Part shown: one piece after another, positions 1-64,000 of the stretch
How positions within the stretch are numbered: position 1 is the stretch's first letter
How the letters are laid out: each line of letters starts with the position of its first letter
Assembly: GCA_964441405.1 (NCBI GenBank)
Contig: CAYTYP010000013.1
Location: 23,779 to 87,778, forward strand
DNA length: 64,000 nucleotides
Reading direction: 5' to 3'
Origin: an uncultured Acidobacteriota bacterium
GTDB taxonomy: Bacteria; Acidobacteriota; UBA6911
Notes under the pieces: generated by a model
Seen by the model: the letters and a program-made list of their open reading frames with translations, nothing else
Database searches by the model: none
Told to the model about the DNA's origin: nothing
Program-made: the position numbers and the translations under genes

Positions 1-494
1 AAGGATCGGATATTGACCAGGATCTGATCAATGCCAGTTGCCAACCGGTCCTGGAAGTTCCCGGGAGCGTATATTTCGACATATGCGAATCCTTTGCCAT
101 GATAAGAGGCGGCCATGTGGATGTTACGGTAATGGGAGCTTTTCAAGTCAACGAGACCGGTGATTTCGCCTCCTGGCTGAATCCTTCCAGGGGATTGAAC
201 GGCATCGGGAATGTCGGCGGGTCCATGGATCTCGCTTTTGGCGCAAAAAAGCTTTTCATCGCAATGGAACATACTGCCAACGACGGTTCGCCAAAGATTG
301 TGCGCGCCCTGACTTATCCCGCTACTGGAAGAAAAAAAGTTCATAAGATCTTCACGGATCTTGCTGTAATCGAGATAATACCCGAGGGATTGCTTTTAAA
401 AGAGATATACCCGGGACTCGGGGTGAATGACCTTCAATCGGTAACAGAGCCGAAACTTCTTATATCGCCCGATTTGAAGGAAATTGAGTTGTAG
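1..494 (+). CDS. CoA-transferase subunit B (AtoA/ScoB-like), 3' fragment; gene begins upstream of window
   Basis: Frame is open from the window edge. Translation GHVDVTVMGAFQVNETGDFASW...GGSMDLAFGAKKLFIAMEHTANDGSPKIVR matches the conserved C-terminal core of acetate/3-oxoacid CoA-transferase beta subunits. Confidence 0.75.
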   Translation, partial: GSDIDQDLINASCQPVLEVPGSVYFDICESFAMIRGGHVDVTVMGAFQVNETGDFASWLNPSRGLNGIGNVGGSMDLAFGAKKLFIAMEHTANDGSPKIVRALTYPATGRKKVHKIFTDLAVIEIIPEGLLLKEIYPGLGVNDLQSVTEPKLLISPDLKEIEL

Positions 495-515
495 CCTGGA
501 GGGAGGCATAGTCAA

Positions 516-635
516 ATGGCAAATCAAGTAGGCAAACGGTATAAATGCGCAAAATGCGGTGCAGAAGTCATTGTGACTCGCGGCGGCAATGGCACGGTAA
601 AGTGCTGTGGACAGCCGATGGAAATAAAAAAATAG
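516..635 (+). CDS. desulforedoxin-like zinc-ribbon protein (39 aa), not in ORF track
   Basis: ATG at 516 preceded by GGAGGG. Translation MANQVGKRYKCAKCGAEVIVTRGGNGTVKCCGQPMEIKK has the desulforedoxin Cys pattern YKCxxCG...G.GT..CCG..M. Confidence 0.55.
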   Translation: MANQVGKRYKCAKCGAEVIVTRGGNGTVKCCGQPMEIKK

Positions 636-648
636 CCGGGGAATTAAT

Positions 649-789
649 ATGAGTCAGCTTGGTAAAAGATATAAATGCGAAGTATGCGGGACTGAAGTCC
701 TTTGCACCAAGGCCGGAGAAGGCGTGTTTGAGTGCTGCGAAAAAGAAATGAAACTGGTGGAGCCGCGGCCTCTCCCTTCCTCGGATTAA
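649..789 (+). CDS. desulforedoxin-like zinc-ribbon protein paralog (46 aa), not in ORF track
   Basis: ATG at 649, 13 nt after the previous stop. Translation MSQLGKRYKCEVCGTEVLCTKAGEGVFECCEKEMKLVEPRPLPSSD has the same CxxC...CC pattern. Confidence 0.5.
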   Translation: MSQLGKRYKCEVCGTEVLCTKAGEGVFECCEKEMKLVEPRPLPSSD

Positions 790-803
790 TCGATAGCCGG
801 GGC

Positions 804-885
804 GCCGCCACGGAAGAAATACGCACGGAAAACACGGGAAAGAATCTGTTTTGTTCCGTGCTTTCCGTGTTCTTCTTTCCGTGGC
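804..885. repeat. nested palindrome, member of the GCCACGGAA/TTCCGTGGC hairpin family
   Basis: GCCGCCACGGAAGAA...TTCTTCTTTCCGTGGC with an inner CACGGAAAACACGGG...GTTCCGTG. Lies between the convergent desulforedoxin and EamA genes. Confidence 0.5.
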
Positions 886-893
886 AAAAGCTA

Positions 894-1757
894 TCATTGC
901 TTGATACCTGCATGTAGCCGTTTACATCTTTTATTTACCCACAAGGCGGAGAGCATTAAGGCGCAGCCGGCAAGAAGCCGTGTGTAGCTGGTGGTTTCCC
1001 CAAGAATTGCCAGGCTTGCGACGACGGCAACTGGGATTTTCATATTATTCATGATGGCAAGAGTTCCCCGGCTTACGGCGCGCGCCCCCTTATTCCACAA
1101 AAAAAAGCAGATCCCCGACGCAACTATCCCCAAATACAAAAGCGCCAGCCATTGTTGCGGCTGGATCGGGAATGGATTTTTAGCTTTAATCAGCCAGAAA
1201 ACTCCGGTTACGAGAACAGCTCCCCCATACATCAGGCCGAAAACATTTCTGTCCTGCAATGCAGGTCTTGAAGCCATCCATTTCTTATAGGCGACCTGGC
1301 CCACAGCGAATGCGGCATTCGATATTTGGATAAGAACAACGCCGAATACATTTACGGCAGGGGGCTGATTCGGGAACTCAAGGATCGCCCCCCCGGCCAC
1401 GGCAAGCAATGCGGCCAACAGGGAAGCGCTGTGAATGCGCCGATCGGCAAGATCGCCGGCAATTGTGACAAATATCGGGGTTGTTGTGGTCAGAAGCGCC
1501 GCTACGTGAGCCGGGAGATAATGGAATGATGCGATATAGGCAAGATACATGAGGCCGAATTGCAGGCCCCCGATAATCATGAGTTGCAGCTTTTCAACCC
1601 GACCTATGCCGGATATGCGTACAAAAGGGAGAAAAATCGCCAGCGAGAGGAACAGCCGGACAAAGGATACAAAAGCTGAATCCAGCGAGACAAGCGATCC
1701 TTTGATGATGATAAAAGAAAATCCCCAAACAATCGAAACAGCGATAAGGTATGCCAT
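894..1757 (-). CDS. EamA/DMT-family membrane transporter
   Basis: 287-aa ORF that is hydrophobic throughout, with about ten predicted TM segments in the two-domain repeat architecture typical of EamA permeases. Confidence 0.65.
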   Translation of the reverse strand: MAYLIAVSIVWGFSFIIIKGSLVSLDSAFVSFVRLFLSLAIFLPFVRISGIGRVEKLQLMIIGGLQFGLMYLAYIASFHYLPAHVAALLTTTTPIFVTIAGDLADRRIHSASLLAALLAVAGGAILEFPNQPPAVNVFGVVLIQISNAAFAVGQVAYKKWMASRPALQDRNVFGLMYGGAVLVTGVFWLIKAKNPFPIQPQQWLALLYLGIVASGICFFLWNKGARAVSRGTLAIMNNMKIPVAVVASLAILGETTSYTRLLAGCALMLSALWVNKRCKRLHAGIKQ

Positions 1758-1899
1758 AAATGCCCAAATCGAAAATCAGCGTTCGTTCGCGTAACTCAGC
1801 GGTAAAAATAGTATGTTTTTCCTGCAATTTGCAATTGCTCTTCGGCCACAGGATATGACACACTGCCCCCTGCCCAGCGTATCTAACAATTAACTATTT

Positions 1900-3045
1900 A
1901 TGGAGCGACCGGCAATGAAATCATTATTTCTCTGCCTTGCAGCTTTGTTTATTATCCTTTCCATTGAAGCATGCCAGTCCAACAGAAAGGACCCATCTCC
2001 TATGACCTCATCCGTTTTCGGAAAGCTTCCGGACAACCGTGAAGTTCTCCAATATACTCTCACGAATCGCGCCGGCATGTCCGCGCAAGTCATCAATTAC
2101 GGAGCTACTATAACATCGCTCCGCGTTCCTGATCGCTCGGGAAAAATGGACGATGTCGTCCTTGGTTATGATTCGGTGCAAGGATATATGGATGGAACGT
2201 CCTATTTTGGCGCCATCGTCGGCCGATACGGCAATCGCATCGGCAAAGGGCAATTTCAGTTGGATGGCAAGCAATATCAGGTGACCGTCAACGACGGCGA
2301 GAATCATCTCCATGGCGGAAAGATCGGATTCAACAAGGTTCTGTGGCAATCCAAGCTTTTAAGCCCCTCTTCTGTGGAATTGCAGTATGTCAGCAAGGAT
2401 GGCGAAGAAGGCTATCCGGGCGCTGTGACGCTGAAAGTCACCTACACCCTCACAGATAAAAATGAACTGCGCATCGATTATGAAGGAACGACCGACAAGC
2501 CTACGATACTGAATCCTACCCAGCATTCCTATTTCAACCTTTCCGGCTCTTTTACAAACACAATTCTCGATCATGTTTTGACGATCGAGGCGGATCGGTT
2601 TACACCGGTGGATAAAGGGCTCATCCCAACAGGACAATTGGCTGAAATTGCAAATACGCCATTTGATTTCCGCGCGCCCACGGCAATTGGCGCCCGGATT
2701 AACGATCCCGTTGAGCAGATGGCCTTGGGCAAAGGCTATGACCACAACTGGGTTCTGAGAGGCGACGCCGGTCAGTTGCGAAAGGCTGTAGAGCTTTATG
2801 AGCCCAAGAGCGGACGGCTGATGACGATGTTTACCGATCAGCCGGGAGTTCAGTTTTATTCCGGCAATTTCCTTGACGGCGCGGCGCACGGAAAGAACGG
2901 CGTCGCCTACCAGCACCGGACCGGTCTCTGCCTGGAAGCCCAGGCTTACCCGGACACGCCTAATAAACCGCAATTCCCGTCTGTGACGCTCAAGCCCGGA
3001 CAGGTTTATCGTCAGACTACTGTGTACCAATTTTCGACCAAGTAA
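1900..3045 (+). CDS. galM: aldose 1-epimerase (galactose mutarotase family), secreted/lipoprotein
   Basis: N-terminal signal peptide with a Cys (LSIEAC). The GENHLHGG motif and overall mutarotase-like sequence. Confidence 0.8.
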   Translation: MERPAMKSLFLCLAALFIILSIEACQSNRKDPSPMTSSVFGKLPDNREVLQYTLTNRAGMSAQVINYGATITSLRVPDRSGKMDDVVLGYDSVQGYMDGTSYFGAIVGRYGNRIGKGQFQLDGKQYQVTVNDGENHLHGGKIGFNKVLWQSKLLSPSSVELQYVSKDGEEGYPGAVTLKVTYTLTDKNELRIDYEGTTDKPTILNPTQHSYFNLSGSFTNTILDHVLTIEADRFTPVDKGLIPTGQLAEIANTPFDFRAPTAIGARINDPVEQMALGKGYDHNWVLRGDAGQLRKAVELYEPKSGRLMTMFTDQPGVQFYSGNFLDGAAHGKNGVAYQHRTGLCLEAQAYPDTPNKPQFPSVTLKPGQVYRQTTVYQFSTK

Positions 3046-3063
3046 AGTTTATAGGAGATTGTT

Positions 3064-4821
3064 ATGACCAGCGCCCTACAATCCATTGACTGGATAGTGA
3101 TTGTTGCTTATTTCGCGTTGATTGCGGGAATTGTGGTTTGGGTTGCTAAAAAACAGAAAAAGACTTCCGACAGCTATTTCCTGGCCGGAAGACAACTGGG
3201 CTGGTTCGTGATCGGAGCTTCGATCTTCGCTTCGAATATCGGCTCGGAGCATTTAGTAGGATTGTCCGCATCGGGTGCAACCGATGGCGTCGCAATGGCG
3301 CATTACGAACTCCATGCCTGGTGCCTGCTGGTTTTGGGATGGGTCATGGTTCCCTTTTATATGCGCTCGAGAGTATTCACGATGCCGGAATTTTTGGAGA
3401 GGAGATTTTCTCCGGCTTCGCGCACCGTCCTTTCGGTTATTTCACTTGTCGCCTACATTCTTACCAAAATCGCGGTAGGAATTTTTGCCGGCGGCGTAGT
3501 GTTTGCGGTGCTTATGCCGGATGTGAATTTGTGGGGTCTGGACAGCTTTTGGATCGGATCTCTCCTGGTGGTAGTGATTACCGGTTTGTATACGATCGTC
3601 GGCGGCATGACTGCCGTAGCTTATACGGAGGCTGTGCAGACAGTTGTTTTAATCGTCGGATCAGCCCTGGTTACGATCTTTGGATTAAGTGCGCTCGGCG
3701 GCTGGGACGAACTGAGAAGCATCGTTGGTTCGGACATGTTCAATCTTTGGAAACCTTTAGTCCCGGCAGGACTTCAGGGCACCTGGGCCCCGGTCCATAC
3801 CGCAGAAAAAATGGCCTGGTATTTTAACGACAACTACCCATGGCTCGGAATGCTCATCTGCGCTCCGGTCATCGGCCTTTGGTACTGGTGCACCGACCAG
3901 TATATCGTTCAGCGCACCCTGACGGCGCCCAACGAGACCCAGGCGCGACGCGGTTCCATTGCCGCAGCTTTCTTCAAACTGCTTCCGGTGTTTATCTTTA
4001 TCATCCCGGGAATCATCTGCTATGCACTGGCCGTTTCCGGCAAATCGTCCGAGTTCCAGCAGCTCTTGATCGGGCCCGATGGAAAAATCATCCGCGATAA
4101 TGCTCAGCAGGCGTTCCCGCTCATGGTGGCTCATGTGCTGCCGATCGGGGTTCGAGGCATTGTCGTTGCAGGCCTGCTGGCGGCTCTGATGAGTTCTTTG
4201 GCCGGGGCCTTCAATGCATGCGCCACGTTGTTCACCATCGATTTCTATGGACGGCTGCGCTCGGGCGTATCGCAGGAAAAACTGGTGTGGGTCGGGCGTA
4301 TCGCAACTGCGGTTATGGTTCTCATCGGCATCTGCTGGATCCCGGTTATTCGCGGAGGTCGCGGGCTGTACGACTATCTGCAGGGTATGCAGTCCTATCT
4401 GGCGCCGCCCATTTTCGTCGTGTTCTTCCTCGGAGTTTTTTATAAGCGTTTGAACGCCAAAGGATGTCTCTGGGCGCTTATCACAGGATTTGCGCTGGGC
4501 CTTTTCCGGCTTGCTGTGGATACTCCGGTGAAAATGATTCAGGGTTTTCAGTACACGGATGGATCGTTCCTGTGGATTGTGAACCACATATTTTTCCAGT
4601 ATTACAGCATGATCATTCTGGCAGTTTCCGCGATCGTTATGATTGTGATCAGCCATATGAGCGAAGCGCCTGATTATGCCAAAATCAGCGGGCTGACCTA
4701 CGCTACGAGAACGGATAAAGACAAGGCGGCTTCCAGGGCAAGCTGGTCGGCGATTGACGTTATCTTGTCTGTGGTTGTGATCGTTCTGATTCTCGCGGCT
4801 TACCTGTATTTTGTCGGATAG
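3064..4821 (+). CDS. sodium:solute symporter (SSS family, SGLT-like sugar transporter)
   Basis: 585-aa polytopic membrane protein with SSS-family signatures. Located in a sugar-utilisation cluster. Confidence 0.8.
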   Translation: MTSALQSIDWIVIVAYFALIAGIVVWVAKKQKKTSDSYFLAGRQLGWFVIGASIFASNIGSEHLVGLSASGATDGVAMAHYELHAWCLLVLGWVMVPFYMRSRVFTMPEFLERRFSPASRTVLSVISLVAYILTKIAVGIFAGGVVFAVLMPDVNLWGLDSFWIGSLLVVVITGLYTIVGGMTAVAYTEAVQTVVLIVGSALVTIFGLSALGGWDELRSIVGSDMFNLWKPLVPAGLQGTWAPVHTAEKMAWYFNDNYPWLGMLICAPVIGLWYWCTDQYIVQRTLTAPNETQARRGSIAAAFFKLLPVFIFIIPGIICYALAVSGKSSEFQQLLIGPDGKIIRDNAQQAFPLMVAHVLPIGVRGIVVAGLLAALMSSLAGAFNACATLFTIDFYGRLRSGVSQEKLVWVGRIATAVMVLIGICWIPVIRGGRGLYDYLQGMQSYLAPPIFVVFFLGVFYKRLNAKGCLWALITGFALGLFRLAVDTPVKMIQGFQYTDGSFLWIVNHIFFQYYSMIILAVSAIVMIVISHMSEAPDYAKISGLTYATRTDKDKAASRASWSAIDVILSVVVIVLILAAYLYFVG

Positions 4822-4902
4822 AAAAGTATAACCGCGGATTTTCACAGATCTGCACGGATGATGTAAATCTGTGAAAATCCGCGAATGAAAATCGGAGAAG
4901 CG

Positions 4903-6600
4903 ATGTCGCGGTACGCGATCGGACTGGATTTCGGCACTAACTCCTGCCGGTCTCTTCTGGTAAATGTCACTACCGGAAAAGAATTGGCCACCCATGTTTT
5001 CCCTTATCCTTCGGGCGAGGCCGGAGTCATCATCGATCCCTCTGAACCAAATCTGGCCAGGCAGAATCCGGCGGACTACCTTCAAGGGATTGAATTTGTA
5101 ATAAAAGGCGCAATCAGGGCGGGGAAAGAAGTGGATCCGGAGTTCGACCCCAATGCCGTTATCGGCATTGGAGTCGATACAACGGGGAGCAGCCCGATGC
5201 CTGTCGACGCATCCGGGCAGGCTCTCTGCTTCCAGGATAGGTTCAAGAACAATCCGGCCGCAATGGTATGGCTCTGGAAGGATCACACGGGCTATAAGGA
5301 AGCGGCCCAAATTACGGAATTGGCCTCGGCGATACGCCCTCAATATCTTTCTAAAATCGGTGGAACTTATTCGTCGGAATGGTGGTGGAGCAAAATCCTG
5401 CGCTGCAAGAACTCTTTCAAAGACGTTTTTGAAGCAGCTTATAGTTGGGTTGAAATATGCGATTGGATTCCTGCCGTTCTGACCGGCGACTTGAATCCGC
5501 GACATCTGAAGAGGAGCATCTGCGCCGCCGGACATAAGGCCATGTTCAATCCGGACTGGCAGGGATTGCCGGATGAGGAATTCCTCGAAAAACTCTCGCC
5601 TGGTTTGGGCGCATTGCGCGACAGGCTTTATGAAAAAGCCTATACGGCAGATCAACGAGCCGGTGAGCTTTCGGCCGAATGGGCTCAAAGGTTGGGACTG
5701 TCTCCGGCGACATCCATAGCGGCAGGCGCCTTTGACGCGCACATGGGCGCCGTCGGCGCCGGCATATGCCCGGGAACGCTTGTGAAGATCATCGGGACGA
5801 GCACTTGTGACGTCATGGTTCACCCGAACAGCGAAGATCTGCAGGATATTCCCGGCGTATGTGGAATTGTCGACGGATCCGTTATGGGCGGTTATTACGG
5901 CATCGAAGCAGGGCAATCCGGAGTCGGCGATATTTTTCTTTGGTTTGTAAATAACCTGGTCCCGGAAAAGTATGGCAGGACTCAATCGGAACTGTTCGCT
6001 TCGCTTGAGAAAGCTTCCGCCGCATTAAAACCCGGAGAGAGCGGATTGCTGGCCCTTGACTGGAATAACGGAAACAGAACGATTCTTGTGGATGCGCGGC
6101 TCACTGGATTGCTGATCGGACAAACCCTTCACACGCAACCCCATGAGATATATCGCGCACTGCTCGAAGCGACGGGTTTTGGAGCTCTCGCAATTATTGA
6201 TCGTATTCAGGAATATGGCGTTGCGGTCAAAGAAGTAATCAACTGCGGAGGGCTTGCCGCCAAGAATTCGTTATTAATGCAGATCTATGCAGATATCACC
6301 GGCCGTCCTATGAAAATCTCGCGCAGCGAACAAGCGCCCGCTTTAGGCGCCGCCGTTTTTGCGGCGGTAGCAGCGGGCGCCGATTCCGGAGGCTATGATT
6401 CCGTTCAAAAAGCTCAGAGCGCCATGACGGGAACCGGCAGGGAATACAGGCCTATACCGGAGAACAATAAGATATATAGACAACTCTATATCCTTTATCG
6501 CCAATTGTATGATGGCTTCGGCATGCGGCGCTGGTCCGGACGTATGTCTAACGTTATGAAAAAACTCTTGGACATTCGGGACGAAGTGCGACTGTCATAA
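4903..6600 (+). CDS. araB: L-ribulokinase (FGGY kinase)
   Basis: MSRYAIGLDFGTNSCRSLLV N-terminus parallels the AraB N-terminus. GGAGA RBS before the ATG at 4903. Protein length is about 565 aa. Confidence 0.8.
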   Translation: MSRYAIGLDFGTNSCRSLLVNVTTGKELATHVFPYPSGEAGVIIDPSEPNLARQNPADYLQGIEFVIKGAIRAGKEVDPEFDPNAVIGIGVDTTGSSPMPVDASGQALCFQDRFKNNPAAMVWLWKDHTGYKEAAQITELASAIRPQYLSKIGGTYSSEWWWSKILRCKNSFKDVFEAAYSWVEICDWIPAVLTGDLNPRHLKRSICAAGHKAMFNPDWQGLPDEEFLEKLSPGLGALRDRLYEKAYTADQRAGELSAEWAQRLGLSPATSIAAGAFDAHMGAVGAGICPGTLVKIIGTSTCDVMVHPNSEDLQDIPGVCGIVDGSVMGGYYGIEAGQSGVGDIFLWFVNNLVPEKYGRTQSELFASLEKASAALKPGESGLLALDWNNGNRTILVDARLTGLLIGQTLHTQPHEIYRALLEATGFGALAIIDRIQEYGVAVKEVINCGGLAAKNSLLMQIYADITGRPMKISRSEQAPALGAAVFAAVAAGADSGGYDSVQKAQSAMTGTGREYRPIPENNKIYRQLYILYRQLYDGFGMRRWSGRMSNVMKKLLDIRDEVRLS

Positions 6601-6653
6601 TAATAGGAACGCCACCCTATTATTACGAACTGGGAACCGGGAACCTTCTTGAA

Positions 6654-7346
6654 ATGTATAAGCATCTTAAAGCGGAAGTTTTCAAAGCAAATATTGCACT
6701 GGCGCGCTACGGCCTTGTGACTCTTACCTGGGGGAATGTCAGCGGTGTGGACCGCCGGCTCAAGTGCGTCGCGATCAAACCGAGCGGGGTCGATTATGAA
6801 TCCATGACTCCCCAGGACATTGTGATTGTTGATATGGAAGGGAATGTTTTGGACGGGCGTTTTCGTCCCTCTTCCGACACCCCTACGCATCTTGAATTAT
6901 ACCAAGCTTTCCCGTCAATTGGCGGGATCGTTCATACGCACAGTATCCATGCAACCATGTTCGCTCAGGCATGTCGTGAGATTCCGTGTTTAGGGACCAC
7001 TCATGCCGATCACTTCAATGGCACGGTTCCGGTAACGCGTTTCTTGACCGAGACTGAAGTACAGGAAGGATATGAGCTCGCGACGGGCAAGGTCATTGTT
7101 GAACGGTTTGCCGGATTGAATCCGGTGAGTACGCCGGGAGTTCTGGTAGCCGGTCACGCTCCTTTTGTATGGGGAATCAATGCGGCGGATGCGGTCAGAA
7201 ACAGCCTCATTCTGGAACGTATTGCGCAGATGGCTTTTGGATCGCTGCAGTTGAATCCAACGCTTTCGGCCATCCCTTCCTTCATCCAGGAAAAACATTA
7301 TCAACGAAAACATGGGCCCAAGGCTTACTATGGCCAAAAACAATAA
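6654..7346 (+). CDS. araD: L-ribulose-5-phosphate 4-epimerase (class II aldolase fold)
   Basis: LVTLTWGNVSGVDR and IKPSGVDYESMTPQDIVIVD are AraD-like motifs. Confidence 0.85.
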   Translation: MYKHLKAEVFKANIALARYGLVTLTWGNVSGVDRRLKCVAIKPSGVDYESMTPQDIVIVDMEGNVLDGRFRPSSDTPTHLELYQAFPSIGGIVHTHSIHATMFAQACREIPCLGTTHADHFNGTVPVTRFLTETEVQEGYELATGKVIVERFAGLNPVSTPGVLVAGHAPFVWGINAADAVRNSLILERIAQMAFGSLQLNPTLSAIPSFIQEKHYQRKHGPKAYYGQKQ

Positions 7347-7358
7347 GGAAGTATTGCT

Positions 7359-8837
7359 ATGCAAAATATACCTGTAATTAAATTAGGCCTCATCGCAGTC
7401 AGCCGAGATTGTTTTCCAATTGAACTGTCACAAAAACGCCGCGGCCGCGTCGTTGCATCCTGCAAACAAAAAGGCGTTCCGGTTGTAGAGATTGAGACGA
7501 TCATCGAAAATGAAAGCGATGTACTCAAAGCCCTGGATGAAATTAAGCAGAAGGGGATCAATGCTCTTGCTGTTTATTTAGGCAACTTCGGCCCGGAAGG
7601 GCCCACGACGCTTTTGGCTCAGAGATTTTCAGGTCCAGTCATGCTTGTCGCCGCCGCGGAAGATAGCGGAAAGGATCTGATCAATGGCAGGGGAGATGCT
7701 TATTGTGGGCTGCTCAGCGCTTCCTACAATAGCGGGCTTCGCCGGCTTCGCCCTTATATCCCGGAGTATCCGTTGGGCGATCCCGAAGATGTCGCCGCCA
7801 TGCTTGAGGAATTCATACCTGTTGCACGGGTGGTGAACGGAGTCCGAAATCTGAAAATCATTTCTTTTGGCCCGCGCCCCTTTGATTTCCTGACCTGTCA
7901 CGCCCCCATCCAGCCGCTGTACGATTTAGGCGTCGAAATTATGGAAAACAGCGAATTGGATCTTTATGCACTGGTTCAGGATGCGAAGGGGAGCCCTGAA
8001 ATCAAGCGCATCGCCGGTGAGATCTCTGCAGAACTGGGGAAAGGGAATACCTACCCTGATATGATTGATAAGCTCGCCCAGTATGAATGCACTCTCGAAA
8101 AATTCATGGAGGCGAATTTGGGGGCTTCCCGGTATGCGGCGTTTGCCAATAAATGCTGGCCGGCTTTTGAAAAACATTTCGGCCATGTCCCCTGTTATTT
8201 GAATTCCCGGCTGGCGGCCAAAGGCATTCCTTCCGCCTGCGAAGCGGATATATACGGCGCTCTTAGTGAATATATGGCCGTTTGTGCAACCGAAGTCCCT
8301 CCGACCTTGCTGGATATCAACAACTCTGTGCCTAAAGATATGTATGCGGAGAATAAGACGGTTATCGGCGATTATCCGATTGAGGATTTATGGATGGGAT
8401 TTCATTGCGGAAATACGTCAGCCGAATGCCTGATCCAGCCTACGATGAAATACCAGTTGATTATGCATCGTCTGCAGGAACCGGAGAAAAAGCCCGATAT
8501 CACCAGGGGAACCCTGGAAGGACAAATCAAATCCGGACCTATTTCTATTTTCCGCATTCAATCTACTTCCGAGGCGCACATCCAGGCTTATATTGCGAAC
8601 GGAGAAACGCTCAGCGTTAATCCCAAGTCCTTTGGCTCGATTGGAGTGTTCGCTATCAAAGAAATGGGGCGTTTCTACCGGCATGTACTTCTCGAGAAAC
8701 GTTTCCCTCATCATACCGCTGTTGCGTTCCGCCATGCAGGCAAGACGCTTTTTGCAGCGTGCAGAATGTTGGGCTTGGAGGATATCTATTTCAATCTTCC
8801 CAAAGGAGCGTACTATCCGACGGAGAATCCTTTTTAA
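7359..8837 (+). CDS. L-arabinose/L-fucose isomerase family protein (FucI-like fold)
   Basis: 492-aa ORF immediately downstream of araBD. Family assignment is by context and the general isomerase-like sequence and is tentative. Confidence 0.5.
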   Translation: MQNIPVIKLGLIAVSRDCFPIELSQKRRGRVVASCKQKGVPVVEIETIIENESDVLKALDEIKQKGINALAVYLGNFGPEGPTTLLAQRFSGPVMLVAAAEDSGKDLINGRGDAYCGLLSASYNSGLRRLRPYIPEYPLGDPEDVAAMLEEFIPVARVVNGVRNLKIISFGPRPFDFLTCHAPIQPLYDLGVEIMENSELDLYALVQDAKGSPEIKRIAGEISAELGKGNTYPDMIDKLAQYECTLEKFMEANLGASRYAAFANKCWPAFEKHFGHVPCYLNSRLAAKGIPSACEADIYGALSEYMAVCATEVPPTLLDINNSVPKDMYAENKTVIGDYPIEDLWMGFHCGNTSAECLIQPTMKYQLIMHRLQEPEKKPDITRGTLEGQIKSGPISIFRIQSTSEAHIQAYIANGETLSVNPKSFGSIGVFAIKEMGRFYRHVLLEKRFPHHTAVAFRHAGKTLFAACRMLGLEDIYFNLPKGAYYPTENPF

Positions 8838-8901
8838 ATAGGAGGCTTCCGATTGAAAACCTTCGGTTGGGATAGGGAATGCCGGAACAGGAAACGAGTG
8901 A

Positions 8902-9507
8902 ATGAGAAAGATTGAAGTGCCGGAGTATATCCAGGGGCTCATTTTTGATTGCGATGGGACCCTGGTAGATTCCATGCCCGCGCACATGAAAGGATGGGAA
9001 CACGTCATCAAGGCAAATGGCGGGGCGTGGGATTTTGAATTTTTCTTTTCAAAGAAAGGCTCCCCGGAGGAGCGAATCGTACAACTGTACAACGAGCATT
9101 CCGGCATGGCGTTGAATCCTTTGGAAATTGTAAGAATGAAGCATGAATTTTTCCGATCGAATTCAGCCCTTGGGCTAAAACCGATTCCCGAAGTCGTGGA
9201 AGTTGTTGAGATATACCGGGGGAAGATTCCGATGGCTGTCGCTTCGGGCGGCGTTCGAGAAATCGTGGATTTTGAATTGGAGGCTTTGGGGATCAAGGAT
9301 TTTTTCGCAGCGGTCCTGACCGCAGATGATCCTATCAAGCCAAAACCTGCCCCTGATATTTTCCTGGAGTCTGCGCGACGGCTTGGGATTGCTCCGGCCT
9401 ATTGCCAAGTGTTTGAAGATGGAGATTTTGGGCTGGAAGCCGCCCGATCCGCCGGCATGCTGGCTACCGATATCCGGTTGTTCGCCAATGACCGGGTCCG
9501 GACTTGA
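8902..9507 (+). CDS. HAD-superfamily hydrolase (beta-phosphoglucomutase-like)
   Basis: LIFDCDGTLVDS motif I and a downstream K...DD motif. Confidence 0.7.
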   Translation: MRKIEVPEYIQGLIFDCDGTLVDSMPAHMKGWEHVIKANGGAWDFEFFFSKKGSPEERIVQLYNEHSGMALNPLEIVRMKHEFFRSNSALGLKPIPEVVEVVEIYRGKIPMAVASGGVREIVDFELEALGIKDFFAAVLTADDPIKPKPAPDIFLESARRLGIAPAYCQVFEDGDFGLEAARSAGMLATDIRLFANDRVRT

Positions 9508-9563
9508 GAATATAATTTTTTATATTCTCAAGTCCGGACCCGTTTTTTTAAGGAGTTGTTTTG

Positions 9564-10385
9564 ATGGCGCTGTTGATTGTCGATAAGGACAAATGCAAGA
9601 GAGATGAGATTTGTGCAAAGGAATGCCCGGGATTGCTGATTCAGCTCCACGAAGGCGGTTATCCTGAAATAAGGCCCGGAATGGAGGGTGGTTGCGTCGA
9701 ATGCGGGCATTGTGTGGCGGTTTGTCCGCAAGGAGCTCTCAGTCATAAAAAGATACGAATTGAGAACTCGCCTGAAATTCTGGAAGAACTCAAAATAAGC
9801 ATGAGACAAGCCGAGCAGTTCCTGAGATCGCGTCGTTCTATTCGGGTGTATCAGGCAAAGCCTGTTGATCCAAATACAATCAGACGGCTTATCGAAATAG
9901 CCCGCTGCGCCCCTACAGCCGGCAATAGTCAATTAGTGGAATGGCTTGTTGTGACCGATCGCGCCGGAATTAAAAATATTGCCGGGCTCACAGTGGAATT
10001 TGTGCGCAAAATGATGAAAGATCCGCAGGTAGCCGCTGCCGCTCCCTATCTGCAGATGATGGTAGCCGGGTGGGATGCCGGGTTCGATACAGTGTTGCGG
10101 GATGCGCCTGTAATCGTTGTTGCGCATGCGCCCAAAGAAGCCATGAATGGTTTAGGAGATGTGACTTTGGCGCTTTCATACCTGGACCTTATGGCGCCGA
10201 CGATGGGGCTGGGCACATGTTGGGCAGGGCTGCTGCATGGAGCGATGCTTACGGAGCCTTCAATAAAAGAAGCCGTAGGAGTTCCGGTGGATCATCCGCA
10301 CCAATACCCGATTATGCTGGGCTATCCCGAGGCGAAGTACTATCGGGTTCCCGAAAGAAGAACGCCCAAAATAATTTTTGCTTGA
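9564..10385 (+). CDS. nitroreductase-family protein with N-terminal 4Fe-4S ferredoxin domain
   Basis: CxxCxxC...CP and CVECGHCVAVCP motifs followed by a nitroreductase-like domain. AAGGAG lies 8 nt upstream of the ATG at 9564. Confidence 0.65.
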   Translation: MALLIVDKDKCKRDEICAKECPGLLIQLHEGGYPEIRPGMEGGCVECGHCVAVCPQGALSHKKIRIENSPEILEELKISMRQAEQFLRSRRSIRVYQAKPVDPNTIRRLIEIARCAPTAGNSQLVEWLVVTDRAGIKNIAGLTVEFVRKMMKDPQVAAAAPYLQMMVAGWDAGFDTVLRDAPVIVVAHAPKEAMNGLGDVTLALSYLDLMAPTMGLGTCWAGLLHGAMLTEPSIKEAVGVPVDHPHQYPIMLGYPEAKYYRVPERRTPKIIFA

Positions 10386-10405
10386 GATGAAGACCGGAAT
10401 CCGAT

Positions 10406-10693
10406 CTATATGATCTCGCTGATTTGAAATTCCGGTTTGATATCGGAAAAATTAACCAGGTCGGCGGCAAGCTCCGGGTCATGGGCTTGCAATCCCTTCT
10501 CCATATCTTCCATGGTTTTAAAAACCAGGTGTCCTATAGCGATAAAAGGTGCGGTTCCAACGCCTTTGTTGACTTCGGTTTGGACCAGTCCATAAGGATC
10601 GAGTAATTTATGAACCAGCTTCATGTGTTGGTTCGTGTAATACTCGAAATTGAATTTTCCGCCTTGAGGATACATAACCGATACACGCATCAT
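10406..10693 (-). CDS. EthD/dimeric alpha-beta-barrel family small protein
   Basis: 95-aa translation MMRVSVMYPQGGKFNFEYYTNQHMKL. Tentative family call. Confidence 0.4.
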   Translation of the reverse strand: MMRVSVMYPQGGKFNFEYYTNQHMKLVHKLLDPYGLVQTEVNKGVGTAPFIAIGHLVFKTMEDMEKGLQAHDPELAADLVNFSDIKPEFQISEII

Positions 10694-10764
10694 ATGATTT
10701 GTTCTCCTGTTGGACTGGATTCTATACCGCGGTGATCGATCACGGCAACTGTCGAGGCATAAAA

Positions 10765-11205
10765 ATGATAGATTCATTCCTGAAAGCCGCTCTTGAAGAA
10801 GCGAAACTGGGACTCGCGGAAGGCGGGATTCCGATCGGGTCGGTTTTGGTTGTTGAAAATAGAATTGTCGGACGGGGCCATAATCGCCGCGTTCAGCGCG
10901 ACAGCGCCATTCTGCATGCGGAAATGGATTGTTTTGAAAATGCCGGCCGGTTGACAAGCAAAGAATACGGACGCGCCATATTATATTCAACCCTCTCCCC
11001 ATGTGATATGTGCAGCGGAGCGGCTTTGCTCTATAAGATTCCCAGGATTGTGATCGGTGAAAATAAAACCTTTCAGGGGCCGGAAGAATATTTGCGCTCC
11101 CGTGGCGTGCAATTGGATATTCTGCAGGACAGCGAATGCATCCGCTTAATGGAGGAGTTTATGAAGGCGCAACCAAGTCTCTGGAATGAGGATATTGGGG
11201 TGTAG
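10765..11205 (+). CDS. CMP/dCMP-type nucleoside deaminase (cytosine/guanine/tRNA-adenosine deaminase family)
   Basis: HAEMDC and SPCDMC zinc-binding motifs. ATG at 10765. Confidence 0.7.
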   Translation: MIDSFLKAALEEAKLGLAEGGIPIGSVLVVENRIVGRGHNRRVQRDSAILHAEMDCFENAGRLTSKEYGRAILYSTLSPCDMCSGAALLYKIPRIVIGENKTFQGPEEYLRSRGVQLDILQDSECIRLMEEFMKAQPSLWNEDIGV

Positions 11206-11259
11206 GCTCAGGAGCCTGTCCGAGAAGTAGGATGGGGCATATCCTAATTCTCGGACAGG

Positions 11260-11841
11260 CTAGGTTTCTTCAGGGTGGATCCATTTATCCACGAGGGCTG
11301 GTTCCCAGGTCGAAAGGCGGGTCAGCAGGTCCTCGACGCTCTTTGCATCGAGTATTAAAGATCTATGTTGGGGCCGCAACAGACGTGTTTCGACAATGTG
11401 ATCCAGGAATTTGAGAAAATGGTTGTAAAATCCGGATATATTAAGTAGACCGAAGGGTTTTTTGTGAAGGCCCAATTGCGCCCAGGTGAGAATCTCGCAA
11501 AACTCTTCCAGAGTTCCAAATCCTCCCGGCAATGCAATGAATCCGTCCGATAGCTCGGTCATAAGAGCTTTACGTTCGTGCATGGAATTTACTATCCGGA
11601 GCTCTGTAACTCCATGATGCGCAAGCTCTTTGTCTACAAGAGCTTGAGGGATTACACCAATCACCTGACCGCCGGCGTTCAGGCCGGCGTCCGCAATTAC
11701 TCCCATCAGCCCTATATTTCCTCCGCCGTAGACCAATCCGATTTTTCTTTGAGCCAAAGCTCGGCCAAGAGACTCCGCTGCAAGGGTGAAGGCTGGATCA
11801 TTTCCAATGCTTGATGCACAAAATACGCAAAGTTGTTGCAT
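11260..11841 (-). CDS. LOG-family (TIGR00730) cytokinin riboside 5'-monophosphate phosphoribohydrolase-like protein
   Basis: GLVYGGGNIGLMG and PGGFGTLEE motifs. Confidence 0.75.
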   Translation of the reverse strand: MQQLCVFCASSIGNDPAFTLAAESLGRALAQRKIGLVYGGGNIGLMGVIADAGLNAGGQVIGVIPQALVDKELAHHGVTELRIVNSMHERKALMTELSDGFIALPGGFGTLEEFCEILTWAQLGLHKKPFGLLNISGFYNHFLKFLDHIVETRLLRPQHRSLILDAKSVEDLLTRLSTWEPALVDKWIHPEET

Positions 11842-11957
11842 GAATATCTCCAGTTCAGGTTATAGCACAATTTAGGTAGACCAGACCCGCATTCAAGTTT
11901 TTCTTGACGTCCACGCTTGGAACGACGAAGCTATGCAGCAACTGGAGGATCGAAGAT

Positions 11958-13319
11958 ATGAAGGGCATATTGGCGTTTTTGGTTTTTTGTACCTTTGCAT
12001 GGAGTGTCGGCCCAGGTGAAAGTTACTGGCCATACTGGCGCGGGCCGGCTGCTGACGGCATGGCGGCAGGAGATGCTCCGCTACACTGGAGCGATACCCA
12101 AAATGTCAAATGGAAGGCGGATGTTCCAGGACGTGGCAGCTCCAGTCCGGTGATATGGGGCGATCAGATATTCGTGACTACTGCCATTCCAACCGGCGCT
12201 GCCCCCAAAACGGAACCCAAGCAGGCAACGCCTGCGGCGCCGGCGCCGAAATTCGGCAGGAGCATGGGTTTTGGCGGGCCGCCTCCGGTTGAGCAGGATT
12301 TTGTAGTGATCTGTCTTGACCGGAAAACAGGCAAGGAATTATGGCGACGCACAGCCGTAACGGCGACTCCGCATGAGTCTCATCATGCTCAATATGGAAG
12401 TTTTGCGTCCAATTCACCTGTTACGGACGGCAAACATATTTATGCATTTTTTGGATCGCGCGGAATCTATTGTTACGACATGAAAGGAGAATTGGTCTGG
12501 AAAAAAGATTTCAATGTGAAGATGCGGATGAGAATGCAATTCGGGGAAGGGATGGCTCCGGTTCTTTCCGGCGACCGGTTGATTTTAGTCTTTGATCATG
12601 AAGGGGATCAGACCGCAACGCCCGCAACGTCTTCCTTTATGGTTGTGCTCGACAAGAATTCCGGGAAAGAGATCTGGAGAGCGGACAGGGACGAAAAAAC
12701 CAATTGGTCGGCGCCTCTTGTGGTGGATTTCAAAGGAAAGAAGCAAATTATAGTCAGCGCCACCAAGAGGGTGCGAAGCTACGATTTTGAGACAGGGAAA
12801 GAGACTTGGCAGTGTGGCGGCCTTGGTGAGAATCCGATCCCCCAGCCTGTGCGCCAGGATGATTTGATCTTCGCCATGACAGGTTATGGGAGGAGTCCCA
12901 AATTGATGACAATCCGGCTCGGCAGGGAAGGCGATTTGACCGACACCGACGCGGTGGTATGGAGCCAGACTAAGGGAAATTCCTACACGCCGTCTCCAGT
13001 GATTTACGATAATAAGTTTTATGCATTAACGGACGACGCCAAGTTCAGCTGCTATAACGCCCGCACAGGTGAACCTTATTATCATCAGACCCGAATTCCC
13101 AATGCCGCCAATTTCAAATCCTCTCCAGTGGGAGCTAATGGCAAGTTGTACATGGCGGACGAAAGTGGCAATATTTTTGTTCTCAGGATGGGCGAGAAGT
13201 TTGAGGTTCTTGCGACAAATGCCATGCCCAACGAGATGTTTATTGCCACTCCGGCCATTGTGGGCGGCGAAATCTTTCTCAGAAGCATGAATCGCCTTTA
13301 TTGCATTCACGAAAACTAA
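11958..13319 (+). CDS. secreted PQQ-like beta-propeller repeat protein
   Basis: Signal peptide MKGILAFLVFCTFAWS. Repeated propeller-blade patterns (G.IY..D..TG...W). Confidence 0.6.
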   Translation: MKGILAFLVFCTFAWSVGPGESYWPYWRGPAADGMAAGDAPLHWSDTQNVKWKADVPGRGSSSPVIWGDQIFVTTAIPTGAAPKTEPKQATPAAPAPKFGRSMGFGGPPPVEQDFVVICLDRKTGKELWRRTAVTATPHESHHAQYGSFASNSPVTDGKHIYAFFGSRGIYCYDMKGELVWKKDFNVKMRMRMQFGEGMAPVLSGDRLILVFDHEGDQTATPATSSFMVVLDKNSGKEIWRADRDEKTNWSAPLVVDFKGKKQIIVSATKRVRSYDFETGKETWQCGGLGENPIPQPVRQDDLIFAMTGYGRSPKLMTIRLGREGDLTDTDAVVWSQTKGNSYTPSPVIYDNKFYALTDDAKFSCYNARTGEPYYHQTRIPNAANFKSSPVGANGKLYMADESGNIFVLRMGEKFEVLATNAMPNEMFIATPAIVGGEIFLRSMNRLYCIHEN

Positions 13320-13370
13320 GTTTCCCGGGAGCACGGGCGTCACGCCGACGCTCCCGGGGCAAGGATAGAT

Positions 13371-14288
13371 ATGAAGATTGTTGTTGCCGGCGGATCGGGA
13401 TTCATTGGCTCTCATGTTGTGGATGCTTTGATGGAACGTGGTCATGAAGTGCTGATCTACGACCTCGAAGCGCCGCATTACAACCAGCCGTGCGGCTTTG
13501 TCCGGGGCGACACGCGTGATATAGACCGGATGACGCAAGTATTGAAAGCCGGCGATATAGTGTATTTAATTGCGGCGGAAGCTAATGTGAACCGATTTTA
13601 TGAAAGCCCACGGTTCTCCAATGACATTACAGCCAATGCAACTCTCTCGGTTCTGGAAGCGGCCCGTCGAACCTCAGCTTCAAGAGTGATCCTTGCATCC
13701 ACGGAATGGGTCTATGGATCGCTTCCGGAATCTGAAGAGGAAAGTGTCATCACAGAGGAGACGCCGTATACTGGAAACCCGGATCATATTTATACCTCCT
13801 CGAAAATAGCTGCCGAGCTGTTCTGTAAAAATTACCTGGGGCTCTATGGTGTGAACTACACCATAATGCGTTACGGCATCCCTTTTGGGGAGCGGGCTCG
13901 TCCTGAAACGGTCACTCCCATTTTTATCCGGCGCATCGTCCGTGGCGAGCCAATTACAATCCATGGAGACGGCAGCCAGACCAGGCAATTCATTTATGTC
14001 AAAGATCTTGCTCAAGGCAATGCTGCCTGCGCCAGCGCTGCAGCGGAAAACCAGATTTTCAATCTCAACGGTAAAAAGAAAATCAGCGTTATCCAGATAG
14101 TGAGAACTCTGGAGGACATCCTTAAGAAAAAGGCTAACCTGAGCTTCGTGGAGGATCGCAAGGGGAATTTCAAAGGACGTTTTATTTCCTCGGAGAAAGC
14201 GCGTAATCTTCTTGGGTGGTCGTCGGCGCTTGACTATGAAAATGCTATGCGCACGTATGTCGAATGGTTTTTGAAGAATAATCTTTAA
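13371..14288 (+). CDS. NAD-dependent epimerase/dehydratase (SDR family)
   Basis: VVAGGSGFIGSHVV Rossmann motif and a YxxxK catalytic pair. Confidence 0.75.
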   Translation: MKIVVAGGSGFIGSHVVDALMERGHEVLIYDLEAPHYNQPCGFVRGDTRDIDRMTQVLKAGDIVYLIAAEANVNRFYESPRFSNDITANATLSVLEAARRTSASRVILASTEWVYGSLPESEEESVITEETPYTGNPDHIYTSSKIAAELFCKNYLGLYGVNYTIMRYGIPFGERARPETVTPIFIRRIVRGEPITIHGDGSQTRQFIYVKDLAQGNAACASAAAENQIFNLNGKKKISVIQIVRTLEDILKKKANLSFVEDRKGNFKGRFISSEKARNLLGWSSALDYENAMRTYVEWFLKNNL

Positions 14289-14345
14289 ATTTGGTTCCTT
14301 GAATGCGGGATCTGCCGCTGGGCTCCTGCAATCCCGGGTTAAAAA

Positions 14346-15719
14346 ATGAAATATGCTATTGAGCGCCTGGATCGACGAACTTCGATCCAGAAAGCAATTC
14401 AGTTAATTGAACGCAGTACATTTGATGCGGCTTTTGTTGTTGATGAAAAAGGCATTTATCTGGGCGGCGTCGCTATGGCGGAGCTGCGCCGGTTATTAAT
14501 CAGTGGCGCGCCGGGAGAGGAAGAAATCGGCAGCTGTCCGTTGAAGCATGAATACAGGCTGACGGAAAAGATTCTAAGTGATCGGAGCAAGGCCAACAGG
14601 ATGCTTTCCGATATGGAACTGGTTGGCGTGCATTTTCTTCCTGTTGTGGCGCCGGACGGGACTATTCGCGATATCCTTTCAGCGGAAGATATCGGTCGTT
14701 TGCATGGATTGTCCAATTCGTGGACGGCTGGACCTGCCCGGAGGGTTTTAGTTGTCGGGGGAGCCGGTTTTCTGGGCAGCGTTCTTACTCAGAGGCTATT
14801 GCGCTCTGGATTCCGCGTGCGAGTGTTGGACAGCTTCCTTTATGGCCGGAGGTCACTGGATCTCTTGTCCGGCGATGAGAATCTTGAAATAGTTGAGGGA
14901 GATCTTCGCAACATTCATACATGCGTAAATTCTCTGGATGATATTGATGCCGTTACACTATTGGCAGCCATTGTCGGAGATCCTGCTTCGAAAATCCGCC
15001 CGACCGAAACGATCGAAACCAATGTGCTTGCCGCCCAGGCGTTGGCGTCCGCATGCAAGTTGCACCATATAAACCGATTCCTCTATGCCTCGACCTGCAG
15101 TGTGTATGGCGTGGGCGGAAATCTGTTGGACGAGGAAGCGCCGCTCAACCCGGTGTCTCTTTATGCACGCACCAAGATAGAATCAGAAAAAATCATCCTC
15201 GGCATGAGTGATGATTATTTCAGCCCAACCATCCTGCGTATGGGAACCCTATACGGATATTCTCCGAGGATGCGTTTTGACCTCGTGGTCAATACGATGA
15301 GTATGAAGTCATTCGTAGAGCAAAAGATTCAAGTGTTTGGAGGCAGGCAATGGCGGCCTTTGCTGGGAGTGGAGGACGCAGCGGATGTCTACATTCGCTG
15401 CTTGGAAGCCGACCTTCAGAAGGTTGGAAGCCGTGTCTTCAATGTAGGTTCGGACGACCAGAACTACAGGATTGAAGAAGTCGCCGAGATTATAGGGGAA
15501 GCTTTGGGAAAAATCCCTATATCAAGGGACAATTCCAACCTGGACGCCCGTGATTATCGCGTATCTTTTGCCAGATTGGAGCAGACTCTTGGATTCCAAC
15601 CCCAGCAGACGATTCACAAAGCTGCGCAGGATATTTTTGAAAAATTGAGCGCCGGCGTGATTCGAAATCCGACTCAAAAAATATACTATAATCATTATTT
15701 TGATTCTGCCGAGGAATAA
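14346..15719 (+). CDS. CBS-pair domain fused to NAD-dependent epimerase/dehydratase
   Basis: The N-terminal ~125 aa are CBS-like. They are followed by VLVVGGAGFLGS and an SDR epimerase domain. Confidence 0.65.
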   Translation: MKYAIERLDRRTSIQKAIQLIERSTFDAAFVVDEKGIYLGGVAMAELRRLLISGAPGEEEIGSCPLKHEYRLTEKILSDRSKANRMLSDMELVGVHFLPVVAPDGTIRDILSAEDIGRLHGLSNSWTAGPARRVLVVGGAGFLGSVLTQRLLRSGFRVRVLDSFLYGRRSLDLLSGDENLEIVEGDLRNIHTCVNSLDDIDAVTLLAAIVGDPASKIRPTETIETNVLAAQALASACKLHHINRFLYASTCSVYGVGGNLLDEEAPLNPVSLYARTKIESEKIILGMSDDYFSPTILRMGTLYGYSPRMRFDLVVNTMSMKSFVEQKIQVFGGRQWRPLLGVEDAADVYIRCLEADLQKVGSRVFNVGSDDQNYRIEEVAEIIGEALGKIPISRDNSNLDARDYRVSFARLEQTLGFQPQQTIHKAAQDIFEKLSAGVIRNPTQKIYYNHYFDSAEE

Positions 15720-15962
15720 CGAAGAGAGAGCAGCCTGAAAATATTTTATTCCAGGAATTGCCCTAGGGGGGCTTTTTGGTGTAGACTTCTTCAAGCAGCG
15801 GATGCCTCTTTTGGGCGTCTGCTTAGCTGCTGAGGTTGCAAAAAGATTTACGACGCCAACTCAATAACATGATCCCGAGTCAATACGCATGATAACCCAA
15901 ACCTCCCGCATTGGTGGAGAACGTGCGTCGATTTGCGTATTCTGGGGTTTTAAGGGAGAGCA

Positions 15963-16562
15963 ATGCCTGTACGTTTGTTTGTGGGGAACCTTCCCTACGA
16001 TACTACTGAACCAGATTTAAGAGAATTCTTTTCAGCCGTTGGACCACTCTCGAATGTAATCATTCCTGTGGATCGTGAAACAGGAAAAAGACGAGGGTTC
16101 GCCTTTGTGGAATTCAGCGACCCGGCGCAAGCCGAGGAAGCGAGCAAACGTTTAAACAACCAGCCCTATAAGGGACGCAATATAACAATCAATGAAGCCC
16201 GGGCGCGGGAAAACCGTCCCGATGCCGGAACCGGGGCTCGTTCCCCGATGCGGCCGGCCGGATCATACCCTAGACCAGGTTTCAGCCCAAGGCCTTCGCT
16301 GGGCGCCCCGGATTTTTCCCAAAATCCTCTGGAAAATGGCAAGGCAGGGCGCTCGGAAAGACGACGGAATTTTGGGGCTGACGCCAAACCCGTGAGAAAG
16401 CGTAAAGTTAGTTACGGCGTTAAAGGGGAAATGGGCGGCAAAAAAGGTCCAATTAGAGAACGGGCTGGAGGTCAAATCTTCGGCTATGATGATGCCGCGG
16501 ATGATTCCGATCTTGATTATTTGCAAGATTTTAAGGAATCAGACGAAGAAGACGTCATCTGA
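15963..16562 (+). CDS. RRM-type RNA-binding protein with Arg/Gly-rich disordered tail
   Basis: RLFVGNLPYD (RNP2) and RGFAFVEF (RNP1) motifs. The C-terminal half is RG/PG-rich. Confidence 0.8.
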   Translation: MPVRLFVGNLPYDTTEPDLREFFSAVGPLSNVIIPVDRETGKRRGFAFVEFSDPAQAEEASKRLNNQPYKGRNITINEARARENRPDAGTGARSPMRPAGSYPRPGFSPRPSLGAPDFSQNPLENGKAGRSERRRNFGADAKPVRKRKVSYGVKGEMGGKKGPIRERAGGQIFGYDDAADDSDLDYLQDFKESDEEDVI

Positions 16563-17142
16563 ATATTAAATAACAGCCAGTACTTTTATATCAATCCATC
16601 CTCTTAAAATTAAGAGCCTGTTATACTTGTGCCTGCGAGCCGCAGCCCGAAAGGGCGCGGCAGCGGGCGCGCATCAGCCTGCCCAGCTCTGTAACTTCGA
16701 TGATTTCAAATCGGAGTCGGAATCGGCGTTCGAAAGGATCGATTTTCGATAGCGACAGCGACCTCGATTCCGACCCCGATGAATGCCTTAGCTTTGAGAC
16801 ATCTCAACAGAAATGGTGCAAATGGGTGCAAATGGTGACAGGCACGAATTGCACCATTAATAATTATTCCGTACGTTCCGTGGCTGTATTCCGTGGCACG
16901 CTTTTACGGATTCAAGACAAAGCTTGAGTCACAGATTATTCAATAAAGTACGGCTGGTGGCGGGACTGCCCGCCGCCATGCCAAAGTGCAAACGCTATTC
17001 ATTAACGGCCCCTAAGATTCCACCTGGTGAAAAAACAGTTGAGGGCGGCTGGTGGTTAGGACTATGCTGTCAATTCTGTTAATGAGGTTTTTCATTTTCT
17101 CCTTGGATTGACGAACGTTCAAATGCGGAGAAGGAGTTGAAA

Positions 17143-18714
17143 ATGTCGAAGATTATAACTGCCCGGGAAGCGGCAATACTGATCAAAGATGGTTCCACCA
17201 TAGGCGCCAGCACTCAGGGATTATCGGGTTGGGCAGAGGAAATAGCCATCGCTATTGAAGAGCGTTTTCAGCAATCGGGACATCCAAAAGATATCACTCT
17301 GGTTCACAGCTGCACCTGCGGCGATTATAAAAAAAGAGGGACCACGCATCTGGGGCATGAAGGGCTGACAAAAAGGCTGATTTGCGGCCATACCTTGACA
17401 TCGCCCAACATGATTCGTTTAATTGAGAGCAACAAAATCGAATGCTACCTGCTGCCCCAGGGGGTAATTTGCCAGCTGTGGCGAGCGATTGCGGGAAAAA
17501 AAATCGGCGTAATAACTTCGGTAGGGCTGGGCACGTTTGTCGATCCAAGAATCGAAGGCGCCAAGATCACCTCCATTACTAAAGAAGATCTGGTTTCCGT
17601 CATCGAAATCAATGGGCAGGAACAGTTGTTATATAAACCCTTTCCCATTGATGTAGCGCTCATACGCGGCACTGTCGCCGATGAGAACGGCAACCTTAAC
17701 ATGGATAACGAATCGATAATTATGGAAGCGCTCCCGCTTGCGATGGCGGCAAAGAACAGCGGGGGCATCGTTATTGCTCAAGCGCATGATTTGGCCATGG
17801 CCAATACGCTTCATCCTAAAAATGTCAAAGTGCCTGGGACTTTGATCGATTATGTCGTAATTGCCAAACCCGAAAATCACCACCAGACCCAACAAACATA
17901 TTTCAGTCCTGCATTAGCAGGACATATAAAAGTGCCTATAACCGGCATCCCCAAGCTCTCATTGGACGCCCGCAAAATAATTGGACGGCGCGCAACTATG
18001 GAGCTTTCGGCTGGGGATGTAATCAACTTGGGCGTTGGAATACCCGCGGTGATTCCCAGCGTAATCGCTGAAGAAGGAATGACCAATAAAGTTACGACAA
18101 CCACTGAGTTGGGCGTCTTTGGCGGCGTTCCTGCCATCGGGCTCGATTTTGGCGGCGCCCTGAATGCCGAGGCGATGATTGAGCATGCCTCCATGTTCGA
18201 TTACTACGACGGCGGCGGGTTGGACGTCACTTTTGTGGGCTTGGCCCAGATGGATAAAATGGGCGACGCCAACGTCAGCAGGTTTGGGAATCGAGTGGCC
18301 GGACCGGGCGGTTTTATCAATATTACCCAAAATTCCAAAAAGGTTGTTTTTTGTGGAATGTTTTCCACCGGTTCAGAAGAGGTTGTTGAAGACGGCAAGC
18401 TGCGTATTACGAAAGAAGGCTCTGGGAAAAAATTTGTCAACCGTGTCGATCAGATTACCTTTAGCGGTGAATTTGCCCAACGCAGAAAGTACCCGGTCTT
18501 ATTCATAACGGAACGCGGAGTTTTTAAGCTGGAAAATCGAGAACTCATCCTTATCGAGATTGCACCGGGCATTGACCTGGAAAGAGACATTTTAGGAATG
18601 ATGGAATTCAAGCCTCGTATTTCTTCCGATCTGACGAGTATGGATCCTTCAATGTTCTTGCCGGAATGGGGACGTCTTGGAGAATCGCTCAAGAAAAAGG
18701 CCAAAGTGAACTGA
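17143..18714 (+). CDS. propionate/acyl-CoA:acetate CoA-transferase family enzyme (Pct/YdiF-like)
   Basis: About 520 aa with an IITAREAAILIKDGSTIGAS N-terminus, as in propionate CoA-transferases. AAGGAG RBS before the ATG at 17143. Confidence 0.7.
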   Translation: MSKIITAREAAILIKDGSTIGASTQGLSGWAEEIAIAIEERFQQSGHPKDITLVHSCTCGDYKKRGTTHLGHEGLTKRLICGHTLTSPNMIRLIESNKIECYLLPQGVICQLWRAIAGKKIGVITSVGLGTFVDPRIEGAKITSITKEDLVSVIEINGQEQLLYKPFPIDVALIRGTVADENGNLNMDNESIIMEALPLAMAAKNSGGIVIAQAHDLAMANTLHPKNVKVPGTLIDYVVIAKPENHHQTQQTYFSPALAGHIKVPITGIPKLSLDARKIIGRRATMELSAGDVINLGVGIPAVIPSVIAEEGMTNKVTTTTELGVFGGVPAIGLDFGGALNAEAMIEHASMFDYYDGGGLDVTFVGLAQMDKMGDANVSRFGNRVAGPGGFINITQNSKKVVFCGMFSTGSEEVVEDGKLRITKEGSGKKFVNRVDQITFSGEFAQRRKYPVLFITERGVFKLENRELILIEIAPGIDLERDILGMMEFKPRISSDLTSMDPSMFLPEWGRLGESLKKKAKVN

Positions 18715-18730
18715 CGGCTGCAGTTTAAAC

Positions 18731-18842
18731 TAAAACAACGCTAAACTGAAACAACGCCACAGAATCGAACACGGAGTGCACGGAATTTATTGGTTTATTT
18801 CTGTGTACTCCGTGATGGGTTCCGTGGCGTTGTTGTTTTAAC
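18731..18842. repeat. ~100-bp structured palindromic repeat, copy A
   Basis: AAACAACGCCACAGAATCGAACACGGAGTGCACGGAATTTATTGGTTTATTTCTGTGTACTCCGTGATGGGTTCCGTGGCGTTGTTGTTTT. Nearly identical to copy B at 42424-42523. Confidence 0.8.
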
Positions 18843-18965
18843 CGGTTTATTCGGAATTTCGGTGACTGTCTTTGCTTTTGGTAGTAAGGTTGTGAGAACG
18901 GCTGATTGGGATTCCGGACGTTGATTCCCGGAATGGATTTATTTTTCTTAAAATAAGGAGGTCTT

Positions 18966-20162
18966 GTGAGCCTCAATCATTCACGAAGACAGTTTTTACA
19001 GGCAGGCCTTGCCCTTCCGGCGGCCGGTCTGGTTTCATCGGAACTCCCGAAATCGACGCCAAAAACATCGTCCAAATCCAAATCGGCGACCGGGCGGGCT
19101 TTCGTTTCGAAATCGGAAGCGCCGGCAGGAATCGTTTATAGAACTCTGGGCAAAACAGGATTGAAAGTTTCGGGCGTTGGCTATGGCATTGGATTCAATC
19201 CGGTCCCTGAGGTGGTGGCGCGCGCTATAGATTTGGGCGTCAATTATTTTGATACTTCGCGGGACTATAAAGATAGTGAGTTGGTTTTCTCGAAATTAAT
19301 CAAGGGCAGAAGAGACAAAGTTCATATCGCTACAAAATCAGGCAAGAGAAAAAAAGCCGATATCCTGAACGACCTGGACACAAGCCTCAAAACTTTAGGA
19401 ACGGACTATGTGGACATCTGGCATATGCACGCCTGTGATGCGCCGTCAGCTATTCCGGATGAAGCCCTGGAAGCGATGGTGCAATGCAAGAAATCGGGGA
19501 AAGCGCGTTTTATCGGTTTCAGCTGCCATGATCCGAATGCCATGGTCGACTTTCTTATAAAAACCAAGGCCTTCGATGTTATGCAGACCACGTACAGTTG
19601 GCCTATTGGTTCATACTATCGGGATGAGGCGGTAAAGAAATTGCATAATGCGGGGATTGGGGTCATCGCCATGAAGGTAGTGGTAGGATTGACCGGCTTG
19701 CATATATCAAAATTTGACAATCCCCCGGCCAGCAAAGAACCCGAAGGGCCTCTTGCCGGTATCAAATGGGTTTTGAAAAATCCTGCCATCGGGACAACAG
19801 TTCCATTCATGCAGAAAATTTCCGAGCTCGAAATGAATATACGGGCCATGACGGAACCTTTTACCCCGGCAGACGAAAAGCTCCTCTATGTCATGAATGA
19901 GCAGATACGTCCGCTGTATTGCCGGATGTGTTATGAGTGCAAGGGACAATGCCCGCAGGGGATGCCTGTTACCGACGTGTTGCGCTTCCTGGCTTATAAC
20001 GACTTCGGAGGCAACTATTATCAGGGACTGGCGAATTTCAGGAATTTGCCTTCCGAAATTCGTAATTTACATTGCAGTGATTGTTCTTCCTGCGCCATTA
20101 AGTGTCCCAATGGAGTCGCCGTACGGGACCGACTGATGCGGGCGCAAGAGCTTTTTGCTTAG
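18966..20162 (+). CDS. Tat-exported aldo/keto reductase with C-terminal 2x[4Fe-4S] ferredoxin-like domain
   Basis: GTG start after AAGGAGG. SRRQFLQAG twin-arginine motif, an AKR core, and two CxxCxxCxxxCP motifs near the C-terminus. Confidence 0.7.
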   Translation: MSLNHSRRQFLQAGLALPAAGLVSSELPKSTPKTSSKSKSATGRAFVSKSEAPAGIVYRTLGKTGLKVSGVGYGIGFNPVPEVVARAIDLGVNYFDTSRDYKDSELVFSKLIKGRRDKVHIATKSGKRKKADILNDLDTSLKTLGTDYVDIWHMHACDAPSAIPDEALEAMVQCKKSGKARFIGFSCHDPNAMVDFLIKTKAFDVMQTTYSWPIGSYYRDEAVKKLHNAGIGVIAMKVVVGLTGLHISKFDNPPASKEPEGPLAGIKWVLKNPAIGTTVPFMQKISELEMNIRAMTEPFTPADEKLLYVMNEQIRPLYCRMCYECKGQCPQGMPVTDVLRFLAYNDFGGNYYQGLANFRNLPSEIRNLHCSDCSSCAIKCPNGVAVRDRLMRAQELFA

Positions 20163-20241
20163 CAGGGAGATGGTACGTTCCCAACTCATTGCTGCAAAAA
20201 GCCGAACCAATCGCGCAAGCTATCGTAAAAACACAAATATA

Positions 20242-20318
20242 AAAACGCCGCGGATTAACACGGATTTTATAAATTAAAAAAATTTAAATTTGTGGGATTC
20301 GTGAATCTGTGGCGTTTT
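20242..20318. terminator. long imperfect palindrome of the GCCRCGGATT family (probable terminator of the AKR gene)
   Basis: AAAACGCCGCGGATT...AATCTGTGGCGTTTT flanking an AT-rich loop. Confidence 0.4.
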
Positions 20319-20340
20319 AACTGGTAACGGGCGCCACGCG

Positions 20341-21510
20341 ATGACGAATTTTTCTAAGTTTGATCGGATCCGGCGGCGGAACCTACGGTTTGTCGCTTTC
20401 CTTGCATTGTTCCTGTTCAGTGCGGCGGCCAATGCCATTGCCCAGGCCAAACCAAAGCCCGCCGGCCTGTCCGCTGTGGAATTCAGCCGGATGATTCGCA
20501 ATTTCTCAGAAGAGCCCGGCTATTTTTTCTCCGACAACTTTACCTCAAATGAAGATTCCTATTTGACCGTAGTAGATAAAATGCGGGAGTTGAAAGCGGC
20601 GGGGGGCGCCTATATCGGAGTCGGGCCCGAACAGAATTTCACCTATATAGCTAAAATTCGGCCGCGGATTGCTTTTATCGTGGATATCCGCCGCCAGGCG
20701 ATGATCCAGCATTTGATGTACAAAGCTATTTTTCATCTTTCACCTACGCGCGCGGAATTTCTTTCTAAATTGCTAAGCCTGCCTTTGGATGCGAAAGCGC
20801 CTGGAGCCCACGATTCCATTAATAATATTCTCCAGTATTTTTCCAAGGTTTCGCCCAATAGAAAGGCTTACACCTCCAACCTGGCAGCCATTGCCAAGAC
20901 TATCAAAGAGAATTTTCATTTCCCCCTTTCTCCGGAAGACTATGAAAGTCTCGAATACGTTTATCAAAACTTTTACAGCCGGGGCTTTAACATCGGATTC
21001 GATGTGGACGACATGGGCGGACGCTTCGGGCATTTGCCCAATCTGAAGGAAATCCTTGCTCAAGAAGATTTGAAGGGTAAACAGGGAAATTTCCTTGCCG
21101 TCGTTGAAGATTATAATTTCGTGCGTGATTTGCAGGAACAAAATATGGTTATCCCGATCGTGGGGGACTTTGCCGGGAAAAAGGCATTGGCGATGATTGC
21201 GGACTACCTGCGCAAAAACAAATACACCCTTACGGTTTTTTATCTCTCCAATGTTGAAATAGTGCTATTGGAATGGAACGATCAACACATGTTTTCCGAT
21301 TTCGTGGACAATGTGAGGAAGCTGCCGTTTAATGACAAGAGCTTGCTCATCCGTTCCACGTTTGCATACTATGGACAGCCGACAACCCTGCCCGGTTATG
21401 CTCTTTGCACGATGCTTCAGAGCCTGCCCGTTTTCCTGCGCGATTTTGATCAGGGCCGGTATTTCTCTTATCGCCAGTTAATCAGAACGCACTATATTTC
21501 GGCTTATTAG
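20341..21510 (+). CDS. hypothetical secreted protein
   Basis: 389-aa ORF with an N-terminal signal peptide (FLALFLFSAAANAIAQA). No recognisable family. Confidence 0.5.
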   Translation: MTNFSKFDRIRRRNLRFVAFLALFLFSAAANAIAQAKPKPAGLSAVEFSRMIRNFSEEPGYFFSDNFTSNEDSYLTVVDKMRELKAAGGAYIGVGPEQNFTYIAKIRPRIAFIVDIRRQAMIQHLMYKAIFHLSPTRAEFLSKLLSLPLDAKAPGAHDSINNILQYFSKVSPNRKAYTSNLAAIAKTIKENFHFPLSPEDYESLEYVYQNFYSRGFNIGFDVDDMGGRFGHLPNLKEILAQEDLKGKQGNFLAVVEDYNFVRDLQEQNMVIPIVGDFAGKKALAMIADYLRKNKYTLTVFYLSNVEIVLLEWNDQHMFSDFVDNVRKLPFNDKSLLIRSTFAYYGQPTTLPGYALCTMLQSLPVFLRDFDQGRYFSYRQLIRTHYISAY

Positions 21511-21743
21511 GAGGCCTATCCGGACAGCCGGCAAACGCTGTGAATTATTAGCGCAATTCCGGTAAATTATTATTTCTCTTGACGCAATCCGGAAAATCAA
21601 TTTAGGATTGGTATATCTAGAGGATCATTTCTCATAAAGCAAGGAAATCAGGAGTTTGTGATAATGAAAAGAGCTCTGTGGTGAGATAAATGACAGCGCT
21701 CGTCGTATATATAATAAACAGACTGTGAAAGAGGTGTCGTCCC

Positions 21744-22472
21744 ATGGCTGGAGACAAAAAGAAAGAAGATAAAAATGTTTCAAGGCGAGACTTTATGCGG
21801 GGCAGCGGTACTGCCCTAGCCGGAGGCGCCCTGACGGTTATTGCGACAACTACCCCGGTAGTTGCTGCGGATGAGCAGAAAAGCTTTCCGCTCTCAACAA
21901 AATATCTGGTTTATGATTCAAAACATTGCGCCGGTTGTTATGGCTGCATGATAGCCTGTTCCATGGCCCATGATGGGGAGGTCAGTTTTTCACTTTCCAG
22001 GATTCAAATGCACAGGGCAGTCCTCAATGAATATCCTGAAGACATTATCATACATGTGTGCAAGCAATGTCCTGAACCCCTCTGCGTGAAGTATTGTCCG
22101 ACAGGCGCTTGTCATATCAGCGCCGAAAACGGCAACATCAGAATGATCAATGCCGAAAAATGCATTGGTTGCCAGACTTGCATTAAAATGTGCCCGCAAA
22201 CTCCTCATCGCACCATTTGGAATCCTGTAGCGAAAAAATCGACGAAGTGCGATTTATGCACCAATACGCCCTTTTTTAACAAGAAAGGCGGCGTTGACGG
22301 AGCCCAGGCTTGTATTGAGGCTTGTCCCAAAAAAGTTCTAAAAGTCGTAGATAAACTTCCATTGGAAACTGGTGGATACGAAGTTGACCTGGCGCCTCCT
22401 GCTCCCAAAGGCGGATTCGGCGGATTCGGTGGACCCGGTGGAGCTAAACCTAAACCCAAAGCAGGGATCTAA
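21744..22472 (+). CDS. Tat-signal 4x[4Fe-4S] ferredoxin-type electron-transfer subunit (AorA-like)
   Basis: SRRDFMRGSG twin-arginine motif, multiple CxxCxxCxxxCP motifs and a Gly-rich C-terminal tail. Immediately upstream of the AOR gene. Confidence 0.75.
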   Translation: MAGDKKKEDKNVSRRDFMRGSGTALAGGALTVIATTTPVVAADEQKSFPLSTKYLVYDSKHCAGCYGCMIACSMAHDGEVSFSLSRIQMHRAVLNEYPEDIIIHVCKQCPEPLCVKYCPTGACHISAENGNIRMINAEKCIGCQTCIKMCPQTPHRTIWNPVAKKSTKCDLCTNTPFFNKKGGVDGAQACIEACPKKVLKVVDKLPLETGGYEVDLAPPAPKGGFGGFGGPGGAKPKPKAGI

Positions 22473-22492
22473 AGGAAAAGGAGGAAAATATT

Positions 22493-24494
22493 ATGGCAAC
22501 GCCAGGATTCGGTGGAAAAATTTTATTAGTTGACCTTTCAACCAAGCAAATAACAAGACTGGATACCGACAAATATGCAATGTATGGTGGCGGTCATGGC
22601 ACCTCCACAGCCATTTTCTGGGAATTTAGCGTGGCTCCGGGAGAATGGGATCTTCAAGACGCCTTTCATCACAGGAATTCCGTTTGCCGCCCGTACCAGC
22701 GTCTCGGGAATGTCTCCCCAGTTCTATCCAATTCAGTGGTGGAGTCACAGCAATTTTGGCGGCACGTTTTCTACGATGCTCAAATTGGCCGGCTGGGACG
22801 GCGTGGCTGTGATAGGCAAAGCGGACTCTCCGGTGTACATCAATATTGTTGACGATAAAGTCACGATAGAAAACGCCAGGGATTTATGGGGCATGACGAC
22901 ATGGAAGTGCCAGGAGGAAATCTGGAAAAAATCCGGCGTTCGCTACGGAATGGATTGGCAGCAATTGGATGGCGGTTTTACGTTGCAAAGACCTGCAATT
23001 GTAACGATGGGAGCTGCCGGTGAGAATATGACACGAGTTGCTTCCCTCGTGCATGGCGGCGGCAGCGGCGCGGGCCAGGGCGGATTTGGCGGCGTTTTCG
23101 GATCTAAAAACCTGAAAGCAGTCGCGGTTGTAGGCTCCGGCAGCATCAAAATAGCCGATCCTAAAGCGCTGGTGGATGCCAAAGAAAAATATTTCCGCGG
23201 CGGCGGTGGCGGTGGCGGGTTCGGCGGCGGCGCAGCAGATATTTCATCGTGTTGCGCGGGTTGCGGCATGGGCAGCAGAATGTGCCACAACCGAAACCGG
23301 GCTTACAGCGCCGATTCCGATGATTGCGCGGAATCGACTTGGTTCTCAATTACGAAAGAACAGTCCAACGGCGTGCAACTCCCGCAAGATATTAACAAAA
23401 AAGGGACCGATATCATTCAGCAGTTCGGGATCAATGGCATGGAAACCTGTTTCCAGGGTCCCATGTCATTTTCGACTTCTCATAATAAGGACTTCCCTAT
23501 CCAGCCGAATATTCCTGCCTACTCAGCGCTGGGCTGGTACATGATGAAGATGTATGAAATGAAGATAATCGGCCCCGGCACCAAGTTCGATACGGCGCCG
23601 CTCCCAATGGATAAATTCCCAAGCCAGGAATTCATGGAAATTTATGGACGAGCGATCGCAAACCGCGAAGGCTTTGGCAAGCTCCTCGGGGAAGGGACTG
23701 CCCGCCTTGCTGAAGCGCTTGGAAGAACGGATGACTTCAATACACTGGCCCGACAGACTATGTGGGGATTTATGGATCACTGGTCCCTGCCTGGAGTTGA
23801 ATGGGCTTACGGCAATCTGCTCGATTCCAGGGATATCAACAGCCACGATATCACTTGGGGACGAGTAGGAGCAGATGCTGCACCCACTGTGAAAGCCTAT
23901 GCAGCCGGGACGTTAAGGAACGAACCGCTATGGTTCGATTATACCTGGCAGGGAGATCAGGCTTATAAAACCGGAATTTATTCCAAATACAAAGCCGAAT
24001 GGGTCGCCTGGCATCAGCATTACTGGAACTATTATAAAGAATCAGTGGGTTACTGCGATTGGGGATATTGCCAACTCAACAACGGACGCACTCCTACCGC
24101 CGAACCTACATTTCTCAATGCCATCACCGGAAGAAATCATTCCTTCAATGACGGCCTGGAAATCGGCCGGCGCGCCTGGACTCTGAAGCGGGCCATTTTC
24201 GTAATGCAGGGCAGGCACAAAAAGATGGAGAATTTCTCGGGATATCATTACAGGCCCGGAGCCTCCTATTGCGGATATTCCACAACACTGCCCATACTCA
24301 ACGGCGATAAATGGGAATTCCAAAATTGCAAGGAGCTCTACTTCTCCAGAGAAGGGGTCGATCAGTTCAAAACCCATTTCTATAACGTAGAAGGCTGGAA
24401 TCCCGATTCCGGCTATCCGACGGGAAAGACTCTTGGAGATCTGGGTCTGAAGCATGTTGCGGATCATCTCAAGAAGAACAACAAGCTTGGATAA
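22493..24494 (+). pseudogene. tungsten aldehyde:ferredoxin oxidoreductase (AOR family) catalytic subunit, +1 frameshifted
   Basis: The AOR N-terminal domain (GKILLVDLSTKQITRLDT...YGGGHGTSTAIFWEF) reads in frame 2 from the ATG at 22493, which has a strong RBS. From about 22645 the AOR homology (NGIFKTPFITGIP...SHSNFGGTFSTMLKLAGWDGVAVIGKA, DWGYC) continues in frame 0 to 24494. Confidence 0.75.
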
Positions 24495-24518
24495 GCTTTA
24501 ACATCCAAAACTTTGAAG

Positions 24519-24556
24519 GCCGCCACGAATGCAACGAATTCGTGGCGGCTTTTTTG
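24519..24556 (+). terminator. rho-independent terminator
   Basis: Perfect 12-bp stem GCCGCCACGAAT/ATTCGTGGCGGC with a 7-nt loop, followed by TTTTTTG. Sits 25 nt after the AOR stop. Confidence 0.8.
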
Positions 24557-24587
24557 TTGTCGGCTTGTTCCCAGGAAGGAAAATATT

Positions 24588-26018
24588 ATGCAGTTATTCG
24601 GCGAATACGATGTGGTTGTTGTCGGCGGAGGAACTTCCGGAGTAGCGGCGGCTATCGCATCCGCGCGCGCCGGGGCCAAAACCATACTGATCGAACGGCT
24701 GGGCGTGCTTGGCGGACAGATGAACGTGTCCGGCCCTCCCGGATTCGCCTACGCCTATATGTTCAACCCGCGCTGCGAACAGATCATCGGCGGCATCATG
24801 GAAGAAACTCACAGCCGTTTGCTGAAGGAGGGTCACGCCTGGCCGCATGCCACGCCGGATTTTCGAATAGGATATAGCTTTTCTTTAGTCGATCCGGATT
24901 ATTGGGGACTTTTGATTTTTGAGATGATGGATGAATCCGGCGTGAACCTGCTGTTGCATTCGCTGGCAGTCGACGTTTTGAAAAAAGACAATTCCGTCCT
25001 TGGAGTTGTTGTTGAGAATCCTTCGGGCAGACAGTCTGTTTTGGGCAAGGTTATTATCGATTGCACGGGCGAGGGCGAAATATCCGCCCGCGCCGGCGCT
25101 TTGTTCGAACAGGTTTCCAAAGACCAGCTCGAGCCGCATACCATTTCCTTTACGGTGGACGGCGTGGACTGGGATAAGGTTCTGCAATACGTCAGGGAAA
25201 ACGCCGAATATGAATTCAATCCCATGACGCATCCTTATCTGAACTGGACCCGGGAACAGATCGTTGAAAGAATCCGGCAGGTGAAAGACATCACTGAAAT
25301 AAGCAACTTTATGGGTTATTACTCCATAAGGGATAAAGCTTTGGCCGCCGGGGAATGGCATCCGTTCAGCGGTTTGGGTTTTTTTATCATGCCCAGAGAC
25401 AACGGAAGATTCCAGGCGCATTTCCAGCATTCTTCCCAAGTAGGCAATGCGGATCCCACGGATGTAAGAGACTTGACTTATTGTGAAGTCGAGTGCAGAA
25501 AACAGGTGAGCATGGCGCTGAAGTTTATCAAAAAATATATGCCCGGATTTGAAAACTCCTATTTGACGAGAATGTGCCCGGAACTGAGAATACGCGAGAG
25601 CAGAAGAATCATGGGCGACTACATTCTGACAAAGCAGGACGTTGCAGAAGCTCAAAAATTCAAGGATGTCATAGGCAAAAGCTCATTCTCGTCGGGCGCC
25701 AAACACGTCGCGACAAGCGAGACAATATCTTATGAGGGCATCGTTTATCCCAAAGATGGAGGTTCCTACGACATACCCTATCGATGCCTCGTTCCAAAAG
25801 TGATCGATAATCTGCTGGTAGCCGGGAAAGCCATCTCCACCGACAGGGATTCCTACGCCAGGTTTCTGCAGGAAACGATGGTGACCGGGCAGGCTGCAGG
25901 AATCGCCGCTGCGATCTGCGCCCGGAAAGGCATTACTCCGCGAGAATTGGAGCAGGACGTCTCGGAATTGCAGGAAATCCTTATCAAGCAGGGCGCCATA
26001 CTGTACGGCACGCACTAG
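24588..26018 (+). CDS. FAD-dependent oxidoreductase (AorC-like FAD subunit candidate)
   Basis: VVVVGGGTSGVAAAIASARAGAKT dinucleotide-binding motif. ATG at 24588 preceded by AGGAAGGA. The alternative start at 24513 would overlap the terminator. Confidence 0.7.
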   Translation: MQLFGEYDVVVVGGGTSGVAAAIASARAGAKTILIERLGVLGGQMNVSGPPGFAYAYMFNPRCEQIIGGIMEETHSRLLKEGHAWPHATPDFRIGYSFSLVDPDYWGLLIFEMMDESGVNLLLHSLAVDVLKKDNSVLGVVVENPSGRQSVLGKVIIDCTGEGEISARAGALFEQVSKDQLEPHTISFTVDGVDWDKVLQYVRENAEYEFNPMTHPYLNWTREQIVERIRQVKDITEISNFMGYYSIRDKALAAGEWHPFSGLGFFIMPRDNGRFQAHFQHSSQVGNADPTDVRDLTYCEVECRKQVSMALKFIKKYMPGFENSYLTRMCPELRIRESRRIMGDYILTKQDVAEAQKFKDVIGKSSFSSGAKHVATSETISYEGIVYPKDGGSYDIPYRCLVPKVIDNLLVAGKAISTDRDSYARFLQETMVTGQAAGIAAAICARKGITPRELEQDVSELQEILIKQGAILYGTH

Positions 26019-26139
26019 AGTTGCCGCACTCCAAATATCGGTATTGGCCTACCAGACTGCTTTGGGGTAATGCTCGCGGATGCGAAGATCTTTGGTAATG
26101 AGCGGATCAGAATCCAGGGATGCCTGGGCAACGATGATT

Positions 26140-26370
26140 CTATCGAAAGGATCCCTGGTCCAACCTAGAGTTTCTGCCAATTTCGATTAAATCGTCCAGA
26201 TCGCCTGAAAATACATCAGGATGCTTATGCAGATTGTCGAATTTATCCGGCGGCTCCAGAGAAATAATTTTAAACTTTCTTCCCTTGGATTCGATTTCAA
26301 CGGACTGGCCTGTTAGAGCTGCCTTATCCAGAATCTTGAACAGATTTTTTCGTAGATTGGTTGCTTTCAT
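26140..26370 (-). CDS. Phd/YefM-family antitoxin (orphan)
   Basis: MKATNLRKNLFKILDKAALTGQSVEIESKGRKFKII fits the Phd/YefM N-terminal pattern. Confidence 0.5.
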   Translation of the reverse strand: MKATNLRKNLFKILDKAALTGQSVEIESKGRKFKIISLEPPDKFDNLHKHPDVFSGDLDDLIEIGRNSRLDQGSFR

Positions 26371-26436
26371 ACTCGCTGACTCCATCGACAATACATGTAC
26401 AATAAAAGATCAAGCAATGCGTACATGTCAAATATT

Positions 26437-26856
26437 TCACGTCAGGATGAATTGAGGCTCCAGGCAATATACAAGCACTTGTGTGATTTTCATGAAATGA
26501 GCATCAGTGGTTAACACTGCCAGTCCGTGCTGCATGGCGTTTGCTGCGATCCAGATGTCGTTGGTCGGCGTTGGCGAGCCGGCTTCCCAGAGAGCGTTCA
26601 GAATAAAAGCATACCTTTCGGATGTCTCTGCATCGATCGGAAGGATTGCGACGCGAGGCGATGAGATAAAGCGCTGCAGATATCCTTCGTTCTTCCCGCC
26701 CTGGCGCCCTTTTCCGAAACCGGACCGCAATTCGCCCAATACGATTGGATTTAAATAAATCTCCTTTGCGCGCTGGAGGTGTTTTTGTACTCCATCATGG
26801 CCTCTCAGTAATGCGGAATATGCGGACGTGTCCACCAGAATTCTCGTCATTTCCAC
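26437..26856 (-). CDS. vapC: PIN-domain ribonuclease toxin (VapC)
   Basis: ILVDTSAY start, then acidic residues spaced as in a PIN domain. Start overlaps the upstream antitoxin gene. Confidence 0.7.
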   Translation of the reverse strand: MEMTRILVDTSAYSALLRGHDGVQKHLQRAKEIYLNPIVLGELRSGFGKGRQGGKNEGYLQRFISSPRVAILPIDAETSERYAFILNALWEAGSPTPTNDIWIAANAMQHGLAVLTTDAHFMKITQVLVYCLEPQFILT

Positions 26857-27104
26857 AGATCTCTTTCAATAGAACGCTGCCTGACTAAGTTCTTATCAAA
26901 AGCGTCCGCTTCTTGTTTGCTCCAAACTCCGGCCAGATCATCCAGATCATGGTGTTCAGACGCCTTCGAGGAAGAAGGAATGCCTGCTTGTTCTTCGAGT
27001 AAATCAATCACAGCCTTATTCTGGCTTAATTTCTTCGTACGCATCCGATCGTTTATCACTCGATTGAGAGCGGGCGGGATTTTTCTAAGAGTAACCGTTT
27101 TCAA
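26847..27104 (-). CDS. VapB-type antitoxin (ribbon-helix-helix/AbrB-like)
   Basis: 85-aa ORF with a 10-bp overlap onto the vapC start. TLRKIPPALNRVINDRM N-terminus. Confidence 0.5.
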   Translation of the reverse strand: MKTVTLRKIPPALNRVINDRMRTKKLSQNKAVIDLLEEQAGIPSSSKASEHHDLDDLAGVWSKQEADAFDKNLVRQRSIERDLWK

Positions 27105-27273
27105 TGTCGTTCTCCCGGCTTATGCATCATTCATGCATCATTATGATGCACATTGTAGCAATATCCTTTATTTTTAACAAGCGAGGAATAGTCCTGCAAC
27201 CCAATCAACTTGACGTGAGAATGGGCAGGGGCTAGGATCGTGATGTGGGGTTTTTCAACTTAGAGATTGCGGG

Positions 27274-28092
27274 GTGCTTACTATGTCCTTCGTATTTATT
27301 CGGGGCGGCGGCGACCTCGCCAGCGGGGTTGCCCTTCGCTTGCATCGTTCCGGTCTGCCGGTGATTATCGCCGAGTTGCCGGAACCGCTGGCAGTGCGTA
27401 GGCGAGTTTCTTTCGCTTCAGCTATTTATGACGGCAGCATCCGGGTGGAAGATAGCCTTGCTCGCCGGGTTGACGATCCTATAGACAACCCGTCAATCAA
27501 ACAGATTATTGCTGAAGGGCAAATCCCTGTCCTGGTAGATCCGGATGGAGATTATATAAAAATTCTGAAGCCCAAGGTTGTGGTCGACGCCCGCATGCTG
27601 AAACACCAAGTGGAACGTCACCCGGGCCCGGAACAACTGCTGATTGGATTAGGCTCCGGATTCGTTGCCGGGGTGAATTGCGATGCCGTTATTGAAACCA
27701 ACCGGGGCAATTCTATGGGCCGCGTCCTATGGAAGGGCGCTTCCGAACAAAGCGCCGACAGTCCCGCAACAGTAGCCGGGCAATTGGAGGCGCACATTCT
27801 GCTGGCGCCGGTCGATGGCGTAGTCGAGACCTACGCCGAAATTGGCGATCACATAATCCCGGGACAGTCCATCGCACAGGTCAACGAACATTTTGTCAAT
27901 GCTACATTCAGTGGCATTCTGCGTGGATTGATCTATTCCGGATTGACGGTCAAAGCAGGCATGAGGATCGGAGAACTCGATCCGCGTGATGATCCTCGTC
28001 TATGTACGCAGGTTTCAGATAAAGCCATTGCAGTGGGAGGAGGCGTTTTAGAAGCCATCTCCTCAAGAATCGAATTATCGGAGTTTATATAA
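27274..28092 (+). CDS. XdhC/YqeB-family molybdenum-hydroxylase maturation accessory protein
   Basis: Rossmann-like FIRGGGDLASGVA N-terminus. Lies directly upstream of the 2Fe-2S/MoCo/FAD subunit genes. Confidence 0.5.
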   Translation: MLTMSFVFIRGGGDLASGVALRLHRSGLPVIIAELPEPLAVRRRVSFASAIYDGSIRVEDSLARRVDDPIDNPSIKQIIAEGQIPVLVDPDGDYIKILKPKVVVDARMLKHQVERHPGPEQLLIGLGSGFVAGVNCDAVIETNRGNSMGRVLWKGASEQSADSPATVAGQLEAHILLAPVDGVVETYAEIGDHIIPGQSIAQVNEHFVNATFSGILRGLIYSGLTVKAGMRIGELDPRDDPRLCTQVSDKAIAVGGGVLEAISSRIELSEFI

Positions 28093-28097
28093 TAGGA

Positions 28098-28598
28098 ATG
28101 AAGCCAGCCAGATCAATAAATTTGAAAGTAAACGGCCAAACCATCGAATTGGATATCGGCAAAAAACCTGGTCAAATCGATCCGTCCGATACCCTGATCC
28201 ACACTCTGCGGGAGACGCTCGGGCTGACAGGAACAAAATTTTCCTGCGGTCAGGGCGCTTGCGGGATTTGCACCGTTATCATGGATTCCAAGGCTGTCCT
28301 TGCCTGTAAAATCCTGACCATCGAATGTGATGGAAAAGAAATCACAACGATCGAAGGTCTGAGAGATCAAAAAACCGGAGCGCTCCATCCGCTGCAACAG
28401 GCGTTTGTCGACTATTCCGCCTTTCAATGCGGTTTTTGTACGCCTGGAATGATTATGACTGCCAAAGCGTTCCTCGATGAACATCCCCATCCTGCCGAAA
28501 ACGAGGTCCAAGACGCGCTTGCTGGCAATTTTTGCCGATGTGTCAGCCACTATCAGGCTTTCAAGGCTGTGATGTCGGTTGCAGATAAGGGGCGATAG
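28098..28598 (+). CDS. (2Fe-2S)-binding small subunit of molybdenum hydroxylase (CoxS/XdhC-small type)
   Basis: FSCGQGACGICTV and CGFCTPGMIM cysteine motifs. Confidence 0.85.
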   Translation: MKPARSINLKVNGQTIELDIGKKPGQIDPSDTLIHTLRETLGLTGTKFSCGQGACGICTVIMDSKAVLACKILTIECDGKEITTIEGLRDQKTGALHPLQQAFVDYSAFQCGFCTPGMIMTAKAFLDEHPHPAENEVQDALAGNFCRCVSHYQAFKAVMSVADKGR

Positions 28599-28600
28599 CC

Positions 28601-30868
28601 ATGGGCAAGGATTATCGCTACATCGGCAAATCGGCGCCCCGGCGCGACGCGACGGAAATCGTTACCGGTTCCGTGCAATATCTGGATGACGTGAAGTTCC
28701 AGAACCTTGTCTATGGAAAGGCGCTGAGGAGCCCGTACGCTCACGCCAACATTAAAAAGATAGATAAGAGCAAGGCCGAAGCGCTGCCCGGCGTGTTGGC
28801 CGTGGTCGCCTGGGAAGACATCCCGGACTGGAGAGGCGGCACTCCGCGCATAGTTCGGGTGCTGGATAAAAAAGTCCGTTTTGTCGGCGATGCTGTCGCG
28901 CTGGTCGCCGCGACAACGGAGAAAATTGCAGAAGAGGCGTTGAGCCTTATTGAGGTCGAATACGAAGTTCTGCCTGCGGTGTTCAATATAGACGCCGCTC
29001 TCAAGCCGGATGCCCCTCTTCTTTACGAGGAATTAAAAAGCAACATCCTTCCGGGCGGAACGCCCATATATGGCCCGAATTGCCTTCAAGGCGTCGTGCA
29101 TGGAGATGTCGATAAAGGCTTTTCCGAAGCGGATGTGATTGCGGAGGGGACTTTCGGTTACGAGAATATTCCCAACGCCCTTCCTCCTGAATCGATAGGC
29201 GCTGTAGCCGTCTGGGAGCCGCCGGACAGGGCGACCATCTACGGAACCAGCCAGGCGCCCTACATGGACAAGGTTACGCTCTTTCACGTATTCAACCGTA
29301 AGTTTGAAATCCGCAGCATCGGACATCATGTCGGCGGCAGTTTTGGCACCAAATTTACCTGCTGGCAAGTCCAGGCCTATGCAATCATACTGGCGCGTGC
29401 GACGGGGCGGCCGGTTAAAATCATGTTTACAAAAGAAGAGCACATGGCCGCGTTCGCCTTGCGCATCGGATCCCGCATACACGCCAAGGTCGGGATAAAA
29501 AAAGACGGATCCATCACCGCAATCCAGGGCGCATGGCATGTGGACACCGGCAGCAATTCCTTTACCACGCAATGCCAGGTGGCGGTCGGGTCCGCCGAGC
29601 TTATGATCATGGCCCAGTGTCCCAACTGGGATTTGAAAAGCGCCATTGTAGCTACCAACAGAAACCCCTCGAGCGCCACAAGGGGATTTGGCGGGCAGGA
29701 ACTGGAATGTTCCTTCGTTCCTGTCTTGAATATGGCCATGGCAAAAGCCGAACTCGATCCGTTGGAAGTGTTCAAAAAGAACTTTGTCAAACCGGGCGGA
29801 GGATATTACTGGCGCGATGGCCTCTGGTATAACTACCGCGGAATTGATTTCACCAAAACCATGGATCGAGGAGCCGAGCGGTTCGGGTGGAAAGATAAAT
29901 GGAAAGGCTGGCTGACCCCGACATCGGTGGATGGTCCGAAACGGCGCGGAGTCGGGGTGGGCGTTCATGGCAATGCGGATATTGGCGAGGATGCAGCGGA
30001 AGCCTACGTGCAGCTTGGCTATAACGGGACTGCCACCATTTTTCTTTGCTTTTCAGAGCATGGGACCGGTCAGAAGTCGAACTACCCCAAATTAGTGGCC
30101 GAAGTGCTCCAGATGCCGCCGGAGCGCATTTCGATGTCTCCTGCCGATACGCTCGTAACTCCTTTCGAATTCGGCCCGGTCGGTTCCAGAGGGACGTACG
30201 CCATAGGAAGCGCGGTCATTAATGCCGCTGAAAATGCAAAAAAACAACTGCTTGAGATGGCGGCGCCCAAGCTCGGCGTGGCCCCCCAGGATCTTGATAC
30301 GGCGGATGGAGTTATTTTTGTAAAGGGAACTCCCGAAAAAGGAATGAAATGGAGAATGATGGGCAATGACAGGACCATTATGGGATATGGCCGGTTTGAG
30401 CCCGATTTCACCATGTGCAATTGCTTCATGAGCTTTGTTGAAGTTGAGGTGGATTCGGAAACCGGCAAGGTGACGCTGGTGCGCGTCGTGAATGCTACCG
30501 ATATAGGGCAGATAATCGATCCTGCAGGGCTCGACAACCAGCTCAACGGATGTTGGGGCTCCGCCGGAATCGACAGCGCGATTTTTGAAGAATCCATCGT
30601 AGACCGCCGGACCGGTCATCTGGTCAACGCCAACCTGATTGATTATAAATGGAGGACTTTCAGCGAATTGCCCACAGTGGACAACGTCGTGCTCGAAACG
30701 CCTTTCCCCAGCCATCGTTTCCATGCGATCGGCATTGGCGAAATTGTCACGGCGCCCGGTCCGTTTGCCGCGCTCATGGCAGTGTCCAACGCAGTCGGCA
30801 GCTGGTTGCATGAATATCCCGCAACCCCGGACAGGGTGCTCCAAGCTTTTTCCAGAAGAGTTTCATGA
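28601..30868 (+). CDS. molybdopterin-binding large subunit of xanthine dehydrogenase/aldehyde oxidase/CO dehydrogenase family
   Basis: 755 aa. YIGKSAPRRDATEIVTGSVQYLDD N-terminus and MoCo-domain motifs. Start is coupled to the small subunit. Confidence 0.85.
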   Translation: MGKDYRYIGKSAPRRDATEIVTGSVQYLDDVKFQNLVYGKALRSPYAHANIKKIDKSKAEALPGVLAVVAWEDIPDWRGGTPRIVRVLDKKVRFVGDAVALVAATTEKIAEEALSLIEVEYEVLPAVFNIDAALKPDAPLLYEELKSNILPGGTPIYGPNCLQGVVHGDVDKGFSEADVIAEGTFGYENIPNALPPESIGAVAVWEPPDRATIYGTSQAPYMDKVTLFHVFNRKFEIRSIGHHVGGSFGTKFTCWQVQAYAIILARATGRPVKIMFTKEEHMAAFALRIGSRIHAKVGIKKDGSITAIQGAWHVDTGSNSFTTQCQVAVGSAELMIMAQCPNWDLKSAIVATNRNPSSATRGFGGQELECSFVPVLNMAMAKAELDPLEVFKKNFVKPGGGYYWRDGLWYNYRGIDFTKTMDRGAERFGWKDKWKGWLTPTSVDGPKRRGVGVGVHGNADIGEDAAEAYVQLGYNGTATIFLCFSEHGTGQKSNYPKLVAEVLQMPPERISMSPADTLVTPFEFGPVGSRGTYAIGSAVINAAENAKKQLLEMAAPKLGVAPQDLDTADGVIFVKGTPEKGMKWRMMGNDRTIMGYGRFEPDFTMCNCFMSFVEVEVDSETGKVTLVRVVNATDIGQIIDPAGLDNQLNGCWGSAGIDSAIFEESIVDRRTGHLVNANLIDYKWRTFSELPTVDNVVLETPFPSHRFHAIGIGEIVTAPGPFAALMAVSNAVGSWLHEYPATPDRVLQAFSRRVS

Positions 30869-31941
30869 TGAAATCTTTCAAACATTACAGCGCCCGATCG
30901 CTCAAGGAAGCCGCCGCTCTTCTTGCGAAACACAATGGGAAAGCCAGGATAATTGCAGGCGGTACGGACTTGCTTGGCTTAATGAGAGATGGATGCGGTC
31001 CTGATTTTCCCGAAGCCTTGATCGATATAAAAACGATCAAAAATCTTAATTACATCAAGGTCGGCGTTCGCGGGGTCCGGATAGGCGCACTGACCAGACT
31101 GGCGGATATCGTCAAGTTTCCGGAGATCCGACAGGATTATCCGCTGCTATCCGAAGCGGCGCATTCGGTGGCCAGTCCCAACATCAGGAATATGGCTACG
31201 GTGGGGGGCAATCTCGCCCAGGATGTGCGTTGCTGGTACTATCGGTATCCACAACAAATCGGCGGCCCTATCGTCTGCCTGCGCAAGGGGGGAAAAATCT
31301 GCAGCGCCATCGCAGGCGACAACCGGTATCATTCCATTTTCGGCGCAGCGCCTGTCGCTGAACGCCACACAAGCATCGATAAGGAAGATGTTTCCGGTTC
31401 AAGCCCGATCGAAATTAAAACGGAAGCGCGCCGCCGCCTCAAATACGGATGCCTGGCCATAGGACCGTCCGATCTGGCGCTTGCTTTGGTCGCCCTGGAT
31501 GCGAGCGTAGTGACAAACAGAAGAACGCTTGGAGCGCAGGCCTTTTTTACGGCAAGTGCGACGAGTTCTACCGTCCTGGACAAGGACGAATTGATCAAGG
31601 AAATTCGAATTCCCAAACCCCCCAAGGGATCCCGCCAGAGCTATAAGAAATTCACATTGAGAAAGCCGGTTGATTTTGCTCTGGTAAGCGTGGCCGCCGT
31701 GATCACTTCTAAAAAAGGAGTATGCTCCGACGCGCGCATTGCGCTTGGAGCCGTTGCGCCCTCTCCCCTTCGGGCAAGCGCTGCGGAGGCGGCGATCAAG
31801 GGGATGCCGCTGGATGAAAATTGCGCCGCAGAGGCCGCACAACTGGCGCTTGCGGACGCCGCGCCTCTTTCCATGAACGCCTATAAAATTGAAATCGCCA
31901 GAACCTTGGTGAAAAGATCTATCCTGGGTCAATCAGGATAA
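30865..31941 (+). CDS. FAD-binding medium subunit of molybdenum hydroxylase (CoxM-like), extended
   Basis: ARIIAGGTDLL FAD-binding motif. 4-bp overlap with the large-subunit stop. About 70 aa longer than a typical medium subunit. Confidence 0.8.
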   Translation: MMKSFKHYSARSLKEAAALLAKHNGKARIIAGGTDLLGLMRDGCGPDFPEALIDIKTIKNLNYIKVGVRGVRIGALTRLADIVKFPEIRQDYPLLSEAAHSVASPNIRNMATVGGNLAQDVRCWYYRYPQQIGGPIVCLRKGGKICSAIAGDNRYHSIFGAAPVAERHTSIDKEDVSGSSPIEIKTEARRRLKYGCLAIGPSDLALALVALDASVVTNRRTLGAQAFFTASATSSTVLDKDELIKEIRIPKPPKGSRQSYKKFTLRKPVDFALVSVAAVITSKKGVCSDARIALGAVAPSPLRASAAEAAIKGMPLDENCAAEAAQLALADAAPLSMNAYKIEIARTLVKRSILGQSG

Positions 31942-31977
31942 AATAAGGCAGCGTCCCCTATTTAGGAGGAGAAGAGC

Positions 31978-34392
31978 ATGGATGCCTATCGGCCTTGGAC
32001 ATGGAAAATACCGGAAAATTTCGAGAAGGACCGGCGCAGGATTTCACGTCAGGACGCGCATGAACGCGTAAGTGGAAAGGCTGTTTTTACCAGGGACGTT
32101 TGCCTGCCCGGCATGCTTTACGCCAAAATCCTGACTTCTCCCTACGCTCACGCAAAAATTACCGGCATCGATACAAGCCAAGCGCAGGCGCTTCCGGGCG
32201 TGAGAGACATACTCCGATTCGACGACTCCGATATATCCCACGATACAGGCATCGGCGCCTGGTACGAGGCTTCCGGCAATTACAATATTCTTACGCTTCC
32301 CGGAACCAGCGATTTTTTTCAGCATCCGATGGGAGTCGCGGTGGTCGCCGATAGCGATGAAATCTGCGATCAAGCGCTGAGGCGGATGGAAATAACATGG
32401 GAAGAACGGCCGTTCGTTCTCGATATGGAAGAATCCGTCAAGCCGAACGCCGTCAAAATCATGTCGGAAGTGCAGCGAGTCAACGCCAAAGCCAGAGAGC
32501 CCAATACCGTTGTGGCGGACGCCGTGGAATATGGCGATATTGAAAAAGGCTTTGCCGAAGCCGATAAAGTGATCGAATACAAGATAACCCGGCAGGTGAA
32601 TTCAGCCGCCGGCGTCGAACCGGCTGTTTGCGTCGCGCAATGGCGCAACGATTTTCTGGATCTCTGGATCCATCACCAGGACATTCCGCAGTGGTTTTTG
32701 ATCTACCCTCAGGATTCAAGAGGAAAGCATATCCCCGCTCTTGCCGATTGGGCCAAGATCACGGTAACGATGCCTTATCAAGGTTCCTATTACGGCGGGT
32801 TTTCCTGGCTTGCCTATTCCTGCTGTTTTACCCGCCTCGCCGTCATACTCGCCCGAAGGGCGGATGGCCGCCCCGTCAAACTGACTTATGATGAGAGCAA
32901 CCATTATGTCCTTGGGGATGACGCCGGGACCTATCAATGCAAAGTGGGCGCCAGGAAGGACGGGACCATTACCGCTTTCCATTGGCATATGGTTGGCGTC
33001 AGAAATCCCGCAGTCGAAAAAACCTATGAAGGCACCCAAATACCCAATATCCGGGGCAGCCATGAATGGGGGCTGGTCAATAAAGGGCATTTGATATGTA
33101 TCCGGCACGGTTCGCATTGCACGGTTCCGCACGCCGTGATGTTCGATCGCGTCGCCGCGGAATTCGGATTGGATCCCACAGACGTCGCGCTGAAGAACGA
33201 CGGCTGCAGGGGACATGACTGGGACTGGGTCACGCGCTACCAGAAGGAAAACGGATTCCCTCAGCGATGGAGCCTGAAAGAAGTCATAGACAAAGGAAAG
33301 GAAGCGATCCATTGGGATAAGAAATGGCATCCACCCGGAACGAAGAAGCTGGCGAACGGTAAAATGCACGGTTTGGGCTTCATGCAAATTAATGAATGGA
33401 CCTGGCAAGCGCCGGCTCCCGCGATGACATTCGCGTGCTTATCTCTCCGCAACGGCATTGCCTCGATCATTGGAGTGCGCAGCGATCTTGGAGTGGATTC
33501 GGAATCCGGAGCGCGCCATGTCGTTGCATCGGAAATCGGTTTGAAGTATGAAGACACGGTCGTTCATGAGCGCCAGGTAGCGACGAGCCAATTCTATATG
33601 TGGCAGCCGGGCGGATCCTTCTCAACGCCCTATATGACCACTCAGCTGATTATGGCCGCGAAAGAAATCAGAAAGAAAATACTGGAGTACGCTGTAAAGC
33701 AGACTCCGGCTTACAACTCAAGCCATTTTATGAAAACCGAACAACCCCCTGCTTTCCCGGGGAAAAAGCCTGAAGACCTGGACATTAAAGACAGTATGGT
33801 TTTTGAGAAGGCCGATCCCGGCAACCGGAAAAGCGTGCGGGAAGTAGCCGACATATTCTGGGATGTCGATCCCGCAATTTCGCATCCTGTCGTCGGCACA
33901 GCCAACAGCATGACTATGGATGGGAAACCGGACGCCAACCAGTATGTCATGGGCAGGCAAGCGCATTTTATTGAAGTTGAAGTGGACGCCGAAACCGGCA
34001 TGGTGGATGTGACGGATGTTGTTTGCGTTAATGACGTAGGCCATCTGTTTAATCCGGAAGGCGCCGCCGCCCAGCAGTATGGAGGCGCCATCATGGGCTT
34101 GGGCAGGAGCGGCTCCGAGGAACATGTCTGGTGTCCTCGCACCGGAGTGGCTTTGAATTTCGATCTCATCAATTATCATATAGGCACGATGAACGATTAT
34201 CCTGTAGTTCAGTGTCGGATTAACGAGAGCCATTTGGGCTACGCCGCTTTTGGCGCGTACGGGATAGGAGAAAATCCCGGCGCCGCTCTGTCGGGAATTA
34301 CGGCGTCTGCAATATTCAATGCGACGGGAAAATGGGTGCTGGATTACCCCACGACTCCGGATAGAGTTCTTAAGGCTCTGGGCAAGATATAG
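31978..34392 (+). CDS. second molybdopterin-binding large-subunit paralog (aldehyde oxidase/xanthine dehydrogenase family)
   Basis: 804 aa. RPWTWKIPE...RQDAHERVSGKAVFTRD...PGMLYAKILTSPYAHAKI N-terminus. Paralogous to 39923-42382. Confidence 0.8.
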   Translation: MDAYRPWTWKIPENFEKDRRRISRQDAHERVSGKAVFTRDVCLPGMLYAKILTSPYAHAKITGIDTSQAQALPGVRDILRFDDSDISHDTGIGAWYEASGNYNILTLPGTSDFFQHPMGVAVVADSDEICDQALRRMEITWEERPFVLDMEESVKPNAVKIMSEVQRVNAKAREPNTVVADAVEYGDIEKGFAEADKVIEYKITRQVNSAAGVEPAVCVAQWRNDFLDLWIHHQDIPQWFLIYPQDSRGKHIPALADWAKITVTMPYQGSYYGGFSWLAYSCCFTRLAVILARRADGRPVKLTYDESNHYVLGDDAGTYQCKVGARKDGTITAFHWHMVGVRNPAVEKTYEGTQIPNIRGSHEWGLVNKGHLICIRHGSHCTVPHAVMFDRVAAEFGLDPTDVALKNDGCRGHDWDWVTRYQKENGFPQRWSLKEVIDKGKEAIHWDKKWHPPGTKKLANGKMHGLGFMQINEWTWQAPAPAMTFACLSLRNGIASIIGVRSDLGVDSESGARHVVASEIGLKYEDTVVHERQVATSQFYMWQPGGSFSTPYMTTQLIMAAKEIRKKILEYAVKQTPAYNSSHFMKTEQPPAFPGKKPEDLDIKDSMVFEKADPGNRKSVREVADIFWDVDPAISHPVVGTANSMTMDGKPDANQYVMGRQAHFIEVEVDAETGMVDVTDVVCVNDVGHLFNPEGAAAQQYGGAIMGLGRSGSEEHVWCPRTGVALNFDLINYHIGTMNDYPVVQCRINESHLGYAAFGAYGIGENPGAALSGITASAIFNATGKWVLDYPTTPDRVLKALGKI

Positions 34393-34398
34393 AAAAAA

Positions 34399-34451
34399 AC
34401 GCCACGGATTACACTGATGTTAAAGCCTCTTTTGATCCGTGGAATCCGTAA
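34399..34451. terminator. palindrome of the CCACGGATT family downstream of the MoCo paralog
   Basis: ACGCCACGGATTAC...GATCCGTGGAATCCGTAAT with alternative pairings. Confidence 0.4.
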
Positions 34452-34542
34452 TACAAACATGTAGGTTTTTGTTTTTCCAATTTGTTCCAATCCATGATAA
34501 ACAATAGGACGCACAGGCTTCCCACAAATAAAGGAAATTAGA

Positions 34543-35862
34543 ATGAACGACAAATTGACTGCGGAGCAGAAGCGGGAAAACAGATTTCAACAGTGGTTGA
34601 ACCCGAGAGGCGTTGCATTCAATAACGCACAGGCGAAAAATGCATATCAGGACCGGGTCCGGCGTTTTATCCAAGTTATTAAACTCGAAAAACCGGATCG
34701 CGTGCCCGTCATTCTGCCGGCCGGATCGTTTCCCCTTTACTACGCCGGCATGACATTGAAAGAGGCCATGCAGGACAATGAACGGACCTGCCAGGCGTAC
34801 CGGAAATTCATGGCCGAATTTGAATCCGACACGATCAGCAGCCCCATGATGACGCCTTGCGGAAAAGCTTCCGAAATAGTCAACAGTTTGATGTTGAAGT
34901 GGCCCGGGCATGGATTGCCGGACGATACCTCGATGGTCCAATTCGTTGAAGGCGAGTATATGAAAGCGGATGAGTACGATCATTTTATCGAGGATCTCTC
35001 CGATTTCATCCTTCGCCGCTACCTTCCCCGCAGCCTTGGGGCGCTTGCTCCTTTCGCGGATTTCTCGCCCACTCCATTCGTTCTTGGAATGGCGAACAGG
35101 TTCCTGGGCCCGGCCGTTATGCCGCAAGTCCAGGCGGCGTACAAGGCTATTATTGATTACGGCGTGGAAACAGCGAAGTGGCAGGGGCCGATGATGAAGT
35201 TCCACTTTGAGGCGACTGCCGCAGGATATCCGTCATTTTTCGGAGGCCAGGCTCATGCCCCGTTCGACATACTCGCGGACACTTTGCGCGGAACCAAGGG
35301 CGTCATCCTGGATATGTATCGCCAGCCGGAAAAACTTCTGCAAGCCATCAGGAAAGTGACTCCCATGAATATTGCTTGCGGCCTCGAAGGCGTCAACATG
35401 ACCGGCACGCCCATCGTGTTTTTCGCCCTGCATAAAGGGGACGACACTTTCATGTCCAATGCGCAATATGAAAAATTCTATTGGCCGACGTTCCGGGAAG
35501 TCATTCTTGGATTGATTGAAGACGGAGCCACGCCTCTGCTGTTTGCGGAAGGGAGATATGACAACCGCCTGGAGATCATCAAGGACCTGCCGAAAGGCAA
35601 AGTGATCTGGCACTTCGACAGGACGGATATGTTCCGGGCCAAGAAGATTCTGGGCGACAACGCCTGCATCGCCGGGAACGTTCCCGCTTCATTGCTGTGC
35701 ACAGGCACTCCCAAGGAGGTCAAGGAATATTGCCGTAAGTTGATTGAGGTTTGCGGCGAAGGCGGAGGATTCATCCTGACCGGCGGCGCCAGCATCGACA
35801 AAGGCGATCCGAACGCCCTGCGCGCCATGACCGAAGCCGTCATGGAATACAGCGCACGTTAG
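34543..35862 (+). CDS. uroporphyrinogen-decarboxylase (URO-D) family protein (methyltransferase-like)
   Basis: 439-aa ORF with a URO-D-like fold signature. Tentative. Confidence 0.5.
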   Translation: MNDKLTAEQKRENRFQQWLNPRGVAFNNAQAKNAYQDRVRRFIQVIKLEKPDRVPVILPAGSFPLYYAGMTLKEAMQDNERTCQAYRKFMAEFESDTISSPMMTPCGKASEIVNSLMLKWPGHGLPDDTSMVQFVEGEYMKADEYDHFIEDLSDFILRRYLPRSLGALAPFADFSPTPFVLGMANRFLGPAVMPQVQAAYKAIIDYGVETAKWQGPMMKFHFEATAAGYPSFFGGQAHAPFDILADTLRGTKGVILDMYRQPEKLLQAIRKVTPMNIACGLEGVNMTGTPIVFFALHKGDDTFMSNAQYEKFYWPTFREVILGLIEDGATPLLFAEGRYDNRLEIIKDLPKGKVIWHFDRTDMFRAKKILGDNACIAGNVPASLLCTGTPKEVKEYCRKLIEVCGEGGGFILTGGASIDKGDPNALRAMTEAVMEYSAR

Positions 35863-35903
35863 CCAGATCATCGTTTTATCTTTTCAGTCGCAAGGAGGTT
35901 TCC

Positions 35904-36287
35904 ATGGTCGATGATAAGAAGACGGTGCTGTTGGTGGATGACGATGAAGACATGCTGGAGCAGACCCGCATCGTTGTTGAACAAGAGTATAGAGTAGAGT
36001 TCGCTCACAGCGGAGAAGAAGCTCTCGAAAAGCTCGGTAAAAATCATTACGACTGTATCGTGATGGATGTCATGATGAAGACGCTGAGCGACGGGCTCGA
36101 TACGGCAAAAAAAATTAAAGAAAATCCTGCAACGCAAGCAATTCCGATCATTCTATTGACCGGCGTCAACCAACACTTCGATTATCGCTCCCAGATTGAC
36201 GGAGACTTTTTCCCCAAGGATAGCTGGTTCAGCAAGCCGGTAGATCCGAAAAGGCTCATGGAAGAAATCAGAAAACAGGTTCAATAA
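35904..36287 (+). CDS. single-domain response regulator (CheY-like receiver)
   Basis: VLLVDDDEDM...DCIVMDVMM...LLTGV receiver motifs. AAGGAGG RBS before the ATG at 35904. Confidence 0.8.
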   Translation: MVDDKKTVLLVDDDEDMLEQTRIVVEQEYRVEFAHSGEEALEKLGKNHYDCIVMDVMMKTLSDGLDTAKKIKENPATQAIPIILLTGVNQHFDYRSQIDGDFFPKDSWFSKPVDPKRLMEEIRKQVQ

Positions 36288-36303
36288 AGTCAAGAAAGCG
36301 CGC

Positions 36304-38178
36304 ATGGATATTTGCCAGAAAGTGCTTTTTGTTGATGCAGGAACGTCTTATTACCGGATCAATCGATACAAGCTGGGTGATTTTTTTGGTCCTGTAGATC
36401 TTGGACTGCACCTGGCGGGAAAATACGACGGGCTCAATATTGGCATCGGTTTATTGGCCGGCTCCATTTTCCCCGGTTCCAACCGGCTCATCTTTACCGG
36501 TTTTTCTCCCTGCTGGGGAGGGTTTTATATCTCCTCTATGGGAGGCGCAGGCCTGATCTTTGAACAATTGGGCATTAATATGCTCTCGCTGGTGGGCAAG
36601 GCTCCGGCGCCATCCCTGCTTTATTTAAACCGCGTCCATGGAGAGGAAATTGAGGTTGAGATTTGCCCCATTGAGCTCAATGACATTTGGAAGTCCGGGC
36701 GTAAAGGCGTCTATAGCTTGATGGATTATGTTCTGGAGCGCTATGGCGAGCGCTACGCAACCGACCCCCGGATCCTCGCGACCGGACCGGCGGCTGCGGC
36801 GACCGATTTTGGCGCTATAGGCTCGGCGCCCATTTCCAACAACAAGCTTACTTATGTGGACACCTGGGCCGGCCGGGGCGGTTTTGGAACCAAGCTTCTG
36901 CAAAAACATGGGATTGCGGCAATCATTTATGGCGGAACCCATATCGACGAAGATTTTAAAGACAGGAAAGTCGCCGACAGCTGGTTTGAAGAACGATATC
37001 AACAGAAGATGGCTGCCAAGGACATTGAAGCTACCGCAAAATACAGGTTCGAACCTAAATTCGAAACGGGCGGAACGCTCGGCGTCAATTTTGCAACATT
37101 AGGCGGAAACCTGCTGTCTTTTAATTACACCAGCATCTTTCAAGAGGAAAGTGAGCGCCTGGAGCTGCACAAGCGCTTTATCGTCGAGCATTACCTGAAG
37201 CAATTTAACGATGAAACAATAAAAACCAAGCAGCAAAAAACCTGCGGCGAGCCCTGCGTTGCAGTCTGCAAAAAAAACAATGGCGAGTATAAGAAGGATT
37301 TTGAGCCCTACCAGGCGATGGGGCCATTAGCCGGCATCTTTGATCAGCGCGCCGCGGAGAAACTAAATCATCACGCCGATGCTTATGGATTTGACGCCAT
37401 CTCGGTGGGCGGAGTCCTTTCCTGGTTGATGGAATGCCTCTCCCGCAAAATTCTGACGCCGGCGGAATTGGGCGTATCCCGCACACCGCATTTTTCAGCC
37501 AAGGATTTTGATGTGACGGCCACTTCCATGCTTAACGCCGAGGTGGGAATTGAACTTCTGGATTCCATTATCTACAAGCGTGGGTTTATGAACCTGGAAG
37601 AAGGCGCGCGTAAGTTCGCCCGCAAGCTGGCAAGGGACAAAGGAGACGAGGTCCTCAATTCTTTCGTCTACACAGCTTATGCCCGGAAGGGATGGATGAC
37701 GCCCAACCAGTATTGGACCCCCGGAGTGCTTTCGCCCATGGTGATCATGGGGAAATATTATATGCATTATGGCGACGAATTTATCCCTCCCAGGGAACTG
37801 GGCAGAAAAAACGCCGCCCGGTTTAAAGGCGAATTGATACTCGACAACATGGGGATGTGCCGCTTTCACAGGAAATGGGCGGAGGAGATGATTCCCGATA
37901 TTATCGAATCGCTGTTTGGACTAAAAGAAAGTTATCTGCAAAACATTGCCATGACGGCAAGCCGTATCAACAGCCGCAATTCCTCCGTTTTTTGGGAAAG
38001 CGAACGCAACATGGATTTTGTCCGCACATTCCTGGAACGGGAGAAGAGGATAAAAAATACTCAGAACCCGGAACTGGACAAGTGGATGGATCTTTTCAGG
38101 AAAGACAAAAAGGAAGCGGCCCTAAGCTACTGGTATGAAATCCATAAAGGCGTTCAGGAATCGTTAAGGGAATTTTAA
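36304..38178 (+). CDS. divergent aldehyde:ferredoxin oxidoreductase (AOR) family protein
   Basis: AOR-like N-terminal domain (KVLFVDAGTSYYRINRY, GFSPCWGGFYISSMGGAGLIFEQLG), a CGEPCVAVC Cys cluster and a DNMGMC pterin-binding-type motif. Confidence 0.6.
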   Translation: MDICQKVLFVDAGTSYYRINRYKLGDFFGPVDLGLHLAGKYDGLNIGIGLLAGSIFPGSNRLIFTGFSPCWGGFYISSMGGAGLIFEQLGINMLSLVGKAPAPSLLYLNRVHGEEIEVEICPIELNDIWKSGRKGVYSLMDYVLERYGERYATDPRILATGPAAAATDFGAIGSAPISNNKLTYVDTWAGRGGFGTKLLQKHGIAAIIYGGTHIDEDFKDRKVADSWFEERYQQKMAAKDIEATAKYRFEPKFETGGTLGVNFATLGGNLLSFNYTSIFQEESERLELHKRFIVEHYLKQFNDETIKTKQQKTCGEPCVAVCKKNNGEYKKDFEPYQAMGPLAGIFDQRAAEKLNHHADAYGFDAISVGGVLSWLMECLSRKILTPAELGVSRTPHFSAKDFDVTATSMLNAEVGIELLDSIIYKRGFMNLEEGARKFARKLARDKGDEVLNSFVYTAYARKGWMTPNQYWTPGVLSPMVIMGKYYMHYGDEFIPPRELGRKNAARFKGELILDNMGMCRFHRKWAEEMIPDIIESLFGLKESYLQNIAMTASRINSRNSSVFWESERNMDFVRTFLEREKRIKNTQNPELDKWMDLFRKDKKEAALSYWYEIHKGVQESLREF

Positions 38179-38248
38179 TTGATCCACTTGCCCCGGAAGA
38201 CTTAGGTATATAATGCCTTATCGTCAAACCAAGCCAGGAGGCATCCCT

Positions 38249-39820
38249 ATGAAAATTTGGAACCGCAGCTATCTGCCTTTGTTTCTTTTTTCTGTTTTTT
38301 TATTCGTTGCAGCCGCCGCTCAAGCTCAACAAACCTGTGAGAGTTTGGCTTCCATTAAAATTCCCAACGTCACCATTACTTCAGCTCAATCCCTGAAACC
38401 AGGATGGACGTCGCCCGAGCAAACAGGATTTATTAATGCCAAGCCAACGGCAATCAAAAAGCCGGCATGCAGGATACTGGCCGTTTCCGCGCCCACCGGC
38501 GATTCCCATATCGGGATCGAAGTCTGGCTCCCGGTTGCAGAAAATTGGAATGGCAAGTTTTTGGCGATCGGCAATCCTGGATTCATTGGTTCTATTGCAA
38601 TCGGCGGACTCATCGGCAATTCTGAGAGTGGCTGGGCGACTGCAGCGACCGATACCGGGCATGTGGACGATACGGCCAAATGGGCTCCGGGTCATCCCGA
38701 AAAATGGGAGGATTGGGGCCATCGCGCCGTTCATGAGATGACAGTGACGGCCAAGAAATTAATCCAGAGCTATTATGGCAAATCTCCCCGGCATTCTTAT
38801 TGGAACAGCTGCCACAACGGCGGCAACCAGGGACTCAATGAAGCGCAGCGTTATCCTGACGATTACGATGGAATTGTCGCCGGCGATCCCGCATTTTATA
38901 TTTCGCACCTGCAGCCCGGTTCTCTTTATATCAGCTGGGTCGCTCTTAAAGATGGAGTGGCTGGCCCCGGCTATATCCCGACTAAAAAACTTGCCGTCAT
39001 AAATAAAGCGGCGCTCGCAGCGTGCGATACTATAGATGGTCTCAAAGACGATTTAATTACCGATCCTCGGCAATGCAAATTCGATCCGAAAACGCTCCAG
39101 TGCCCGGGTAATAAGGATGGTGAATCCTGCCTCACAACCGCCCAGATTGATACGGTAAAAAAGATCTATGCCGGGGCGAAGTTCAAAGACGGAACCCAGA
39201 TTTACACCGGTTTTGAGCCGGGAAGCGAGCTGACCTGGGCGCCCATTATGATTGAGAAGGAGCCTTTCTTCGTCAATGTTGACTATTTCAAAGGCATGGT
39301 TCATGAGGATCTGAATTGGGACTGGCTCAAGTTCGATCTCGAAAAAGACACTCGCAAGGGCATCGCCAAAGCCGGGAAAAAGGTGGACGGGAACAATCCT
39401 GATTTGAGCGGCCTCAAGAAAGCTGGCGGAAAGCTCATCATGATCGCTTCGTGGAATTCCGTTGCGCTTCCTCCCAGACGCCTCTCCCAATACTATGAAG
39501 ACGTTGTCAAGACTATGGGCGGATTGAACAAGACGAACGATTTTGCCCGCCTCTTCATGGTTCCGGGCGCGGGCGGATGTGTAGGATTCATGACTGGCGG
39601 CAGGGACTTTGACGCCTTCACTGCAATCCAGAATTGGGTTGAAAAAGGCGTTGCCCCGGACTCGATCGTATACACCCAAAGCCCCCAGGCGGGCAGAGGC
39701 CAGCAAGGAGGCGTCACCCGGAGCCGTCCTGTCTGCGCTTATCCTGAGGCGGCCAAATACAAGGGAAGCGGCGATATCAACGACGCTGCCAATTTCGTAT
39801 GCGCCGGTTCCGGCAAATGA
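38249..39820 (+). CDS. secreted tannase/feruloyl-esterase family alpha/beta hydrolase
   Basis: Signal peptide followed by CESLASIKIPNVTITSAQ, typical of the family N-terminus. AGGAGG RBS. Confidence 0.65.
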   Translation: MKIWNRSYLPLFLFSVFLFVAAAAQAQQTCESLASIKIPNVTITSAQSLKPGWTSPEQTGFINAKPTAIKKPACRILAVSAPTGDSHIGIEVWLPVAENWNGKFLAIGNPGFIGSIAIGGLIGNSESGWATAATDTGHVDDTAKWAPGHPEKWEDWGHRAVHEMTVTAKKLIQSYYGKSPRHSYWNSCHNGGNQGLNEAQRYPDDYDGIVAGDPAFYISHLQPGSLYISWVALKDGVAGPGYIPTKKLAVINKAALAACDTIDGLKDDLITDPRQCKFDPKTLQCPGNKDGESCLTTAQIDTVKKIYAGAKFKDGTQIYTGFEPGSELTWAPIMIEKEPFFVNVDYFKGMVHEDLNWDWLKFDLEKDTRKGIAKAGKKVDGNNPDLSGLKKAGGKLIMIASWNSVALPPRRLSQYYEDVVKTMGGLNKTNDFARLFMVPGAGGCVGFMTGGRDFDAFTAIQNWVEKGVAPDSIVYTQSPQAGRGQQGGVTRSRPVCAYPEAAKYKGSGDINDAANFVCAGSGK

Positions 39821-39843
39821 TAGAGTTCGCGTAAAAATAAAAC

Positions 39844-39894
39844 GCCACGGATTCCACAGAGTAAAAATTATTATTATTCAGTGGATTCCGTGGC
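39844..39894 (+). terminator. perfect 14-bp hairpin GCCACGGATTCCAC/GTGGATTCCGTGGC followed by a T-rich run
   Basis: Seen directly. Downstream of the esterase stop. Confidence 0.6.
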
Positions 39895-39922
39895 ATGCTT
39901 TTAAATTTTGGGCGGGGTTATT

Positions 39923-42382
39923 ATGGCGGAAGACCATAGGCCATGGACATGGAAGCCGCCTGAAGGCGTTTTCGGGACCGACAATAGCAAACCGCGCCAG
40001 GATGCCCACGACAAACTGTCAGGCCAGGCTGTCTTTACAAGGGATCTGGATTTTCCCGGCATGCTCTATGCCAAGATCCTTGCCGCGCCGTATGCCCACG
40101 CTAAAATCGCAAGCATGGATGTCCGAAAGGCCGAAGCGCTGACCGGAGTTCGGGACATAGTAAAATACGATGATCCCGATCTTGCGCTCGAAAACTCCAC
40201 GGGCGGTTATTGTTCCAGCGAATACAATATCCTGACGCTTCCCGGCGCAAGCGATTTCTATCAGCACCCCATGGGAGTTGTGGTAGTGGCGGACAGCGAA
40301 GAGATATGCGATCGCGCGCTGCGATTGATTGATATCCAATGGGAAGAAAAGCCATTCATTTTGGATATGGAGGAATCGTTAAAACCAAACGCCCCCAAGA
40401 TCATGCCCGACGTTTTGCGCCTGAATCCAGGAGCAAAAGAACCCAATACTCTCCTGACCAAAACAACGGAAATTGGAAATGTTCAAAAGGGATTCGCCGA
40501 GGCGGACAAGACAATCGAATATACGATTACGAGAGCGACCAATACGGTGGCGGGCGTCGAAGCGATGGCTTGCGTCGTCCAATGGCGAGGAGACTTCCTC
40601 GACATATGGCCTCATCATACGGCGCACATGCAGCCGGTCCTGAGCAGTGCGAGCACGCCCTCGTCCGGATTGTCGTGGGTTGCACTCGGGTATGGAATTC
40701 AGCAATTTGATCCTGATTCCAAGGCGACGGACAGGTTTAAACCTCTCGCTCCGATTTGTGAGAATAATAAAATATCCGTAACAGTCCCATACCAGGGCGC
40801 CTGGTACGGCGGCATTGCATGGCTGGCATATTCAACGGCGTTTATCCGGATGGCGGCAATCCTGGCCCGGAGAGCCGGGAACCGGCCGGTGAAGCTGCTG
40901 TATGATGAAAGCAATTTCTATTGCAATGGAGATGATGCGGCAATTTATCGATGTAAAGTGGGCGCAAAAAAGGATGGAACGATTACAGCCTGCGACTGGC
41001 ATGTTGTGGGACCGTTCGGAGAACTGCACATTGATAAGACGCATGAATCTACCGGGATCCCGAACCTGCGCAACACGCAGGAATGGGCTTTGATCAACCA
41101 GGGCCATTACATGTGTTTCCGGCACGGCGCCCATTGTTGTGTGCCGCATAATGTAATGTTCGATCGCGTCGCCGCCGAATTCGATTTGGATCCTACCGAA
41201 GTCGCTCTTAAGAATGACGGATGCCGAGGCAACTATTGGGATTGGGTGACAGAATACCAGAAACAGAATGGATTTCCACCGCGACAGAGCTTAAGGGAAA
41301 TTATCCAATTAGGCAAGGAAGCGATCGGCTGGAACCGGAAATGGCACGCTCCGGGAGCCGGGAGGCTGCCGAATGGAAGAATGCATGGCCTTGGTTTTGT
41401 TTCGATCAACGAGTGGAGTTGGATTGCAGGCAGGATGTTTGCTTGCCTCATATTGCGTGAAGGAAAACTCACAATTGTGGGATTGCGCGCGGATTTCGGG
41501 ATGGACACCGAATCGGCTTTTCGCCAATGTGTAGCTTCGGAAGCGGGATTGAGATACCAAGACACAGTGATTCAGCAGCAACGGACGGATGCGGGAGCCT
41601 ACATGTTCTGGGTTCCCGGCGGATCCATGGGAATCAGCCAAACCACTCCTCAACTTGTGATCGCCGCCAGAGAGCTGAAACGGAAAATTATCGGTTACGC
41701 CCTGCGGCCTCGCTCAACCATGGCGGGTTTCGGATCCTCTATGTTTCCGGGCAAAAATGCCGAAGATCTGGATGTCAAGGACGGCTTTGTTTTTGAAAAG
41801 GCAAATCCGGACAAGAAAAGAAGCGTGAAGGATGTGGCCGCTTCATTCTGGAGCGAAGATCCGGCGATCATCCACCCCACGGCTCCATCCGTGAGCGGAT
41901 TGACTCTTGATGGGAAACCGCATTCGCAGATGTACATCATGAGCCGGCAAGCGCATTTCATTGAAGTTGAAGTCGACGCCGAGACCGGTGAAGTGGTTGT
42001 AACCAATCTGGTATGTGTTAATGACGTCGGCCACCTGTTTAATCGCCGCGGAGCGGAAGCGCAGCAGTATGGCGGCGCAATCATGGGATTAGGACGAAGC
42101 GTAACGGAAGAAAAAGTTTATTGCCCGAAAACCGGCGTCGGATTGAATTTCGACAATATCGGGTACCACATAGGAACTATGAATGACTACCCGGAAGTCA
42201 AGTGCCTCATCAATGAAAGCCACCTCGGCTATTCGACCTACGGAGCCTGTGGAGTCGGGGAAGATACGGCCGCTTCTCTGTCGGGAATCACCGCAGGCGC
42301 AATATTCAACGCCACCGGCAAATGGGCTCTCGATTACCCGCACACTCCCGATAAAGTACTCAAAGCCCTCGGGAAGATTTAA
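39923..42382 (+). CDS. third molybdopterin-binding large-subunit paralog
   Basis: 820 aa. Collinear with 31978-34392 from the N-terminus (HRPWTWKPPE...RQDAHDKLSGQAVFTRD...PGMLYAKILAAPYAHAKI) through the C-terminus (ALDYPHTPDKVLKALGKI versus VLDYPTTPDRVLKALGKI). Confidence 0.8.
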   Translation: MAEDHRPWTWKPPEGVFGTDNSKPRQDAHDKLSGQAVFTRDLDFPGMLYAKILAAPYAHAKIASMDVRKAEALTGVRDIVKYDDPDLALENSTGGYCSSEYNILTLPGASDFYQHPMGVVVVADSEEICDRALRLIDIQWEEKPFILDMEESLKPNAPKIMPDVLRLNPGAKEPNTLLTKTTEIGNVQKGFAEADKTIEYTITRATNTVAGVEAMACVVQWRGDFLDIWPHHTAHMQPVLSSASTPSSGLSWVALGYGIQQFDPDSKATDRFKPLAPICENNKISVTVPYQGAWYGGIAWLAYSTAFIRMAAILARRAGNRPVKLLYDESNFYCNGDDAAIYRCKVGAKKDGTITACDWHVVGPFGELHIDKTHESTGIPNLRNTQEWALINQGHYMCFRHGAHCCVPHNVMFDRVAAEFDLDPTEVALKNDGCRGNYWDWVTEYQKQNGFPPRQSLREIIQLGKEAIGWNRKWHAPGAGRLPNGRMHGLGFVSINEWSWIAGRMFACLILREGKLTIVGLRADFGMDTESAFRQCVASEAGLRYQDTVIQQQRTDAGAYMFWVPGGSMGISQTTPQLVIAARELKRKIIGYALRPRSTMAGFGSSMFPGKNAEDLDVKDGFVFEKANPDKKRSVKDVAASFWSEDPAIIHPTAPSVSGLTLDGKPHSQMYIMSRQAHFIEVEVDAETGEVVVTNLVCVNDVGHLFNRRGAEAQQYGGAIMGLGRSVTEEKVYCPKTGVGLNFDNIGYHIGTMNDYPEVKCLINESHLGYSTYGACGVGEDTAASLSGITAGAIFNATGKWALDYPHTPDKVLKALGKI

Positions 42383-42423
42383 CCGCCGATATATGTTTCT
42401 CTGCTGAATTAACGGCCGCAACC

Positions 42424-42523
42424 TAAACTAAAACAACGCCACGGAATCGAACACGGAGTCCACGGAATTTATTGATTTATTTCTGTGTGTTCCGTGATGG
42501 GTTCCGTGGCGTTGTTGTTTTAG
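42424..42523. repeat. ~100-bp structured palindromic repeat, copy B
   Basis: AAACAACGCCACGGAATCGAACACGGAGTCCACGGAATTTATTGATTTATTTCTGTGTGTTCCGTGATGGGTTCCGTGGCGTTGTTGTTTT. Differs from copy A at a handful of positions. Confidence 0.8.
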
Positions 42524-42637
42524 GCGGTTAATTCTTACGCTAAAAGCTGCTGGGCTTGGATCAAACGATCCCGGACATGCCCGCTTTATGGAGCTGGGCA
42601 ATTGCCTGTTGTCTGTAAGGCAAGCCGCCAAAGAGCT

Positions 42638-44803
42638 TCACCGGTCCAATTCAATGTCGGTTTGAGTTATGGCAATGCCGGCGGAACCGGCTTCGGAGAT
42701 CTCGATCCTTAACGTGTATTTTCCCGGCGGCGCGTCCGGGAACGTCAGATTCAATGCGGCAAAGGCTTCCGAACTGCCGGTTAGGGCGAGTTTTGTCCGG
42801 TTTAGTTCCATTGAAGATTGAGCGGACTCCTCGTCTTTTTCACTGATCAGTTTGGCTTTAGCTTCAAGCTTCCATTGATTGACGCTGCTGTTGTCATTGT
42901 AGATCTTGAATAGAACTGGAATCGTCGAACCGACCGGCAATTTGTGATTCATGTTGGGAGTGATTTGCATCCCGTTATAAACCAAGGGATCGCTGTCATC
43001 CAGCAATTGAGCTTGAATGTCCTGAACCAGGGCGGGCAAAGCCGTCTTTTGGGCCATGACGACCAGGCTGCTGACGGAAAGCCCTTTCTGTGGTTTCGCA
43101 GGCACTTCCAAGGACTGCTCTATCGCTCCGAGATTGTTTGATTCGTCGGAAACAGCAAATTTTAAGCGATATTTTCCGGGCTGAAGTTTGAAATAATTGC
43201 GATAGGGCAGGTTCATTTTGCGGATATCCTGCTCTGTTTCCTTTTCAAACTTTGTGTTCAGGGTCTCGCTGAATCTGCCGCTTATGCTTCCGTCTTCCGC
43301 ATAGGCTACGCCCATAACGCTGAGATCGCTTTCCAGCTGATCGCCGTTCTTTTTAATTGCGGCTTTTTCCATCCCGATTTCGGCAAAAACCAAAACTCTT
43401 GAAAGGCGTGAGGAATCGTAAAAATAAGCCGGGCGGAAAGAAACCGGCAACCGGGTAGTCGAAGCCGGCGACGCCAGGGCGTCCATAAGTTTCCCTTCCC
43501 GTTTAGAACTGGAAAGCATGTCTACAGGACGCCGGTCAAGATAAGCATTCCGGTGCTTGAGTGCGATCCCCTTCTGGTCAATCTTCACCGTCAGTTTGCG
43601 CAATTCTCCATTGCGCTTTGGATTATTGGAGCTGAAACCCAAAATGTAATAATTGCTCAACTGCAAATCCAGGTTGGCGAGTTCACTGTCGTACTTGTTT
43701 GTGTTGAATATGGACGATCCTCCGGTATCCGAAGCCAAAGCTTTCAGCAGGCTCAACCCGCCGCCTCCGGACTGACCCGCGATATTCTGAGAAGCCTGAG
43801 AATCTAAAGAATCCGCTGAGCCGGCGGAAGATGTTTGGGCTCCCTGAGCTGCCGCTGCGGCAGAAGGCGATGTCGAAGAAGACGAGCTGGAAGAGGAGGA
43901 TGTGGATGTGGAAGTAACCGTTCCCGAGTTAATATTGTTGTTGTCCCATGGGGAAGGCTGCGTTAGCGTCAGGCCGCCGGGGTCCACTGTGTAATAAACA
44001 ACATTAGCTCTTTTGGCGGATGTCAGGACGGCTTTATATACTTTTTCGACAGTTTTAGGATTGATGAAATTGGATTGTGAATAAATCAGTACGGATTTTT
44101 GCCCTTTAAGCCGCTCGATGGAATAATTAATGGCCTGGAGAGCGCTGAGAAAGCCTTCCGATTGATAGTTCATGGATGCCATGCCAATATCCAGATCTCG
44201 TGGCGCTCCCGTACCCGGCAGCGATGCAGTGGATCCATCGGACTTAGAGGAGAAATTGGTCGCCGAGATGGCCGGTTGAGCAATGGCCTTTAAAATTTTT
44301 TCCGGTTCATTGGTGAGGTTTTGAAGCAAGGTTAGACTATATCCAAACGATGCTGCGGCAAACCAATCCTGGGAATTCATATGATCTTTTACGAACAATG
44401 CGGCAGAGTCGCGAGCACGCTTGACATTCTCCGCTGAAAGAGCGCCGTCATCAAAAAGGATCAATACCGTTTTCCCTCCGCGCCGGGCGTTGTCGTCCAA
44501 TAGAGCCATATTTTGCGGGGACGGCGTTCCTTGCCCTGCCGTCACTTCATCAAAACTCACTATTTCCTGCTGCTTCCCATCTTCATAAAGCTTAAAGCTC
44601 TCTTTTTTCAGGTTCTTTACCGGTCGGCCATTTTTGTCCAGCGCCGCTACTTCGACTGCAACCAGTTCGACCTCTGAGCGCAGGACAAAAGGTTTTTCCG
44701 ACTGAGCTGCAGCGGTGCGCATGGACAGGAAAGGCTGAAATAGAATGAAACAGCTGAAAAGCAGCAGTGCGGATAGAAGGCGGTTTGCTCCGGCGATGGA
44801 CAT
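42638..44803 (-). CDS. secreted VWFA-related acidobacterial-domain protein with poly-Ser linker
   Basis: Signal peptide. N-terminal VELVAVEVAALDKNGRPVKNLKKESFKLYEDGKQQEIVSF motif shared with the two downstream paralogs. VWA-like core and a long S/T tract. Confidence 0.6.
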   Translation of the reverse strand: MSIAGANRLLSALLLFSCFILFQPFLSMRTAAAQSEKPFVLRSEVELVAVEVAALDKNGRPVKNLKKESFKLYEDGKQQEIVSFDEVTAGQGTPSPQNMALLDDNARRGGKTVLILFDDGALSAENVKRARDSAALFVKDHMNSQDWFAAASFGYSLTLLQNLTNEPEKILKAIAQPAISATNFSSKSDGSTASLPGTGAPRDLDIGMASMNYQSEGFLSALQAINYSIERLKGQKSVLIYSQSNFINPKTVEKVYKAVLTSAKRANVVYYTVDPGGLTLTQPSPWDNNNINSGTVTSTSTSSSSSSSSSTSPSAAAAAQGAQTSSAGSADSLDSQASQNIAGQSGGGGLSLLKALASDTGGSSIFNTNKYDSELANLDLQLSNYYILGFSSNNPKRNGELRKLTVKIDQKGIALKHRNAYLDRRPVDMLSSSKREGKLMDALASPASTTRLPVSFRPAYFYDSSRLSRVLVFAEIGMEKAAIKKNGDQLESDLSVMGVAYAEDGSISGRFSETLNTKFEKETEQDIRKMNLPYRNYFKLQPGKYRLKFAVSDESNNLGAIEQSLEVPAKPQKGLSVSSLVVMAQKTALPALVQDIQAQLLDDSDPLVYNGMQITPNMNHKLPVGSTIPVLFKIYNDNSSVNQWKLEAKAKLISEKDEESAQSSMELNRTKLALTGSSEAFAALNLTFPDAPPGKYTLRIEISEAGSAGIAITQTDIELDR

Positions 44804-44831
44804 GATTCCTCCACTAATAAATTACAATCCT

Positions 44832-46727
44832 TTATGGTATTTCGACCGTTTTGGACAGAGAACCCATTTTGCCCTGGACGCTCTCGCGTACTACAGCCTT
44901 GATTCTGTAGCGGCCTAAAGGAAGTTTGAGTTCGACTCTGGAGGAAAGACCCCGTCGGCGAAGGTCGGAGTAGCTTCTCTCCAGCAGTTTGAAATCAATG
45001 GTTTTTTCTACGCCGTCGATATATTGATCGTTTTCATCGTAAGCAGCCAGAACCAGGCTGATCAGGTTTTTACGGCGCGCGTCCTCATCAAGAAAATGCA
45101 GCTTATCGATGTCCATGCTCGTCAGGAAGGATACGCCATAAATAGAGGCGTCTTCCCGGTAACAGTTGTAAGAAAGGGAAACGGGAATCTCATTGAGGTT
45201 GCCGGGGGCTTGCAGCGCATCCATGATATCCTCTTTCTTTCGCTTCTCAAAAGTCATTTCCTCTTTGGAAGAATAAAATCCTTTTCGATAGGATATTTCC
45301 AATCCCGGACGGGAGACGTCCAATTTAATCCGGTGATAGACTCCATCAGGCTTTTGCGAAGAAGTGGCGTACGTCAGGATGTAATCGCTAGACTGGCTGT
45401 GAATGATCTGTCGAATCCCTTTATACAAATTGTTATTGTTGGTAAAAAATTGTCCTCCCGTATCATCGGCTAATTGCTTCAGAGGGTTTTCTTTTGCATT
45501 AAAATCGTCCAGCCTTTCGCTGACTGTATTGCCGACGGGTATATAATCTACATGCTGCAGTACCTTGGATATCTCATTCCATTGGCTCAGATCTCCTCCC
45601 TCCGCGGATACATTGCTGATTTCGTTCCATATTCCGTTTATTTTCTTGGTTGTCATTTCCGTGGCCGGACCTTCTCCCCGTGCATCCGTGGCGCTCAGGC
45701 CGGTTTCCAAGCCTCGGATATTCACGCAATTGAAAACAACCCTGGAATTCAGCGCGCGATCGATTACTTCCTGCAGATGATGCGCCGTATAGCTGGAAGA
45801 TTCAGATAAAAATCCACTGGAGAAAAATATTACCCTTTTCTCCGCATCAAAATGTTTCAGCGCCCGCAGATGCTTTCGAAGAGTGTCCAGAAGGATGCGG
45901 ATCCGGCTTTCATTCTGTTCGTACTGCATGTTGGCGACACTGGTCGCCATAGAACCCGCGGACATCAGGTTGCCGGCAAAGGCCGCCCCTCGGCTCACAC
46001 CCCCGTTGGAGAGATCAGAGAAGTCGTCGCTATCATACAGGCCCATACACACCAAGGCCTTCACCGCTGCTTTATTTAGCTCCAGCTTTTCATGCAAAAA
46101 AGCGATCCGGTACGCTTGCTGATCTGTTAGATCAGGGCATTGCTTGGCCGGAACATTGCGCTGGATGGCGCCCAAAATACCGGCGATGCGCTCCTGGAGA
46201 ATCTGCTTGTCATCGGTGAAGGGCACTTGAATTTGCGCCGAGCCTGAAAGAATGGCGATTTGGTCAAAAGGCGCTACATCATGGATAACATATTCCTGGA
46301 CAGCCTGGATCAGCCGCGGCAGGTTCTCAAGCGAATCCAACATCAAATCATCTATAATGAGTGAAATCATCCTGTGCCGTGTCAGATAAACCGGGGGCTT
46401 CAACGATGGGGAGCTTTTCGCGGAAGCAGTTGCGTTTTTAGGGTCTTGAGCCGGTTCCCGGCTCAAAGGGAAAGTTTCCCGGGCAAATGAATTTATTTCC
46501 TGCAGTTTCCCATCCTCATAAATCTTGAAATCGTTTTGGTTCAAGTCGGCGACGGGATTCCCCTGTTTGTCTTTTACTGTTGCACGGATGGTCACTATGT
46601 TTACCGGAACTTTGAAGTAAGGCGTTTCCGGTTTTTTTTCTTTGTCGCCTTTTTTTTGTTCGGCCGCGGCAAAAGAGCAGAGAATCATGAGCAGCAACAA
46701 TACAAAAGCTTTCATCGGCTTATCCAT
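44832..46727 (-). CDS. secreted VWFA-related acidobacterial-domain protein
   Basis: Signal peptide. FKVPVNIVTIRATVKDKQGNPVADLNQNDFKIYEDGKLQEINSF motif. Confidence 0.6.
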   Translation of the reverse strand: MDKPMKAFVLLLLMILCSFAAAEQKKGDKEKKPETPYFKVPVNIVTIRATVKDKQGNPVADLNQNDFKIYEDGKLQEINSFARETFPLSREPAQDPKNATASAKSSPSLKPPVYLTRHRMISLIIDDLMLDSLENLPRLIQAVQEYVIHDVAPFDQIAILSGSAQIQVPFTDDKQILQERIAGILGAIQRNVPAKQCPDLTDQQAYRIAFLHEKLELNKAAVKALVCMGLYDSDDFSDLSNGGVSRGAAFAGNLMSAGSMATSVANMQYEQNESRIRILLDTLRKHLRALKHFDAEKRVIFFSSGFLSESSSYTAHHLQEVIDRALNSRVVFNCVNIRGLETGLSATDARGEGPATEMTTKKINGIWNEISNVSAEGGDLSQWNEISKVLQHVDYIPVGNTVSERLDDFNAKENPLKQLADDTGGQFFTNNNNLYKGIRQIIHSQSSDYILTYATSSQKPDGVYHRIKLDVSRPGLEISYRKGFYSSKEEMTFEKRKKEDIMDALQAPGNLNEIPVSLSYNCYREDASIYGVSFLTSMDIDKLHFLDEDARRKNLISLVLAAYDENDQYIDGVEKTIDFKLLERSYSDLRRRGLSSRVELKLPLGRYRIKAVVRESVQGKMGSLSKTVEIP

Positions 46728-46804
46728 AGCGCGCTCCAGGTCTTTCGTTGGATCAGCTCATTAAAAAACTGATGCATGAATGAAGAAATAAGTTCATGCC
46801 ATCT

Positions 46805-48697
46805 TCATTGCAGAACTCCTCCGAAATTATTTCTCATGCCGGCTAGAAGAGATTCCCAATCTCGAACGAGCTCTATTTCATATTCCCACCAGGGATCGTT
46901 TTGCGAAGTGTCGCCGGACGACAATGTAAATACCTTTTGAAGCCAATGCAATGAGGTTTCGAAATCGCCCCTGCTGCGCGCCAGATAACTCGCAGCCAAT
47001 AAGGGCGCTTGCGCCATTGGAAACAACGTTGCAGCGCGAGTGAAACATTCGCGGGCTTTCGTATGACGTTCAAGCGCGGCAAATTCATAACCCAGGAATA
47101 GGGAGGCGTAATATTTGAGTTTCGGATTCGTTAAGGTTGCATCCGCTTTCTGCAATTCGGCGATTGCCTTTTTATGATCGCCGAGAAGTCCTAAAACTCT
47201 CCCAAGTCTGAGATGCGCTTCGTTAAAACCCGGATCGGATTCTATGGAATTTGTCAGGAATATAAGCGCTGATTCCAATTCAGGTATTTTAGCGCCATAG
47301 AGATAATGTCTTCCAGGCGGCGGAATAGCGTTTTGGCTTTTCGGTGAAGCGTAACTTTCATGCAGCGCGCCGGCATAAAATAAAAGCTTCGCATCATTCG
47401 GGAAGATTTTCAGCGCTTGCTTAAGATTCTGATCTGCATAGATACGGTCGCGACAACTCAACATATGGGCGGTTGTGGAAATGTACCAAAGTCTCATCGT
47501 TTCGTCTTTTGACGGATTTGCAGGCAAGGAGTTGAGCAATAATCGAGCGAACTCCCAATGCTGCCCGCCGCTGGTCGCTATTCCAATGCCGTCATGGACC
47601 AAACCTATGTCTGAATCGGGGGCATCGTCCCTTCCGGTTTCCAGTCGCAAGACGGAAATATCCGTATGCAGTAAAACCCCACGTTTCAAAATCGGATTGA
47701 GATCCTTTGCGAGCTTCAGTTTGCCTTTAAAAGATTCTTTGAATTCAAGGTAGCAGTTTTTGAGCGAATTTGGGATCTCATGGCTGCGCGTCATTTTCTT
47801 CCCGGTCTGTTCAACGACAACGCTGATAATGGCTTCTATATCGCTTATGGGCCAGCTCCCGATTTTAACGGCGGCTTCGTCCATGGCGCCCGGCATGTGT
47901 TGGGCTGCTGATGTTTGCCAATCCTCTGCTTTTCGGATCCAGTAGTTGAGGTCTTCCACTTCGCTGAGTTTCTTTTCTTTCCCGAATAGTTCGATGAAGG
48001 AGGCGCTGACCTCTCCGGGCTTCCTCAGGAGTGAAGCTTTCCGATATTCGGAAATAGCTTTGTTTAAATCTCCCTCTCCGAGCCAGATCCCGCCTAATAG
48101 GGCATAGTTCTCCCCATTCCGGGGATCCAGCCGGATGGCTTTTTCCACTTCGGCAATCGCGGCTTTTGTATCCTTTTTTTTTGCAAGAGCGAGGCCAAGT
48201 TCTATGTGGTAATTGGCGTTTGAAGGTTCGAGCCGCGCAGCTTCCCTGTATTCGCCTAGGGCGGCATCCGGATTGCTCGACTGCAAAAAGCCCAGCATAT
48301 AATGCGATTCGGCGTCGTCAGGCTTCAGTCGAACAGATTCCTGATAGGCGGCCAATGAGTCTTTTCTGTTATTGAAGAGCCAGTGAACGAAACCCAGATT
48401 TTTCCATAATTCGACGTTGGCAGGCAGGCTTTTTATTGCTCGTCGGTATATTTTGACCGCCTCCTCATAATGTTTAAGAGCTTTGGTTTTGTCGCCGCTG
48501 CGTTGGTGCATATAGCCATTGATGATCCAGGCTTCGGCTTTTTGGGCTTCGGAACCGGCCTGCTGTAATTGGGCAATGGATTGAGCCGGATCGATCCACA
48601 GCAATGCATTTACAAACAGGCATGCCATGATTCGAGAGAGCCTGGATCCTTTACTGGGGGCGTTTGCATTGCCGGGGGCTTGAATGATCGAATGCAT
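46805..48697 (-). CDS. TPR-repeat protein
   Basis: Multiple 34-residue TPR-like repeats (W..G.....G....A...Y..A). Gene adjoins and is coupled to the neighbouring VWA genes. Confidence 0.7.
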   Translation of the reverse strand: MHSIIQAPGNANAPSKGSRLSRIMACLFVNALLWIDPAQSIAQLQQAGSEAQKAEAWIINGYMHQRSGDKTKALKHYEEAVKIYRRAIKSLPANVELWKNLGFVHWLFNNRKDSLAAYQESVRLKPDDAESHYMLGFLQSSNPDAALGEYREAARLEPSNANYHIELGLALAKKKDTKAAIAEVEKAIRLDPRNGENYALLGGIWLGEGDLNKAISEYRKASLLRKPGEVSASFIELFGKEKKLSEVEDLNYWIRKAEDWQTSAAQHMPGAMDEAAVKIGSWPISDIEAIISVVVEQTGKKMTRSHEIPNSLKNCYLEFKESFKGKLKLAKDLNPILKRGVLLHTDISVLRLETGRDDAPDSDIGLVHDGIGIATSGGQHWEFARLLLNSLPANPSKDETMRLWYISTTAHMLSCRDRIYADQNLKQALKIFPNDAKLLFYAGALHESYASPKSQNAIPPPGRHYLYGAKIPELESALIFLTNSIESDPGFNEAHLRLGRVLGLLGDHKKAIAELQKADATLTNPKLKYYASLFLGYEFAALERHTKARECFTRAATLFPMAQAPLLAASYLARSRGDFETSLHWLQKVFTLSSGDTSQNDPWWEYEIELVRDWESLLAGMRNNFGGVLQ

Positions 48698-48699
48698 TT

Positions 48700-49629
48700 T
48701 CAGTCTTTTTTTTCGTTGGCGGGGCCCGAGAAATAGCCGGACCGCGCCAGGATTTTTGCCTTGTGGTTTTTGACTCGGATTTTAAGTTGATGCCAGCCGT
48801 CACGCGATACGCCGGTTGGCGAGTAAGTCAAAAGATATCGATGGCGGAATTCTTCGAGAATGTCGAGAAAAACGCGACCAAGATCTTGTATTGATTCGAC
48901 TTCAAGTAAAGAACCGCCGGTTAATCCGCTGAGATCGTGTAGAAAGGTTTTGTTCGGAAGGCGGCGGGTGGTTACGGCATAGACGACGGCAGTGCCGCGA
49001 ATGGCGCTCTCCAGCACTGCCTTATCGGGCAGACTGCTTGAAGTGTCCAGTCCGTCGGTGAATACGATAACCATCGGCCGATCGCGTTTCGATTCGGCCA
49101 ATACCAGGCCTGCATAGCTTGCGTCGATAAGCGAGGATTCTCCCAATGGATTGGATTGCGCTTCACGGAGAGTTTTTTTCACATTATTAAAGTCCGCTGT
49201 GAGCGGAGAGCCAAGCTTTATTTGGCGGCTGAAAGTAATAAGCGCGGCCCGGTCCTCACTTTTAAGCCCATCCAGCAGCCCGGAACCGGCGGCTTTCAGG
49301 TTTTTGAGTTTTTCGCCGGCTACGCTGCCGCTCATATCAAAGACCAGAATGGCGCTGATGGGCATCTGCTCAAAGCTTAAAAAAGCGATTTCCTGAAGCT
49401 TGCCGTTATCGCGCACTTCGAAATCGGACGCTTTCAAATCCCGGATCGGCTTTCCATTTTCCGTTATCAGCATATCGATCCGCACCTCTTCAGTTTTAAC
49501 GGAAATGACTGATTGCGGTGCGGAGGATGGGGCTCCGGCTAGGATTGCAAATAAAAACACAATTGTTCCAAGGAGGCCCTGGACTCGTCCAAGTCGATGC
49601 TGAAAGGAAAAACAAAACGGCTTTTTCAT
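48700..49629 (-). CDS. secreted VWA-domain protein (VWFA-related acidobacterial family, short form)
   Basis: Signal peptide. KASDFEVRDNGKLQEIAFLSFE motif and a VWA-like core. Confidence 0.6.
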   Translation of the reverse strand: MKKPFCFSFQHRLGRVQGLLGTIVFLFAILAGAPSSAPQSVISVKTEEVRIDMLITENGKPIRDLKASDFEVRDNGKLQEIAFLSFEQMPISAILVFDMSGSVAGEKLKNLKAAGSGLLDGLKSEDRAALITFSRQIKLGSPLTADFNNVKKTLREAQSNPLGESSLIDASYAGLVLAESKRDRPMVIVFTDGLDTSSSLPDKAVLESAIRGTAVVYAVTTRRLPNKTFLHDLSGLTGGSLLEVESIQDLGRVFLDILEEFRHRYLLTYSPTGVSRDGWHQLKIRVKNHKAKILARSGYFSGPANEKKD

Positions 49630-49955
49630 TCAGCGCTCCCGCGCGAAGACGGATATTCGTTTTCTGATGGATTTCTCTTAAGCCAGCAGTATGGGGTTTA
49701 TTAATGAATTTTTCATCATAATTTGGAGTTATCTGCATGATTTAACAAATCCACTCTTGACTCCTGATCCGTCTGTTCCTCCGGAGCCGCTCTCCGGCCA
49801 ACTTCGAAATTGGGATTATTATGCGGGCTGAGCGATTAACCCGTTAGTAATAGCGCAGCGCTTCCTTGCTTTTCTTTTTCGGGCTCATTATTCTCTTACC
49901 GTTTTCCCAAATACATTATTGGAATTATATTTTCAGGGCGGTGTAATGGCTCGTT

Positions 49956-50857
49956 ATGATCAGACCACACGGCAATTATGCCATTGGGATGGGGCCTCAT
50001 AAAAACTATCGGCAATACAAAGAAACGATCGACCGGCTCACGGACGCGATCGATCGGAAGCGTATCGTAGAGATGCGGTATTACTCAGCTTCCCGCAATG
50101 TTCCCGGTGGGTGCAGTCGATAGTGCGAGTCGTCTAATGACGCATGGGTTTGGGTAAAGCGCCTGTCGGCTGGTTGCACCGATAGCGCGTCCCGTTAGGG
50201 ACGCTATGGATTAAGCCCGGCACTTTAGTGCCGGGTTTATAGGAACCCCCAAAGTTTAGTCCCGTAGGGACGGCTGAAAATATATGGTTTGATTTCCGCC
50301 GTCCCGGGACGTGTGCGGAATTGGGCAAGACGCCGATGATGTTCCCAGGAGCGACTTATGGACACTCCATTTATTGACTTGTACTTCCGATTGCACCCGT
50401 TACCGGTCGAAGAGCCGTAGGTCCTTACCGGATATGGTATGCGGCTGGAGGGCTCTATTTGATCGGCTATTGCCATAAGCGCCGGGATGTCCGGATGTTT
50501 GCAATCGAAAGAATCCGATCATTGGCAGTGACGAACAATCCATGCCAGATGCCCCTGGGGTTCGACATCGAGGCGTATGTTCAGGACGCTTTGGTGGTAA
50601 TGCGCGGCAAGCCGATCGAGGTGGAACTCGTGTTCGAGCCCAAGGCGGCGGCATGGGTAAAAGATCGCGAGTGGCATGCCAGCCAGGTTCTTTTACCGGT
50701 GAAGGGCGGCCGTTTGAAGATGCGGTTGAGTGTGGCGGACACGCCTGAACTTGTCGGCTGGATCCTGAGTTTCGGCGCCGGTGTGCGCGTAGTTTCGCCT
50801 GCACGTCTCCGGGAGCGCGTTCTCGCCGAAGCAAAAAATATTTGTGAAAAAGAATAA
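49956..50857 (+). pseudogene. WYL-domain regulator gene (WYL + C-terminal WCX-like domain) interrupted by a miniature insertion
   Basis: Frame 0 reads ...IDRKRIVEMRYYSASRNVPG up to 50108. After the insertion, frame 2 resumes with VTGRRAVGPYRIWYAAGGLYLIGYCHKRRDVRMFAIERI (WYL motif) through a C-terminal domain to the stop at 50857. Confidence 0.65.
50109..50402. mobile_element. non-autonomous miniature insertion (MITE-like) with TIRs and 5-bp TSD
   Basis: Left end GGGTGCAGTCGATAG and right end CTTCCGATTGCACCC form an imperfect TIR. Flanking CCGGT is duplicated at 50104-50108 and 50403-50407. Interior holds GTCCC..GGGAC hairpins at 50187-50204, 50260-50272 and 50300-50311, and CCCGGCACTTTAGTGCCGGG at 50216-50235. 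Confidence 0.55.
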
Positions 50858-51554
50858 TCTTTGTCCCCGGATGTCACATCCCGGAATTAGCATCGTTTTC
50901 GTATTTCGATTTGTAAATGTGACTGACGCAGCCGAAGGCTGGGTGGATGGATTTAAACGCAGAGAGATTTCTTCGATGATTCCTTCTTCGGATACATAAG
51001 AATTATCACCGGATTCCAGGTAGTGTGCTATGGCTTCAAGGATGTTGTTGCGAGCTTCTTCCGGCGGGAGTTTTTCGATGCCGTCATGGAGTTCTTTAAT
51101 GTTCTCATAAATGCAGAATACCGCTGCGTCCGCATCGACTCAAGCGCCTTTGCGCTGGCGTCTCGTTCGAGTTCATGCGATTTACGCTGTTTTAGGCAAA
51201 GAAGAATGATCTCTCGACTTAATTGGTTTGGCAGATGACAATAACTATTTGATGTATTCGAGTATTGATGTGAAAAAAACTAAAAAACTATCTTCACAAC
51301 AAATAGAACAGAACAATGATTGGGTTGCCAATTGTATTGAAAATGAGCCTATTCTGGAAGAGATGCGAATGCTTCGACTTCAGGAAATAGATGATGAAAC
51401 CGTTCGGAAGACAACTCTTTAGCTGTTCAGCATGTGGCGGCCAAGGGAATCTGATGATCATGGTGCCGGCATGATGGAATAGTGAAAATTTTAGCAAAGC
51501 TCCGCCTGCTCGAATCAAAAGGAAGAATCAGCGAGTGAATTCACATCCCAGTAA

Positions 51555-51668
51555 TTTATGAAATGGATTGATTATTTGGTAATTAATTGGATTGGATTAG
51601 CTTAGAAAAATTACTTTTGGAATTATTTTGGGATTCGTTTGATTGATCATATGGAGGATTTATAGCAA
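51555..51668 (+). promoter_or_regulatory. AT-rich cas3 upstream region with iterated TGGATTG/GGATT direct repeats (candidate promoter/operator)
   Basis: AATGGATTGATTATTTGGTAATTAATTGGATTGGATTAGC...TTTTGGAATTATTTTGGGATTCGTTTGATTGATC immediately upstream of the GGAGG RBS of cas3. Confidence 0.4.
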
Positions 51669-54545
51669 ATGGAAGATTTCAGCAATGATCGAATCAATAA
51701 TGAATTTCTTCGGAAGGCATTGAGGCTGCGAGAAAGTGAAACTCCATTTCCTTGGCAGGAAGAACTTCTGCGACGATTCCTGCGCGGATCTATACCCCCG
51801 GCACTCGATATTCCGACTGGACTGGGCAAAACGGCTGTAATGGCAATCTGGCTTATCGCCCGTGCTGGTGGAGCGGCGCTTCCAAGGCGGCTTGTTTATA
51901 TAGTGGATCGACGAGCTGTTGTTGATCAAGCCACCGATGTGGCCATTGCGCTCCACGATCTGGTCGATAGCAATGCTGACCTGAAGACAAGGCTCAGACT
52001 GGATGATAATCGCTCGCTTCCCATCTCAACGCTTCGTGGTAAACATGTTGATAACCATGAATGGCTTGAGGATCCGTCATCACCTGCAATAATCGTCGGA
52101 ACTGTGGACATGATTGGCTCACGGCTGCTTTTCGAAGGCTATGGCGTTTCTCGGAAAATGCGCCCCTATCATGCGGGACTTCTTGGCGCCGACGCGCTCA
52201 TTGTGCTCGACGAGGCTCATCTTGTGCCGCCATTCGAGATGCTTCTCAAGTTCATTGCCGAAAGAGATGCTGATTTTAGGCCAACCGATAAATTACTGGA
52301 TAAATTGGTGCCGCGATTCAGACTGCTTTCACTTTCAGCAACTGGCCGAACTTTAGGCGAAGACTCTATTAGACTGGAAAAAGCTGATCTAAACCACGAA
52401 GAATTGAAGAAGCGCCTCAATGCTGAAAAGTGCTTATTGCTGAAACTAAACAATGAAGATACTGACAGCGCTCAAACTGAAGCTAATATAAACCAGAAGG
52501 AAAAGTGGAGCATTTCGGAAGAATTGGCAAAGGAGGCCTGGAAGATCGTTGAGAATGGCACAAACAATACCAGAATCATTATTTTTTGTAACTGCCGTAA
52601 GGATGCGAGTGATACGAAGAGCGCCGTAGAGAAACTGGCAAAGGGCGATAAAAAGGCTGGCAAGGGGCCCGTCTTAATCCATTCAGAGCTTTTCGTCGGT
52701 GGACGCAGGATTTATGAGCGCGAAGAGGCCAAGATGCGCCTTGTAAAATTTGGTTTTATTGCAGGGAGTGAACAGACTCCTGATCGACCAACATTTCTCT
52801 TCGCGACATCAGCAGCAGAAGTTGGCGTGGATCTCGACGCCGATCATATGGTATGCGATCTTGTTGCCTGGGAGCGCATGGTTCAGCGGCTTGGTAGAGT
52901 CAATCGAAGAGGTAACTGCACTGCAAATGTTACCGTTGTCATGGAGCCAGAACCAAAACCTAAAAATAAAAAAGAAAAGGATGTAATAAATAAGAAGGCT
53001 AGCGGGAAGTCCTTGGAGGAGAAAGAAATCAAAATCTTAGATGCTTTTGAAGCTCGAGTCCGTGAGTGGAAAAACTATCAGAAGCCTTTCAGACATCTGC
53101 CGCTGATAAGTAATGGTGCATTTGATGCAAGCCCAGGAGCTCTTTCTAATCTAAAACAGCGTGCCGAATCAGACAAAGAGCTTGGGGAAATTTTGAGAAA
53201 TGCAACCACGCCCACCCCTCTGCGGCCTGTCCTCACTCGCGCACTTGTCGATGCATGGTCGATGACTTCTCTCAAGGAACACACCGGACGTCCAATGATC
53301 GATCCGTGGTTGCGTGGATGGAAAAAAGATGAGCTTCATACAAATATTGTATGGCGTGCGCACCTGCCATTACGGTCATCTTCAAAGCCGCCGGCAAAGA
53401 AAGAGATCGAGCAATTCTTTGAGGCTGCTCCACCACATGCCAGTGAAGTATTAGAGGAGGAAACGTATCGAGTCGTCCAGTGGCTTGAAAAGCGGGCTGT
53501 TGCGGTGCTGAAGAATGCAACTCATAACCCGAGCACGACTGTACGACCACTCCTACCCTCCTCCGATGAAGTGGTAGCTTTCATTCTCTCTCGTTCTGGT
53601 GATTTTCAGGACCACCTTAGATTCAAGGATCTCATAACTACCGATAATGGCGATTCTCAAAGCAAGCAACAAATGCGGCTCCGCCAGACGCTGGGCGGAG
53701 CAATTCTTGTGGTCGATTCAATTCTTGGTGGCTTAAAAGACGGGTTGCTTGATGAAAAGGAAGATTCTTTGCCCAAAACCACCGATGATGGTCAAGAGTG
53801 GCTCGGGGAGCATGTCGCTGGCTTCCGTATCCGTAGTGTTCGTGCTGATGAATCCCTCGGATCAGATCCATCGTGGCGAGAACGATTTCGCTTTGCAACC
53901 AAACTCACGGAGGAGGGAGAACCAAGGCTATGGCTCATCGTCGAAAAGTGGCGGCATGAAGCAACAACCGAAGATGATCGATCCTCGTCTCATCCGCAAA
54001 TTTTGGAGGAGCATCAATCATGGGCAGAGGATCGGGCCCGTAATCTTGCACAAAAACTTCAATTGGATGAGCCTTATCTCAAAATGCTTGCAATCGTGGC
54101 TCGTCTGCACGACGAAGGCAAGCGCTTTCGCCGGTGGCAGCGAGGCTTCAATGCATCTAAAGATGGGATATATGCGAAAACAAAGGGGCCGATAAACTAC
54201 GCCTTATTAGATGGCTACCGACATGAGTTAGGTTCTCTTCTTATCGCTGAGAATGACGAAAAGATTAATTCTCTTTCTGAGGAATTACGCGAGCTCGCAC
54301 TACATCTAATCGCTGCCCATCATGGTTTTGCGCGCCCCGTCATTGGCACTCACGGCTGCGAGGATGCCCCGCCATCCGTTGTGGAAACGCGGACTTGTGA
54401 AGTGGCGCTGCGTTTTTCACGCCTTCAGCGGCGTTGGGGCCCATGGGGACTTGCATGGTGGGAAACGCTCCTTCGGGCGGTTGACCAGCAGGCTTCTCGC
54501 GAAAATGATGCCGCTGAATTGGTGATACAAAAGGAGGAGTTCTGA
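51669..54545 (+). CDS. cas3: Cas3 helicase-nuclease with C-terminal HD domain (type I-G/I-U architecture)
   Basis: N-terminal SF2 helicase motifs (DIPTGLGKTAV Walker A, LIVLDEAHL motif II) and C-terminal HD-nuclease motifs (ARLHDEGKRFRRWQ, IAAHHGFARP). 958 aa. GGAGG RBS. Confidence 0.85.
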   Translation: MEDFSNDRINNEFLRKALRLRESETPFPWQEELLRRFLRGSIPPALDIPTGLGKTAVMAIWLIARAGGAALPRRLVYIVDRRAVVDQATDVAIALHDLVDSNADLKTRLRLDDNRSLPISTLRGKHVDNHEWLEDPSSPAIIVGTVDMIGSRLLFEGYGVSRKMRPYHAGLLGADALIVLDEAHLVPPFEMLLKFIAERDADFRPTDKLLDKLVPRFRLLSLSATGRTLGEDSIRLEKADLNHEELKKRLNAEKCLLLKLNNEDTDSAQTEANINQKEKWSISEELAKEAWKIVENGTNNTRIIIFCNCRKDASDTKSAVEKLAKGDKKAGKGPVLIHSELFVGGRRIYEREEAKMRLVKFGFIAGSEQTPDRPTFLFATSAAEVGVDLDADHMVCDLVAWERMVQRLGRVNRRGNCTANVTVVMEPEPKPKNKKEKDVINKKASGKSLEEKEIKILDAFEARVREWKNYQKPFRHLPLISNGAFDASPGALSNLKQRAESDKELGEILRNATTPTPLRPVLTRALVDAWSMTSLKEHTGRPMIDPWLRGWKKDELHTNIVWRAHLPLRSSSKPPAKKEIEQFFEAAPPHASEVLEEETYRVVQWLEKRAVAVLKNATHNPSTTVRPLLPSSDEVVAFILSRSGDFQDHLRFKDLITTDNGDSQSKQQMRLRQTLGGAILVVDSILGGLKDGLLDEKEDSLPKTTDDGQEWLGEHVAGFRIRSVRADESLGSDPSWRERFRFATKLTEEGEPRLWLIVEKWRHEATTEDDRSSSHPQILEEHQSWAEDRARNLAQKLQLDEPYLKMLAIVARLHDEGKRFRRWQRGFNASKDGIYAKTKGPINYALLDGYRHELGSLLIAENDEKINSLSEELRELALHLIAAHHGFARPVIGTHGCEDAPPSVVETRTCEVALRFSRLQRRWGPWGLAWWETLLRAVDQQASRENDAAELVIQKEEF

Positions 54546-55462
54546 TGACAGAAGCATCCATTCCGGTTGATTTATTCAATCCCGGGCAGGTGTTCGCCTG
54601 CCTTGGTTTTCTTGAGGCGGCCGAAATGCTGCTCGGCAATGCGGAGGGCGGCTTCGATTGGAGCATTCATAAGGATATTTTCTTTCGCCTCTGCGCTAAG
54701 GGTGCGAAAAATCCTTTTTCAGTCGTTCTACAGTTCCTTACAACCGCAGATATCATTCCACATAGTTTTACTCAGTGTACTTTGAATTCGATGTTTGACA
54801 GTAATGGAGCCCCTATCTCTGACATCCAAATAGATTGTTCGGGCACATTCCCTTGTCCGGATGTGGACACAATGACATTACCAATCCACCTTGTTGGATT
54901 ACTGAACGATGAAAAATATTTGATTAATTTTAGCCACTGGGCTGATGGATCGAGTCGCAATACTTTTAAACTCTATTCCGGCAACCGATCCGCAGCTGAT
55001 ATTTCGCGCGCCATGCTATTGGGAACTCAAAAGAAGTCAAAGAAGAAACAAGGCGAGATGGAAACGTACGGCCTTCGATCCTTATGGAAGGAGCATCGAT
55101 CAGAGCTGGAAAAAAACCCATTCAATGTTCTAACACCGCTTGGGGGGAGTTTTAATTTTGATCCAAGAGGTGCATGGACAGGAATAGACGCCGGGTATTC
55201 TCCAAATGATCAGAAACATGCCATGGCAGCCTCGCCAGTTGTCGAGATCCTGGCGGCTCTCGGGCTTGAGCACGCACGGCCGGATGAATTCAAGACTCGC
55301 CAGGTGCGATATGCAGCCTGGAACTCAATAATTCCGCCTTTTCTCGCGAGAGCTGCTCTATCCGGTGCGCTCTTAAACATTCCGCTAAGGAAGTTTCAAT
55401 TCACCCTTTTTCTTTCGGGGAAGAATAAGGTCATCACATTTGCAAAGGAGGAAATACAATGA
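54545..55462 (+). CDS. Cascade-like effector subunit, 305 aa, in the large-subunit (Cas8u) position; family unassigned
   Basis: ATGA overlap with the cas3 stop, so translationally coupled. No motif could be assigned by eye. Confidence 0.45.
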   Translation: MTEASIPVDLFNPGQVFACLGFLEAAEMLLGNAEGGFDWSIHKDIFFRLCAKGAKNPFSVVLQFLTTADIIPHSFTQCTLNSMFDSNGAPISDIQIDCSGTFPCPDVDTMTLPIHLVGLLNDEKYLINFSHWADGSSRNTFKLYSGNRSAADISRAMLLGTQKKSKKKQGEMETYGLRSLWKEHRSELEKNPFNVLTPLGGSFNFDPRGAWTGIDAGYSPNDQKHAMAASPVVEILAALGLEHARPDEFKTRQVRYAAWNSIIPPFLARAALSGALLNIPLRKFQFTLFLSGKNKVITFAKEEIQ

Positions 55463-56697
55463 CGGAAGTAACGGAAGTAATCACTGAGGAGGTTTTGAAT
55501 AATTGGGCAACGGATGAAAAGGGCCCTGTGGCCCTTCACATGAAACAGAGACTCTTGCCTGTAGAAGTGTTAGATGAAGAGACTGGCATAATATTCCCTC
55601 CCACGTATGCCGACATCGGATACAACATCGATACGCTTTTTGACGGCACGAGGGTTGCTACTATCGACAGTATCGGTTCGCAAGCCAACCGACTTGAGCC
55701 GAACTTCAAATCCAATTCACAGAACAAGGAGGAGTGGCTAGTTCCGCAAATTGAGATCGTACTGCGTTCGGAACCGTGCGGAGAATGTGAGGCGTGCAAG
55801 GAAGTCAAACGCGTAGGTGGAAAGAGCAAAGCAAGCGGCTGTATAAAGCCAAAGCAGGTGAAACGTTCGATCTTCGATCTTGCGCACCGCGCTGCCGATG
55901 CCGTTGTCCAGTCTTCCCCTGGACTTAATGGGCTCATCAAAGATGCATTCAAGGCGCTTCAAGAAGGCGATGCCCTGCCTCTTTGTTCATTAGCACCGAC
56001 ATCGCTGGTTTTCGGTGTGTGGGATTCGCGCGGAGGAAGCGGCGAAAAGCGCCCTCGCTTGGTTCGCTCTATTATTCGGGCCTGGGACGTAGAACCGCTG
56101 CATGCTGCAGCACAGTTTAATTCTGTCTGGAAAGCTCTCGATGAAGAGCAAAAAGAGGATTTGAAAAAGGAGGCGACGGCAAAGAAGGTCGAGTTGTCGG
56201 AGAAAGGCTTCGCGGATGCTCCGGCGGTTTTTCGCAAAACCAAGATTCAGCTATATCGCGAGGGTACGCCGAATCCAGAAGCCCGTGTTCTTGGTGGCAT
56301 TTTCGTCAAGGGGCGAATTGAGCGCGACGTTACCGTGAATCTTGTTGCGCTCCGTGGCCTTTACGGTAAATATGACATGACAAATGCAATTCGCAAATAT
56401 CTTCTCGGTCTTTCTCTACTTGCCGCGACGGCAGATATCGACTTGTTCCTTCGTGAGGGCTGCCACCTGCGCTATGCGGCAGAAGATAATTGGTTCGAAG
56501 TGCCTCGCAGGGGCAACCCAACGCTATTGAAATTCCCTACTGATTCGAAATTCTTAATGAATTATATAATGGAAGCTTCAAAAGGATTCAGATCAGCATG
56601 GCCGGAGAAGTTGGAATATGTATTTAATTTAAGTGAGGCAAAAAGGCTGCTTGCGAAAAATACAAATGATCATGAAGAAGCAGTTGGAGGTGCATGA
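55459..56697 (+). CDS. Cascade-like effector subunit, 412 aa, probable Cas7 (Csb1-like)
   Basis: ATGA overlap with the upstream gene. The size and position match the Cas7 slot. Glycine-containing loop LGGIFVKGRIERDV. Confidence 0.45.
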   Translation: MTEVTEVITEEVLNNWATDEKGPVALHMKQRLLPVEVLDEETGIIFPPTYADIGYNIDTLFDGTRVATIDSIGSQANRLEPNFKSNSQNKEEWLVPQIEIVLRSEPCGECEACKEVKRVGGKSKASGCIKPKQVKRSIFDLAHRAADAVVQSSPGLNGLIKDAFKALQEGDALPLCSLAPTSLVFGVWDSRGGSGEKRPRLVRSIIRAWDVEPLHAAAQFNSVWKALDEEQKEDLKKEATAKKVELSEKGFADAPAVFRKTKIQLYREGTPNPEARVLGGIFVKGRIERDVTVNLVALRGLYGKYDMTNAIRKYLLGLSLLAATADIDLFLREGCHLRYAAEDNWFEVPRRGNPTLLKFPTDSKFLMNYIMEASKGFRSAWPEKLEYVFNLSEAKRLLAKNTNDHEEAVGGA

Positions 56698-59105
56698 TGT
56701 CCAGTGCACTTGCAATCCATGTGCGCTTTCATGATGGGCGCTATCATGGCGACAGCGACTGGCCTCCGTGTCCCGCCCGGCTTTTTCAGGCACTTGTCAG
56801 CGGCGCCGGGCTCAGTGGCCCGATCAGCGAGAAGTTTTCTAATGCGCTCAAATGGCTGGAGAGCATTCCGCCCCCACTGATCGGTGCGCCGCAAGCGCAG
56901 CGCGGCCAGCGCGTCATGTTTTATATGCCGAACAATGATATGGATATAGTGGGCGGTGATCCGCTACGAATTGCGGAAATTCGCACCGCAAAAAAGTATT
57001 TCCACCCCTATTTATTCGATTTAAATATTCCGTTCCTCTTCCTCTGGCAAAATATAACTGATGAACACACCCATTATGCCAACGAGATTTGCGAGGCTGC
57101 GTACCATCTTTATCAACTCGGTCGTGGCATCGATATGGCATGGGCGTGGGCCGATTTGCTCAACATGGCTAAGGTCGATGAACTACTTGCGAGCTATCCT
57201 GGGCAAATACATCGTCCGTCAACCGGAATCGGCGAAAATCATACAAATACACTTTTATGTCCGCATCCGGGGTCATTGGAGTCCATTTGCAAACGCTACC
57301 AGGCCTATAGTCACAGGTTTATGATTGCGAGGAAAGGCAAGACGGTAAAGCAAACTTTCCAGAAGGCGCCACAAGCGAGCTTCCGGTCCGTTTCATACGA
57401 CAATCCGCCAACACGCTATATTTATGAGCTTCGCAGGTCACCGGATCCGTTGTTGTTTTTTCCGTGGCCATTATCAGAAGTATCGAAGCTTATTGTTTGC
57501 TTGCGGGATGGAGCAGTGGATCGGCTCAAGACGGCGTTGCCTGACCAAGCTGCTCAAATTGATCGTGTGCTTGTAGGGCGAAAGTCTGATGGCACAAATG
57601 CCGGTTCGACAGCCGAACGGGTAAGAATTATTCCTCTACCATCTGTCGGACATCCTCACGCTGATCATGCAATTCGGCGGATTCTGGTTGAAGTGCCCGC
57701 TGCCTGTCCGCTGAGAGCAGATGACGTATCATGGGCATTTTCGGCACTTGTTGAGCCTGTTGATATCGCAACAGGCGAAATATATCCACTCGTTCTGATA
57801 TCCACTGCTGATGAAAATATACTGCGCCACTTTGGCATGGGAGAAAACTCCGAAGCTTCAGTATGGCGCACGATTACGCCAATTGCTGTTCCAGAGGTAG
57901 CCGGCAGGAGAAGAATCGAGCCAACCATACAGCTCGCCCAAGCCAAATCGGGAGCGGAACGTGTTTACGAGCAACATATCGCCGCAGCGTCCATAATCCA
58001 GGCGTTGAGACATGCGGAGATTCGTGAGCAACCCGTGGCAGTCAAGGTTCAGCGAGAACCTTTTGAGGGTAATGGCGAACGGGTGGAAGCCTTTGCTAAC
58101 AGAACAAGATTTTATTCCCGGAGCCTCTGGCATGCCGAGATCACCTTTTTAAAGCCTCTCTCGGGTCCTCTGGTGGTCGGTGACGGTCGCTTCTTCGGCC
58201 TGGGTGTTATGGTTCCAAACGCTTTGAAAAGGACGCATGTTGCCCAATTTGTACTGGATTCTACGGTGTTGCCGCAAATCACTGAGGCGCTGCCGGTGGC
58301 GGAGTCTGCCCGCCGGATATTGATGGGCATAGGCGGCCGTATGTTCTCCGCTCCTGATGGATCGCGGGGGCGTTCTGATGTTTTTTCAGGTAAAAATGAA
58401 AATGGAAGACCGTTGGAAGGGCATGGCCATGCTTATTACCTTCCAACGGATGAGGACCAGGATGGCTATATTGACCATTTGACGATCATTGCAGTTGGTG
58501 GGTTCAACGAGCAGGATCTCAAGGTCCTGGATGCGTTGCGAGAATTAAAAAGCAAAGAGCGGGAAGCATCCGGCCATCCGCTTCGAACTTTACTGATAGG
58601 TATAGGAAGGTTGGACGAATACCGCCCCTACTTGATGCAGCCATCAAGAATATGGCGTTCTGCAACACCATTCATCGCTTCACGCTTTCTTAAAAAGCGA
58701 GGCACAAAACGCGATCCTGTTGAATTCTGGAATAATCCACATGATTTTCTCATTGCTGTTTTGAGGGAGGAAATGGCTAGGTTTATTGCCCGGCGGTTTG
58801 AATTGAAGGATCTAAATCCGGATAAAATCAAGATCAGGCCACTTTTAGATGAAAACAGTGTTTTTCGAATCGGCCGGCAAAATCTTCGACCGATCCAGTT
58901 TAAAAGGTTTCGTCAGAAGAAGGGGGATGATGGAGGCAATCGTCCGGCAGGATCATTTGAAATTGATTTTGGCCGCGATGTTAGCGGTCCTATCGCTCTC
59001 GGCCACTCCTCCCATTTCGGCTTGGGACTGTTTGTTCCGGTAAATGAGCAAAATGAATCTGGCGATGGAACTGTTATTAATGATCCTATTATTGGTATGA
59101 TATGA
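56694..59105 (+). CDS. enlarged Cas5-Cas6 fusion (Csb2-like), 803 aa
   Basis: N-terminus RFHDGRYHGDSDWPPCPARLFQALV resembles the Cas5u/Csb2 family N-terminal signature. Two RAMP-type glycine-rich loops: LVVGDGRFFGLGVMVP mid-protein and ALGHSSHFGLGLFVP near the C-terminus. ATGATG overlap with the upstream gene. Confidence 0.55.
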   Translation: MMSSALAIHVRFHDGRYHGDSDWPPCPARLFQALVSGAGLSGPISEKFSNALKWLESIPPPLIGAPQAQRGQRVMFYMPNNDMDIVGGDPLRIAEIRTAKKYFHPYLFDLNIPFLFLWQNITDEHTHYANEICEAAYHLYQLGRGIDMAWAWADLLNMAKVDELLASYPGQIHRPSTGIGENHTNTLLCPHPGSLESICKRYQAYSHRFMIARKGKTVKQTFQKAPQASFRSVSYDNPPTRYIYELRRSPDPLLFFPWPLSEVSKLIVCLRDGAVDRLKTALPDQAAQIDRVLVGRKSDGTNAGSTAERVRIIPLPSVGHPHADHAIRRILVEVPAACPLRADDVSWAFSALVEPVDIATGEIYPLVLISTADENILRHFGMGENSEASVWRTITPIAVPEVAGRRRIEPTIQLAQAKSGAERVYEQHIAAASIIQALRHAEIREQPVAVKVQREPFEGNGERVEAFANRTRFYSRSLWHAEITFLKPLSGPLVVGDGRFFGLGVMVPNALKRTHVAQFVLDSTVLPQITEALPVAESARRILMGIGGRMFSAPDGSRGRSDVFSGKNENGRPLEGHGHAYYLPTDEDQDGYIDHLTIIAVGGFNEQDLKVLDALRELKSKEREASGHPLRTLLIGIGRLDEYRPYLMQPSRIWRSATPFIASRFLKKRGTKRDPVEFWNNPHDFLIAVLREEMARFIARRFELKDLNPDKIKIRPLLDENSVFRIGRQNLRPIQFKRFRQKKGDDGGNRPAGSFEIDFGRDVSGPIALGHSSHFGLGLFVPVNEQNESGDGTVINDPIIGMI

Positions 59106-59124
59106 GCGTAGAATAATAATTGAA

Positions 59125-59481
59125 TTGTCCGGAACGATAATGAAAGAGATTAAAGAGCTTCAAGAAAAAGAACGGATGGCCCTTGAAGAACTGAAATTGA
59201 GGATCAGCTCGGAATTGCCGGAACCATCTTGCCGGCTCACTCTTTTCGGATCAAAGGCAAGAGGCGATGCTGAGCCCGATTCCGATATTGATGTTCTGGT
59301 TGAATTGGACGCACTCCATGTTTCTCCGGTTTATAAGCGGAAACTGCGGCGCATCGCAGGAGAGTTGTCCATAAAATTCCGCGTTTTGCTTTGTCTCCTC
59401 ATCATTGATCGGAGCACGCGTGAAGAGAAAGGCGATTACGCCATTTTGCAGAATATTCGTGAAGAGGGAATTTCCGTATGA
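59125..59481 (+). CDS. minimal nucleotidyltransferase (MNT/MntA-type antitoxin)
   Basis: LFGSKARGDAEPDSDIDVLV (GSxxxG...DxD) motif. 118 aa. Confidence 0.75.
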   Translation: MSGTIMKEIKELQEKERMALEELKLRISSELPEPSCRLTLFGSKARGDAEPDSDIDVLVELDALHVSPVYKRKLRRIAGELSIKFRVLLCLLIIDRSTREEKGDYAILQNIREEGISV

Positions 59482-59876
59482 GTGGGAAGGAAATTCGCGA
59501 ATTGCTCCAAAAAGCCGACCGAAGCCTTAAGGCTGCTGAAATATTACTGCAACAAGGCTATTGTGACTTCTCCATATCACGCGCCTACTATGCAATGTTT
59601 TATGCCGCGCAGGCTATTCTTCTTACCAAAGATGTTCGTCGAGTAAAACATTCCGGTATTATCGCCGCATTTAATGAATTGTTTGTGCATTCAGGTCAAT
59701 TGCCCCATGATCTCTTTATTTCATTGCGCGATGCTTTTGAGGATCGAGCCGAAGGCGACTACGGTTTAAATGTAATTTCTGAAGAACAAGCTGTCTCGTG
59801 TCTTTTGGAAGCACGTAAATTTGTTGCTGAAATAGACAAGAAATTGGGAGCATGGTCGGAATCCCATGACCATTAG
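59478..59876 (+). CDS. HEPN-domain protein (HepT-type toxin partner)
   Basis: ATGA overlap with the MNT gene. SRAYYAMFYAAQAILL HEPN core helix. 132 aa. Confidence 0.65.
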   Translation: MSGKEIRELLQKADRSLKAAEILLQQGYCDFSISRAYYAMFYAAQAILLTKDVRRVKHSGIIAAFNELFVHSGQLPHDLFISLRDAFEDRAEGDYGLNVISEEQAVSCLLEARKFVAEIDKKLGAWSESHDH

Positions 59877-59906
59877 TCATTTCGGTGGTTTGTTAAGAAC
59901 GATAGA

Positions 59907-60410
59907 TCATTTCATTCTTAATTTTATATCGATCAGGATTGTTGCATCGGCAAGGTGTTGTGTTTCGGAGTAGACGACTATGATGCCTTTGATTTTGCCG
60001 GAGGATTTACCACCGGTGAATTGCTGCTTGAGGTCCTCTGATAGAGCGCTGGACAGGAGCAGTTCTTTTGCTTTATCGGTGAAATAAAAAGTCGTCCGGA
60101 AAGAACCTTTAATAACCGAAAGCCAGAAGATGGTTTTCTTCTTTAGAGTGACTTTCAAAAGCCAGCCTTTCACGTCACGGTAATAGCGCCACTCTCTTGT
60201 AAAATCTGGATGATCGGCGTCGAGATGTTTGAAAAGCGAATTCCATAGCGGTTTCGTTTTCCCGATATGCGCGAAAATAATCTCATCCGTAGGGCGTTCG
60301 TTCGGGTTGGATAAAGCAATCGGTTCCATAAACCATCTCCGGTCGGAAAATTCAAATAATACACTGATTCCATGAGCTATAAAAAAAAGAATCTTTGAAT
60401 ATGAGCGCAC
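59907..60410 (-). CDS. hypothetical protein embedded in the cas locus (opposite strand)
   Basis: 167-aa ORF (the likely start at MEPIALSNPNERP gives about 140 aa). No family recognised by eye. Confidence 0.4.
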   Translation of the reverse strand: MRSYSKILFFIAHGISVLFEFSDRRWFMEPIALSNPNERPTDEIIFAHIGKTKPLWNSLFKHLDADHPDFTREWRYYRDVKGWLLKVTLKKKTIFWLSVIKGSFRTTFYFTDKAKELLLSSALSEDLKQQFTGGKSSGKIKGIIVVYSETQHLADATILIDIKLRMK

Positions 60411-60496
60411 TATTCAATGGGAACCTCTACGCTTTCTTCCAACCAATGATACAGTTGATGAATGAAAGATGAAGTGCGGCCGATATGTAATATCGT

Positions 60497-60787
60497 ATGC
60501 GTACGAGCTATCTGGTTTGCTACGATATTGCCGACGACAAAAGGCTGCGAAGCGTATTCAAAAAAATGCGCAGCTACGGCGATCACCTTCAGTTCTCCGT
60601 TTTCGAGTGCCAGTTGTCTCCGGCCGATCTCGTACGTTGCCGCACGGAACTGGATGCGATCATCAATCATAGGGAAGACCAGGTGCTTTTTGTGAATATC
60701 GGGCCGTCCGAGGGGCGAGGCGATCGGGTGATTACCGCCTTGGGCAAGCCCTACATCCATATAGACAGCCCTTGCATCGTGGTGTGA
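60497..60787 (+). CDS. cas2: Cas2
   Basis: 96 aa. YLVCYDIADDKRLRSVFKKMRSYGDHLQFSVFEC is the Cas2 N-terminal signature. Confidence 0.85.
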   Translation: MRTSYLVCYDIADDKRLRSVFKKMRSYGDHLQFSVFECQLSPADLVRCRTELDAIINHREDQVLFVNIGPSEGRGDRVITALGKPYIHIDSPCIVV

Positions 60788-62562
60788 AAGTGGAAACGAC
60801 TCAGGAAATTTCTAAGGAAGAAGGCAGAGAGCCTGTCCCGGAATACCTGCCCGCCCGTATGCTGAATGAGTTTGTCTATTGTCCGCGGCTTTTTTTCTAT
60901 GAATGGGTAGATGGAGTTTTCGAGGAAAGCGCGGATACGCTTGAAGGAAAAGCCCAGCATAAGAGGGTGGATGAGACGGTTTCATCCCTCCCTGCTCCCG
61001 AAGAACTTGAAGATGAGTCCATGCGTTCGCGGTCCGTAAGCATGTCCAGCGACCGCTATGGAGTGATTGCCCGTATGGACCTGGTGGAGGTTGAAAACGG
61101 AACCGTCACGCCCGTGGATTATAAGCATGGCGATCCCCGGGAGACGAAAACAGGCATCGAACTCTGGCCTGCGGACAAATTTCAATTGGCGACTCAGGGA
61201 TTGATTCTTAAAGACAACGGATACCGGTGCGATGAAGGATTAGTCTATTACTTCAAGACAAAACAAAGAGTACGCGTTCAATTAGATGAATTCCTGATTG
61301 CGGAAACTCTTCAGTTGATCAAGGATGCGCGGACAACAGCCGCCTCCGGACAGATCCCGACTCCATTGACTGATTCGCCAAAATGCCAGGGGTGTTCTCT
61401 TGTAGGCATATGCCTGCCGGATGAAACTTCGGAACTTTCGGCCGCGAGGACGGTTGAGGAGGCCTCCCAGCTTTCATTTTTTGAAGAAAATGAAACGGTA
61501 AAACATGTTTCGTCTTCCGTTCGAAGGCTGATCACGCCCAGGGACGATCTGCGCCCTGTTTATATCAATACACATGGCATGCGCATTGGTAAATCAGGCG
61601 AAGTCCTGCAGATTCGCGACAAGGATGCACTGAAACAGGAAATCAGGATTCATGAGATGTCGCAACTCAATATTATGGGAAATGTCCAGGTGTCCACCCA
61701 GGCGATACAAAGCCTTTGCCAGGAAGACATTCCTATCTGTTATTTTTCTCAGGGCGGCTGGTTCTACGGCATTACGGCCGGAATGAATGTCAAAAATGTC
61801 TTTTTAAGAAAAATTCAATATCGTCTTTCCGATGAAACCTGGTTCGCGCTGTCGTTCGCCAGACAACTCATCTCCGGAAAAATCAAAAATCAACGGACAA
61901 TGCTGCAAAGAAATCATATCGAGCCGAAAGCCATTACTTTACAGCAGATGAAAACGATGGCCGAAAGAGCCGAGCAGGCAGGAAGCCTTGAAGAATTGCT
62001 GGGGATCGAAGGGAACGCGGCAAGATTATATTTCGGCGATTTTAACGGCATGATCAAAGTGGAAGAGGGAGACGAAACCGGCAAACAGTTTGCATTCGAT
62101 TTTTCAAAGAGAAACCGGCGCCCTCCGAGGGATGCGGTGAACGCCATGCTTTCTTATTGCTATAGCCTTCTGGCCAAGGACTGCACGATCGCTTGTTATG
62201 CCGTCGGCTTTGATCCGATGATGGGCTTTTACCATCAACCCCGCTTTGGGAGACCATCCCTTGCTCTTGACCTGATGGAACCGTTTCGCCCCCTTATCGG
62301 CGATTCCGTGACGCTCAGCGCTATCAATAATCGCATGGTGCAGAGTAGGGATTTTGTGGAAGCAGGGCCTTCGGTTTCACTTACACCCTCAGGGCGAAAA
62401 GGTCTGTTGCATGCTTATGAATTACGCATGGATGCACTTGTCACTCACCCGATCTTTGATTATCGCGTAAGTTATCGTAGACTGTTGGAGATTCAGGCAA
62501 GGCTGCTTGCTCGATATTTGAATAATGAGATTGCCGAATATCCGGTATTTGTAACTCGATGA
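60772..62562 (+). CDS. cas1: Cas4-Cas1 fusion protein
   Basis: N-terminal Cas4 RecB-nuclease/Fe-S part (LNEFVYCPRLFFYEW ... CQGCSLVGIC). C-terminal Cas1 motifs (LGIEGNAARLYF, VNAMLSYCYSLL, ALDLMEPFRPLIGD). The exact start is ambiguous (TTG 60772, GTG 60784/60790 or ATG 60859). Confidence 0.85.
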   Translation: MHRGVKVETTQEISKEEGREPVPEYLPARMLNEFVYCPRLFFYEWVDGVFEESADTLEGKAQHKRVDETVSSLPAPEELEDESMRSRSVSMSSDRYGVIARMDLVEVENGTVTPVDYKHGDPRETKTGIELWPADKFQLATQGLILKDNGYRCDEGLVYYFKTKQRVRVQLDEFLIAETLQLIKDARTTAASGQIPTPLTDSPKCQGCSLVGICLPDETSELSAARTVEEASQLSFFEENETVKHVSSSVRRLITPRDDLRPVYINTHGMRIGKSGEVLQIRDKDALKQEIRIHEMSQLNIMGNVQVSTQAIQSLCQEDIPICYFSQGGWFYGITAGMNVKNVFLRKIQYRLSDETWFALSFARQLISGKIKNQRTMLQRNHIEPKAITLQQMKTMAERAEQAGSLEELLGIEGNAARLYFGDFNGMIKVEEGDETGKQFAFDFSKRNRRPPRDAVNAMLSYCYSLLAKDCTIACYAVGFDPMMGFYHQPRFGRPSLALDLMEPFRPLIGDSVTLSAINNRMVQSRDFVEAGPSVSLTPSGRKGLLHAYELRMDALVTHPIFDYRVSYRRLLEIQARLLARYLNNEIAEYPVFVTR

Positions 62563-62747
62563 TTGATGCTGCGAGCGGTTAGGTAATGAAGAAAAAGCAG
62601 GAGGCGTTCGCATCCGGGTTTAGCTATAAAAACAAAGCACTTACGTTGATCGGCGATTCTTACTAGAAATATATTATGTTGTTATTAGGCAAGCGTTCGA
62701 AAGGCACAACCCAGATCTTTGAAAATATGAGTTTTATGCGAGAAGCT
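62563..62747 (+). promoter_or_regulatory. CRISPR leader
   Basis: 185-bp AT-rich non-coding segment between the cas4-cas1 stop and the first repeat. Confidence 0.6.
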
Positions 62748-64000
62748 ATTTCCGCGATTGAAAGATCGCGGCCCCATTGAAGCGACCAAACCATAGCGCA
62801 CCCGGCAACCAGGATCGAAATTTCCGCGATTGAAAGATCGCGGCCCCATTGAAGCGTGCAAATTTGCACAAGGTCGGTTCTGGCGCCCTGATTTCCGCGA
62901 TTGAAAGATCGCGGCCCCATTGAAGCTCTGCGGGATGCACGAATACCAGCGAGAGCCGCCCGATTTCCGCGATTGAAAGATCGCGGCCCCATTGAAGCCA
63001 GGTTATAGGGTAGAGGTCTATCCAATTCGGAGCTATTTCCGCGATTGAAAGATCGCGGCCCCATTGAAGCACCATTTCATCCTGGCCGTGCGTGATGTTT
63101 TCAGGCATATTTCCGCGATTGAAAGATCGCGGCCCCATTGAAGCTTGATGTGTCATTTCGCGTCTCCTTTTTCGATTTTGATTTCCGCGATTGAAAGATC
63201 GCGGCCCCATTGAAGCTGATATAACGGCAACGTCAATTGGTTGTGTTCAACCACATCCAGATTTCCGCGATTGAAAGATCGCGGCCCCATTGAAGCATTG
63301 GAACGGATATCACAAAGACCATGCTCGATAGATTTCCGCGATTGAAAGATCGCGGCCCCATTGAAGCATGTAGGCCCGGACGGTGAAGGGCGTTCCAGGC
63401 GTGCATTTCCGCGATTGAAAGATCGCGGCCCCATTGAAGCTTTGGAATTTTCGGTGGATTTTGATTCAATGGGTCGGATTTCCGCGATTGAAAGATCGCG
63501 GCCCCATTGAAGCTCGTAGTGCTGTCGTTCCTGTCTCTTGTGCTGATCAATTTCCGCGATTGAAAGATCGCGGCCCCATTGAAGCATTCCGTCAATCGTT
63601 CCTGTTGGCGTCTCGGTGTATGATTTCCGCGATTGAAAGATCGCGGCCCCATTGAAGCTCCCCGCTACCATTCGCGGACATTTTCATCCGTTAATTTCCG
63701 CGATTGAAAGATCGCGGCCCCATTGAAGCCGCCCGTAACAAGCGGGTCGGTCTGCGCCTTGATTAATTTCCGCGATTGAAAGATCGCGGCCCCATTGAAG
63801 CCCGTGTGGATTTCCAGGGGCGGCTCCTCATCTTCCCAATTTCCGCGATTGAAAGATCGCGGCCCCATTGAAGCTATAAAACTGACGGCTTTGTACAAGC
63901 AGGCGTTGCGTGAATTTCCGCGATTGAAAGATCGCGGCCCCATTGAAGCACTGCTCCGATAATCGGTTTAATACTCTCTACTTCCAATTTCCGCGATTGA
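62748..64000 (+). CRISPR. CRISPR array, 36-bp repeat ATTTCCGCGATTGAAAGATCGCGGCCCCATTGAAGC; 17 complete repeats plus a truncated 18th at the window edge
   Basis: Repeats start at 62748, 62820, 62891, 62963, 63035, 63109, 63181, 63261, 63332, 63405, 63478, 63550, 63623, 63694, 63766, 63839, 63914 and 63987 (truncated). Spacers are 35-39 nt, with one of 44 nt. The repeat has an internal 7-bp palindrome CCGCGAT/ATCGCGG. Confidence 0.95.

Follow-up and report, generated by a model that had tools for sequence, protein, structure and literature searches.

The window analyzed here is a 64,000-nucleotide stretch of DNA from an uncultured Acidobacteriota bacterium. Three co-directional genes named in the initial annotation were recovered in it, namely those of a protein with a twin-arginine (Tat) signal and four [4Fe-4S] motifs, a protein of the aldehyde oxidoreductase (AOR) family and a FAD_oxidored protein (Table 1). 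The large-subunit gene starts at an ATG at 22493, with a GGAGG ribosome-binding site upstream, 20 nt after the end of the FeS gene, and its product has no signal peptide of its own; in homologous loci, the FeS stop codon lies 15-25 nt ahead of the AOR start. The locus is flanked upstream by a gene for a DUF7790 protein and downstream by that of the soluble-looking FAD protein, neither of which is conserved across loci.

Table 1. Coordinates in the window of the features discussed in the text.
Feature	Position	Strand	Remarks
Small subunit, Tat-signal polyferredoxin (WorS-like)	21744..22472	+	16 Cys, four [4Fe-4S] motifs; gene intact
Twin-arginine motif S-R-R-D-F of the Tat signal	21780..21794	+	Read from the translation
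AOR-family large-subunit gene, 5' part	22493..22669	+	Frame A, 59 codons, M1 to H59
Deletion junction (C/A)	22670..22671	+	41 nt missing relative to homologues; DNA alignments A2 and A4
Continuation of frame A to the stop codon, out of frame	22670..22852	+	Without protein homology
AOR-family gene, 3' part	22671..24494	+	Frame B, T74-equivalent to stop, ~607 codons
Terminator-like hairpin, 16-bp stem and T-run	24515..24563	+	Downstream of the AOR stop codon, ahead of the FAD gene
FAD-dependent oxidoreductase (PF12831)	24588..26018	+	Full-length Pfam match, 9.5e-95
GAPOR-like member of the AOR superfamily (the "second AOR" of the initial annotation)	36304..38178	+	Intact ORF

The FeS subunit was assigned to Fer4 families by Pfam, and the TAT_signal model matched its residues 11-30 with an E value of 7.2e-4 and a score of 19.8 bits, just under the cut-off of 22.7. 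The SRRDF motif is followed by a hydrophobic stretch, and a [ST]RRxF motif was found in 61 of the 62 FeS genes that lie upstream of large-subunit homologues. Its NCBIfam matches were of the NrfC, YdhY and DmsB types, and BLASTP aligned it with YdhY (3e-23) and YdhX (3e-17). Among structures in the PDB, the best match was the FeS subunit of WOR5 (9e-15), with AorA (8c0z_C) also matched at 1.6e-10. The C-terminal tail of the protein is rich in Gly and Lys.

With respect to the large subunit, Pfam identified the domains of the AOR superfamily, AFOR_N (PF02730; 1.1e-34) and AFOR_C (PF01314; 9.8e-25), in two pieces. Positions 1-39 of AFOR_N were located in the frame starting at 22493, and positions 60-198 of AFOR_N together with AFOR_C in the ORF 22575-24494, which bears out the earlier suggestion that the gene is split over two frames and indicates that the downstream frame does have AOR homology. 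In the homologues, the gene is one ORF of 679-690 aa, with identities of up to 89-92%; for the 3' part, tblastn gave 88-92%. The 5' part aligns without gaps with residues 1-59 of an intact homologue (P0001) and of other homologues, the homology in frame A running through ...PGEWDLQDAFH to 22669, and that in frame B begins only at TGIPFAARTS (22671), with no further disruption in the 3' part (alignment A1). Alignment with AOR homologues, as had been proposed for locating the indel, placed the break between 22670 and 22671; 41 nt that each of the 11 closest loci has at this point are absent (DNA alignments A2 and A4).

The lost segment corresponds to 14 codons (P60-G73 of P0001) plus a frame shift, and its nucleotides specify P-x-N-M-V-F-L-M-T-G-A-V-S-G, which forms a conserved beta-strand and Gly-rich loop in the core of domain 1. 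These residues include strand 64-68 of the AlphaFold model and align with residues 55-68 of Pyrococcus furiosus AOR; across the family, N62 and G73 are invariant and P60 and G69 nearly so. Owing to the deletion at 22670/22671, the gene lacks an intact reading frame with the conserved domain-1 core. Translation from the native start would yield 59 correct residues followed by 60 nonsense residues, and as it stands the gene is a null allele. The missing 41 nt were sought elsewhere in the 64-kb window and were not present there; in a copy that kept them at the CATC/ACAGG junction, they would be expected to resemble CCAAGAATATGGTTTTCCTGATGACTGGAGCCGTATCGGGT.

The initial annotation had placed the switch at 22640-22650 and ascribed it to a +1 shift in a short G-run, that is, to a single-base indel in the GGGAGAATGGG run arising by sequencing error or mutation. 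The net frame change is indeed +1 and a G-rich run is present there. However, this run encodes P-G-E-W-D in frame and recurs unchanged in the closest relative (L010), frame A remains homologous for 25 nt beyond it, and a single-base indel cannot account for 14 missing conserved residues. The peptide NGIFKTPFI is simply what the codons for EWDLQDAFH give when they are read in another frame. The gene has instead lost 41 nt at a point 25-30 nt downstream of the G-run, and a single-base indel at that run, which is ruled out by DNA alignments A2 and A4, has a negligible probability. Thus, the disruption of the catalytic gene stands and recent pseudogenisation is a live explanation, whereas an error in the short G-run is not.

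Programmed recoding, in which ribosomal frameshifting or bypassing would give a full-length protein from the two frames, was also considered, and nothing beyond the presence of two overlapping frames speaks for it. The homologues are all single ORFs, the shift is not conserved, and the joined product would not be collinear with them, still lacking the 14 conserved core residues. One match in the search with the 119-aa product, P0121, did reach the out-of-frame tail, reading the same alternative frame of homologous DNA; it was rejected as a conserved-shift look-alike, since it carries a different frameshift and its contig copy is in three pieces. Recoding is therefore extremely improbable.

We then asked how the deletion may have come about. 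The rest of the gene looks healthy. Its dN/dS was 0.05-0.14, compared with 0.06-0.20 among intact homologues, and only one unique deviation was found at otherwise invariant columns. The relaxed selection and multiple lesions of an old decaying pseudogene were not seen, the lesion being single and the dN/dS like that of intact pairs. Because the rest of the gene looks healthy, the lesion is either very recent or an artefact of the assembly or of a variant. According to the latter explanation, the 41 nt would be absent only through an assembly or consensus artefact or through a rare variant picked by the assembler, and the real gene would be intact and functional. An artefact or minority allele fits the absence of a relaxed-selection signal and the intact partner gene equally well, and the undamaged remainder of the gene under normal purifying selection, together with the intact FeS gene and expression signals, is in its favor. 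Related genomes have 3-5 paralogues, and their frequent occurrence evidently makes the region difficult to assemble. Furthermore, two independent Logan assemblies fragment in the same region, suggesting a tangled assembly graph, and assembly errors have visibly disrupted copies in other metagenome-assembled genomes (L087, L079 and P0124 with P0077). The breaks in those copies, however, resemble long-read-style indels rather than clean 41-nt losses.

Several lines of evidence indicate that the deletion is probably real. A loss of 41 nt is atypical of platform errors, and none of the ~50 other large ORFs scanned in the 64 kb looked split. The window also matches independent Logan contigs, namely four short contigs from runs SRR8925802 and SRR8925769 that represent ~15 kb of it. 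Two of these (L083 and L084) are 100% identical to the window over 9.4 kb, so that the window is accurate where they align, and the other two encode an identical protein; the contigs end at about 21972 and restart at 24216, with the junction outside their span. In addition, both ends of the deleted segment are marked in L010 by an imperfect repeat, CCAAGAAT ... TCAGGAAT, and the deletion could possibly have arisen by slippage between such short imperfect direct repeats. Every k-mer that a de Bruijn assembler outputs comes from reads, and the repeat at the flanks, at most 8 nt long, would be far below any k, which argues against an artefact. Exact look-ups of the FeS protein and of the 119-aa and 639-aa products in public assemblies gave no match, and a wobble-tolerant pattern for the flanks found nothing in JGI metagenome contigs. 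A scan of GTDB genomes likewise yielded no match at 100%, so that the source genome is not one of the species representatives in that database. On balance, the artefact or rare variant is a serious but less probable explanation, and the deletion is most likely genuine and very recent, being fixed or segregating in the sampled population. Biologically, the finding itself is ordinary, a recent pseudogene or deletion allele of the usual kind.

To place the large subunit in its family, we used the AlphaFold model of P0001 (pTM 0.87), which shows a three-domain AOR fold. Foldseek with this model gave E values of 1e-23 to 3e-28 and TM-scores of 0.65-0.77 to FOR, BamB, AOR, WOR5 and AorB. The identity of the large subunit to each of the solved AORs is ~20%, AorB coming eighth in rank, and its match to 8c0z_A (E 3.1e-20) is confined to the N-terminal domain. 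Its only NCBIfam match was the YdhV model, which scored 185 bits where the cut-off is 868, and BLASTP against YdhV gave 34% identity within the N-terminal 240 aa, a match that does not surpass the one to archaeal AOR.

The cluster had been labelled AorABC-type, and it does share with AorABC of Aromatoleum aromaticum (Class III WOR; PDB 8C0Z; PMC6365974) the overall AOR fold, a four-cluster polyferredoxin as small subunit and the gene order of FeS subunit, pterin subunit and nearby flavoprotein. However, the label does not fit in several respects. The small subunit here carries a Tat signal, and the large subunit, ~19% identical to AorB, is no closer to it than to other solved AORs; true bacterial AORs share 54% identity or more, and a member of the AorB/AOR clade should reach about 50% or more with AorB (PMC6365974, Table 5). 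The third subunit, WorN/AorC, is a FAD/NAD(P)-binding protein of the IPR023753 (PF07992) type (PMC13328260), whereas the FAD protein here belongs to PF12831, with PF07992 reaching 23.5 bits over the N-terminal 40 aa against a cut-off of 26.1. This protein has a GxGxxG motif at its extreme N-terminus and no signal peptide; its PDB matches cover the N-terminal Rossmann motif only, and AorC is absent among the 60 matches listed. The MoaD-like genes aorD and aorE are absent from the locus, and a scan of about 50 window ORFs revealed no tupABC, modABC or moa/moe genes.

The arrangement of the FAD gene also differs from that of AorABC. The FAD ORF spans 24513-26018, with ATG 24588 as its likely start, and is parted from the AOR gene by a hairpin that is the only terminator-like site in 21400-26300. 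A hairpin with a T-run is conserved at the same place in L005, L031, L010 and L002, with differing stem sequences. A FAD homologue lies within 6 kb of the AOR gene in only 7 of 82 homologous loci, and a 570-aa gene intervenes in 5 of the 7. The FAD gene probably forms a transcription unit of its own rather than encoding a third subunit.

The ORF at 36304-38178, described earlier as a second, intact AOR, is indeed intact and belongs to the AOR superfamily, but the idea that it could compensate for the broken gene did not hold up. It matches the NCBIfam model GAPOR_Arch (1.1e-101; 341 bits, under the cut-off of 1300), has no FeS partner and is 23% identical to P0001 over 200 aa (E 1e-4), and it is not a paralogue within the clade of the broken gene. 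Judging from these matches, the GAPOR-like protein is unlikely to substitute for it.

Among known systems, the cluster, which would be that of an exported two-subunit enzyme, resembles the Tat-dependent, YdhV-like tungsten/molybdenum oxidoreductases of Class V, which have Tat-WorS and WorL and include E. coli YdhY/YdhV and C. somerae WOR41, and in the WOR classification, the Tat signal on the small subunit is the mark of this class (PMC13328260). In both, a twin-arginine small subunit with four [4Fe-4S] clusters is encoded directly upstream of a signal-less large subunit of the AOR family, and the FeS subunit here aligns with YdhY, N-terminal region included. The YdhV model as sole NCBIfam match of the large subunit is a further likeness, and Class V as a whole has no known function. 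In contrast, the resemblance to YdhV itself is restricted to the N-terminal region and well below the model cut-off, Gly-rich inserts are present, and the hosts, Acidobacteriota and Desulfobacterota, are not among the phyla listed for clade 41, which is that of YdhV. Class V enzymes have one or more additional membrane or respiratory subunits encoded nearby, and no evident membrane or cytochrome subunit adjoins the genes here. Pyrococcus furiosus WOR5/ASOR (Class II WorLS; PDB 6X1O) is likewise a heterodimer of a large subunit and a polyferredoxin, and it provides the closest structure to the FeS protein. However, WOR5 is cytoplasmic, ferredoxin-linked and without a Tat signal, and the large subunits are ~19% identical.

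The locus thus appears to encode a bicistronic FeS and pterin oxidoreductase, in which the Tat-signal polyferredoxin is followed by the AOR-family large subunit. By analogy with the YdhV type, both proteins would fold, acquire cofactors and reach the periplasm by joint export, and electrons from the substrate would there pass through five [4Fe-4S] clusters. Taken together, such a pair with a 41-bp deletion in the large-subunit gene and a separate FAD gene is the best joint explanation of the data, to which we assign a probability of roughly 0.6.

These results bear on the annotation of the locus. The cluster should carry neither the AorABC label nor that of a NAD-linked aldehyde oxidoreductase, and the entry for this copy ought to mark it as a pseudogene, or possibly a mis-assembly, resulting from a 41-bp deletion, for which a single-base "repair" would be wrong. 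As to the family, searches of the literature for Acidobacteria with Tat-AOR, and also for the two run accessions, found nothing. Somewhat short of an even chance, in our estimation, the FeS/AOR pair belongs to a deeply branching, uncharacterised group of periplasmic pterin oxidoreductases exported by Tat, multi-copy in Acidobacteriota and Desulfobacterota, as distant in sequence from every solved AOR-family enzyme as noted above and not obviously included in the published 92-clade WOR classification, and the substrate could possibly be no aldehyde, as is the case for BamB. If this is true, the broken copy would be one dispensable paralogue of an expanding family. The wider point is a modest one, namely that function-unassigned Tat-dependent enzymes of the AOR family reach Acidobacteriota and Desulfobacterota as a divergent multi-copy family.

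The FeS, AOR-family and FAD oxidoreductase genes assigned by the initial annotation to the same strand of this interval were all found there, and the AOR-family gene was confirmed by Pfam to be split over two frames, with AFOR_N 1-39 encoded in the frame of ATG 22493 (frame A) and AFOR_N 60-198 together with AFOR_C encoded in ORF 22575-24494 (frame B), but the frame change was neither at the proposed site (22640-22650) nor caused by a single-base indel. The spliced product matched more than 860 relatives, the best of which was 89% identical, and the full-length relatives, all of 679-707 aa, were 13-15 residues longer than the splice initially proposed. In a protein alignment, frame A homology persisted up to ...FWEFSVAPGEWDLQDAFH and frame B homology began only at TGIPFAARTSVSGMSPQ, the two parts being separated in every homologue by 14 residues with the consensus P-x-N-M-V-x-L-M-T-G-A-V-S-G. 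DNA alignments, with two metagenome contigs first and then with 11 loci, showed that the window lacks 41 nt as one clean block, so that the C at 22670 adjoins the A at 22671; the junction reads GCCTTTCATC before the break and ACAGGAATTCC after it, and the nearest relative, locus L010, reads CATC-CCAAGAATATGGTTTTCCTGATGACTGGAGCCGTATCGGGTT-CAGGAATTCC. The GGGAGAATGGG run previously suspected of a G-run error is in frame and identical in L010, and "NGIFKTPFI", previously taken as homology, is an out-of-frame reading of the EWDLQDAFH codons. The missing 41 nt was not found in the rest of the window. An imperfect direct repeat lies at both ends of the deleted segment in relatives (CCAAGAAT / TCAGGAAT in L010) and would be compatible with slipped-strand deletion as the origin. 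The window also has Phe at 22724-22726 (F in SPQFYPIQWW), compared with Cys (SPQCYP) in all 13 homologues of the large-subunit alignment, and this Phe is not unique in a wider 38-sequence alignment.

With the frameshifted 119-aa product as a query, one protein, P0121, matched into the nonsense tail; its contig carries the gene in three pieces with the shift at another point, and P0121 reads the same alternative frame. Recoding was excluded because the frameshift of the window gene has no conserved counterpart.

The deletion removes the equivalent of P60-G73 in the homologue P0001, a segment that aligned to residues 55-68 of P. furiosus AOR and includes the family-invariant N62 and G73 and the near-invariant P60 and G69; beta-strand 64-68 of domain 1 lies within this segment in an AlphaFold model (mean pLDDT 80.5, pTM 0.87). 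Translation from the native start yields 59 correct residues, then 60 nonsense residues and a stop at 22852, which makes the gene, as given in the sequence, a null allele. Pseudogenisation is possible, and the G-run error offered beside it was not supported.

Beyond the deletion, the AOR-family gene is undamaged. Among the columns that do not vary in 37 relatives it departs uniquely at one, a count that falls in the span shown by intact sequences, and its pairwise dN/dS against six close homologues was 0.05-0.14, compared with 0.06-0.20 for intact homologues among themselves. Because there is no decay beyond the deletion, the event is either very recent or not biological. We consider the 41-nt deletion to be real with a probability of about 0.6, as a loss of 41 nt is not typical of sequencing error, the window elsewhere is exact against independent short-read contigs (Logan contigs L083 and L084 being 100% identical to window 24216-30525 and 35772-38827), and no other split genes were seen among the ~50 ORFs scanned in the window. 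An artefact is the less likely reading; the absence of decay, the fragmentation of other assemblies in the same region and the paralogues commonly carried by relatives favour an artefact or a minority allele. Two further Logan contigs, L085 and L086, encode an identical DUF7790 protein and both end at ~21972, and none of those from runs SRR8925802 and SRR8925769 crosses 21972-24216; neither the expected gene products, looked up as exact sequences, nor the flank pattern, searched for in JGI contigs, gave a match. Other MAG copies of the FeS/AOR pair are in two or three pieces (L087 6001-7858; L079 6220-8095; P0124+P0077; L003 ~5268-5900), most of them on contigs whose names are of long-read style; they resemble assembly indels, so a frameshift seen in a public MAG copy of this family needs read support before it is given a biological meaning.

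Features of the window by position
Feature	Position	Strand	Remarks
Tat aldo/keto reductase	18966-20162		own Tat signal, C-terminal 4Fe-4S domain
FeS small subunit, 242 aa	21744-22472	+	SRRDF twin-arginine motif, 16 cysteines in four [4Fe-4S] motifs, Gly/Lys-rich tail
AOR-family gene start	ATG 22493	+	GGAGG ribosome-binding site upstream
FAD-dependent oxidoreductase, PF12831	ORF 24513-26018	+	Pfam
2Fe-2S subunit	28098		xanthine-dehydrogenase / CO-dehydrogenase family
Large subunits	28601, 31978, 39908		xanthine-dehydrogenase / CO-dehydrogenase family
FAD subunit	30865		xanthine-dehydrogenase / CO-dehydrogenase family
URO-D-like gene	34543-35862
GAPOR-like gene	36304-38178		intact
Tannase/feruloyl esterase	38213-39820
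Cas3	51669-54545
GSU0053 and GSU0054 family proteins	55459-59105
Cas4-Cas1 fusion	60772-62562
CRISPR array	62743 to window end		at least 17 repeats (ATTTCCGCGATTGAAAGATCGCGGCCCCATTGAAGC, ~72-nt period)

The AorABC label of the initial annotation was not upheld. The structural model of the large subunit was about equally near FOR, BamB, AOR, WOR1, WOR5 and AorB (TM-score 0.65-0.77, ~20% identity), with AorB ranking eighth, and its sequence matches to solved structures covered the N-terminal domain only. Its sole NCBIfam match was the YdhV model (185 bits, below the cut-off of 868), and BLASTP gave 34% over 240 aa with E. coli YdhV; the FeS protein was alignable to YdhY and YdhX and also to the WOR5 and AorA small subunits. 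In a classification from 2026, Class III (AorABC) comprises WorL, WorS and an IPR023753 FAD subunit (PMC13328260), whereas the FAD protein here is PF12831. This gene was rejected as a third subunit, being PF12831 and not PF07992, preceded by a terminator-like hairpin and rarely linked: it accompanies the FeS/AOR pair in 7/82 loci, with another gene intervening in five. The protein has no signal peptide and matched solved flavoproteins by the Rossmann motif alone; the position of its GxGxxG motif directly after ATG 24588 makes this codon the almost certain start. The sole terminator-like hairpin of the region (24515-24553, with a T-run; element 24515-24563) lies ahead of it, and a hairpin and T-run directly 3' of the AOR stop codon also occur in L005, L031, L010 and L002 with differing stems. 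The intervening gene (conserved, ~570 aa, weak UGSC match, starting ...LLDPRG.QERP..KLAPR) lies between the AOR and FAD genes in L002 (8268-9980), L010, L011, L012 and L020 and is not in the window, L005 or L031.

In ~60 of the 82 homologous loci the FeS gene immediately precedes the large-subunit gene, at a distance of 15-25 nt, and [ST]RRxF was present in 61/62 upstream FeS genes; the large subunit itself lacks a signal peptide. Class V combines WorL with a Tat-signal WorS, is periplasmic or membrane-associated and is of unknown function (PMC13328260). Sharing the Tat-signal small subunit paired with a large subunit, the pair is assigned from sequence as Class V-like under the operational rule of PMC13328260 and is a possible member of clade 41. 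Among the ~50 ORFs scanned in the window, none was a MoaD-like, tup, mod or moa gene. Low-complexity Gly-rich stretches occur at the FeS C-terminus (GGFGGFGGPGG, then a Lys/Pro-rich tail; 22410-22472) and between large-subunit domains 1 and 2 (RGGGGGGGFGGG; 23230-23265); both reappear in homologues as variable segments, and AlphaFold confidence is low there. The Tat aldo/keto reductase, two genes upstream of the pair, has a homologue of 78% identity upstream in L031 as well and could be another exported enzyme of carbonyl redox chemistry in the neighbourhood.

Elsewhere in the window, a type I-U / I-G style CRISPR-Cas locus spans 51669-64000. ORFs 62746-63210(-) and 63153-63671(-) within it are not genes but spurious reading frames through the array. 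After a Phd/YefM-like antitoxin gene (26140-26391, -) comes only a 43-aa ORF resembling the C-terminus of PIN/VapC toxins, apparently a toxin gene that has been truncated; this pair (26049-26391) adjoins an intact PIN toxin/antitoxin pair (26437-27104).

Compensation by the second AOR gene, as initially suggested, is not plausible, since that gene is GAPOR-like (341 bits to GAPOR_Arch), is 23% identical to the broken gene's family over 200 aa and has no FeS partner gene. It is surrounded by tannase/feruloyl esterase, URO-D-like and several xanthine-dehydrogenase / CO-dehydrogenase-family molybdoenzyme genes (27274-34392 and 39908-42382), and the region is possibly an island for the degradation of aromatic compounds or heterocycles. 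True paralogues of the broken gene number 3-5 per genome in relatives, and such paralogues elsewhere in the genome would be plausible substitutes. Taken together, the break is an ordinary deletion that inactivates the gene, or else an artefact or deletion allele, and the enzyme pair is of a type already known, though uncharacterised.

Follow-up and report, generated by a model that had tools for sequence, protein, structure and literature searches.

A cas3-linked wHTH-WYL-WCX regulator gene carrying two independent lesions upstream of a type I-G CRISPR-Cas operon

DriD of Caulobacter crescentus and PafBC of mycobacteria are wHTH-WYL-WCX activators that sense ssDNA. In the DriD box, ATACGAC-N7-GTCGTAT (CGAC-N7-GTCG), two arginines read G2/C4 and G12/C14 (PMC10853764), and DriD lies across poor -35 elements with a fixed spacing to the -10 element (PMC12340889); the PafBC promoter, tGTCgg-N10-tAnnnT, combines a -26 element with a -10 element and has no -35 (PMC8635444). 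The sole experimentally tested CRISPR-linked WYL protein, sll7009 of the Synechocystis type I-D CRISPR-Cas system, is a negative regulator (PMC4012209), and WYL regulators of BREX and CBASS are described as repressors in work cited in PMC12887000. Among mobile elements, Mutator-like prokaryotic elements have inverted repeats that end in C and measure 18–39 bp, and their direct repeats are 8–9 bp long (Guerillot et al. 2014; PMC3942029).

Here we describe a locus in which a regulator gene of the wHTH-WYL-WCX kind lies next to a type I-G cas operon and has decayed. The analysed DNA, a 64-kb stretch referred to below as the window, also encodes a VWA protein of acidobacterial type, which points to Acidobacteriota, and its remainder holds ordinary metabolic genes.

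Two lesions in a cas3-linked regulator gene

Positions 49946-50857 are the dead remnant of a cas3-linked wHTH-WYL-WCX transcription factor gene with two independent lesions, a deletion and an insertion, either of which alone abolishes a DNA-binding regulator. The features of the remnant and of its insert are as follows.

49946..49978, + strand: surviving codons 1-11, MARYDQTTRQL, equal to residues 1-11 of homolog P0008 (tblastn) and near-identical to P0002 and P0007
49975..49988, unstranded: junction of the internal out-of-frame deletion; ~371 bp lost, i.e. codons ~12-134, encoding the wHTH and a helical linker
49977..50108, + strand: first part of the WYL region, equivalent to P0008 residues 135-178 (tblastn), with a blastn match to L001 10418-10543; inside ORF 49956-50123
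50100..50108, unstranded: left copy of the target-site duplication (TSD), GTTCCCGGT, one base different from the right copy
50109..50398, unstranded: non-autonomous ISKra4-family element (MITE), 290 bp, no transposase, highly structured
50109..50131, + strand: left terminal inverted repeat (TIR), GGGTGCAGTCGATAGTGCGAGTC, 23 nt, matching the end of the L026 IS
50376..50398, - strand: right TIR, reading inward GGGTGCAATCGGAAGTACAAGTC, 23 nt, matching the end of the L026 IS
50399..50407, unstranded: right copy of the TSD, GTTACCGGT
50399..50857, + strand: rest of WYL, WCX and stop codon (50855-50857), with Pfam WYL/WCX matches and 75% identity to P0008 residues 176-327 (tblastn)

Of the 1079 relatives recovered by homology search, the best 120 share 62–82% identity and are almost all 325–339 aa long; 111 of these 120 measure 320–350 aa and have an N-terminal wHTH. 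Homologs begin MARYDQ(T/A)TRQL, and the intact protein of ~328 aa consists of wHTH, WYL, and WCX domains. Their profile aligns end to end with DriD (PDB 8tp8; positions 3-320, E = 1.3e-12) and also with PafB/PafC and other wHTH-WYL-WCX proteins, and PADLOC profiles of CRISPR-associated WYL proteins match at E = 1e-39. Linkage of the regulator to CRISPR-Cas, proposed in a sequence-only reading of this DNA, is borne out by the intact homologs, whose usual place is that of the first gene ahead of cas3: they lie directly upstream of it in type I-G loci (L001, L058, and the P0004 and P0012 contigs), in a type I-E locus (L003), and in a DevT/DevR-type type I locus (L004). For a number of the contigs with the nearest homologs (JGI sample 3300075153), the comparison used gene maps. 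Two scans of viral contigs yielded no WYL relatives.

In the window, the frame that opens at the true start codon (49946) reaches a stop at 50000-50002 and differs from that of the ORF described earlier, which starts at ATG 49956. Directly after MARYDQTTRQL the sequence continues with NYAIGMGPHKNY, at about residue 135 of the homologs and in another frame; protein alignment A3 accordingly has 124 columns that are empty in the window sequence only, and tblastn detected no HTH-coding remnant anywhere in the window. The sequence-only reading had missed both the start codon in the other frame and the absence of the ~371 bp for the N-terminal DNA-binding domain. Its two reading frames lie exactly where it placed them, the upstream one at 49956-50108 (ending ...YYSASRNVPG) and the downstream one at 50399-50857 (beginning VTGRRAVGPYRIWY).

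Excision of the insert and one 9-bp repeat, a check which that reading had proposed together with a domain-model search, restores a 603-nt open frame of 200 aa in which both domains are significant: Pfam WYL (PF13280) at E = 1.1e-19 over residues 23-91, continuous across the junction at residues 49-51, and Pfam WCX (PF25583) at E = 2.9e-19 over residues 120-195. The split gene is thus a WYL/WCX regulator gene, as had been claimed. Its description as a ~200-aa WYL-only protein does not hold, the native product being a ~328-aa wHTH-WYL-WCX transcription factor of which the repaired ORF represents only the C-terminal 60%. Compared with the family architecture, the window copy has WYL and WCX and lacks both the N-terminal wHTH and an uninterrupted frame; because the wHTH is gone and only codons 1-11 are left ahead of the deletion, we classify it as a pseudogene and not as a functional family member.

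The insert itself is discrete and spans 290 bp (50109-50398) instead of the ~294 bp given in the sequence-only reading; together with the duplicated 9-bp target it adds 299 bp to the window. The two copies of the target are identical at eight of nine positions, and the right copy GTTACCGGT is probably ancestral, the left one having mutated since, because homologs encode N-V-T-G at this point. The 23-nt TIRs are 78% complementary to one another. In the intact ortholog L001 the flanks are contiguous by blastn (window 49992-50117 matches L001 10418-10543, and window 50422-50893 matches L001 10549-11019); local alignments were used for this comparison, global MAFFT having mispaired the insert with the deleted segment owing to their similar lengths. 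Comparison with related genomes, also proposed earlier, bears out the insertion: the insert is absent from all 111 full-length homologs, which have no extra residues at that point either. The empty insertion site CCGCAATGTTMCCGGTCGAAGAGCC had no match in the metagenome scan, in which no uninterrupted allele of the same species was found, and no same-species allele free of the deletion was found either.

An out-of-frame deletion of ~371 bp took the winged-helix DNA-binding domain and linker codons (~12-134), and an ISKra4-family element (Mutator-superfamily DDE) transposed into the WYL codons N-V-T-G, duplicating 9 bp. The earlier proposal that the insertion inactivates the regulator stands insofar as the insertion is a sufficient lesion, and fails in naming it the inactivating event, since the separate deletion is also lethal: with codons ~12-134 lost independently and either lesion sufficient, the MITE cannot be assigned that role. 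At columns with ≥ 95% conservation the window deviates once, compared with a mean of 0.97 deviations in intact homologs, and the dN/dS of the remnant is not raised, although dS is saturated. Because the remaining 194 codons are without further decay, both the deletion and the insertion are probably recent on an evolutionary scale. The case is one of ordinary gene decay, and the gene an ordinary pseudogene.

Origin of the insert and alternative readings of the locus

The ends of the insert match the TIRs of an insertion sequence in locus L026 at 21 of 23 and 22 of 25 positions. This IS (L026 446-1966) is 1521 bp long, has perfect 25-bp TIRs, GGGTGCAATCGAAAGTGCGAGTCAAG, and codes for a protein of 382 aa with a match to NF033572 transpos_ISKra4 (E = 6e-57); at 193.6 bits the match stays just short of NCBIfam's curated cutoff (205), since ~64 profile positions at the N-terminus (1-64) are missing from the called ORF. 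The transposase is clearly closest to ISKra4, with ISLre2 next, and also matches Pfam UPF0236.

Related ends are found elsewhere. A scan of metagenomes with the consensus ends recovered 41 loci, and in two of them (L046 and L048) paired ends lie ~1.5 kb apart, consistent with further full-length IS copies. A sister MITE (L028/L053) is 178 bp long with a perfect 9-bp TSD, GTTTTCACC, and Sedimenticola hydrogenitrophicus (L005) has a 303-bp element with the same ends and the 9-bp TSD AACTGGG[C/T]C; this was the one MITE returned when a genome collection was scanned for elements with both TIRs. Scanning viral contigs with a 17-mer of the TIR produced ten single matches that look like chance. The 64-kb window holds one copy of the insert and no second, and tblastn with the L026 transposase found no transposase in it. 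The ~240-bp core of the insert matches no related element, including the interior of the L026 IS, and the fold of the insert is much stronger than that of shuffled sequence (z = -8.3).

The insert and its relatives share TIRs of 23–25 bp ending in C and 9-bp direct repeats, as in the ISKra4 group. Since its ends match those of an ISKra4-type IS and it shows these published inverted-repeat and direct-repeat features, the insert is a non-autonomous ISKra4-family MITE: it combines IS-homologous TIRs and a TSD of the parental length with a size of 290 bp and no transposase. The miniature insertion of the sequence-only reading is a genuine miniature transposable element, on the evidence of its TIRs, 9-bp TSD, and ISKra4-type ends. 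This defines a MITE/IS group of the ISKra4 family whose TIR consensus is clear and whose duplications measure 9 bp, represented in an apparently acidobacterial genome, a Sedimenticola genome, and metagenome contigs.

Three other accounts of the insert or of the split gene can be weighed against this evidence. The strong fold and an Rfam match to Acido-Lenti-1 (RF01687) at 50188-50235 on the - strand (30.4 bits, E = 0.0055 for the whole window) would fit a structured-RNA gene or a REP-like hairpin cluster, such as an Acido-Lenti-1-type sRNA, that is not derived from a transposon. The score is below the gathering threshold of 37, however, and at gathering thresholds Rfam gave no match anywhere in the window; the motif is absent from related elements, the hairpins may simply be cargo of the MITE core, and the TIRs, the TSD, and the homology to ISKra4-family IS ends explain how the insert arrived, which makes such an RNA origin very improbable. 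Exceedingly unlikely, in turn, is a naturally ~200-aa WYL-only cas regulator that was inactivated by the miniature insertion alone. The repaired ORF is indeed open from ATG 49956 for 200 aa with WYL and WCX, and a few homologs have database entries of ~200 aa, but in the window the true start codon survives, with 11 codons, in a different frame, and the 320–350-aa length with an N-terminal wHTH prevails in 111 of the best 120 homologs. We examined the ~200-aa homologs as natural HTH-less proteins and rejected them as such: those on long contigs, P0027 (L060) and P0055 (L061/L062), are frameshifted pseudogenes with HTH-coding DNA still upstream, and the others lie on ~1-kb contigs, cut at the contig end. 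An assembly artefact (chimeric joining or a collapsed repeat) behind the split, the deletion, or both seems to us to have the slightest chance of the three. The window does come from a draft contig of 89.9 kb, but an assembler does not make a full transposition signature with IS-homologous TIRs and a TSD of the family's 9-bp length, the deletion junction keeps the exact start codon and 11 codons, and the downstream 132-aa ORF has an identical sequence in an independent Logan assembly and in an NCBI record.

A two-lesion pseudogene is the reading that we retain. For annotation, this corrects a trap: what look like short "WYL-only" ORFs, in this window and in some database entries, are pieces of a transcription factor of ~328 aa.

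The cas operon, its candidate operator, and the direction of regulation

Downstream of the regulator remnant lies a complete type I-G CRISPR-Cas system whose operon is apparently intact, and the gene was correctly placed ~800 bp upstream of cas3 by the sequence-only reading (811 bp, to a type I-G cas3). Cas3g, Cas8g, Cas7g (Csb1), Csb2, Cas4-Cas1, and Cas2 all score above NCBIfam/Pfam cutoffs and are accompanied by an array. The features from the end of the regulator gene onwards are as follows; the NCBIfam models for the cas8g2/cas7g/csb2 block are TIGR04106, TIGR02570, and TIGR02165.

50862..50893, + strand: candidate operator and promoter, TGTC-N7-GTCAC-N10-TAGCAT, conserved, just 3' of the regulator gene
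50918..50950, + strand: second conserved motif, TGTGACTGACGCAGCCGAAGGCTGGGTGGATGG, containing a small hairpin, 91% identical to L001 12751-12784
51669..54545, + strand: cas3g, helicase-nuclease with C-terminal HD (TIGR02621, E = 1.5e-174; Pfam), first gene of the operon
54545-55462, + strand: cas8g2 (NCBIfam)
55459-56697, + strand: cas7g/csb1 (NCBIfam)
56694-59105, + strand: csb2 (NCBIfam)
60497-60787, + strand: cas2 (Pfam CRISPR_Cas2)
60772-62562, + strand: cas4g/cas1g fusion (NF049935, E = 1e-227)
62748..64000, + strand: CRISPR array, 36–37-nt repeat ATTTCCGCGATTGAAAGATCGCGGCCCCATTGAAGC, at least 18 units with identical repeats, running off the window

The candidate site consists of TGTC (50862-65), seven nucleotides, and GTCA (50873-76), overlapped by TGTCAC (50872-77), which is followed after ten nucleotides by TAGCAT (50888-93). 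The exact core GATGTCAC lies 6–13 nt past the regulator stop codon in six of the nine independent loci examined. It takes the form TGTCCCCGGATGTCAC in the window (50862-50877) and (G)TGACCCCGGATGTCAC in L001, L057, and L058; L003 and L004 have close variants, L061 has only a degenerate operator, TGACCTGGCATGTCGC, and in L060 the motif falls inside a read-through tail. The exact 12-mer CCNGGATGTCAC occurs once per locus and always at the post-stop position. Read-through homologs translate the operator DNA as C-terminal tails (...LSPDVTSGN, ...MTSDVT... and similar), so the constraint acts on the DNA.

A TAnnnT element stands exactly 10 nt downstream of TGTCAC, as TAGCAT in the window and as TAGGAT, TAGAAT, or TAAGAT in relatives, and is imperfect in L004. 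CCCCGG occupies the -35 position and does not constitute a -35 element. GxC-N7-GxC, N10, and TAnnnT without a -35 consensus thus recur in the window, L001, L057, L058, and L003, and in the window this geometry equals the architectures of the DriD box and the PafBC motif. We infer that the regulator family binds this site 3' of its gene.

The second motif lies 50–80 nt upstream of cas3g in L001, and its core is also present in L057 and L058, in the latter within an intergenic region of ~200 bp; it is likely to be a 5' leader element of the cas3g transcript. In the window an extra ~717 bp of AT-rich DNA (33–45% GC) separates it from cas3g. No delimiting TIRs or TSD were found around this stretch, and Pfam gave no match for the gene-like fragment or the small ORFs in 50858-51668. 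One site within it (51293-51320) weakly matches a sigma-70-like consensus, and promoter-like sites around it are no commoner than in shuffled sequence. We speculate that the AT-rich DNA may supply a promoter independent of the regulator, which would make the regulator dispensable; such a replacement promoter would explain why the regulator decayed with the cas genes and array intact.

What the lost protein did to the operon is judged here from motif geometry alone. As the site matches the geometry of DriD/PafBC activator promoters, the lost regulator may have been an activator, and on balance the family more probably activates the cas3 operon than represses it. The probable operator and -10 element are still intact in the window while the protein is gone, and the likeliest consequence would be loss of inducible activation of the I-G cas operon, not derepression. 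The loss of a repressor, as implied by the sequence-only reading, is therefore not favoured, given how closely the adjacent promoter resembles the activator-dependent promoters of DriD and PafBC. Carried further, the same evidence would make these proteins, a widespread family, DriD/PafBC-like nucleic-acid-sensing activators of type I cas operons, acting at a -35-less promoter TGAC-N7-GTCAC-N10-TAnnnT, with the window as a natural knockout, a proposal that we put forward tentatively and at less than an even chance. It competes with a reading that keeps the same two lesions and makes the lost regulator a repressor, like sll7009, BrxR, and CapW, so that the I-G operon would now be constitutively derepressed. 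The precedents of sll7009 (type I-D; PMC4012209) and of the BREX and CBASS regulators point that way, RNA polymerase could just as well be blocked by an operator that overlaps the -35 position, and both the cas genes and the array, which is uniform, look functional. Against it, among solved structures the nearest in sequence are activators (PafBC, PafC, and DriD), the site has the exact PafBC spacing TGTCAC-N10-TAnnnT together with the DriD half-sites GxC-N7-GxC, and CCCCGG at the -35 position is as found in activator-dependent promoters; we consider a repressor unlikely, though far from negligible. A two-lesion pseudogene that decayed recently, with activation of the cas operon likely lost, is very probably the explanation of the locus as a whole.

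If activation is correct, type I cas operons would be switched on by activators at a promoter 3' of the regulator's own stop codon, and here expression may have been rewired by the ~717 bp of AT-rich DNA ahead of cas3g, leaving the activator dispensable. The geometry of the candidate operator/promoter, which is sharply conserved across a large family of WYL regulators next to cas3, predicts activation, probably triggered by ssDNA, in contrast to the repression that is commonly assumed. With this prediction, the regulation of many type I CRISPR-Cas operons becomes directly testable; this operator/promoter architecture is the one lead worth following, the pseudogene itself being routine.

Comparison with known systems

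The insert resembles the ISKra4 IS family (p-MULT 4, Mutator-like DDE transposases) in its TIRs, terminal C, and 9-bp TSD, and differs in having no transposase and an unrelated 240-bp core. The cas operon has the gene set of type I-G systems (formerly I-U, of the GSU0051-0054 type), with a cas3g that carries a C-terminal HD; unlike them, it has an MNT/HEPN pair and a DUF3788 gene between csb2 and cas2, and its Csb2 ORF is unusually long (803 aa).

With sll7009 and the CRISPR-associated WYL proteins of Makarova et al. 2014, the family shares the position of a WYL regulator beside a type I cas operon. The operon is of type I-D in the case of sll7009, whereas it is I-G here and I-E or another type I in relatives, and the promoter here suggests activation.

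A further likeness is to DriD of C. crescentus and PafBC of mycobacteria. Intact homologs of the gene in the window can be aligned with both over their whole length (PafB/PafC in the latter case), and the candidate site has the half-site geometry GxC-N7-GxC in common with DriD and the TGTCxx-N10-TAnnnT spacing without a -35 in common with PafBC. In contrast to these ssDNA-sensing wHTH-WYL-WCX activators, to which sequence identity is low, homologs of the window gene are linked to cas3 operons and not to DNA-repair regulons, the candidate site lies downstream of the regulator gene, and the copy in the window is a pseudogene.

The MITE in the regulator pseudogene and its relatives

The MITE interrupting the WYL pseudogene has relatives in a group of ISKra4-family IS and MITE elements whose ends share the consensus GGGTGCAATCGAAAGTG(C/T). 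The group was recovered from one Sedimenticola genome and from uncharacterised metagenome contigs, with many of the matches lying at contig ends. One member is a 178-bp MITE that occurs in two samples; another, from Sedimenticola hydrogenitrophicus, is a MITE of 303 bp.

Members of the ISKra4-family IS/MITE group
L026 446-1966, IS encoding a probable ISKra4-type transposase
L023 359-1641
L028 558-735
L053 269-446
L005 7188-7490, Sedimenticola

A two-hairpin module in the MITE core (window 50188-50235 and 50259-50282, minus strand) resembles the Rfam Acido-Lenti-1 RNA. The match scores 30.4 bits, where the gathering threshold is 37, and its E-value over the whole window is 0.0055. No such module was found in the related ISKra4-type elements. 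Repeat elements may therefore be the carriers of some Acido-Lenti-1 copies.

Gene insertion and decay in the cas loci

Within the window's cas operon, an MNT/HEPN pair and a DUF3788 gene are inserted between csb2 and cas2 (59140-60410).

59140-59481 and 59478-59876, MNT (nucleotidyltransferase)/HEPN toxin-antitoxin-like pair
59907-60410, DUF3788 gene, opposite orientation

The Csb2 (Cas5/6-like) ORF (56694-59105) encodes 803 aa; the NCBIfam Csb2 model, of 492 positions, matches residues 5-508, with the C-terminal ~300 aa lying beyond.

Decay or invasion around the WYL regulator was also seen repeatedly in other loci.

L059 1497-4632, WYL gene and cas3 separated by a PIN toxin-antitoxin pair and an IS1595 transposase
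L060 4598-10609, frameshifted WYL gene; the adjoining I-G locus has no cas3, and its csb2 is fragmented
L061 4618-5594 and L062, frameshifted WYL gene; cas genes absent from the vicinity

Conserved DNA between the regulator and cas3g

Directly 3' of the regulator's stop codon lies a sharply conserved DNA motif, TGAC/TGTC-N7-GTCAC-N10-TAnnnT, which recurs across type I loci, I-G and I-E among them, and persists even when the reading frame runs through it and turns it into a C-terminal tail.

Positions of the regulator 3' motif
Window 50862-50893
L001 10991-11020
L057 1587-1618
L058 6992-7021
L003 10985-11015
L004 10985-11012

A second conserved motif, TGTGACTGACGC-GGCCGAAGGCTG, contains a small CAGCC-GAA-GGCTG hairpin and is located downstream of the putative promoter and upstream of cas3g; it may be a 5' leader element.

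Positions of the second motif
Window 50918-50950
L001 12751-12784
L057 1757-1780
L058 7078-7092

From these conserved promoter motifs to the cas3g start codon, the window carries ~717 bp of AT-rich DNA (50951-51668; 33-45% GC). In relatives such as the I-G locus L058, this stretch amounts to just ~200 bp altogether. The spacer contains no Pfam-recognisable ORFs and no TIRs or TSD, and includes one weak sigma-70-like site (51293-51320).

L001 is an I-G and type III locus in which an insertion (11158-12669), made up of a 63-aa ORF and the CARF-family gene Cas_NE0113, separates the 3' motif of the WYL gene from the motif near cas3g and places the two conserved elements 1.7 kb apart.

The regulator 3' motif shares its geometry with the operators of DriD and with the -26/-10 promoters of PafBC, both known wHTH-WYL-WCX activators.

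Follow-up and report, generated by a model that had tools for sequence, protein, structure and literature searches.

The WYL regulator gene and the type I-G locus

At 51669-63875, the window (the whole 64-kb stretch of DNA that was analysed) carries a CRISPR-Cas locus of type I-G (formerly I-U), which is apparently intact. It comprises a cas3 gene (51669-54545) whose product has an HD domain at the C-terminus, a 305-aa ORF without any Pfam match, the genes of a GSU0053 (csx17) protein and a GSU0054 (csb1/2) protein, and a cas4-cas1 fusion, before which a nucleotidyltransferase/HEPN pair and a DUF3788 gene are inserted. The CRISPR array (62748-63875) has the 36-37-nt repeat ATTTCCGCGATTGAAAGATCGCGGCCCCATTGAAGC. 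The named homologues of a conserved protein encoded in the window come almost all from Acidobacteriota MAGs (68-79% identity), and the host is probably an acidobacterium.

Directly upstream of this locus, a WYL-type regulator gene lies in two parts on the forward strand. The 5′ part (49946-50108), delimited by tblastn with homologues and by Pfam, carries residues 1-11, a deletion, and the first half of the WYL domain. The 3′ part (50399-50857) carries the second half of the WYL domain and the WCX domain. Between the two lies a MITE of 290 bp (50109-50398; 54% GC) without a transposase gene, and the ORFs inside it do not exceed 79 aa. When 299 bp (50109-50407) are removed, a single ORF of 200 aa is restored, reading …RKRIVEMRYYSASRNVPG up to the junction and RRAVGPYRIWYAAGGLYLIGYCH… after it. 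The Pfam WYL domain (profile positions 1-69 of 70) then runs across the junction at residues 23-91 and is followed by WCX. This rejoined regulator has 1067 homologues, the best of which is 82% identical. Most of the homologues listed are 325-339 aa long, and those inspected are unbroken at the insertion site.

The sequence-only reading had proposed looking for an empty site in relatives, and such a site was found. The DNA of the closest homologue aligns to positions 49981-50101 of the window and resumes at 50399. Extension of the left block as far as the junction produces a 9-bp overlap with the right one. The empty site reads NVTGRR in the homologues, and the DNA of the closest one is AAT GTA ACG GGG CGC.

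The insertion truncates the regulator, since the added 299 bp are not divisible by three and the reading frame meets a TAG after the left junction. It also explains why the WYL gene is called in fragments by annotation. The gene has a second and independent lesion (49946-49990), in which residues 1-11 (MARYDQTTRQL) are joined to approximately residue 135 in another frame. About 123 aa, the wHTH domain among them, are deleted internally, and the frame shifts near 49978. Thus, the host gene is a pseudogene regardless of the MITE. WYL repressors of defence systems are known, and loss of the WYL gene could de-repress the cas operon if the regulator acted as such a repressor here. Altered expression of the type I-G system would be expected from the decay of a WYL-type regulator beside it.

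Ends and target-site duplication of the element

It was found that positions 50109-50131 pair with 50376-50398 as an inverted repeat of 23 nt with 78% complementarity, which is longer than previously given. The strings in question, GGGTGCAGTCGATAG… from 50109 and …CTTCCGATTGCACCC up to 50398, were indeed present at both ends of the element and are unique in the window. Taken as 24-nt sequences, the left terminal inverted repeat (TIR; GGGTGCAGTCGATAGTGCGAGTCG, 50109-50132, forward strand) and the right TIR (50375-50398, reverse strand; reverse complement GGGTGCAATCGGAAGTACAAGTCA) each have three mismatches to the consensus GGGTGCAATCGAAAGTGCGAGTCA, which bounds ISKra4-type insertion sequences (ISs) as well as MITEs. 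The right TIR has only two mismatches to a variant with G at position 12 (G12) that is found on two transposase-bearing loci (L016 and L022). Within the 64 kb, the two ends of the MITE are the only sites with seven or fewer mismatches to the 24-nt consensus.

Immediately outside these ends, 9 bp on either side form a target-site duplication (TSD). The left copy, GTTCCCGGT (50100-50108), has one substitution relative to the right copy, GTTACCGGT (50399-50407), and a match of 8/9 or better has a null probability of 2.6e-4. The right copy encodes V-T-G, as the homologues do. The element had been described as running from 50109 to 50402 (294 bp) between CCGGT copies. Both copies of CCGGT are there (50104-50108 and 50403-50407), but they are only the 3′ part of the 9-bp duplication, and the last four nucleotides assigned to the element, GTTA, fall within that duplication. 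Since the right TIR stops at 50398, the next 9 bp match the left flank, and the alignment with the homologue resumes at 50399, the element is 290 bp in length with a 9-bp TSD.

An element of 294 bp with a 5-bp TSD would have pointed to other parents, such as Tn3-derived TIMEs or ISs of the IS1380 or IS701 type. The perfection of CCGGT as a direct repeat speaks for this version. However, it leaves GTTA unexplained and takes no account of the 8/9 agreement of the flanking 9 bp, of the point at which the homologue alignment picks up, or of the codons GTT ACC GGT that give the V-T-G of the homologues. Moreover, elements with the same ends show 9-bp duplications and ISKra4-family transposases, as described below. 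I consider the 5-bp version highly improbable.

Each TIR has three mismatches and the TSD has one, for which reason the window copy is probably old and possibly immobile. The description as a non-autonomous MITE without a transposase, bounded by TIRs and a TSD, was borne out by the in silico excision, the empty site, and the 24-nt ends shared with other elements.

Two further resemblances to the TIRs had been pointed out. One was an internal inverted copy of the TIR core at 50171-50189, from which a composite or duplicated structure had been suggested. This segment consists only of the 7-mer TTGCACC and, next to it, a direct repeat of CGATAGTGCG at 9/10. A search with the 24-nt TIR consensus that allowed up to seven mismatches did not find it, and the composite structure is unsupported. 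The other was a palindrome at 16814-16846, regarded as a relative of the element. What it has in common is only the hexamer GGTGCA/TGCACC (the window has 13 copies of GGTGCA and 12 of TGCACC), and it too fails the consensus search at up to seven mismatches. The intergenic sequence there, GGTGCAAATG GGTGCAAATG GTGACAGGCACGAATTGCACC (16814-16852), is a short tandem repeat with the inverted heptamer TTGCACC. The site is unconnected with the MITE ends; possibly, a protein binds there.

Elements with the same ends and their transposases

It had been proposed that other copies be sought as a check on the element. The outcome was mixed: the TIR/TSD pattern recurs at many sites, but no second copy of the interior came to light. 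Within the window, blastn with word sizes of 7 and 11 revealed no copy. Nor did the interior match any of the fetched loci or the transposase-bearing elements, and plasmid blastn gave no match to the element. An exact look-up of its two internal ORFs found neither on record, its called ORFs have no homologues among about 15 billion proteins, and when the element was translated in six frames as a pseudo-protein query, none of 5.8 billion clusters matched it at E values up to 1.

A genome collection (GTDB representatives, among which the genome of the window is absent) was scanned for the 11 terminal nucleotides of each TIR at a MITE-like spacing. Ten loci were obtained. Six of them are chance matches without any extension of the TIRs and with TSDs of 1-2/9, and four are real MITE-like elements. 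An element of Schlesneria (L009) has a perfect 9-bp duplication. Another, in Sedimenticola hydrogenitrophicus (L010), has an 8/9 duplication and TIRs closely resembling those of the window MITE, and a third (L008) also has an 8/9 duplication. The fourth, in a Planctomycetaceae MAG (L005, positions 2577-2854), is 278 bp long with the same 11 nt at both ends and TIRs matching at 33/35, without a 9-bp duplication; it may represent a related MITE lineage whose ends differ beyond position 11. None of the four has any interior sequence in common with the window MITE.

A metagenome scan was made with the 23-nt TIR consensus of the window copy as the query. It yielded 33 loci (L013-L045), where about one was expected by my estimate. 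Across these loci, a 24-nt end, GGGTGCAATCG(A/G)AAGTGCGAGTCA, is almost invariant. Paired ends define two size classes, namely MITEs of 164-364 bp and six full-length elements of 1507-1524 bp. Duplications of 9/9 were found for one full IS (L034), for L021/L044 and L041, and for the Schlesneria element, and duplications of 8/9 for the window MITE, the Sedimenticola element, L025, and L008. About half of the paired-end elements in the other loci have no recognisable TSD.

Elements whose transposases are only about 60% identical share this end, as do MITEs whose interiors are unrelated. Since identity drops to nothing immediately inside it, this terminus is, by sequence comparison, unusually strongly conserved.

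These 24-nt ends delimit the elements of 1507-1524 bp in L015, L020, L032, L034, L036, and L037, which are 78-91% identical to one another. L016 and L022, which are truncated by contig ends, each have one such end beside a transposase gene. The 382-aa ORFs match NCBIfam NF033572 (ISKra4 family transposase, cutoff 205 bits). Two of them score 212.3 and 206.7 bits, whereas the third, that of L020, stays under the cutoff with 193.6 bits. Matches of the 382-aa ORFs to ISLre2 and ISH6 are much weaker. The transposases of L016 and L022, which carry the G12 TIR variant, are 58-61% identical to those of the full-length elements, and their loci have a GC content of 51-52%, compared with 50% for the window.

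In all complete copies that were checked, the transposase is split into orfA, of about 108 aa (listed with 133 aa for L020), and the 382-aa orfB, which overlaps it in the -1 frame; in L034 the pair lies at 1133-2490 on the reverse strand. The overlap site GGAAGGAAAAAAAAC (A AAA AAA) is conserved in L016, L020, L034, and L036, that is, even between lineages that are 58% identical. When the two ORFs are fused by a -1 shift, the score against NF033572 rises to 217.5 bits and the match widens from positions 55-422 to 24-422.

Of the complete ISKra4-type copies, only that of L034 has a recognisable 9-bp TSD. The flanks of the other five (L015, L020, L032, L036, and L037) agree at 1-5/9; the missing TSDs may be due to recombination between copies or to adjacent deletions.

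The ISKra4 family corresponds to the p-MULT 4 Mutator-like transposases, with the groups ISAzba1, ISMich2, and ISKra4 (Guérillot et al. 2014, PMC3942029). In the Mutator-like elements of prokaryotes, ISKra4 among them, the inverted repeats measure 18-39 bp, their terminal C is conserved, and the direct repeats are of 8 or 9 bp (PMC3942029). The window MITE agrees with this, having inverted repeats of 23-24 bp that end in ...GCACCC and a direct repeat of 9 bp. Its ends are identical or nearly so to those of the NF033572-encoding elements, but it is 290 bp long instead of about 1.5 kb, has no transposase, and has an unrelated interior. In the ISMich2 group, the transposase is encoded by two ORFs and restored by a -1 frameshift (PMC3942029), and the putative parents have the same layout. 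Members of the ISMich2 group in ISfinder are 1250-1400 bp long with 8-bp direct repeats. The putative parents, with a length of about 1520 bp and 9-bp direct repeats, differ from this and can be placed in the group only tentatively.

Since the same 24-nt ends are found on transposase-encoding elements and are accompanied by 9-bp duplications, ISKra4 is the parent family of the MITE. The reading that I favour, with a probability of roughly 0.88, is that the MITE was inserted into the WYL/WCX gene by an ISKra4-family transposase, generating the 9-bp duplication. Such a Mutator-like DDE enzyme would recognise the approximately 24-nt ends GGGTGCAATCG(A/G)AAGTGCGAGTCA and would cut the target GTTACCGGT, inside the coding region of the WYL domain, with a stagger of 9 bp, which would leave the duplication. 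Mobilisation would have been in trans, most plausibly by a parent IS resembling those of L016/L022. This type is proposed because the G12 TIR variant best fits the right end, together with the GC content of 51-52% and the two-ORF transposase with a -1 frameshift. No ISKra4-family transposase was found in the 64-kb window. Circular transposition intermediates have been proposed for the Mutator-like superfamily (PMC3942029), and a circular copy-out/paste-in intermediate may accordingly be envisaged for the MITE.

A full ISKra4 IS might instead have been inserted at this site and have lost its interior later, so that the 290 bp never moved as a MITE. The TIRs and the TSD of such a relic would appear identical, only one copy is known, and the host gene underwent another deletion nearby. 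On the other hand, neither blastn nor tblastn shows any similarity between the interior and the eight transposase-bearing copies, even in their subterminal regions. The size and the hairpin-rich design also fit the other MITEs of the class (164-364 bp). I therefore regard formation in place as unlikely, and transposition of the MITE as such is preferred.

Like other bacterial MITEs (Correia/NEMIS, RUP, Nezha, and IS630- or IS256-derived elements), the window MITE is small and non-coding, has TIRs and a TSD, and is predicted to be strongly structured. It likewise sits in a gene and was presumably mobilised in trans. It differs from those named in having ISKra4-family ends and a single known copy. 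It is an ordinary bacterial MITE, now attributable to the ISKra4 family. In the literature, no published description of a MITE was found for the ISKra4 family, and none of a diversity of ISKra4 MITEs with shared ends. Thus, the window MITE is a small addition rather than a surprise. The wider point is that ISKra4-family (Mutator-like) ISs gave rise to diverse MITEs with a near-invariant 24-nt end and unrelated interiors. In practice, the TIR signature GGGTGCAATCGRAAGTGCGAGTCA with a 9-bp TSD can be used for masking such elements.

Hairpins of the interior and the Acido-Lenti-1 motif

The four perfect palindromes noticed in the sequence-only reading are present, starting at 50187, 50216, 50259, and 50300, and each is unique in the window. 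The first two are the hairpins GCGTCCC-GTTA-GGGACGC (50187-50204) and CCCGGCAC-TTTA-GTGCCGGG (50216-50235). The others, GTCCCGTAGGGAC (50259-50271) and CGTCCCGGGACG (50300-50311), lie where a longer alternative stem can form between 50267-50279 and 50293-50305. The density of perfect hairpins is far beyond chance (P of about 5e-4; 0.05% of 2000 shuffles reach it). Among 440 windows of the same size, it is equalled only by the CRISPR array, apart from two overlapping windows on the element itself. RNA folding, which had been suggested as a check, gave -146.6 kcal/mol (z = -9.0) for the plus strand and -126.6 kcal/mol (z = -7.4) for the minus strand. A promoter and terminator scan found neither within the element.

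Most MITEs with the same class of TIR have interiors that are strongly structured on both strands, and that of L029 is a near-perfect nested hairpin (z = -15.9). The GTCCC/GGGAC hairpins thus suit the MITE class. For this class, an interior rich in hairpins is the usual cargo, and a function of its own is not required.

The two-hairpin module at 50188-50235 resembles, on the reverse strand, the Acido-Lenti-1 motif, which is catalogued in Rfam (RF01687) as an sRNA with no assigned role. The match scores 30.4 bits, below the gathering threshold of 37, with E = 6e-5 in a low-threshold Rfam search of 701 nt. At the gathering threshold, Rfam gave no match in the whole window. The module shares with Acido-Lenti-1 the two hairpins and a GCU-type linker, as well as a host that is probably an acidobacterium, but its score stays under gathering. 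Acido-Lenti-1 was found above gathering in two 293-bp MITEs of the same TIR class, namely L029 (219-264, 49.5 bits) and L031 (1022-1067, 48 bits), on the forward strand in both. When the window MITE is aligned with these two, nothing but the ends aligns.

Could the element be a structured RNA rather than a transposed DNA? It would then be a self-splicing intron or a free-standing sRNA gene of the Acido-Lenti-1 type, with the terminal pairing acting as an RNA stem. The very stable fold, stronger on the sense strand, is in keeping with such an RNA, as is the fact that, of the five mismatches in the TIR pairing, three form G-U pairs on the plus strand. The sub-threshold match to Acido-Lenti-1 might also be cited, but it sits on the antisense strand, and neither a group I or II intron nor any other Rfam family was found at threshold. 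The 9-bp target duplication is a scar of transposition and not a feature of introns, the ends are common to elements with DDE transposases, and the host gene is a pseudogene anyway. There is only a very slight chance that the structured-RNA explanation is right, and insertion of a MITE by an ISKra4-family transposase is retained.

An intron was also considered separately as a candidate and was rejected: the group I and group II covariance models gave no match even at E values up to 10, and the 9-bp duplication is present.

Acido-Lenti-1 has 89 published instances and is multi-copy (Weinberg et al. 2010, PMC2864571). The published instances often lie in tandem units of about 200 nt in Lentisphaera. 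The TIR 11-mers were not found in these instances with 200 nt of flanking sequence, and thus Acido-Lenti-1 is not synonymous with the MITE class. These results suggest that, in at least some instances, Acido-Lenti-1 is part of repeated DNA, which is mobile here. An orphan Rfam motif is thereby tied to mobile repeats.

It is tempting to go further and to speculate that Acido-Lenti-1, at least in Acidobacteriota, is a hairpin module spread by ISKra4-type MITEs and not a free-standing RNA gene, and that the MITE and the wHTH deletion together knocked out a WYL repressor of the type I-G operon. This combined proposal is tentative, and I consider it rather unlikely. If it were true, the CRISPR-Cas system would be expressed constitutively, and the regulation of a defence system would have been rewired by a mobile element.

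A search with neighbouring proteins for sequence beyond the window gave only short Logan contigs of the same organism. A minor observation concerns one sequence of this organism in the independent Logan assembly of SRR8925769 (L002). Its positions 1-156 correspond to 50243-50398 of the window, so that it breaks off within the element, a few nucleotides past the hairpin at 50216-50235. This break gives a weak hint that a part of the element is repeated in the community, or that the hairpin hampered the assembly.

Follow-up and report, generated by a model that had tools for sequence, protein, structure and literature searches.

The CRISPR-Cas locus described here, found in a 64,000-nucleotide stretch of DNA (the window), is an intact, ordinary type I-G system; the variant to which it belongs, one whose large subunit is small, has been described before. 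The sole under-described feature of the locus is an extra Cas6 domain fused to Csb2, and this fused form is the commonest among its relatives. Csb2 cores of such loci follow a newly observed pattern, in which those with the 'GHG' histidine almost never have an extra Cas6, whereas those that lack it almost always do. From its sequence the locus is probably best read as a Cas8g2-type I-G system in which a canonical Csb2 carries a fused second Cas6 acting as the pre-crRNA endonuclease, and into which an MNT-HEPN pair and a DUF3788 gene have been inserted as unrelated material.

Gene content and subtype

All six cas genes (Table 1) match I-G models end to end in profile searches, with scores over the curated cut-offs. 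Cas3g, csb1, csb2, a Cas4–Cas1 fusion with Cas2 and a 36-nt hairpin repeat are all present, bearing out the type I-G call of an earlier, sequence-only reading of this DNA; the genes and motifs which that reading had listed (cas3, the Cas4–Cas1 fusion, cas2 and the 36-bp repeat) were all recovered in place. Cas3 has GLGKT at residue 51, LDEAH at 180, LHDEGK at 813 and AAHHG at 882, and the Cas4/Cas1 fusion has YCPRLFFYEW at 36, CQGC at 205, IEGNAARLYF at 412 and DLMEPFRP at 500. The real start of cas4/cas1 is probably near 60784, and the corresponding gene call in the independent Logan assembly L003 is 592 aa. Placement of cas2 5′ of cas4–cas1 had been described correctly but wrongly taken as unusual, the same order being found in many related loci on comparison of gene order.

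The effector genes overlap one another by 1–4 nt, consistent with translational coupling. Csb1 aligns over its full length with its counterparts in related loci; residues 106–128 form a Cys4 insertion. Neither ORF calls nor profile scans gave a separate cas11 or cas6 gene within 51669–62562; the extra Cas6 lies inside csb2.

Table 1 Features of the locus, in window coordinates
Feature	Position	Strand	Evidence or description
WYL/WCX transcription regulator remnant, 5′ of cas3	49956..50857	+	ORF 50459-50857 matches WCX PF25583 (E 1.2e-19) and the terminal part of WYL PF13280
cas3g, 958 aa, helicase N-terminal, HD nuclease C-terminal	51669..54545	+	TIGR02621 E 1.5e-174, residues 23-944 vs profile 11-854/854
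cas8g2 (GSU0052 / Csx14 / Cas8u2 family), 305 aa	54545..55462	+	TIGR04106; PADLOC Cas8g models
csb1 (Cas7g backbone subunit), 412 aa	55459..56697	+	TIGR02570 E 4.4e-24, 85 bits vs cut-off 38; PF09617 E 1.2e-27
csb2, 803 aa, whole ORF	56694..59105	+	TIGR02165 E 2.2e-99, profile 1-491/492, 334 bits vs cut-off 45
csb2 core, residues 1-508	56694..58217	+	Cas5-like and inner Cas6-like domains
csb2 C-terminal extension, residues 509-803, outer Cas6 domain	58218..59105	+	Second TIGR02165 match
MNT-type nucleotidyltransferase, putative antitoxin, not a cas gene	59125..59481	+	PF01909 E 2.5e-9
HEPN-domain protein, putative toxin partner	59478..59876	+	PF05168 E 7.1e-18
DUF3788 gene, part of same insertion	59907..60410	-	PF12663 E 3.7e-26
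cas2, 96 aa	60497..60787	+	PF09827 E 7.1e-21; PADLOC Cas2g E 8.2e-29
cas4/cas1 fusion (Cas4g/Cas1g)	60772..62562	+	NF049935 E 1e-227, 757 bits vs cut-off 560, residues 25-596 vs profile 1-546/546
Leader, 185 bp between cas1 and first repeat	62563..62747	+	Sequence inspected
CRISPR array	62748..64000	+	17 identical 36-nt repeats, with an 18th beginning at the window end; 16 spacers, 35-44 nt

As RNA, the repeat, ATTTCCGCGATTGAAAGATCGCGGCCCCATTGAAGC, folds to an 8-bp stem capped by a GAAA loop, after which come CCCC and AUUGAAGC (−12.1 kcal/mol). Type I-G repeats are 36 nt long with a TTGAAGC tail (PMC11237760); the repeat here is a 36-nt hairpin with this tail and a predicted 8-nt 5′ handle, and related loci have the same repeat type. 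The order of stem, CCCC and ATTGAAGC agrees with the I-G type and with the cleavage geometry of the Thioalkalivibrio sulfidiphilus (Tsu) system (PMC9638904). Searches with three of the spacers found no protospacers.

The large subunit

Over its whole length the 305-aa protein belongs to the GSU0052 family (Csx14, Cas8u2 or Cas8g2), a small large subunit. Its match to TIGR04106 (Cas8g2) runs from end to end (E 1.7e-46; 159.1 bits, cut-off 125; residues 4–293 against profile positions 2–270 of 282), at odds with the earlier view of a large-subunit slot less than half its usual size; the profile search proposed there as a refuting test thus returned a known I-G large-subunit family over its full length. 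The premise of a 'cas8u2/csx17' protein of ~700 aa merges two families, namely Csx17 (Cas8g1), of ~700 aa, and GSU0052 (Csx14/Cas8u2/Cas8g2), of ~280–300 aa, the family represented in the reference locus of G. sulfurreducens (Makarova 2011, PMC3150331; Almendros 2019, PMC6547450). Scans of all ten ORFs with NCBIfam and PADLOC models found no Csx17-type large subunit of ~700 aa, and the 305-aa protein gave only Cas8g2-type matches; in the Csx17-type locus L089 the large-subunit position is instead occupied by a 720-aa protein. The description of the effector gene set as non-canonical mostly fails, as the small subunit belongs to a known family and the gene set is common among relatives.

Three-domain architecture of Csb2

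The Csb2 core comprises a Cas5-like domain (approximately residues 1–260) and an inner Cas6-like domain (approximately residues 261–508), and yields matches to both Cas5 and Cas6 folds. Appended to this core is an outer domain, residues 509–803, which matches TIGR02165 a second time over positions 252–492 and has a two-RRM Cas6 fold with a C-terminal G-rich loop. The Cas5/6 slot is enlarged, as had been noted: Csb2 here exceeds by about 270–290 aa the two-domain proteins of ~530 aa known from characterised systems. The same fused architecture is found in the homologues P0002, P0006 and P0007, at 44–56% identity.

The two Cas6-like domains differ at the candidate catalytic positions. R296 and F500 occupy the two histidine sites of the inner domain. 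In the outer domain the G-rich-loop histidine is H774, within GHSSHFGLGLF; this segment aligns with the C-terminal end of Tsu Csb2, GFGCHYGLGLF, and H774 with the class of histidine that is catalytic there (H503).

Distribution of the extra Cas6

A genome scan seeded on the Csb2 core of the clade of the 803-aa protein recovered relatives of the core from 304 species genomes. Of these 304, the best 80 include 66 with a fused long Csb2 and six in which a standalone Cas6 accompanies a short Csb2 (five complete; the ORF in L010 is partial and lies at the contig end); every Cas8g2 is ~290–320 aa and every Csb1 ~360–430 aa. The standalone gene is exemplified by L009, L028, L030 and L034, and in L001 (the locus of P0004) it lies upstream of cas3, whereas L061 has both fused and standalone copies. 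As relatives carry the extra Cas6 fused or separate, and beside csb2 or cas3, its fusion and fission are evolutionarily labile.

Presence of the extra Cas6 follows the 'GHG' residue of the core. Across 158 loci, where the histidine is present an extra Cas6 occurs in 1, is not seen in 37 and could not be called in 34; where it is absent, 69 have a fused and 7 a standalone Cas6, with none seen in 5 and no call in 5. An extra Cas6 thus accompanies 76 of the 81 histidine-less cores with enough sequence to judge, a correlation that is largely a contrast of two clades, uncorrected for phylogeny, with L113 as the sole clearly independent replicate. The other five show no extra Cas6 within the flanks fetched. 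GSU0054 and its clade keep the 'GHG' histidine and have no extra Cas6; L113, which lies within the Geobacter clade, has independently changed the histidine to arginine and has a standalone Cas6 directly downstream.

At the G-loop position the inner domain has F or Y in 86 of 86 cases and never histidine, whereas two-domain Csb2 representatives have histidine in 67 of 67. Histidine occurs at one or both sites in 53 of 54 aligned outer domains, and the remaining one has the 'SGH' histidine and a gap at the G-loop column. In a broader set of fused outer domains, 18 of 71 have Y, F or N in place of histidine at the G-loop site.

Comparison with known I-G systems

The locus shares with the G. sulfurreducens I-G system (formerly I-U; GSU0051–GSU0054 and GSU0057–GSU0058; Makarova 2011, Almendros 2019) a Cas3 with C-terminal HD domain, a small GSU0052-family subunit, Csb1, a GSU0054-family Csb2 core, a Cas4/Cas1 fusion and Cas2. 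The same 36-nt repeat type with the ATTGAAGC tail recurs in Geobacter-clade loci from metagenomes. The large subunit of L091, a locus with a Csb2 93% identical to GSU0054, is 296 aa long. GSU0054 has two domains (~538 aa) and keeps the 'GHG' histidine, whereas the 803-aa protein has a third domain and Arg296, a difference within the Cas8g2 variant that does not exclude the locus from I-G. Compared with Geobacter, Csb1 here is ~50 aa longer, with the Cys4 insertion, and the MNT-HEPN/DUF3788 insertion is present.

In T. sulfidiphilus, Csb2 combines a Cas5-like N-terminal domain with a Cas6 domain; the G-rich-loop histidine of the latter, H503, cleaves the repeat 4 nt below the hairpin, so that an 8-nt handle remains (Shangguan et al. 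2022, PMC9638904). Its Cascade shares the overall I-G logic of the locus, and the outer domain here is of the same Cas6 class as the Cas6 domain of Csx17-type Csb2 (48% identical to that domain in P0128, with the G loop aligning with that of Tsu). Unlike the present locus, Tsu has a Csx17/Cas8g1 large subunit of ~700 aa, a single Cas6 domain in Csb2 and a shorter Csb1. The Bifidobacterium animalis I-G system (bioRxiv 10.1101/2022.08.19.504415) comprises Csb1, Csb2 and Csb3, with Csb3 replacing Cas8g2, and likewise has a single Cas6 domain. Split relatives (for example Rehaibacterium terrae L028, and L009, L030, L034 and L001) have the same Cas8g2, Csb1 and Csb2 core, arginine at the 'GHG' site and a histidine-bearing Cas6 of the same class as the outer domain; there the Cas6 is its own gene (~270–330 aa), placed either directly after csb2 or before cas3, whereas here it is fused in frame.

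Processing of pre-crRNA

From residue homology we infer that the appended outer Cas6 cuts pre-crRNA. The inner Cas6-like domain, with both candidate catalytic histidines lost, would be retained as a structural and RNA-binding module required for Cascade assembly, and the outer domain, through H774 in its G-rich loop, would act as the endonuclease and remain on the 3′ hairpin. By homology with the Thioalkalivibrio, Geobacter and Bifidobacterium systems, transcription of the array is expected to start from the leader; the repeat hairpin would then be bound, with cleavage 4 nt 3′ of the stem giving an 8-nt AUUGAAGC 5′ handle, Csb1 (Cas7g) would polymerise along the crRNA, and Csb2 and Cas8g2 would complete Cascade. 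Target DNA would then be degraded by the C-terminal HD nuclease of Cas3g, and Cas4/Cas1 with Cas2 would acquire spacers.

The extra Cas6 might instead be a redundant or decaying duplicate, or serve another array, with the inner domain or Csb1 still processing crRNA; we regard this as unlikely, though it is the strongest of the competing explanations. In E. coli, the G. sulfurreducens system gives interference when cas3, cas8u2, cas7 and cas5/6 alone are cloned (Almendros 2019, PMC6547450). As its Csb2 has phenylalanine at the G-loop site, like the inner domain here, and functions without an extra Cas6, loss of the G-loop histidine alone does not inactivate Csb2. A preprint describes RNase activity of B. 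animalis Csb1 (bioRxiv 10.1101/2022.08.19.504415), which could render either Cas6 domain dispensable; the substitutions in some fused outer domains, the double complement of L061 and a repeat type shared by clades that have the extra domain and clades that lack it point the same way. Against redundancy, the domain is conserved and intact in most of the 80 species-level genomes (the best 80 of 304), across many phyla, and at least one of its two histidine positions is kept in essentially all of the 54 aligned copies. In this clade both histidines are gone from the inner domain, which is not so in the Geobacter clade. The same pairing has also arisen independently in L113.

The sequence-only reading had favoured an undescribed or domain-redistributed I-G sub-variant; under redistribution, large-subunit functions would have passed from a reduced Cas8 to a longer Cas5/6 protein. 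The effector total of 305 + 412 + 803 = 1520 aa is indeed near that of the Csx17-type L089 (720 + 313 + 526 = 1559 aa), and all 66 fused long Csb2 proteins adjoin a small Cas8g2, albeit in a scan seeded on the Csb2 core of this clade. However, the reference Geobacter locus pairs a small subunit of the same known family with a Csb2 of only ~538 aa, so a small Cas8 needs no large Csb2. The added 295 aa have a Cas6 fold homologous to the C-terminal half of Csb2 itself, neither a Cas8 nor a Cas11 fold; no piece of Cas8 has moved into Csb2. Nor is the sub-variant undescribed in the sense of being rare, the 305/412/803-type gene set being the majority form among the best 80 of the 304 species genomes with a Csb2-core relative, and redistribution is accordingly improbable. 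Least credible, to the point of being negligible, is an assembly or sequencing artefact merging csb2 with a downstream standalone cas6. Split arrangements do exist, and the closest relatives of the core region, P0003–P0005 (66–69% identity), are short forms. The frameshift that had been put forward as a possible source of error is countered by an identical, uninterrupted gene in L003; P0002, P0006, P0007 and P0013, from other samples, carry the same class of fused domain, and the junction is compact, the Cas6 profile starting at residue 512, four residues past the end of the core match, with no intergenic remnant.

The MNT-HEPN insertion and upstream flank

Located between the effector and adaptation modules, at 59125–60410, are the HEPN/MNT pair and opposite-strand gene that the earlier reading had also recognised. 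The MNT and HEPN genes, candidates for a type VII-like toxin–antitoxin pair, are adjacent, with a 4-nt overlap. Against the MntA model the MNT protein scores 30, below the cut-off of 60, and no R-x4-6-H motif was found in the HEPN protein. Among the loci examined, the three-gene insert occurs only here and in the identical assembly L003, and is absent from the closest relative, L004. These three genes form an insertion unrelated to the modules that they separate.

Upstream of cas3, the WYL/WCX remnant is possibly a former regulator of the locus. It is interrupted by a hairpin-rich insertion of ~330 bp, at about 50124–50458 on inspection of the sequence. Intact WYL/WCX genes flank the I-G loci L005 and L089, and on the 1.6-kb contig of L090 a WYL gene lies just 3′ of a standalone Cas6 gene.

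Organization of the locus

[quoted passage not shown] Every feature listed in the sequence-only reading, each quoted motif included, was recovered there by ORF calls, family scans and motif search. The effector gene set, which that reading had called non-canonical, is nevertheless that of an ordinary representative of an I-G variant already described, as judged from a match to the Cas8g2 profile TIGR04106 and from like gene sets in 66 of the best 80 related loci. The main result is thus negative: what is already known accounts for most of the flagged anomaly, and the remaining value, modest but concrete, lies in a testable sub-variant observation. The only differences from the Geobacter sulfurreducens reference are a third Csb2 domain, loss of the 'GHG' histidine, a Cys4 insertion in Csb1 and a toxin–antitoxin-like insertion.

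Features of the I-G locus and its surroundings (window coordinates)
Feature	Position	Strand	Remarks
Xanthine-dehydrogenase/aldehyde-oxidase molybdopterin subunits	28601-30868, 31978-34392, 39908-42382		three paralogous
Aldehyde:ferredoxin oxidoreductase	36304-38178
Cluster with TPR protein and VWA protein	46805-49629	minus
WYL/WCX-domain regulator gene	49956-50857	plus	broken
Regulator, upstream part	49956-50123
Insertion in regulator	about 50124-50458		~330 bp
Regulator, WCX and end-of-WYL part	50459-50857
cas3g	51669-54545		958 aa; TIGR02621, E 1.5e-174
cas8g2	54545-55462		305 aa; TIGR04106
csb1	55459-56697		412 aa
Cys4 insertion in Csb1	55774-55842		residues 106-128
csb2	56694-59105		803 aa
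MNT-HEPN pair	59125-59876		PF01909, PF05168
HEPN protein	59478-59876		PF05168, E 7e-18
DUF3788 gene	59907-60410	minus	PF12663
ORF opposite cas2 region	60410-60760	minus	116 aa
cas2	60497-60787		PF09827
cas4/cas1 fusion	60772-62562		NF049935, E 1e-227
CRISPR array, first repeat	62748		continues past window end
44-nt spacer	63217-63260

In the array, a 36-nt repeat (ATTTCCGCGATTGAAAGATCGCGGCCCCATTGAAGC) occurs 17 times without variation, and the 16 spacers range from 35 to 44 nt, 15 of them measuring 35–39 nt. In the fold of the repeat RNA, an 8-bp stem is capped by a GAAA loop, and CCCC and then AUUGAAGC come after the stem. This geometry fits the Thioalkalivibrio sulfidiphilus (Tsu) I-G system, whose Csb2 cleaves 4 nt below the hairpin so that a handle of 8 nt remains (PMC9638904). 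Repeats of the I-G type have been described as 36 nt long with a TTGAAGC tail (PMC11237760); the repeat type is identical in the window's clade (relatives of its Csb2 core, residues 1–508) and in the Geobacter clade (for example, ATTTCCGCGATCACACGATCGCGGCCCCATTGAAGC in the related locus L138). The three leader-proximal spacers had 0 protospacer matches in IMG/VR, searched with every sixth base wild, and a check for self-targeting found no spacer match elsewhere in the window with up to 8 mismatches allowed.

The placement of cas2 before cas4/cas1, taken earlier for an unusual order, recurs in the closest relative (L004), in L007, L015, L026, L073 and L082, and in many Geobacter-clade loci (L097, L107, L120, L121, L126 and L140). 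In L004, cas2 directly follows csb2, with no gene between. The MNT–HEPN pair and opposite-strand gene reported between the effector and adaptation modules are indeed present (59125–60410); among the loci examined, this MNT–HEPN and DUF3788 insertion occurs only in the window and in an independent assembly with the identical locus (L003). No R-x4-6-H motif occurs in the HEPN protein, and its MNT partner stays below the cut-off of the MntA model; the two genes may form something other than a standard HepT/MntA toxin–antitoxin system. The 116-aa ORF opposite the cas2 region, which is without a family match, is probably no gene.

Large subunit and Csb1

Occupying the large-subunit position is the 305-aa protein, whose residues 4–293 match positions 2–270 of 282 in TIGR04106 ('type I-G CRISPR-associated protein Cas8g2', the GSU0052 family) with a score of 159 bits, where the curated cut-off is 125. 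The ORF had been regarded as an anomalous large subunit, a view that this family membership overturns. Three alternative proteins occupy the position in systems with the GSU0054 signature: Csx17, a large Cas8; Csx14 (GSU0052), described as a 'deteriorated Cas8' that has a helical domain at its C terminus; and Csb3, the B. animalis occupant (Makarova et al. 2011, PMC3150331). The Geobacter gene is named cas8u2 (Almendros et al. 2019), and large-subunit size is the main difference among I-G variants (Shangguan et al. 2022). The canonical 'cas8u2/csx17 (~700 aa)' of the sequence-only reading therefore merges two families, and the gene set appeared anomalous because Csx17 was conflated with GSU0052/Cas8u2. 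In the Geobacter reference type, the large subunit is known to be small. With GSU0054 as query, the best match (93% identity) lies on a contig that stops directly after csb2 (L091), where the gene sizes are 914, 296, 363 and 554 aa. Compared by sequence with the PDB, the 305-, 412- and 803-aa proteins had no meaningful match, and no atomic model of an I-G subunit was recovered in this way.

Inserted into Csb1 is a Cys4 segment (CGECEACKEVKRVGGKSKASGC) resembling a zinc knuckle, with weak PDB matches to CXXC zinc fingers. Within the window's clade, 23 of 83 Csb1 proteins have a similar C-x2-C-x2-C...C insertion, as against 0 of 66 in the Geobacter clade; GSU0053 is without it.

Domain architecture of Csb2

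Residues 5–508 of Csb2 span the whole TIGR02165 profile (the GSU0054 family; positions 1–491 of 492, 334 bits), and residues 509–803 alone match its second half (positions 252–492, E 1.3e-19), as well as the C-terminal half of the PADLOC Cas5/6g model. The protein is thus composed of a Cas5-like domain, an inner Cas6-like domain and an outer Cas6 domain. That the 803-aa ORF is an artefact is ruled out by the identical gene in the independent assembly and by the same architecture in four homologues (P0002, P0006, P0007 and P0013). Such extra-domain proteins are abundant in public genomes, where they are annotated plainly as Csb2.

Candidate catalytic histidines

Each Cas6 domain has two candidate catalytic histidine sites, the 'GHG'/'SGH' site and the G-loop site. 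H503 is required in Tsu Csb2 (PMC9638904), and H520 and D530 in that of B. animalis. The C-terminal end of Tsu Csb2, GFGCHYGLGLF in the Makarova alignment, aligns with GHSSHFGLGLF here, with H774 falling at the G-loop histidine position. This column holds His in 67 of 67 two-domain Csb2 representatives and Phe or Tyr in all 86 inner domains of the window's clade (F500 in the window). Among 71 fused outer domains, His was recognized in 46 by motif match and in 3 more by eye; non-histidine residues are Tyr (14), Phe (2) and Asn (2).

Phenylalanine at the G-loop site is not by itself a sufficient argument for a dead inner domain. GSU0054 also has Phe there (GGGRFYGLGLF), and the Geobacter I-G system gives interference in E. 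coli (Almendros 2019, PMC6547450), so that the G-loop column alone is not decisive. The argument for inactivity is instead that both histidine positions are lost. GSU0054 and its clade have an invariant His (H320 in GSU0054), a candidate catalytic residue, in the motif ILGHGES, corresponding to the 'SGH' His of other F/Y-type Csb2 proteins (Makarova alignment); at this position the window's clade has Arg (VGRK, R296). Tabulated across 158 non-redundant loci, absence of the 'GHG' His goes with an additional Cas6, a correlation that is mostly a contrast of two clades.

'GHG' histidine of Csb2 and additional Cas6 in 158 non-redundant loci, mostly a contrast of two clades
'GHG' His	Fused	Standalone Cas6	None seen	Undetermined
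Present	0	1	37	34
Absent	69	7	5	5

Only one Geobacter-clade locus (L113, 945–4489) has a Csb2 that lost the 'GHG' His (ILGRVES), and there a standalone Cas6 gene lies directly 3′ of csb2. An MNT-type gene follows that gene there and precedes cas2, the same position as that of the MNT–HEPN pair in the window.

Of 54 aligned outer domains, 53 have His at one or both positions; in the last, the 'SGH' His is present and the alignment has a gap at the G-loop site. The outer domain in the window has K567 and H774 at the two sites. From these residue patterns we infer that the inner Cas6-like domain is probably a non-catalytic structural module and that the appended Cas6 would cut pre-crRNA; RNase activity reported for Csb1 in a preprint is a caveat to cutting by the outer domain.

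Distribution of fused and standalone Cas6

When one genome was scanned for each GTDB species, relatives of the Csb2 core turned up in 304 genomes; metagenomes gave at least 536 more matches, for a total of roughly 800 or more. By length, homologues of the 803-aa protein form two groups, at about 510 aa and about 720–800 aa. Nearly all of the best 80 of the 304 loci have cas3g, a ~290–320-aa Cas8g2 and a ~360–430-aa Csb1, then csb2, with the long fused Csb2 in 66 and short forms in 13. Standalone Cas6 genes accompany five of the 13 short forms (L009, L026, L028, L030 and L034), as well as L001, found outside the best-80 set, and are located directly 3′ of csb2 or upstream of cas3. In another short form (L010), the contig end holds a partial Cas6 ORF; three of the 13 contigs are too short to judge, and in four no Cas6 gene was seen in the fetched loci. 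In public genomes, the majority of Cas8g2-type I-G systems have an extra Cas6 domain on Csb2 or an adjoining standalone Cas6.

Residues 509–803 as query gave 1838 matches among 1.84 billion representative proteins, the best (40–61% identity) being standalone proteins of 275–350 aa and the C-terminal halves of two-domain Csb2 proteins of 470–570 aa. One of the latter (P0128) belongs to a canonical Csx17-type locus, L089, ordered WYL regulator, cas3 (820 aa), a 720-aa protein, csb1 (313 aa), csb2 (526 aa), cas4/cas1 and cas2. The window's core region has its closest relatives (66–69% identity) among the short forms, the one point for which a neighbour-joining tree of Csb2 cores, a rough guide, was used; fusion and fission of Cas6 therefore appear evolutionarily labile.

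Two other arrangements were observed. L061 (9995–13214), to which L062 is near-identical, has three Cas6-like domains in one locus, with Asn at the G-loop His site of the fused outer Cas6 and a standalone 268-aa Cas6 gene after csb2. On the metagenomic contig L007 (1777–20852), cas3, cas8g2, csb1 and long csb2 lie among a Cas10-palm-domain gene and two large RAMP-domain genes, beside two unannotated genes (807 and 495 aa) and followed by cas2 and cas4/cas1; this may be an I-G/type III hybrid locus.

A possible hand-over between Cas6 domains

Loss of the conserved histidine from the resident Cas6-like domain accompanies acquisition of a second Cas6, which predicts a catalytic hand-over between paralogous domains. 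Our tentative proposal, which we consider possible rather than probable, is that in one large clade of the Cas8g2-type I-G systems the Cas6-like domain of Csb2 itself became a histidine-less pseudo-nuclease, retained only for Cascade assembly. A second Cas6, of the Thioalkalivibrio type, would have been recruited as a separate gene or by more than one fusion and would cut pre-crRNA. Were this true, the subunit would have three RAMP domains, and the end of Cascade a structure unlike that of any solved I-G complex. Type I-G is under development as a compact genome-editing system, and minimising these loci depends on which domain processes crRNA. Literature searches under the names I-G, Csb2 and Cas8g brought up no description of the extra Cas6 domain, and the Thioalkalivibrio, Geobacter and Bifidobacterium I-G studies consulted did not examine this form.

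Genomic surroundings

The locus has a GC content of 48.5%, near the 50.5% found for the remainder of the window, and Rfam and tRNA scans of the whole window gave no matches. Just upstream of cas3 is the broken regulator gene, its two parts separated by an insertion that is full of short hairpins and has no second copy within the window. Intact WYL/WCX genes flank the I-G loci L005 and L089, and in L090 a WYL gene lies directly 3′ of the standalone Cas6 gene. The chromosomal context of the locus (28601–49629) includes genes for molybdopterin subunits and an aldehyde:ferredoxin oxidoreductase.
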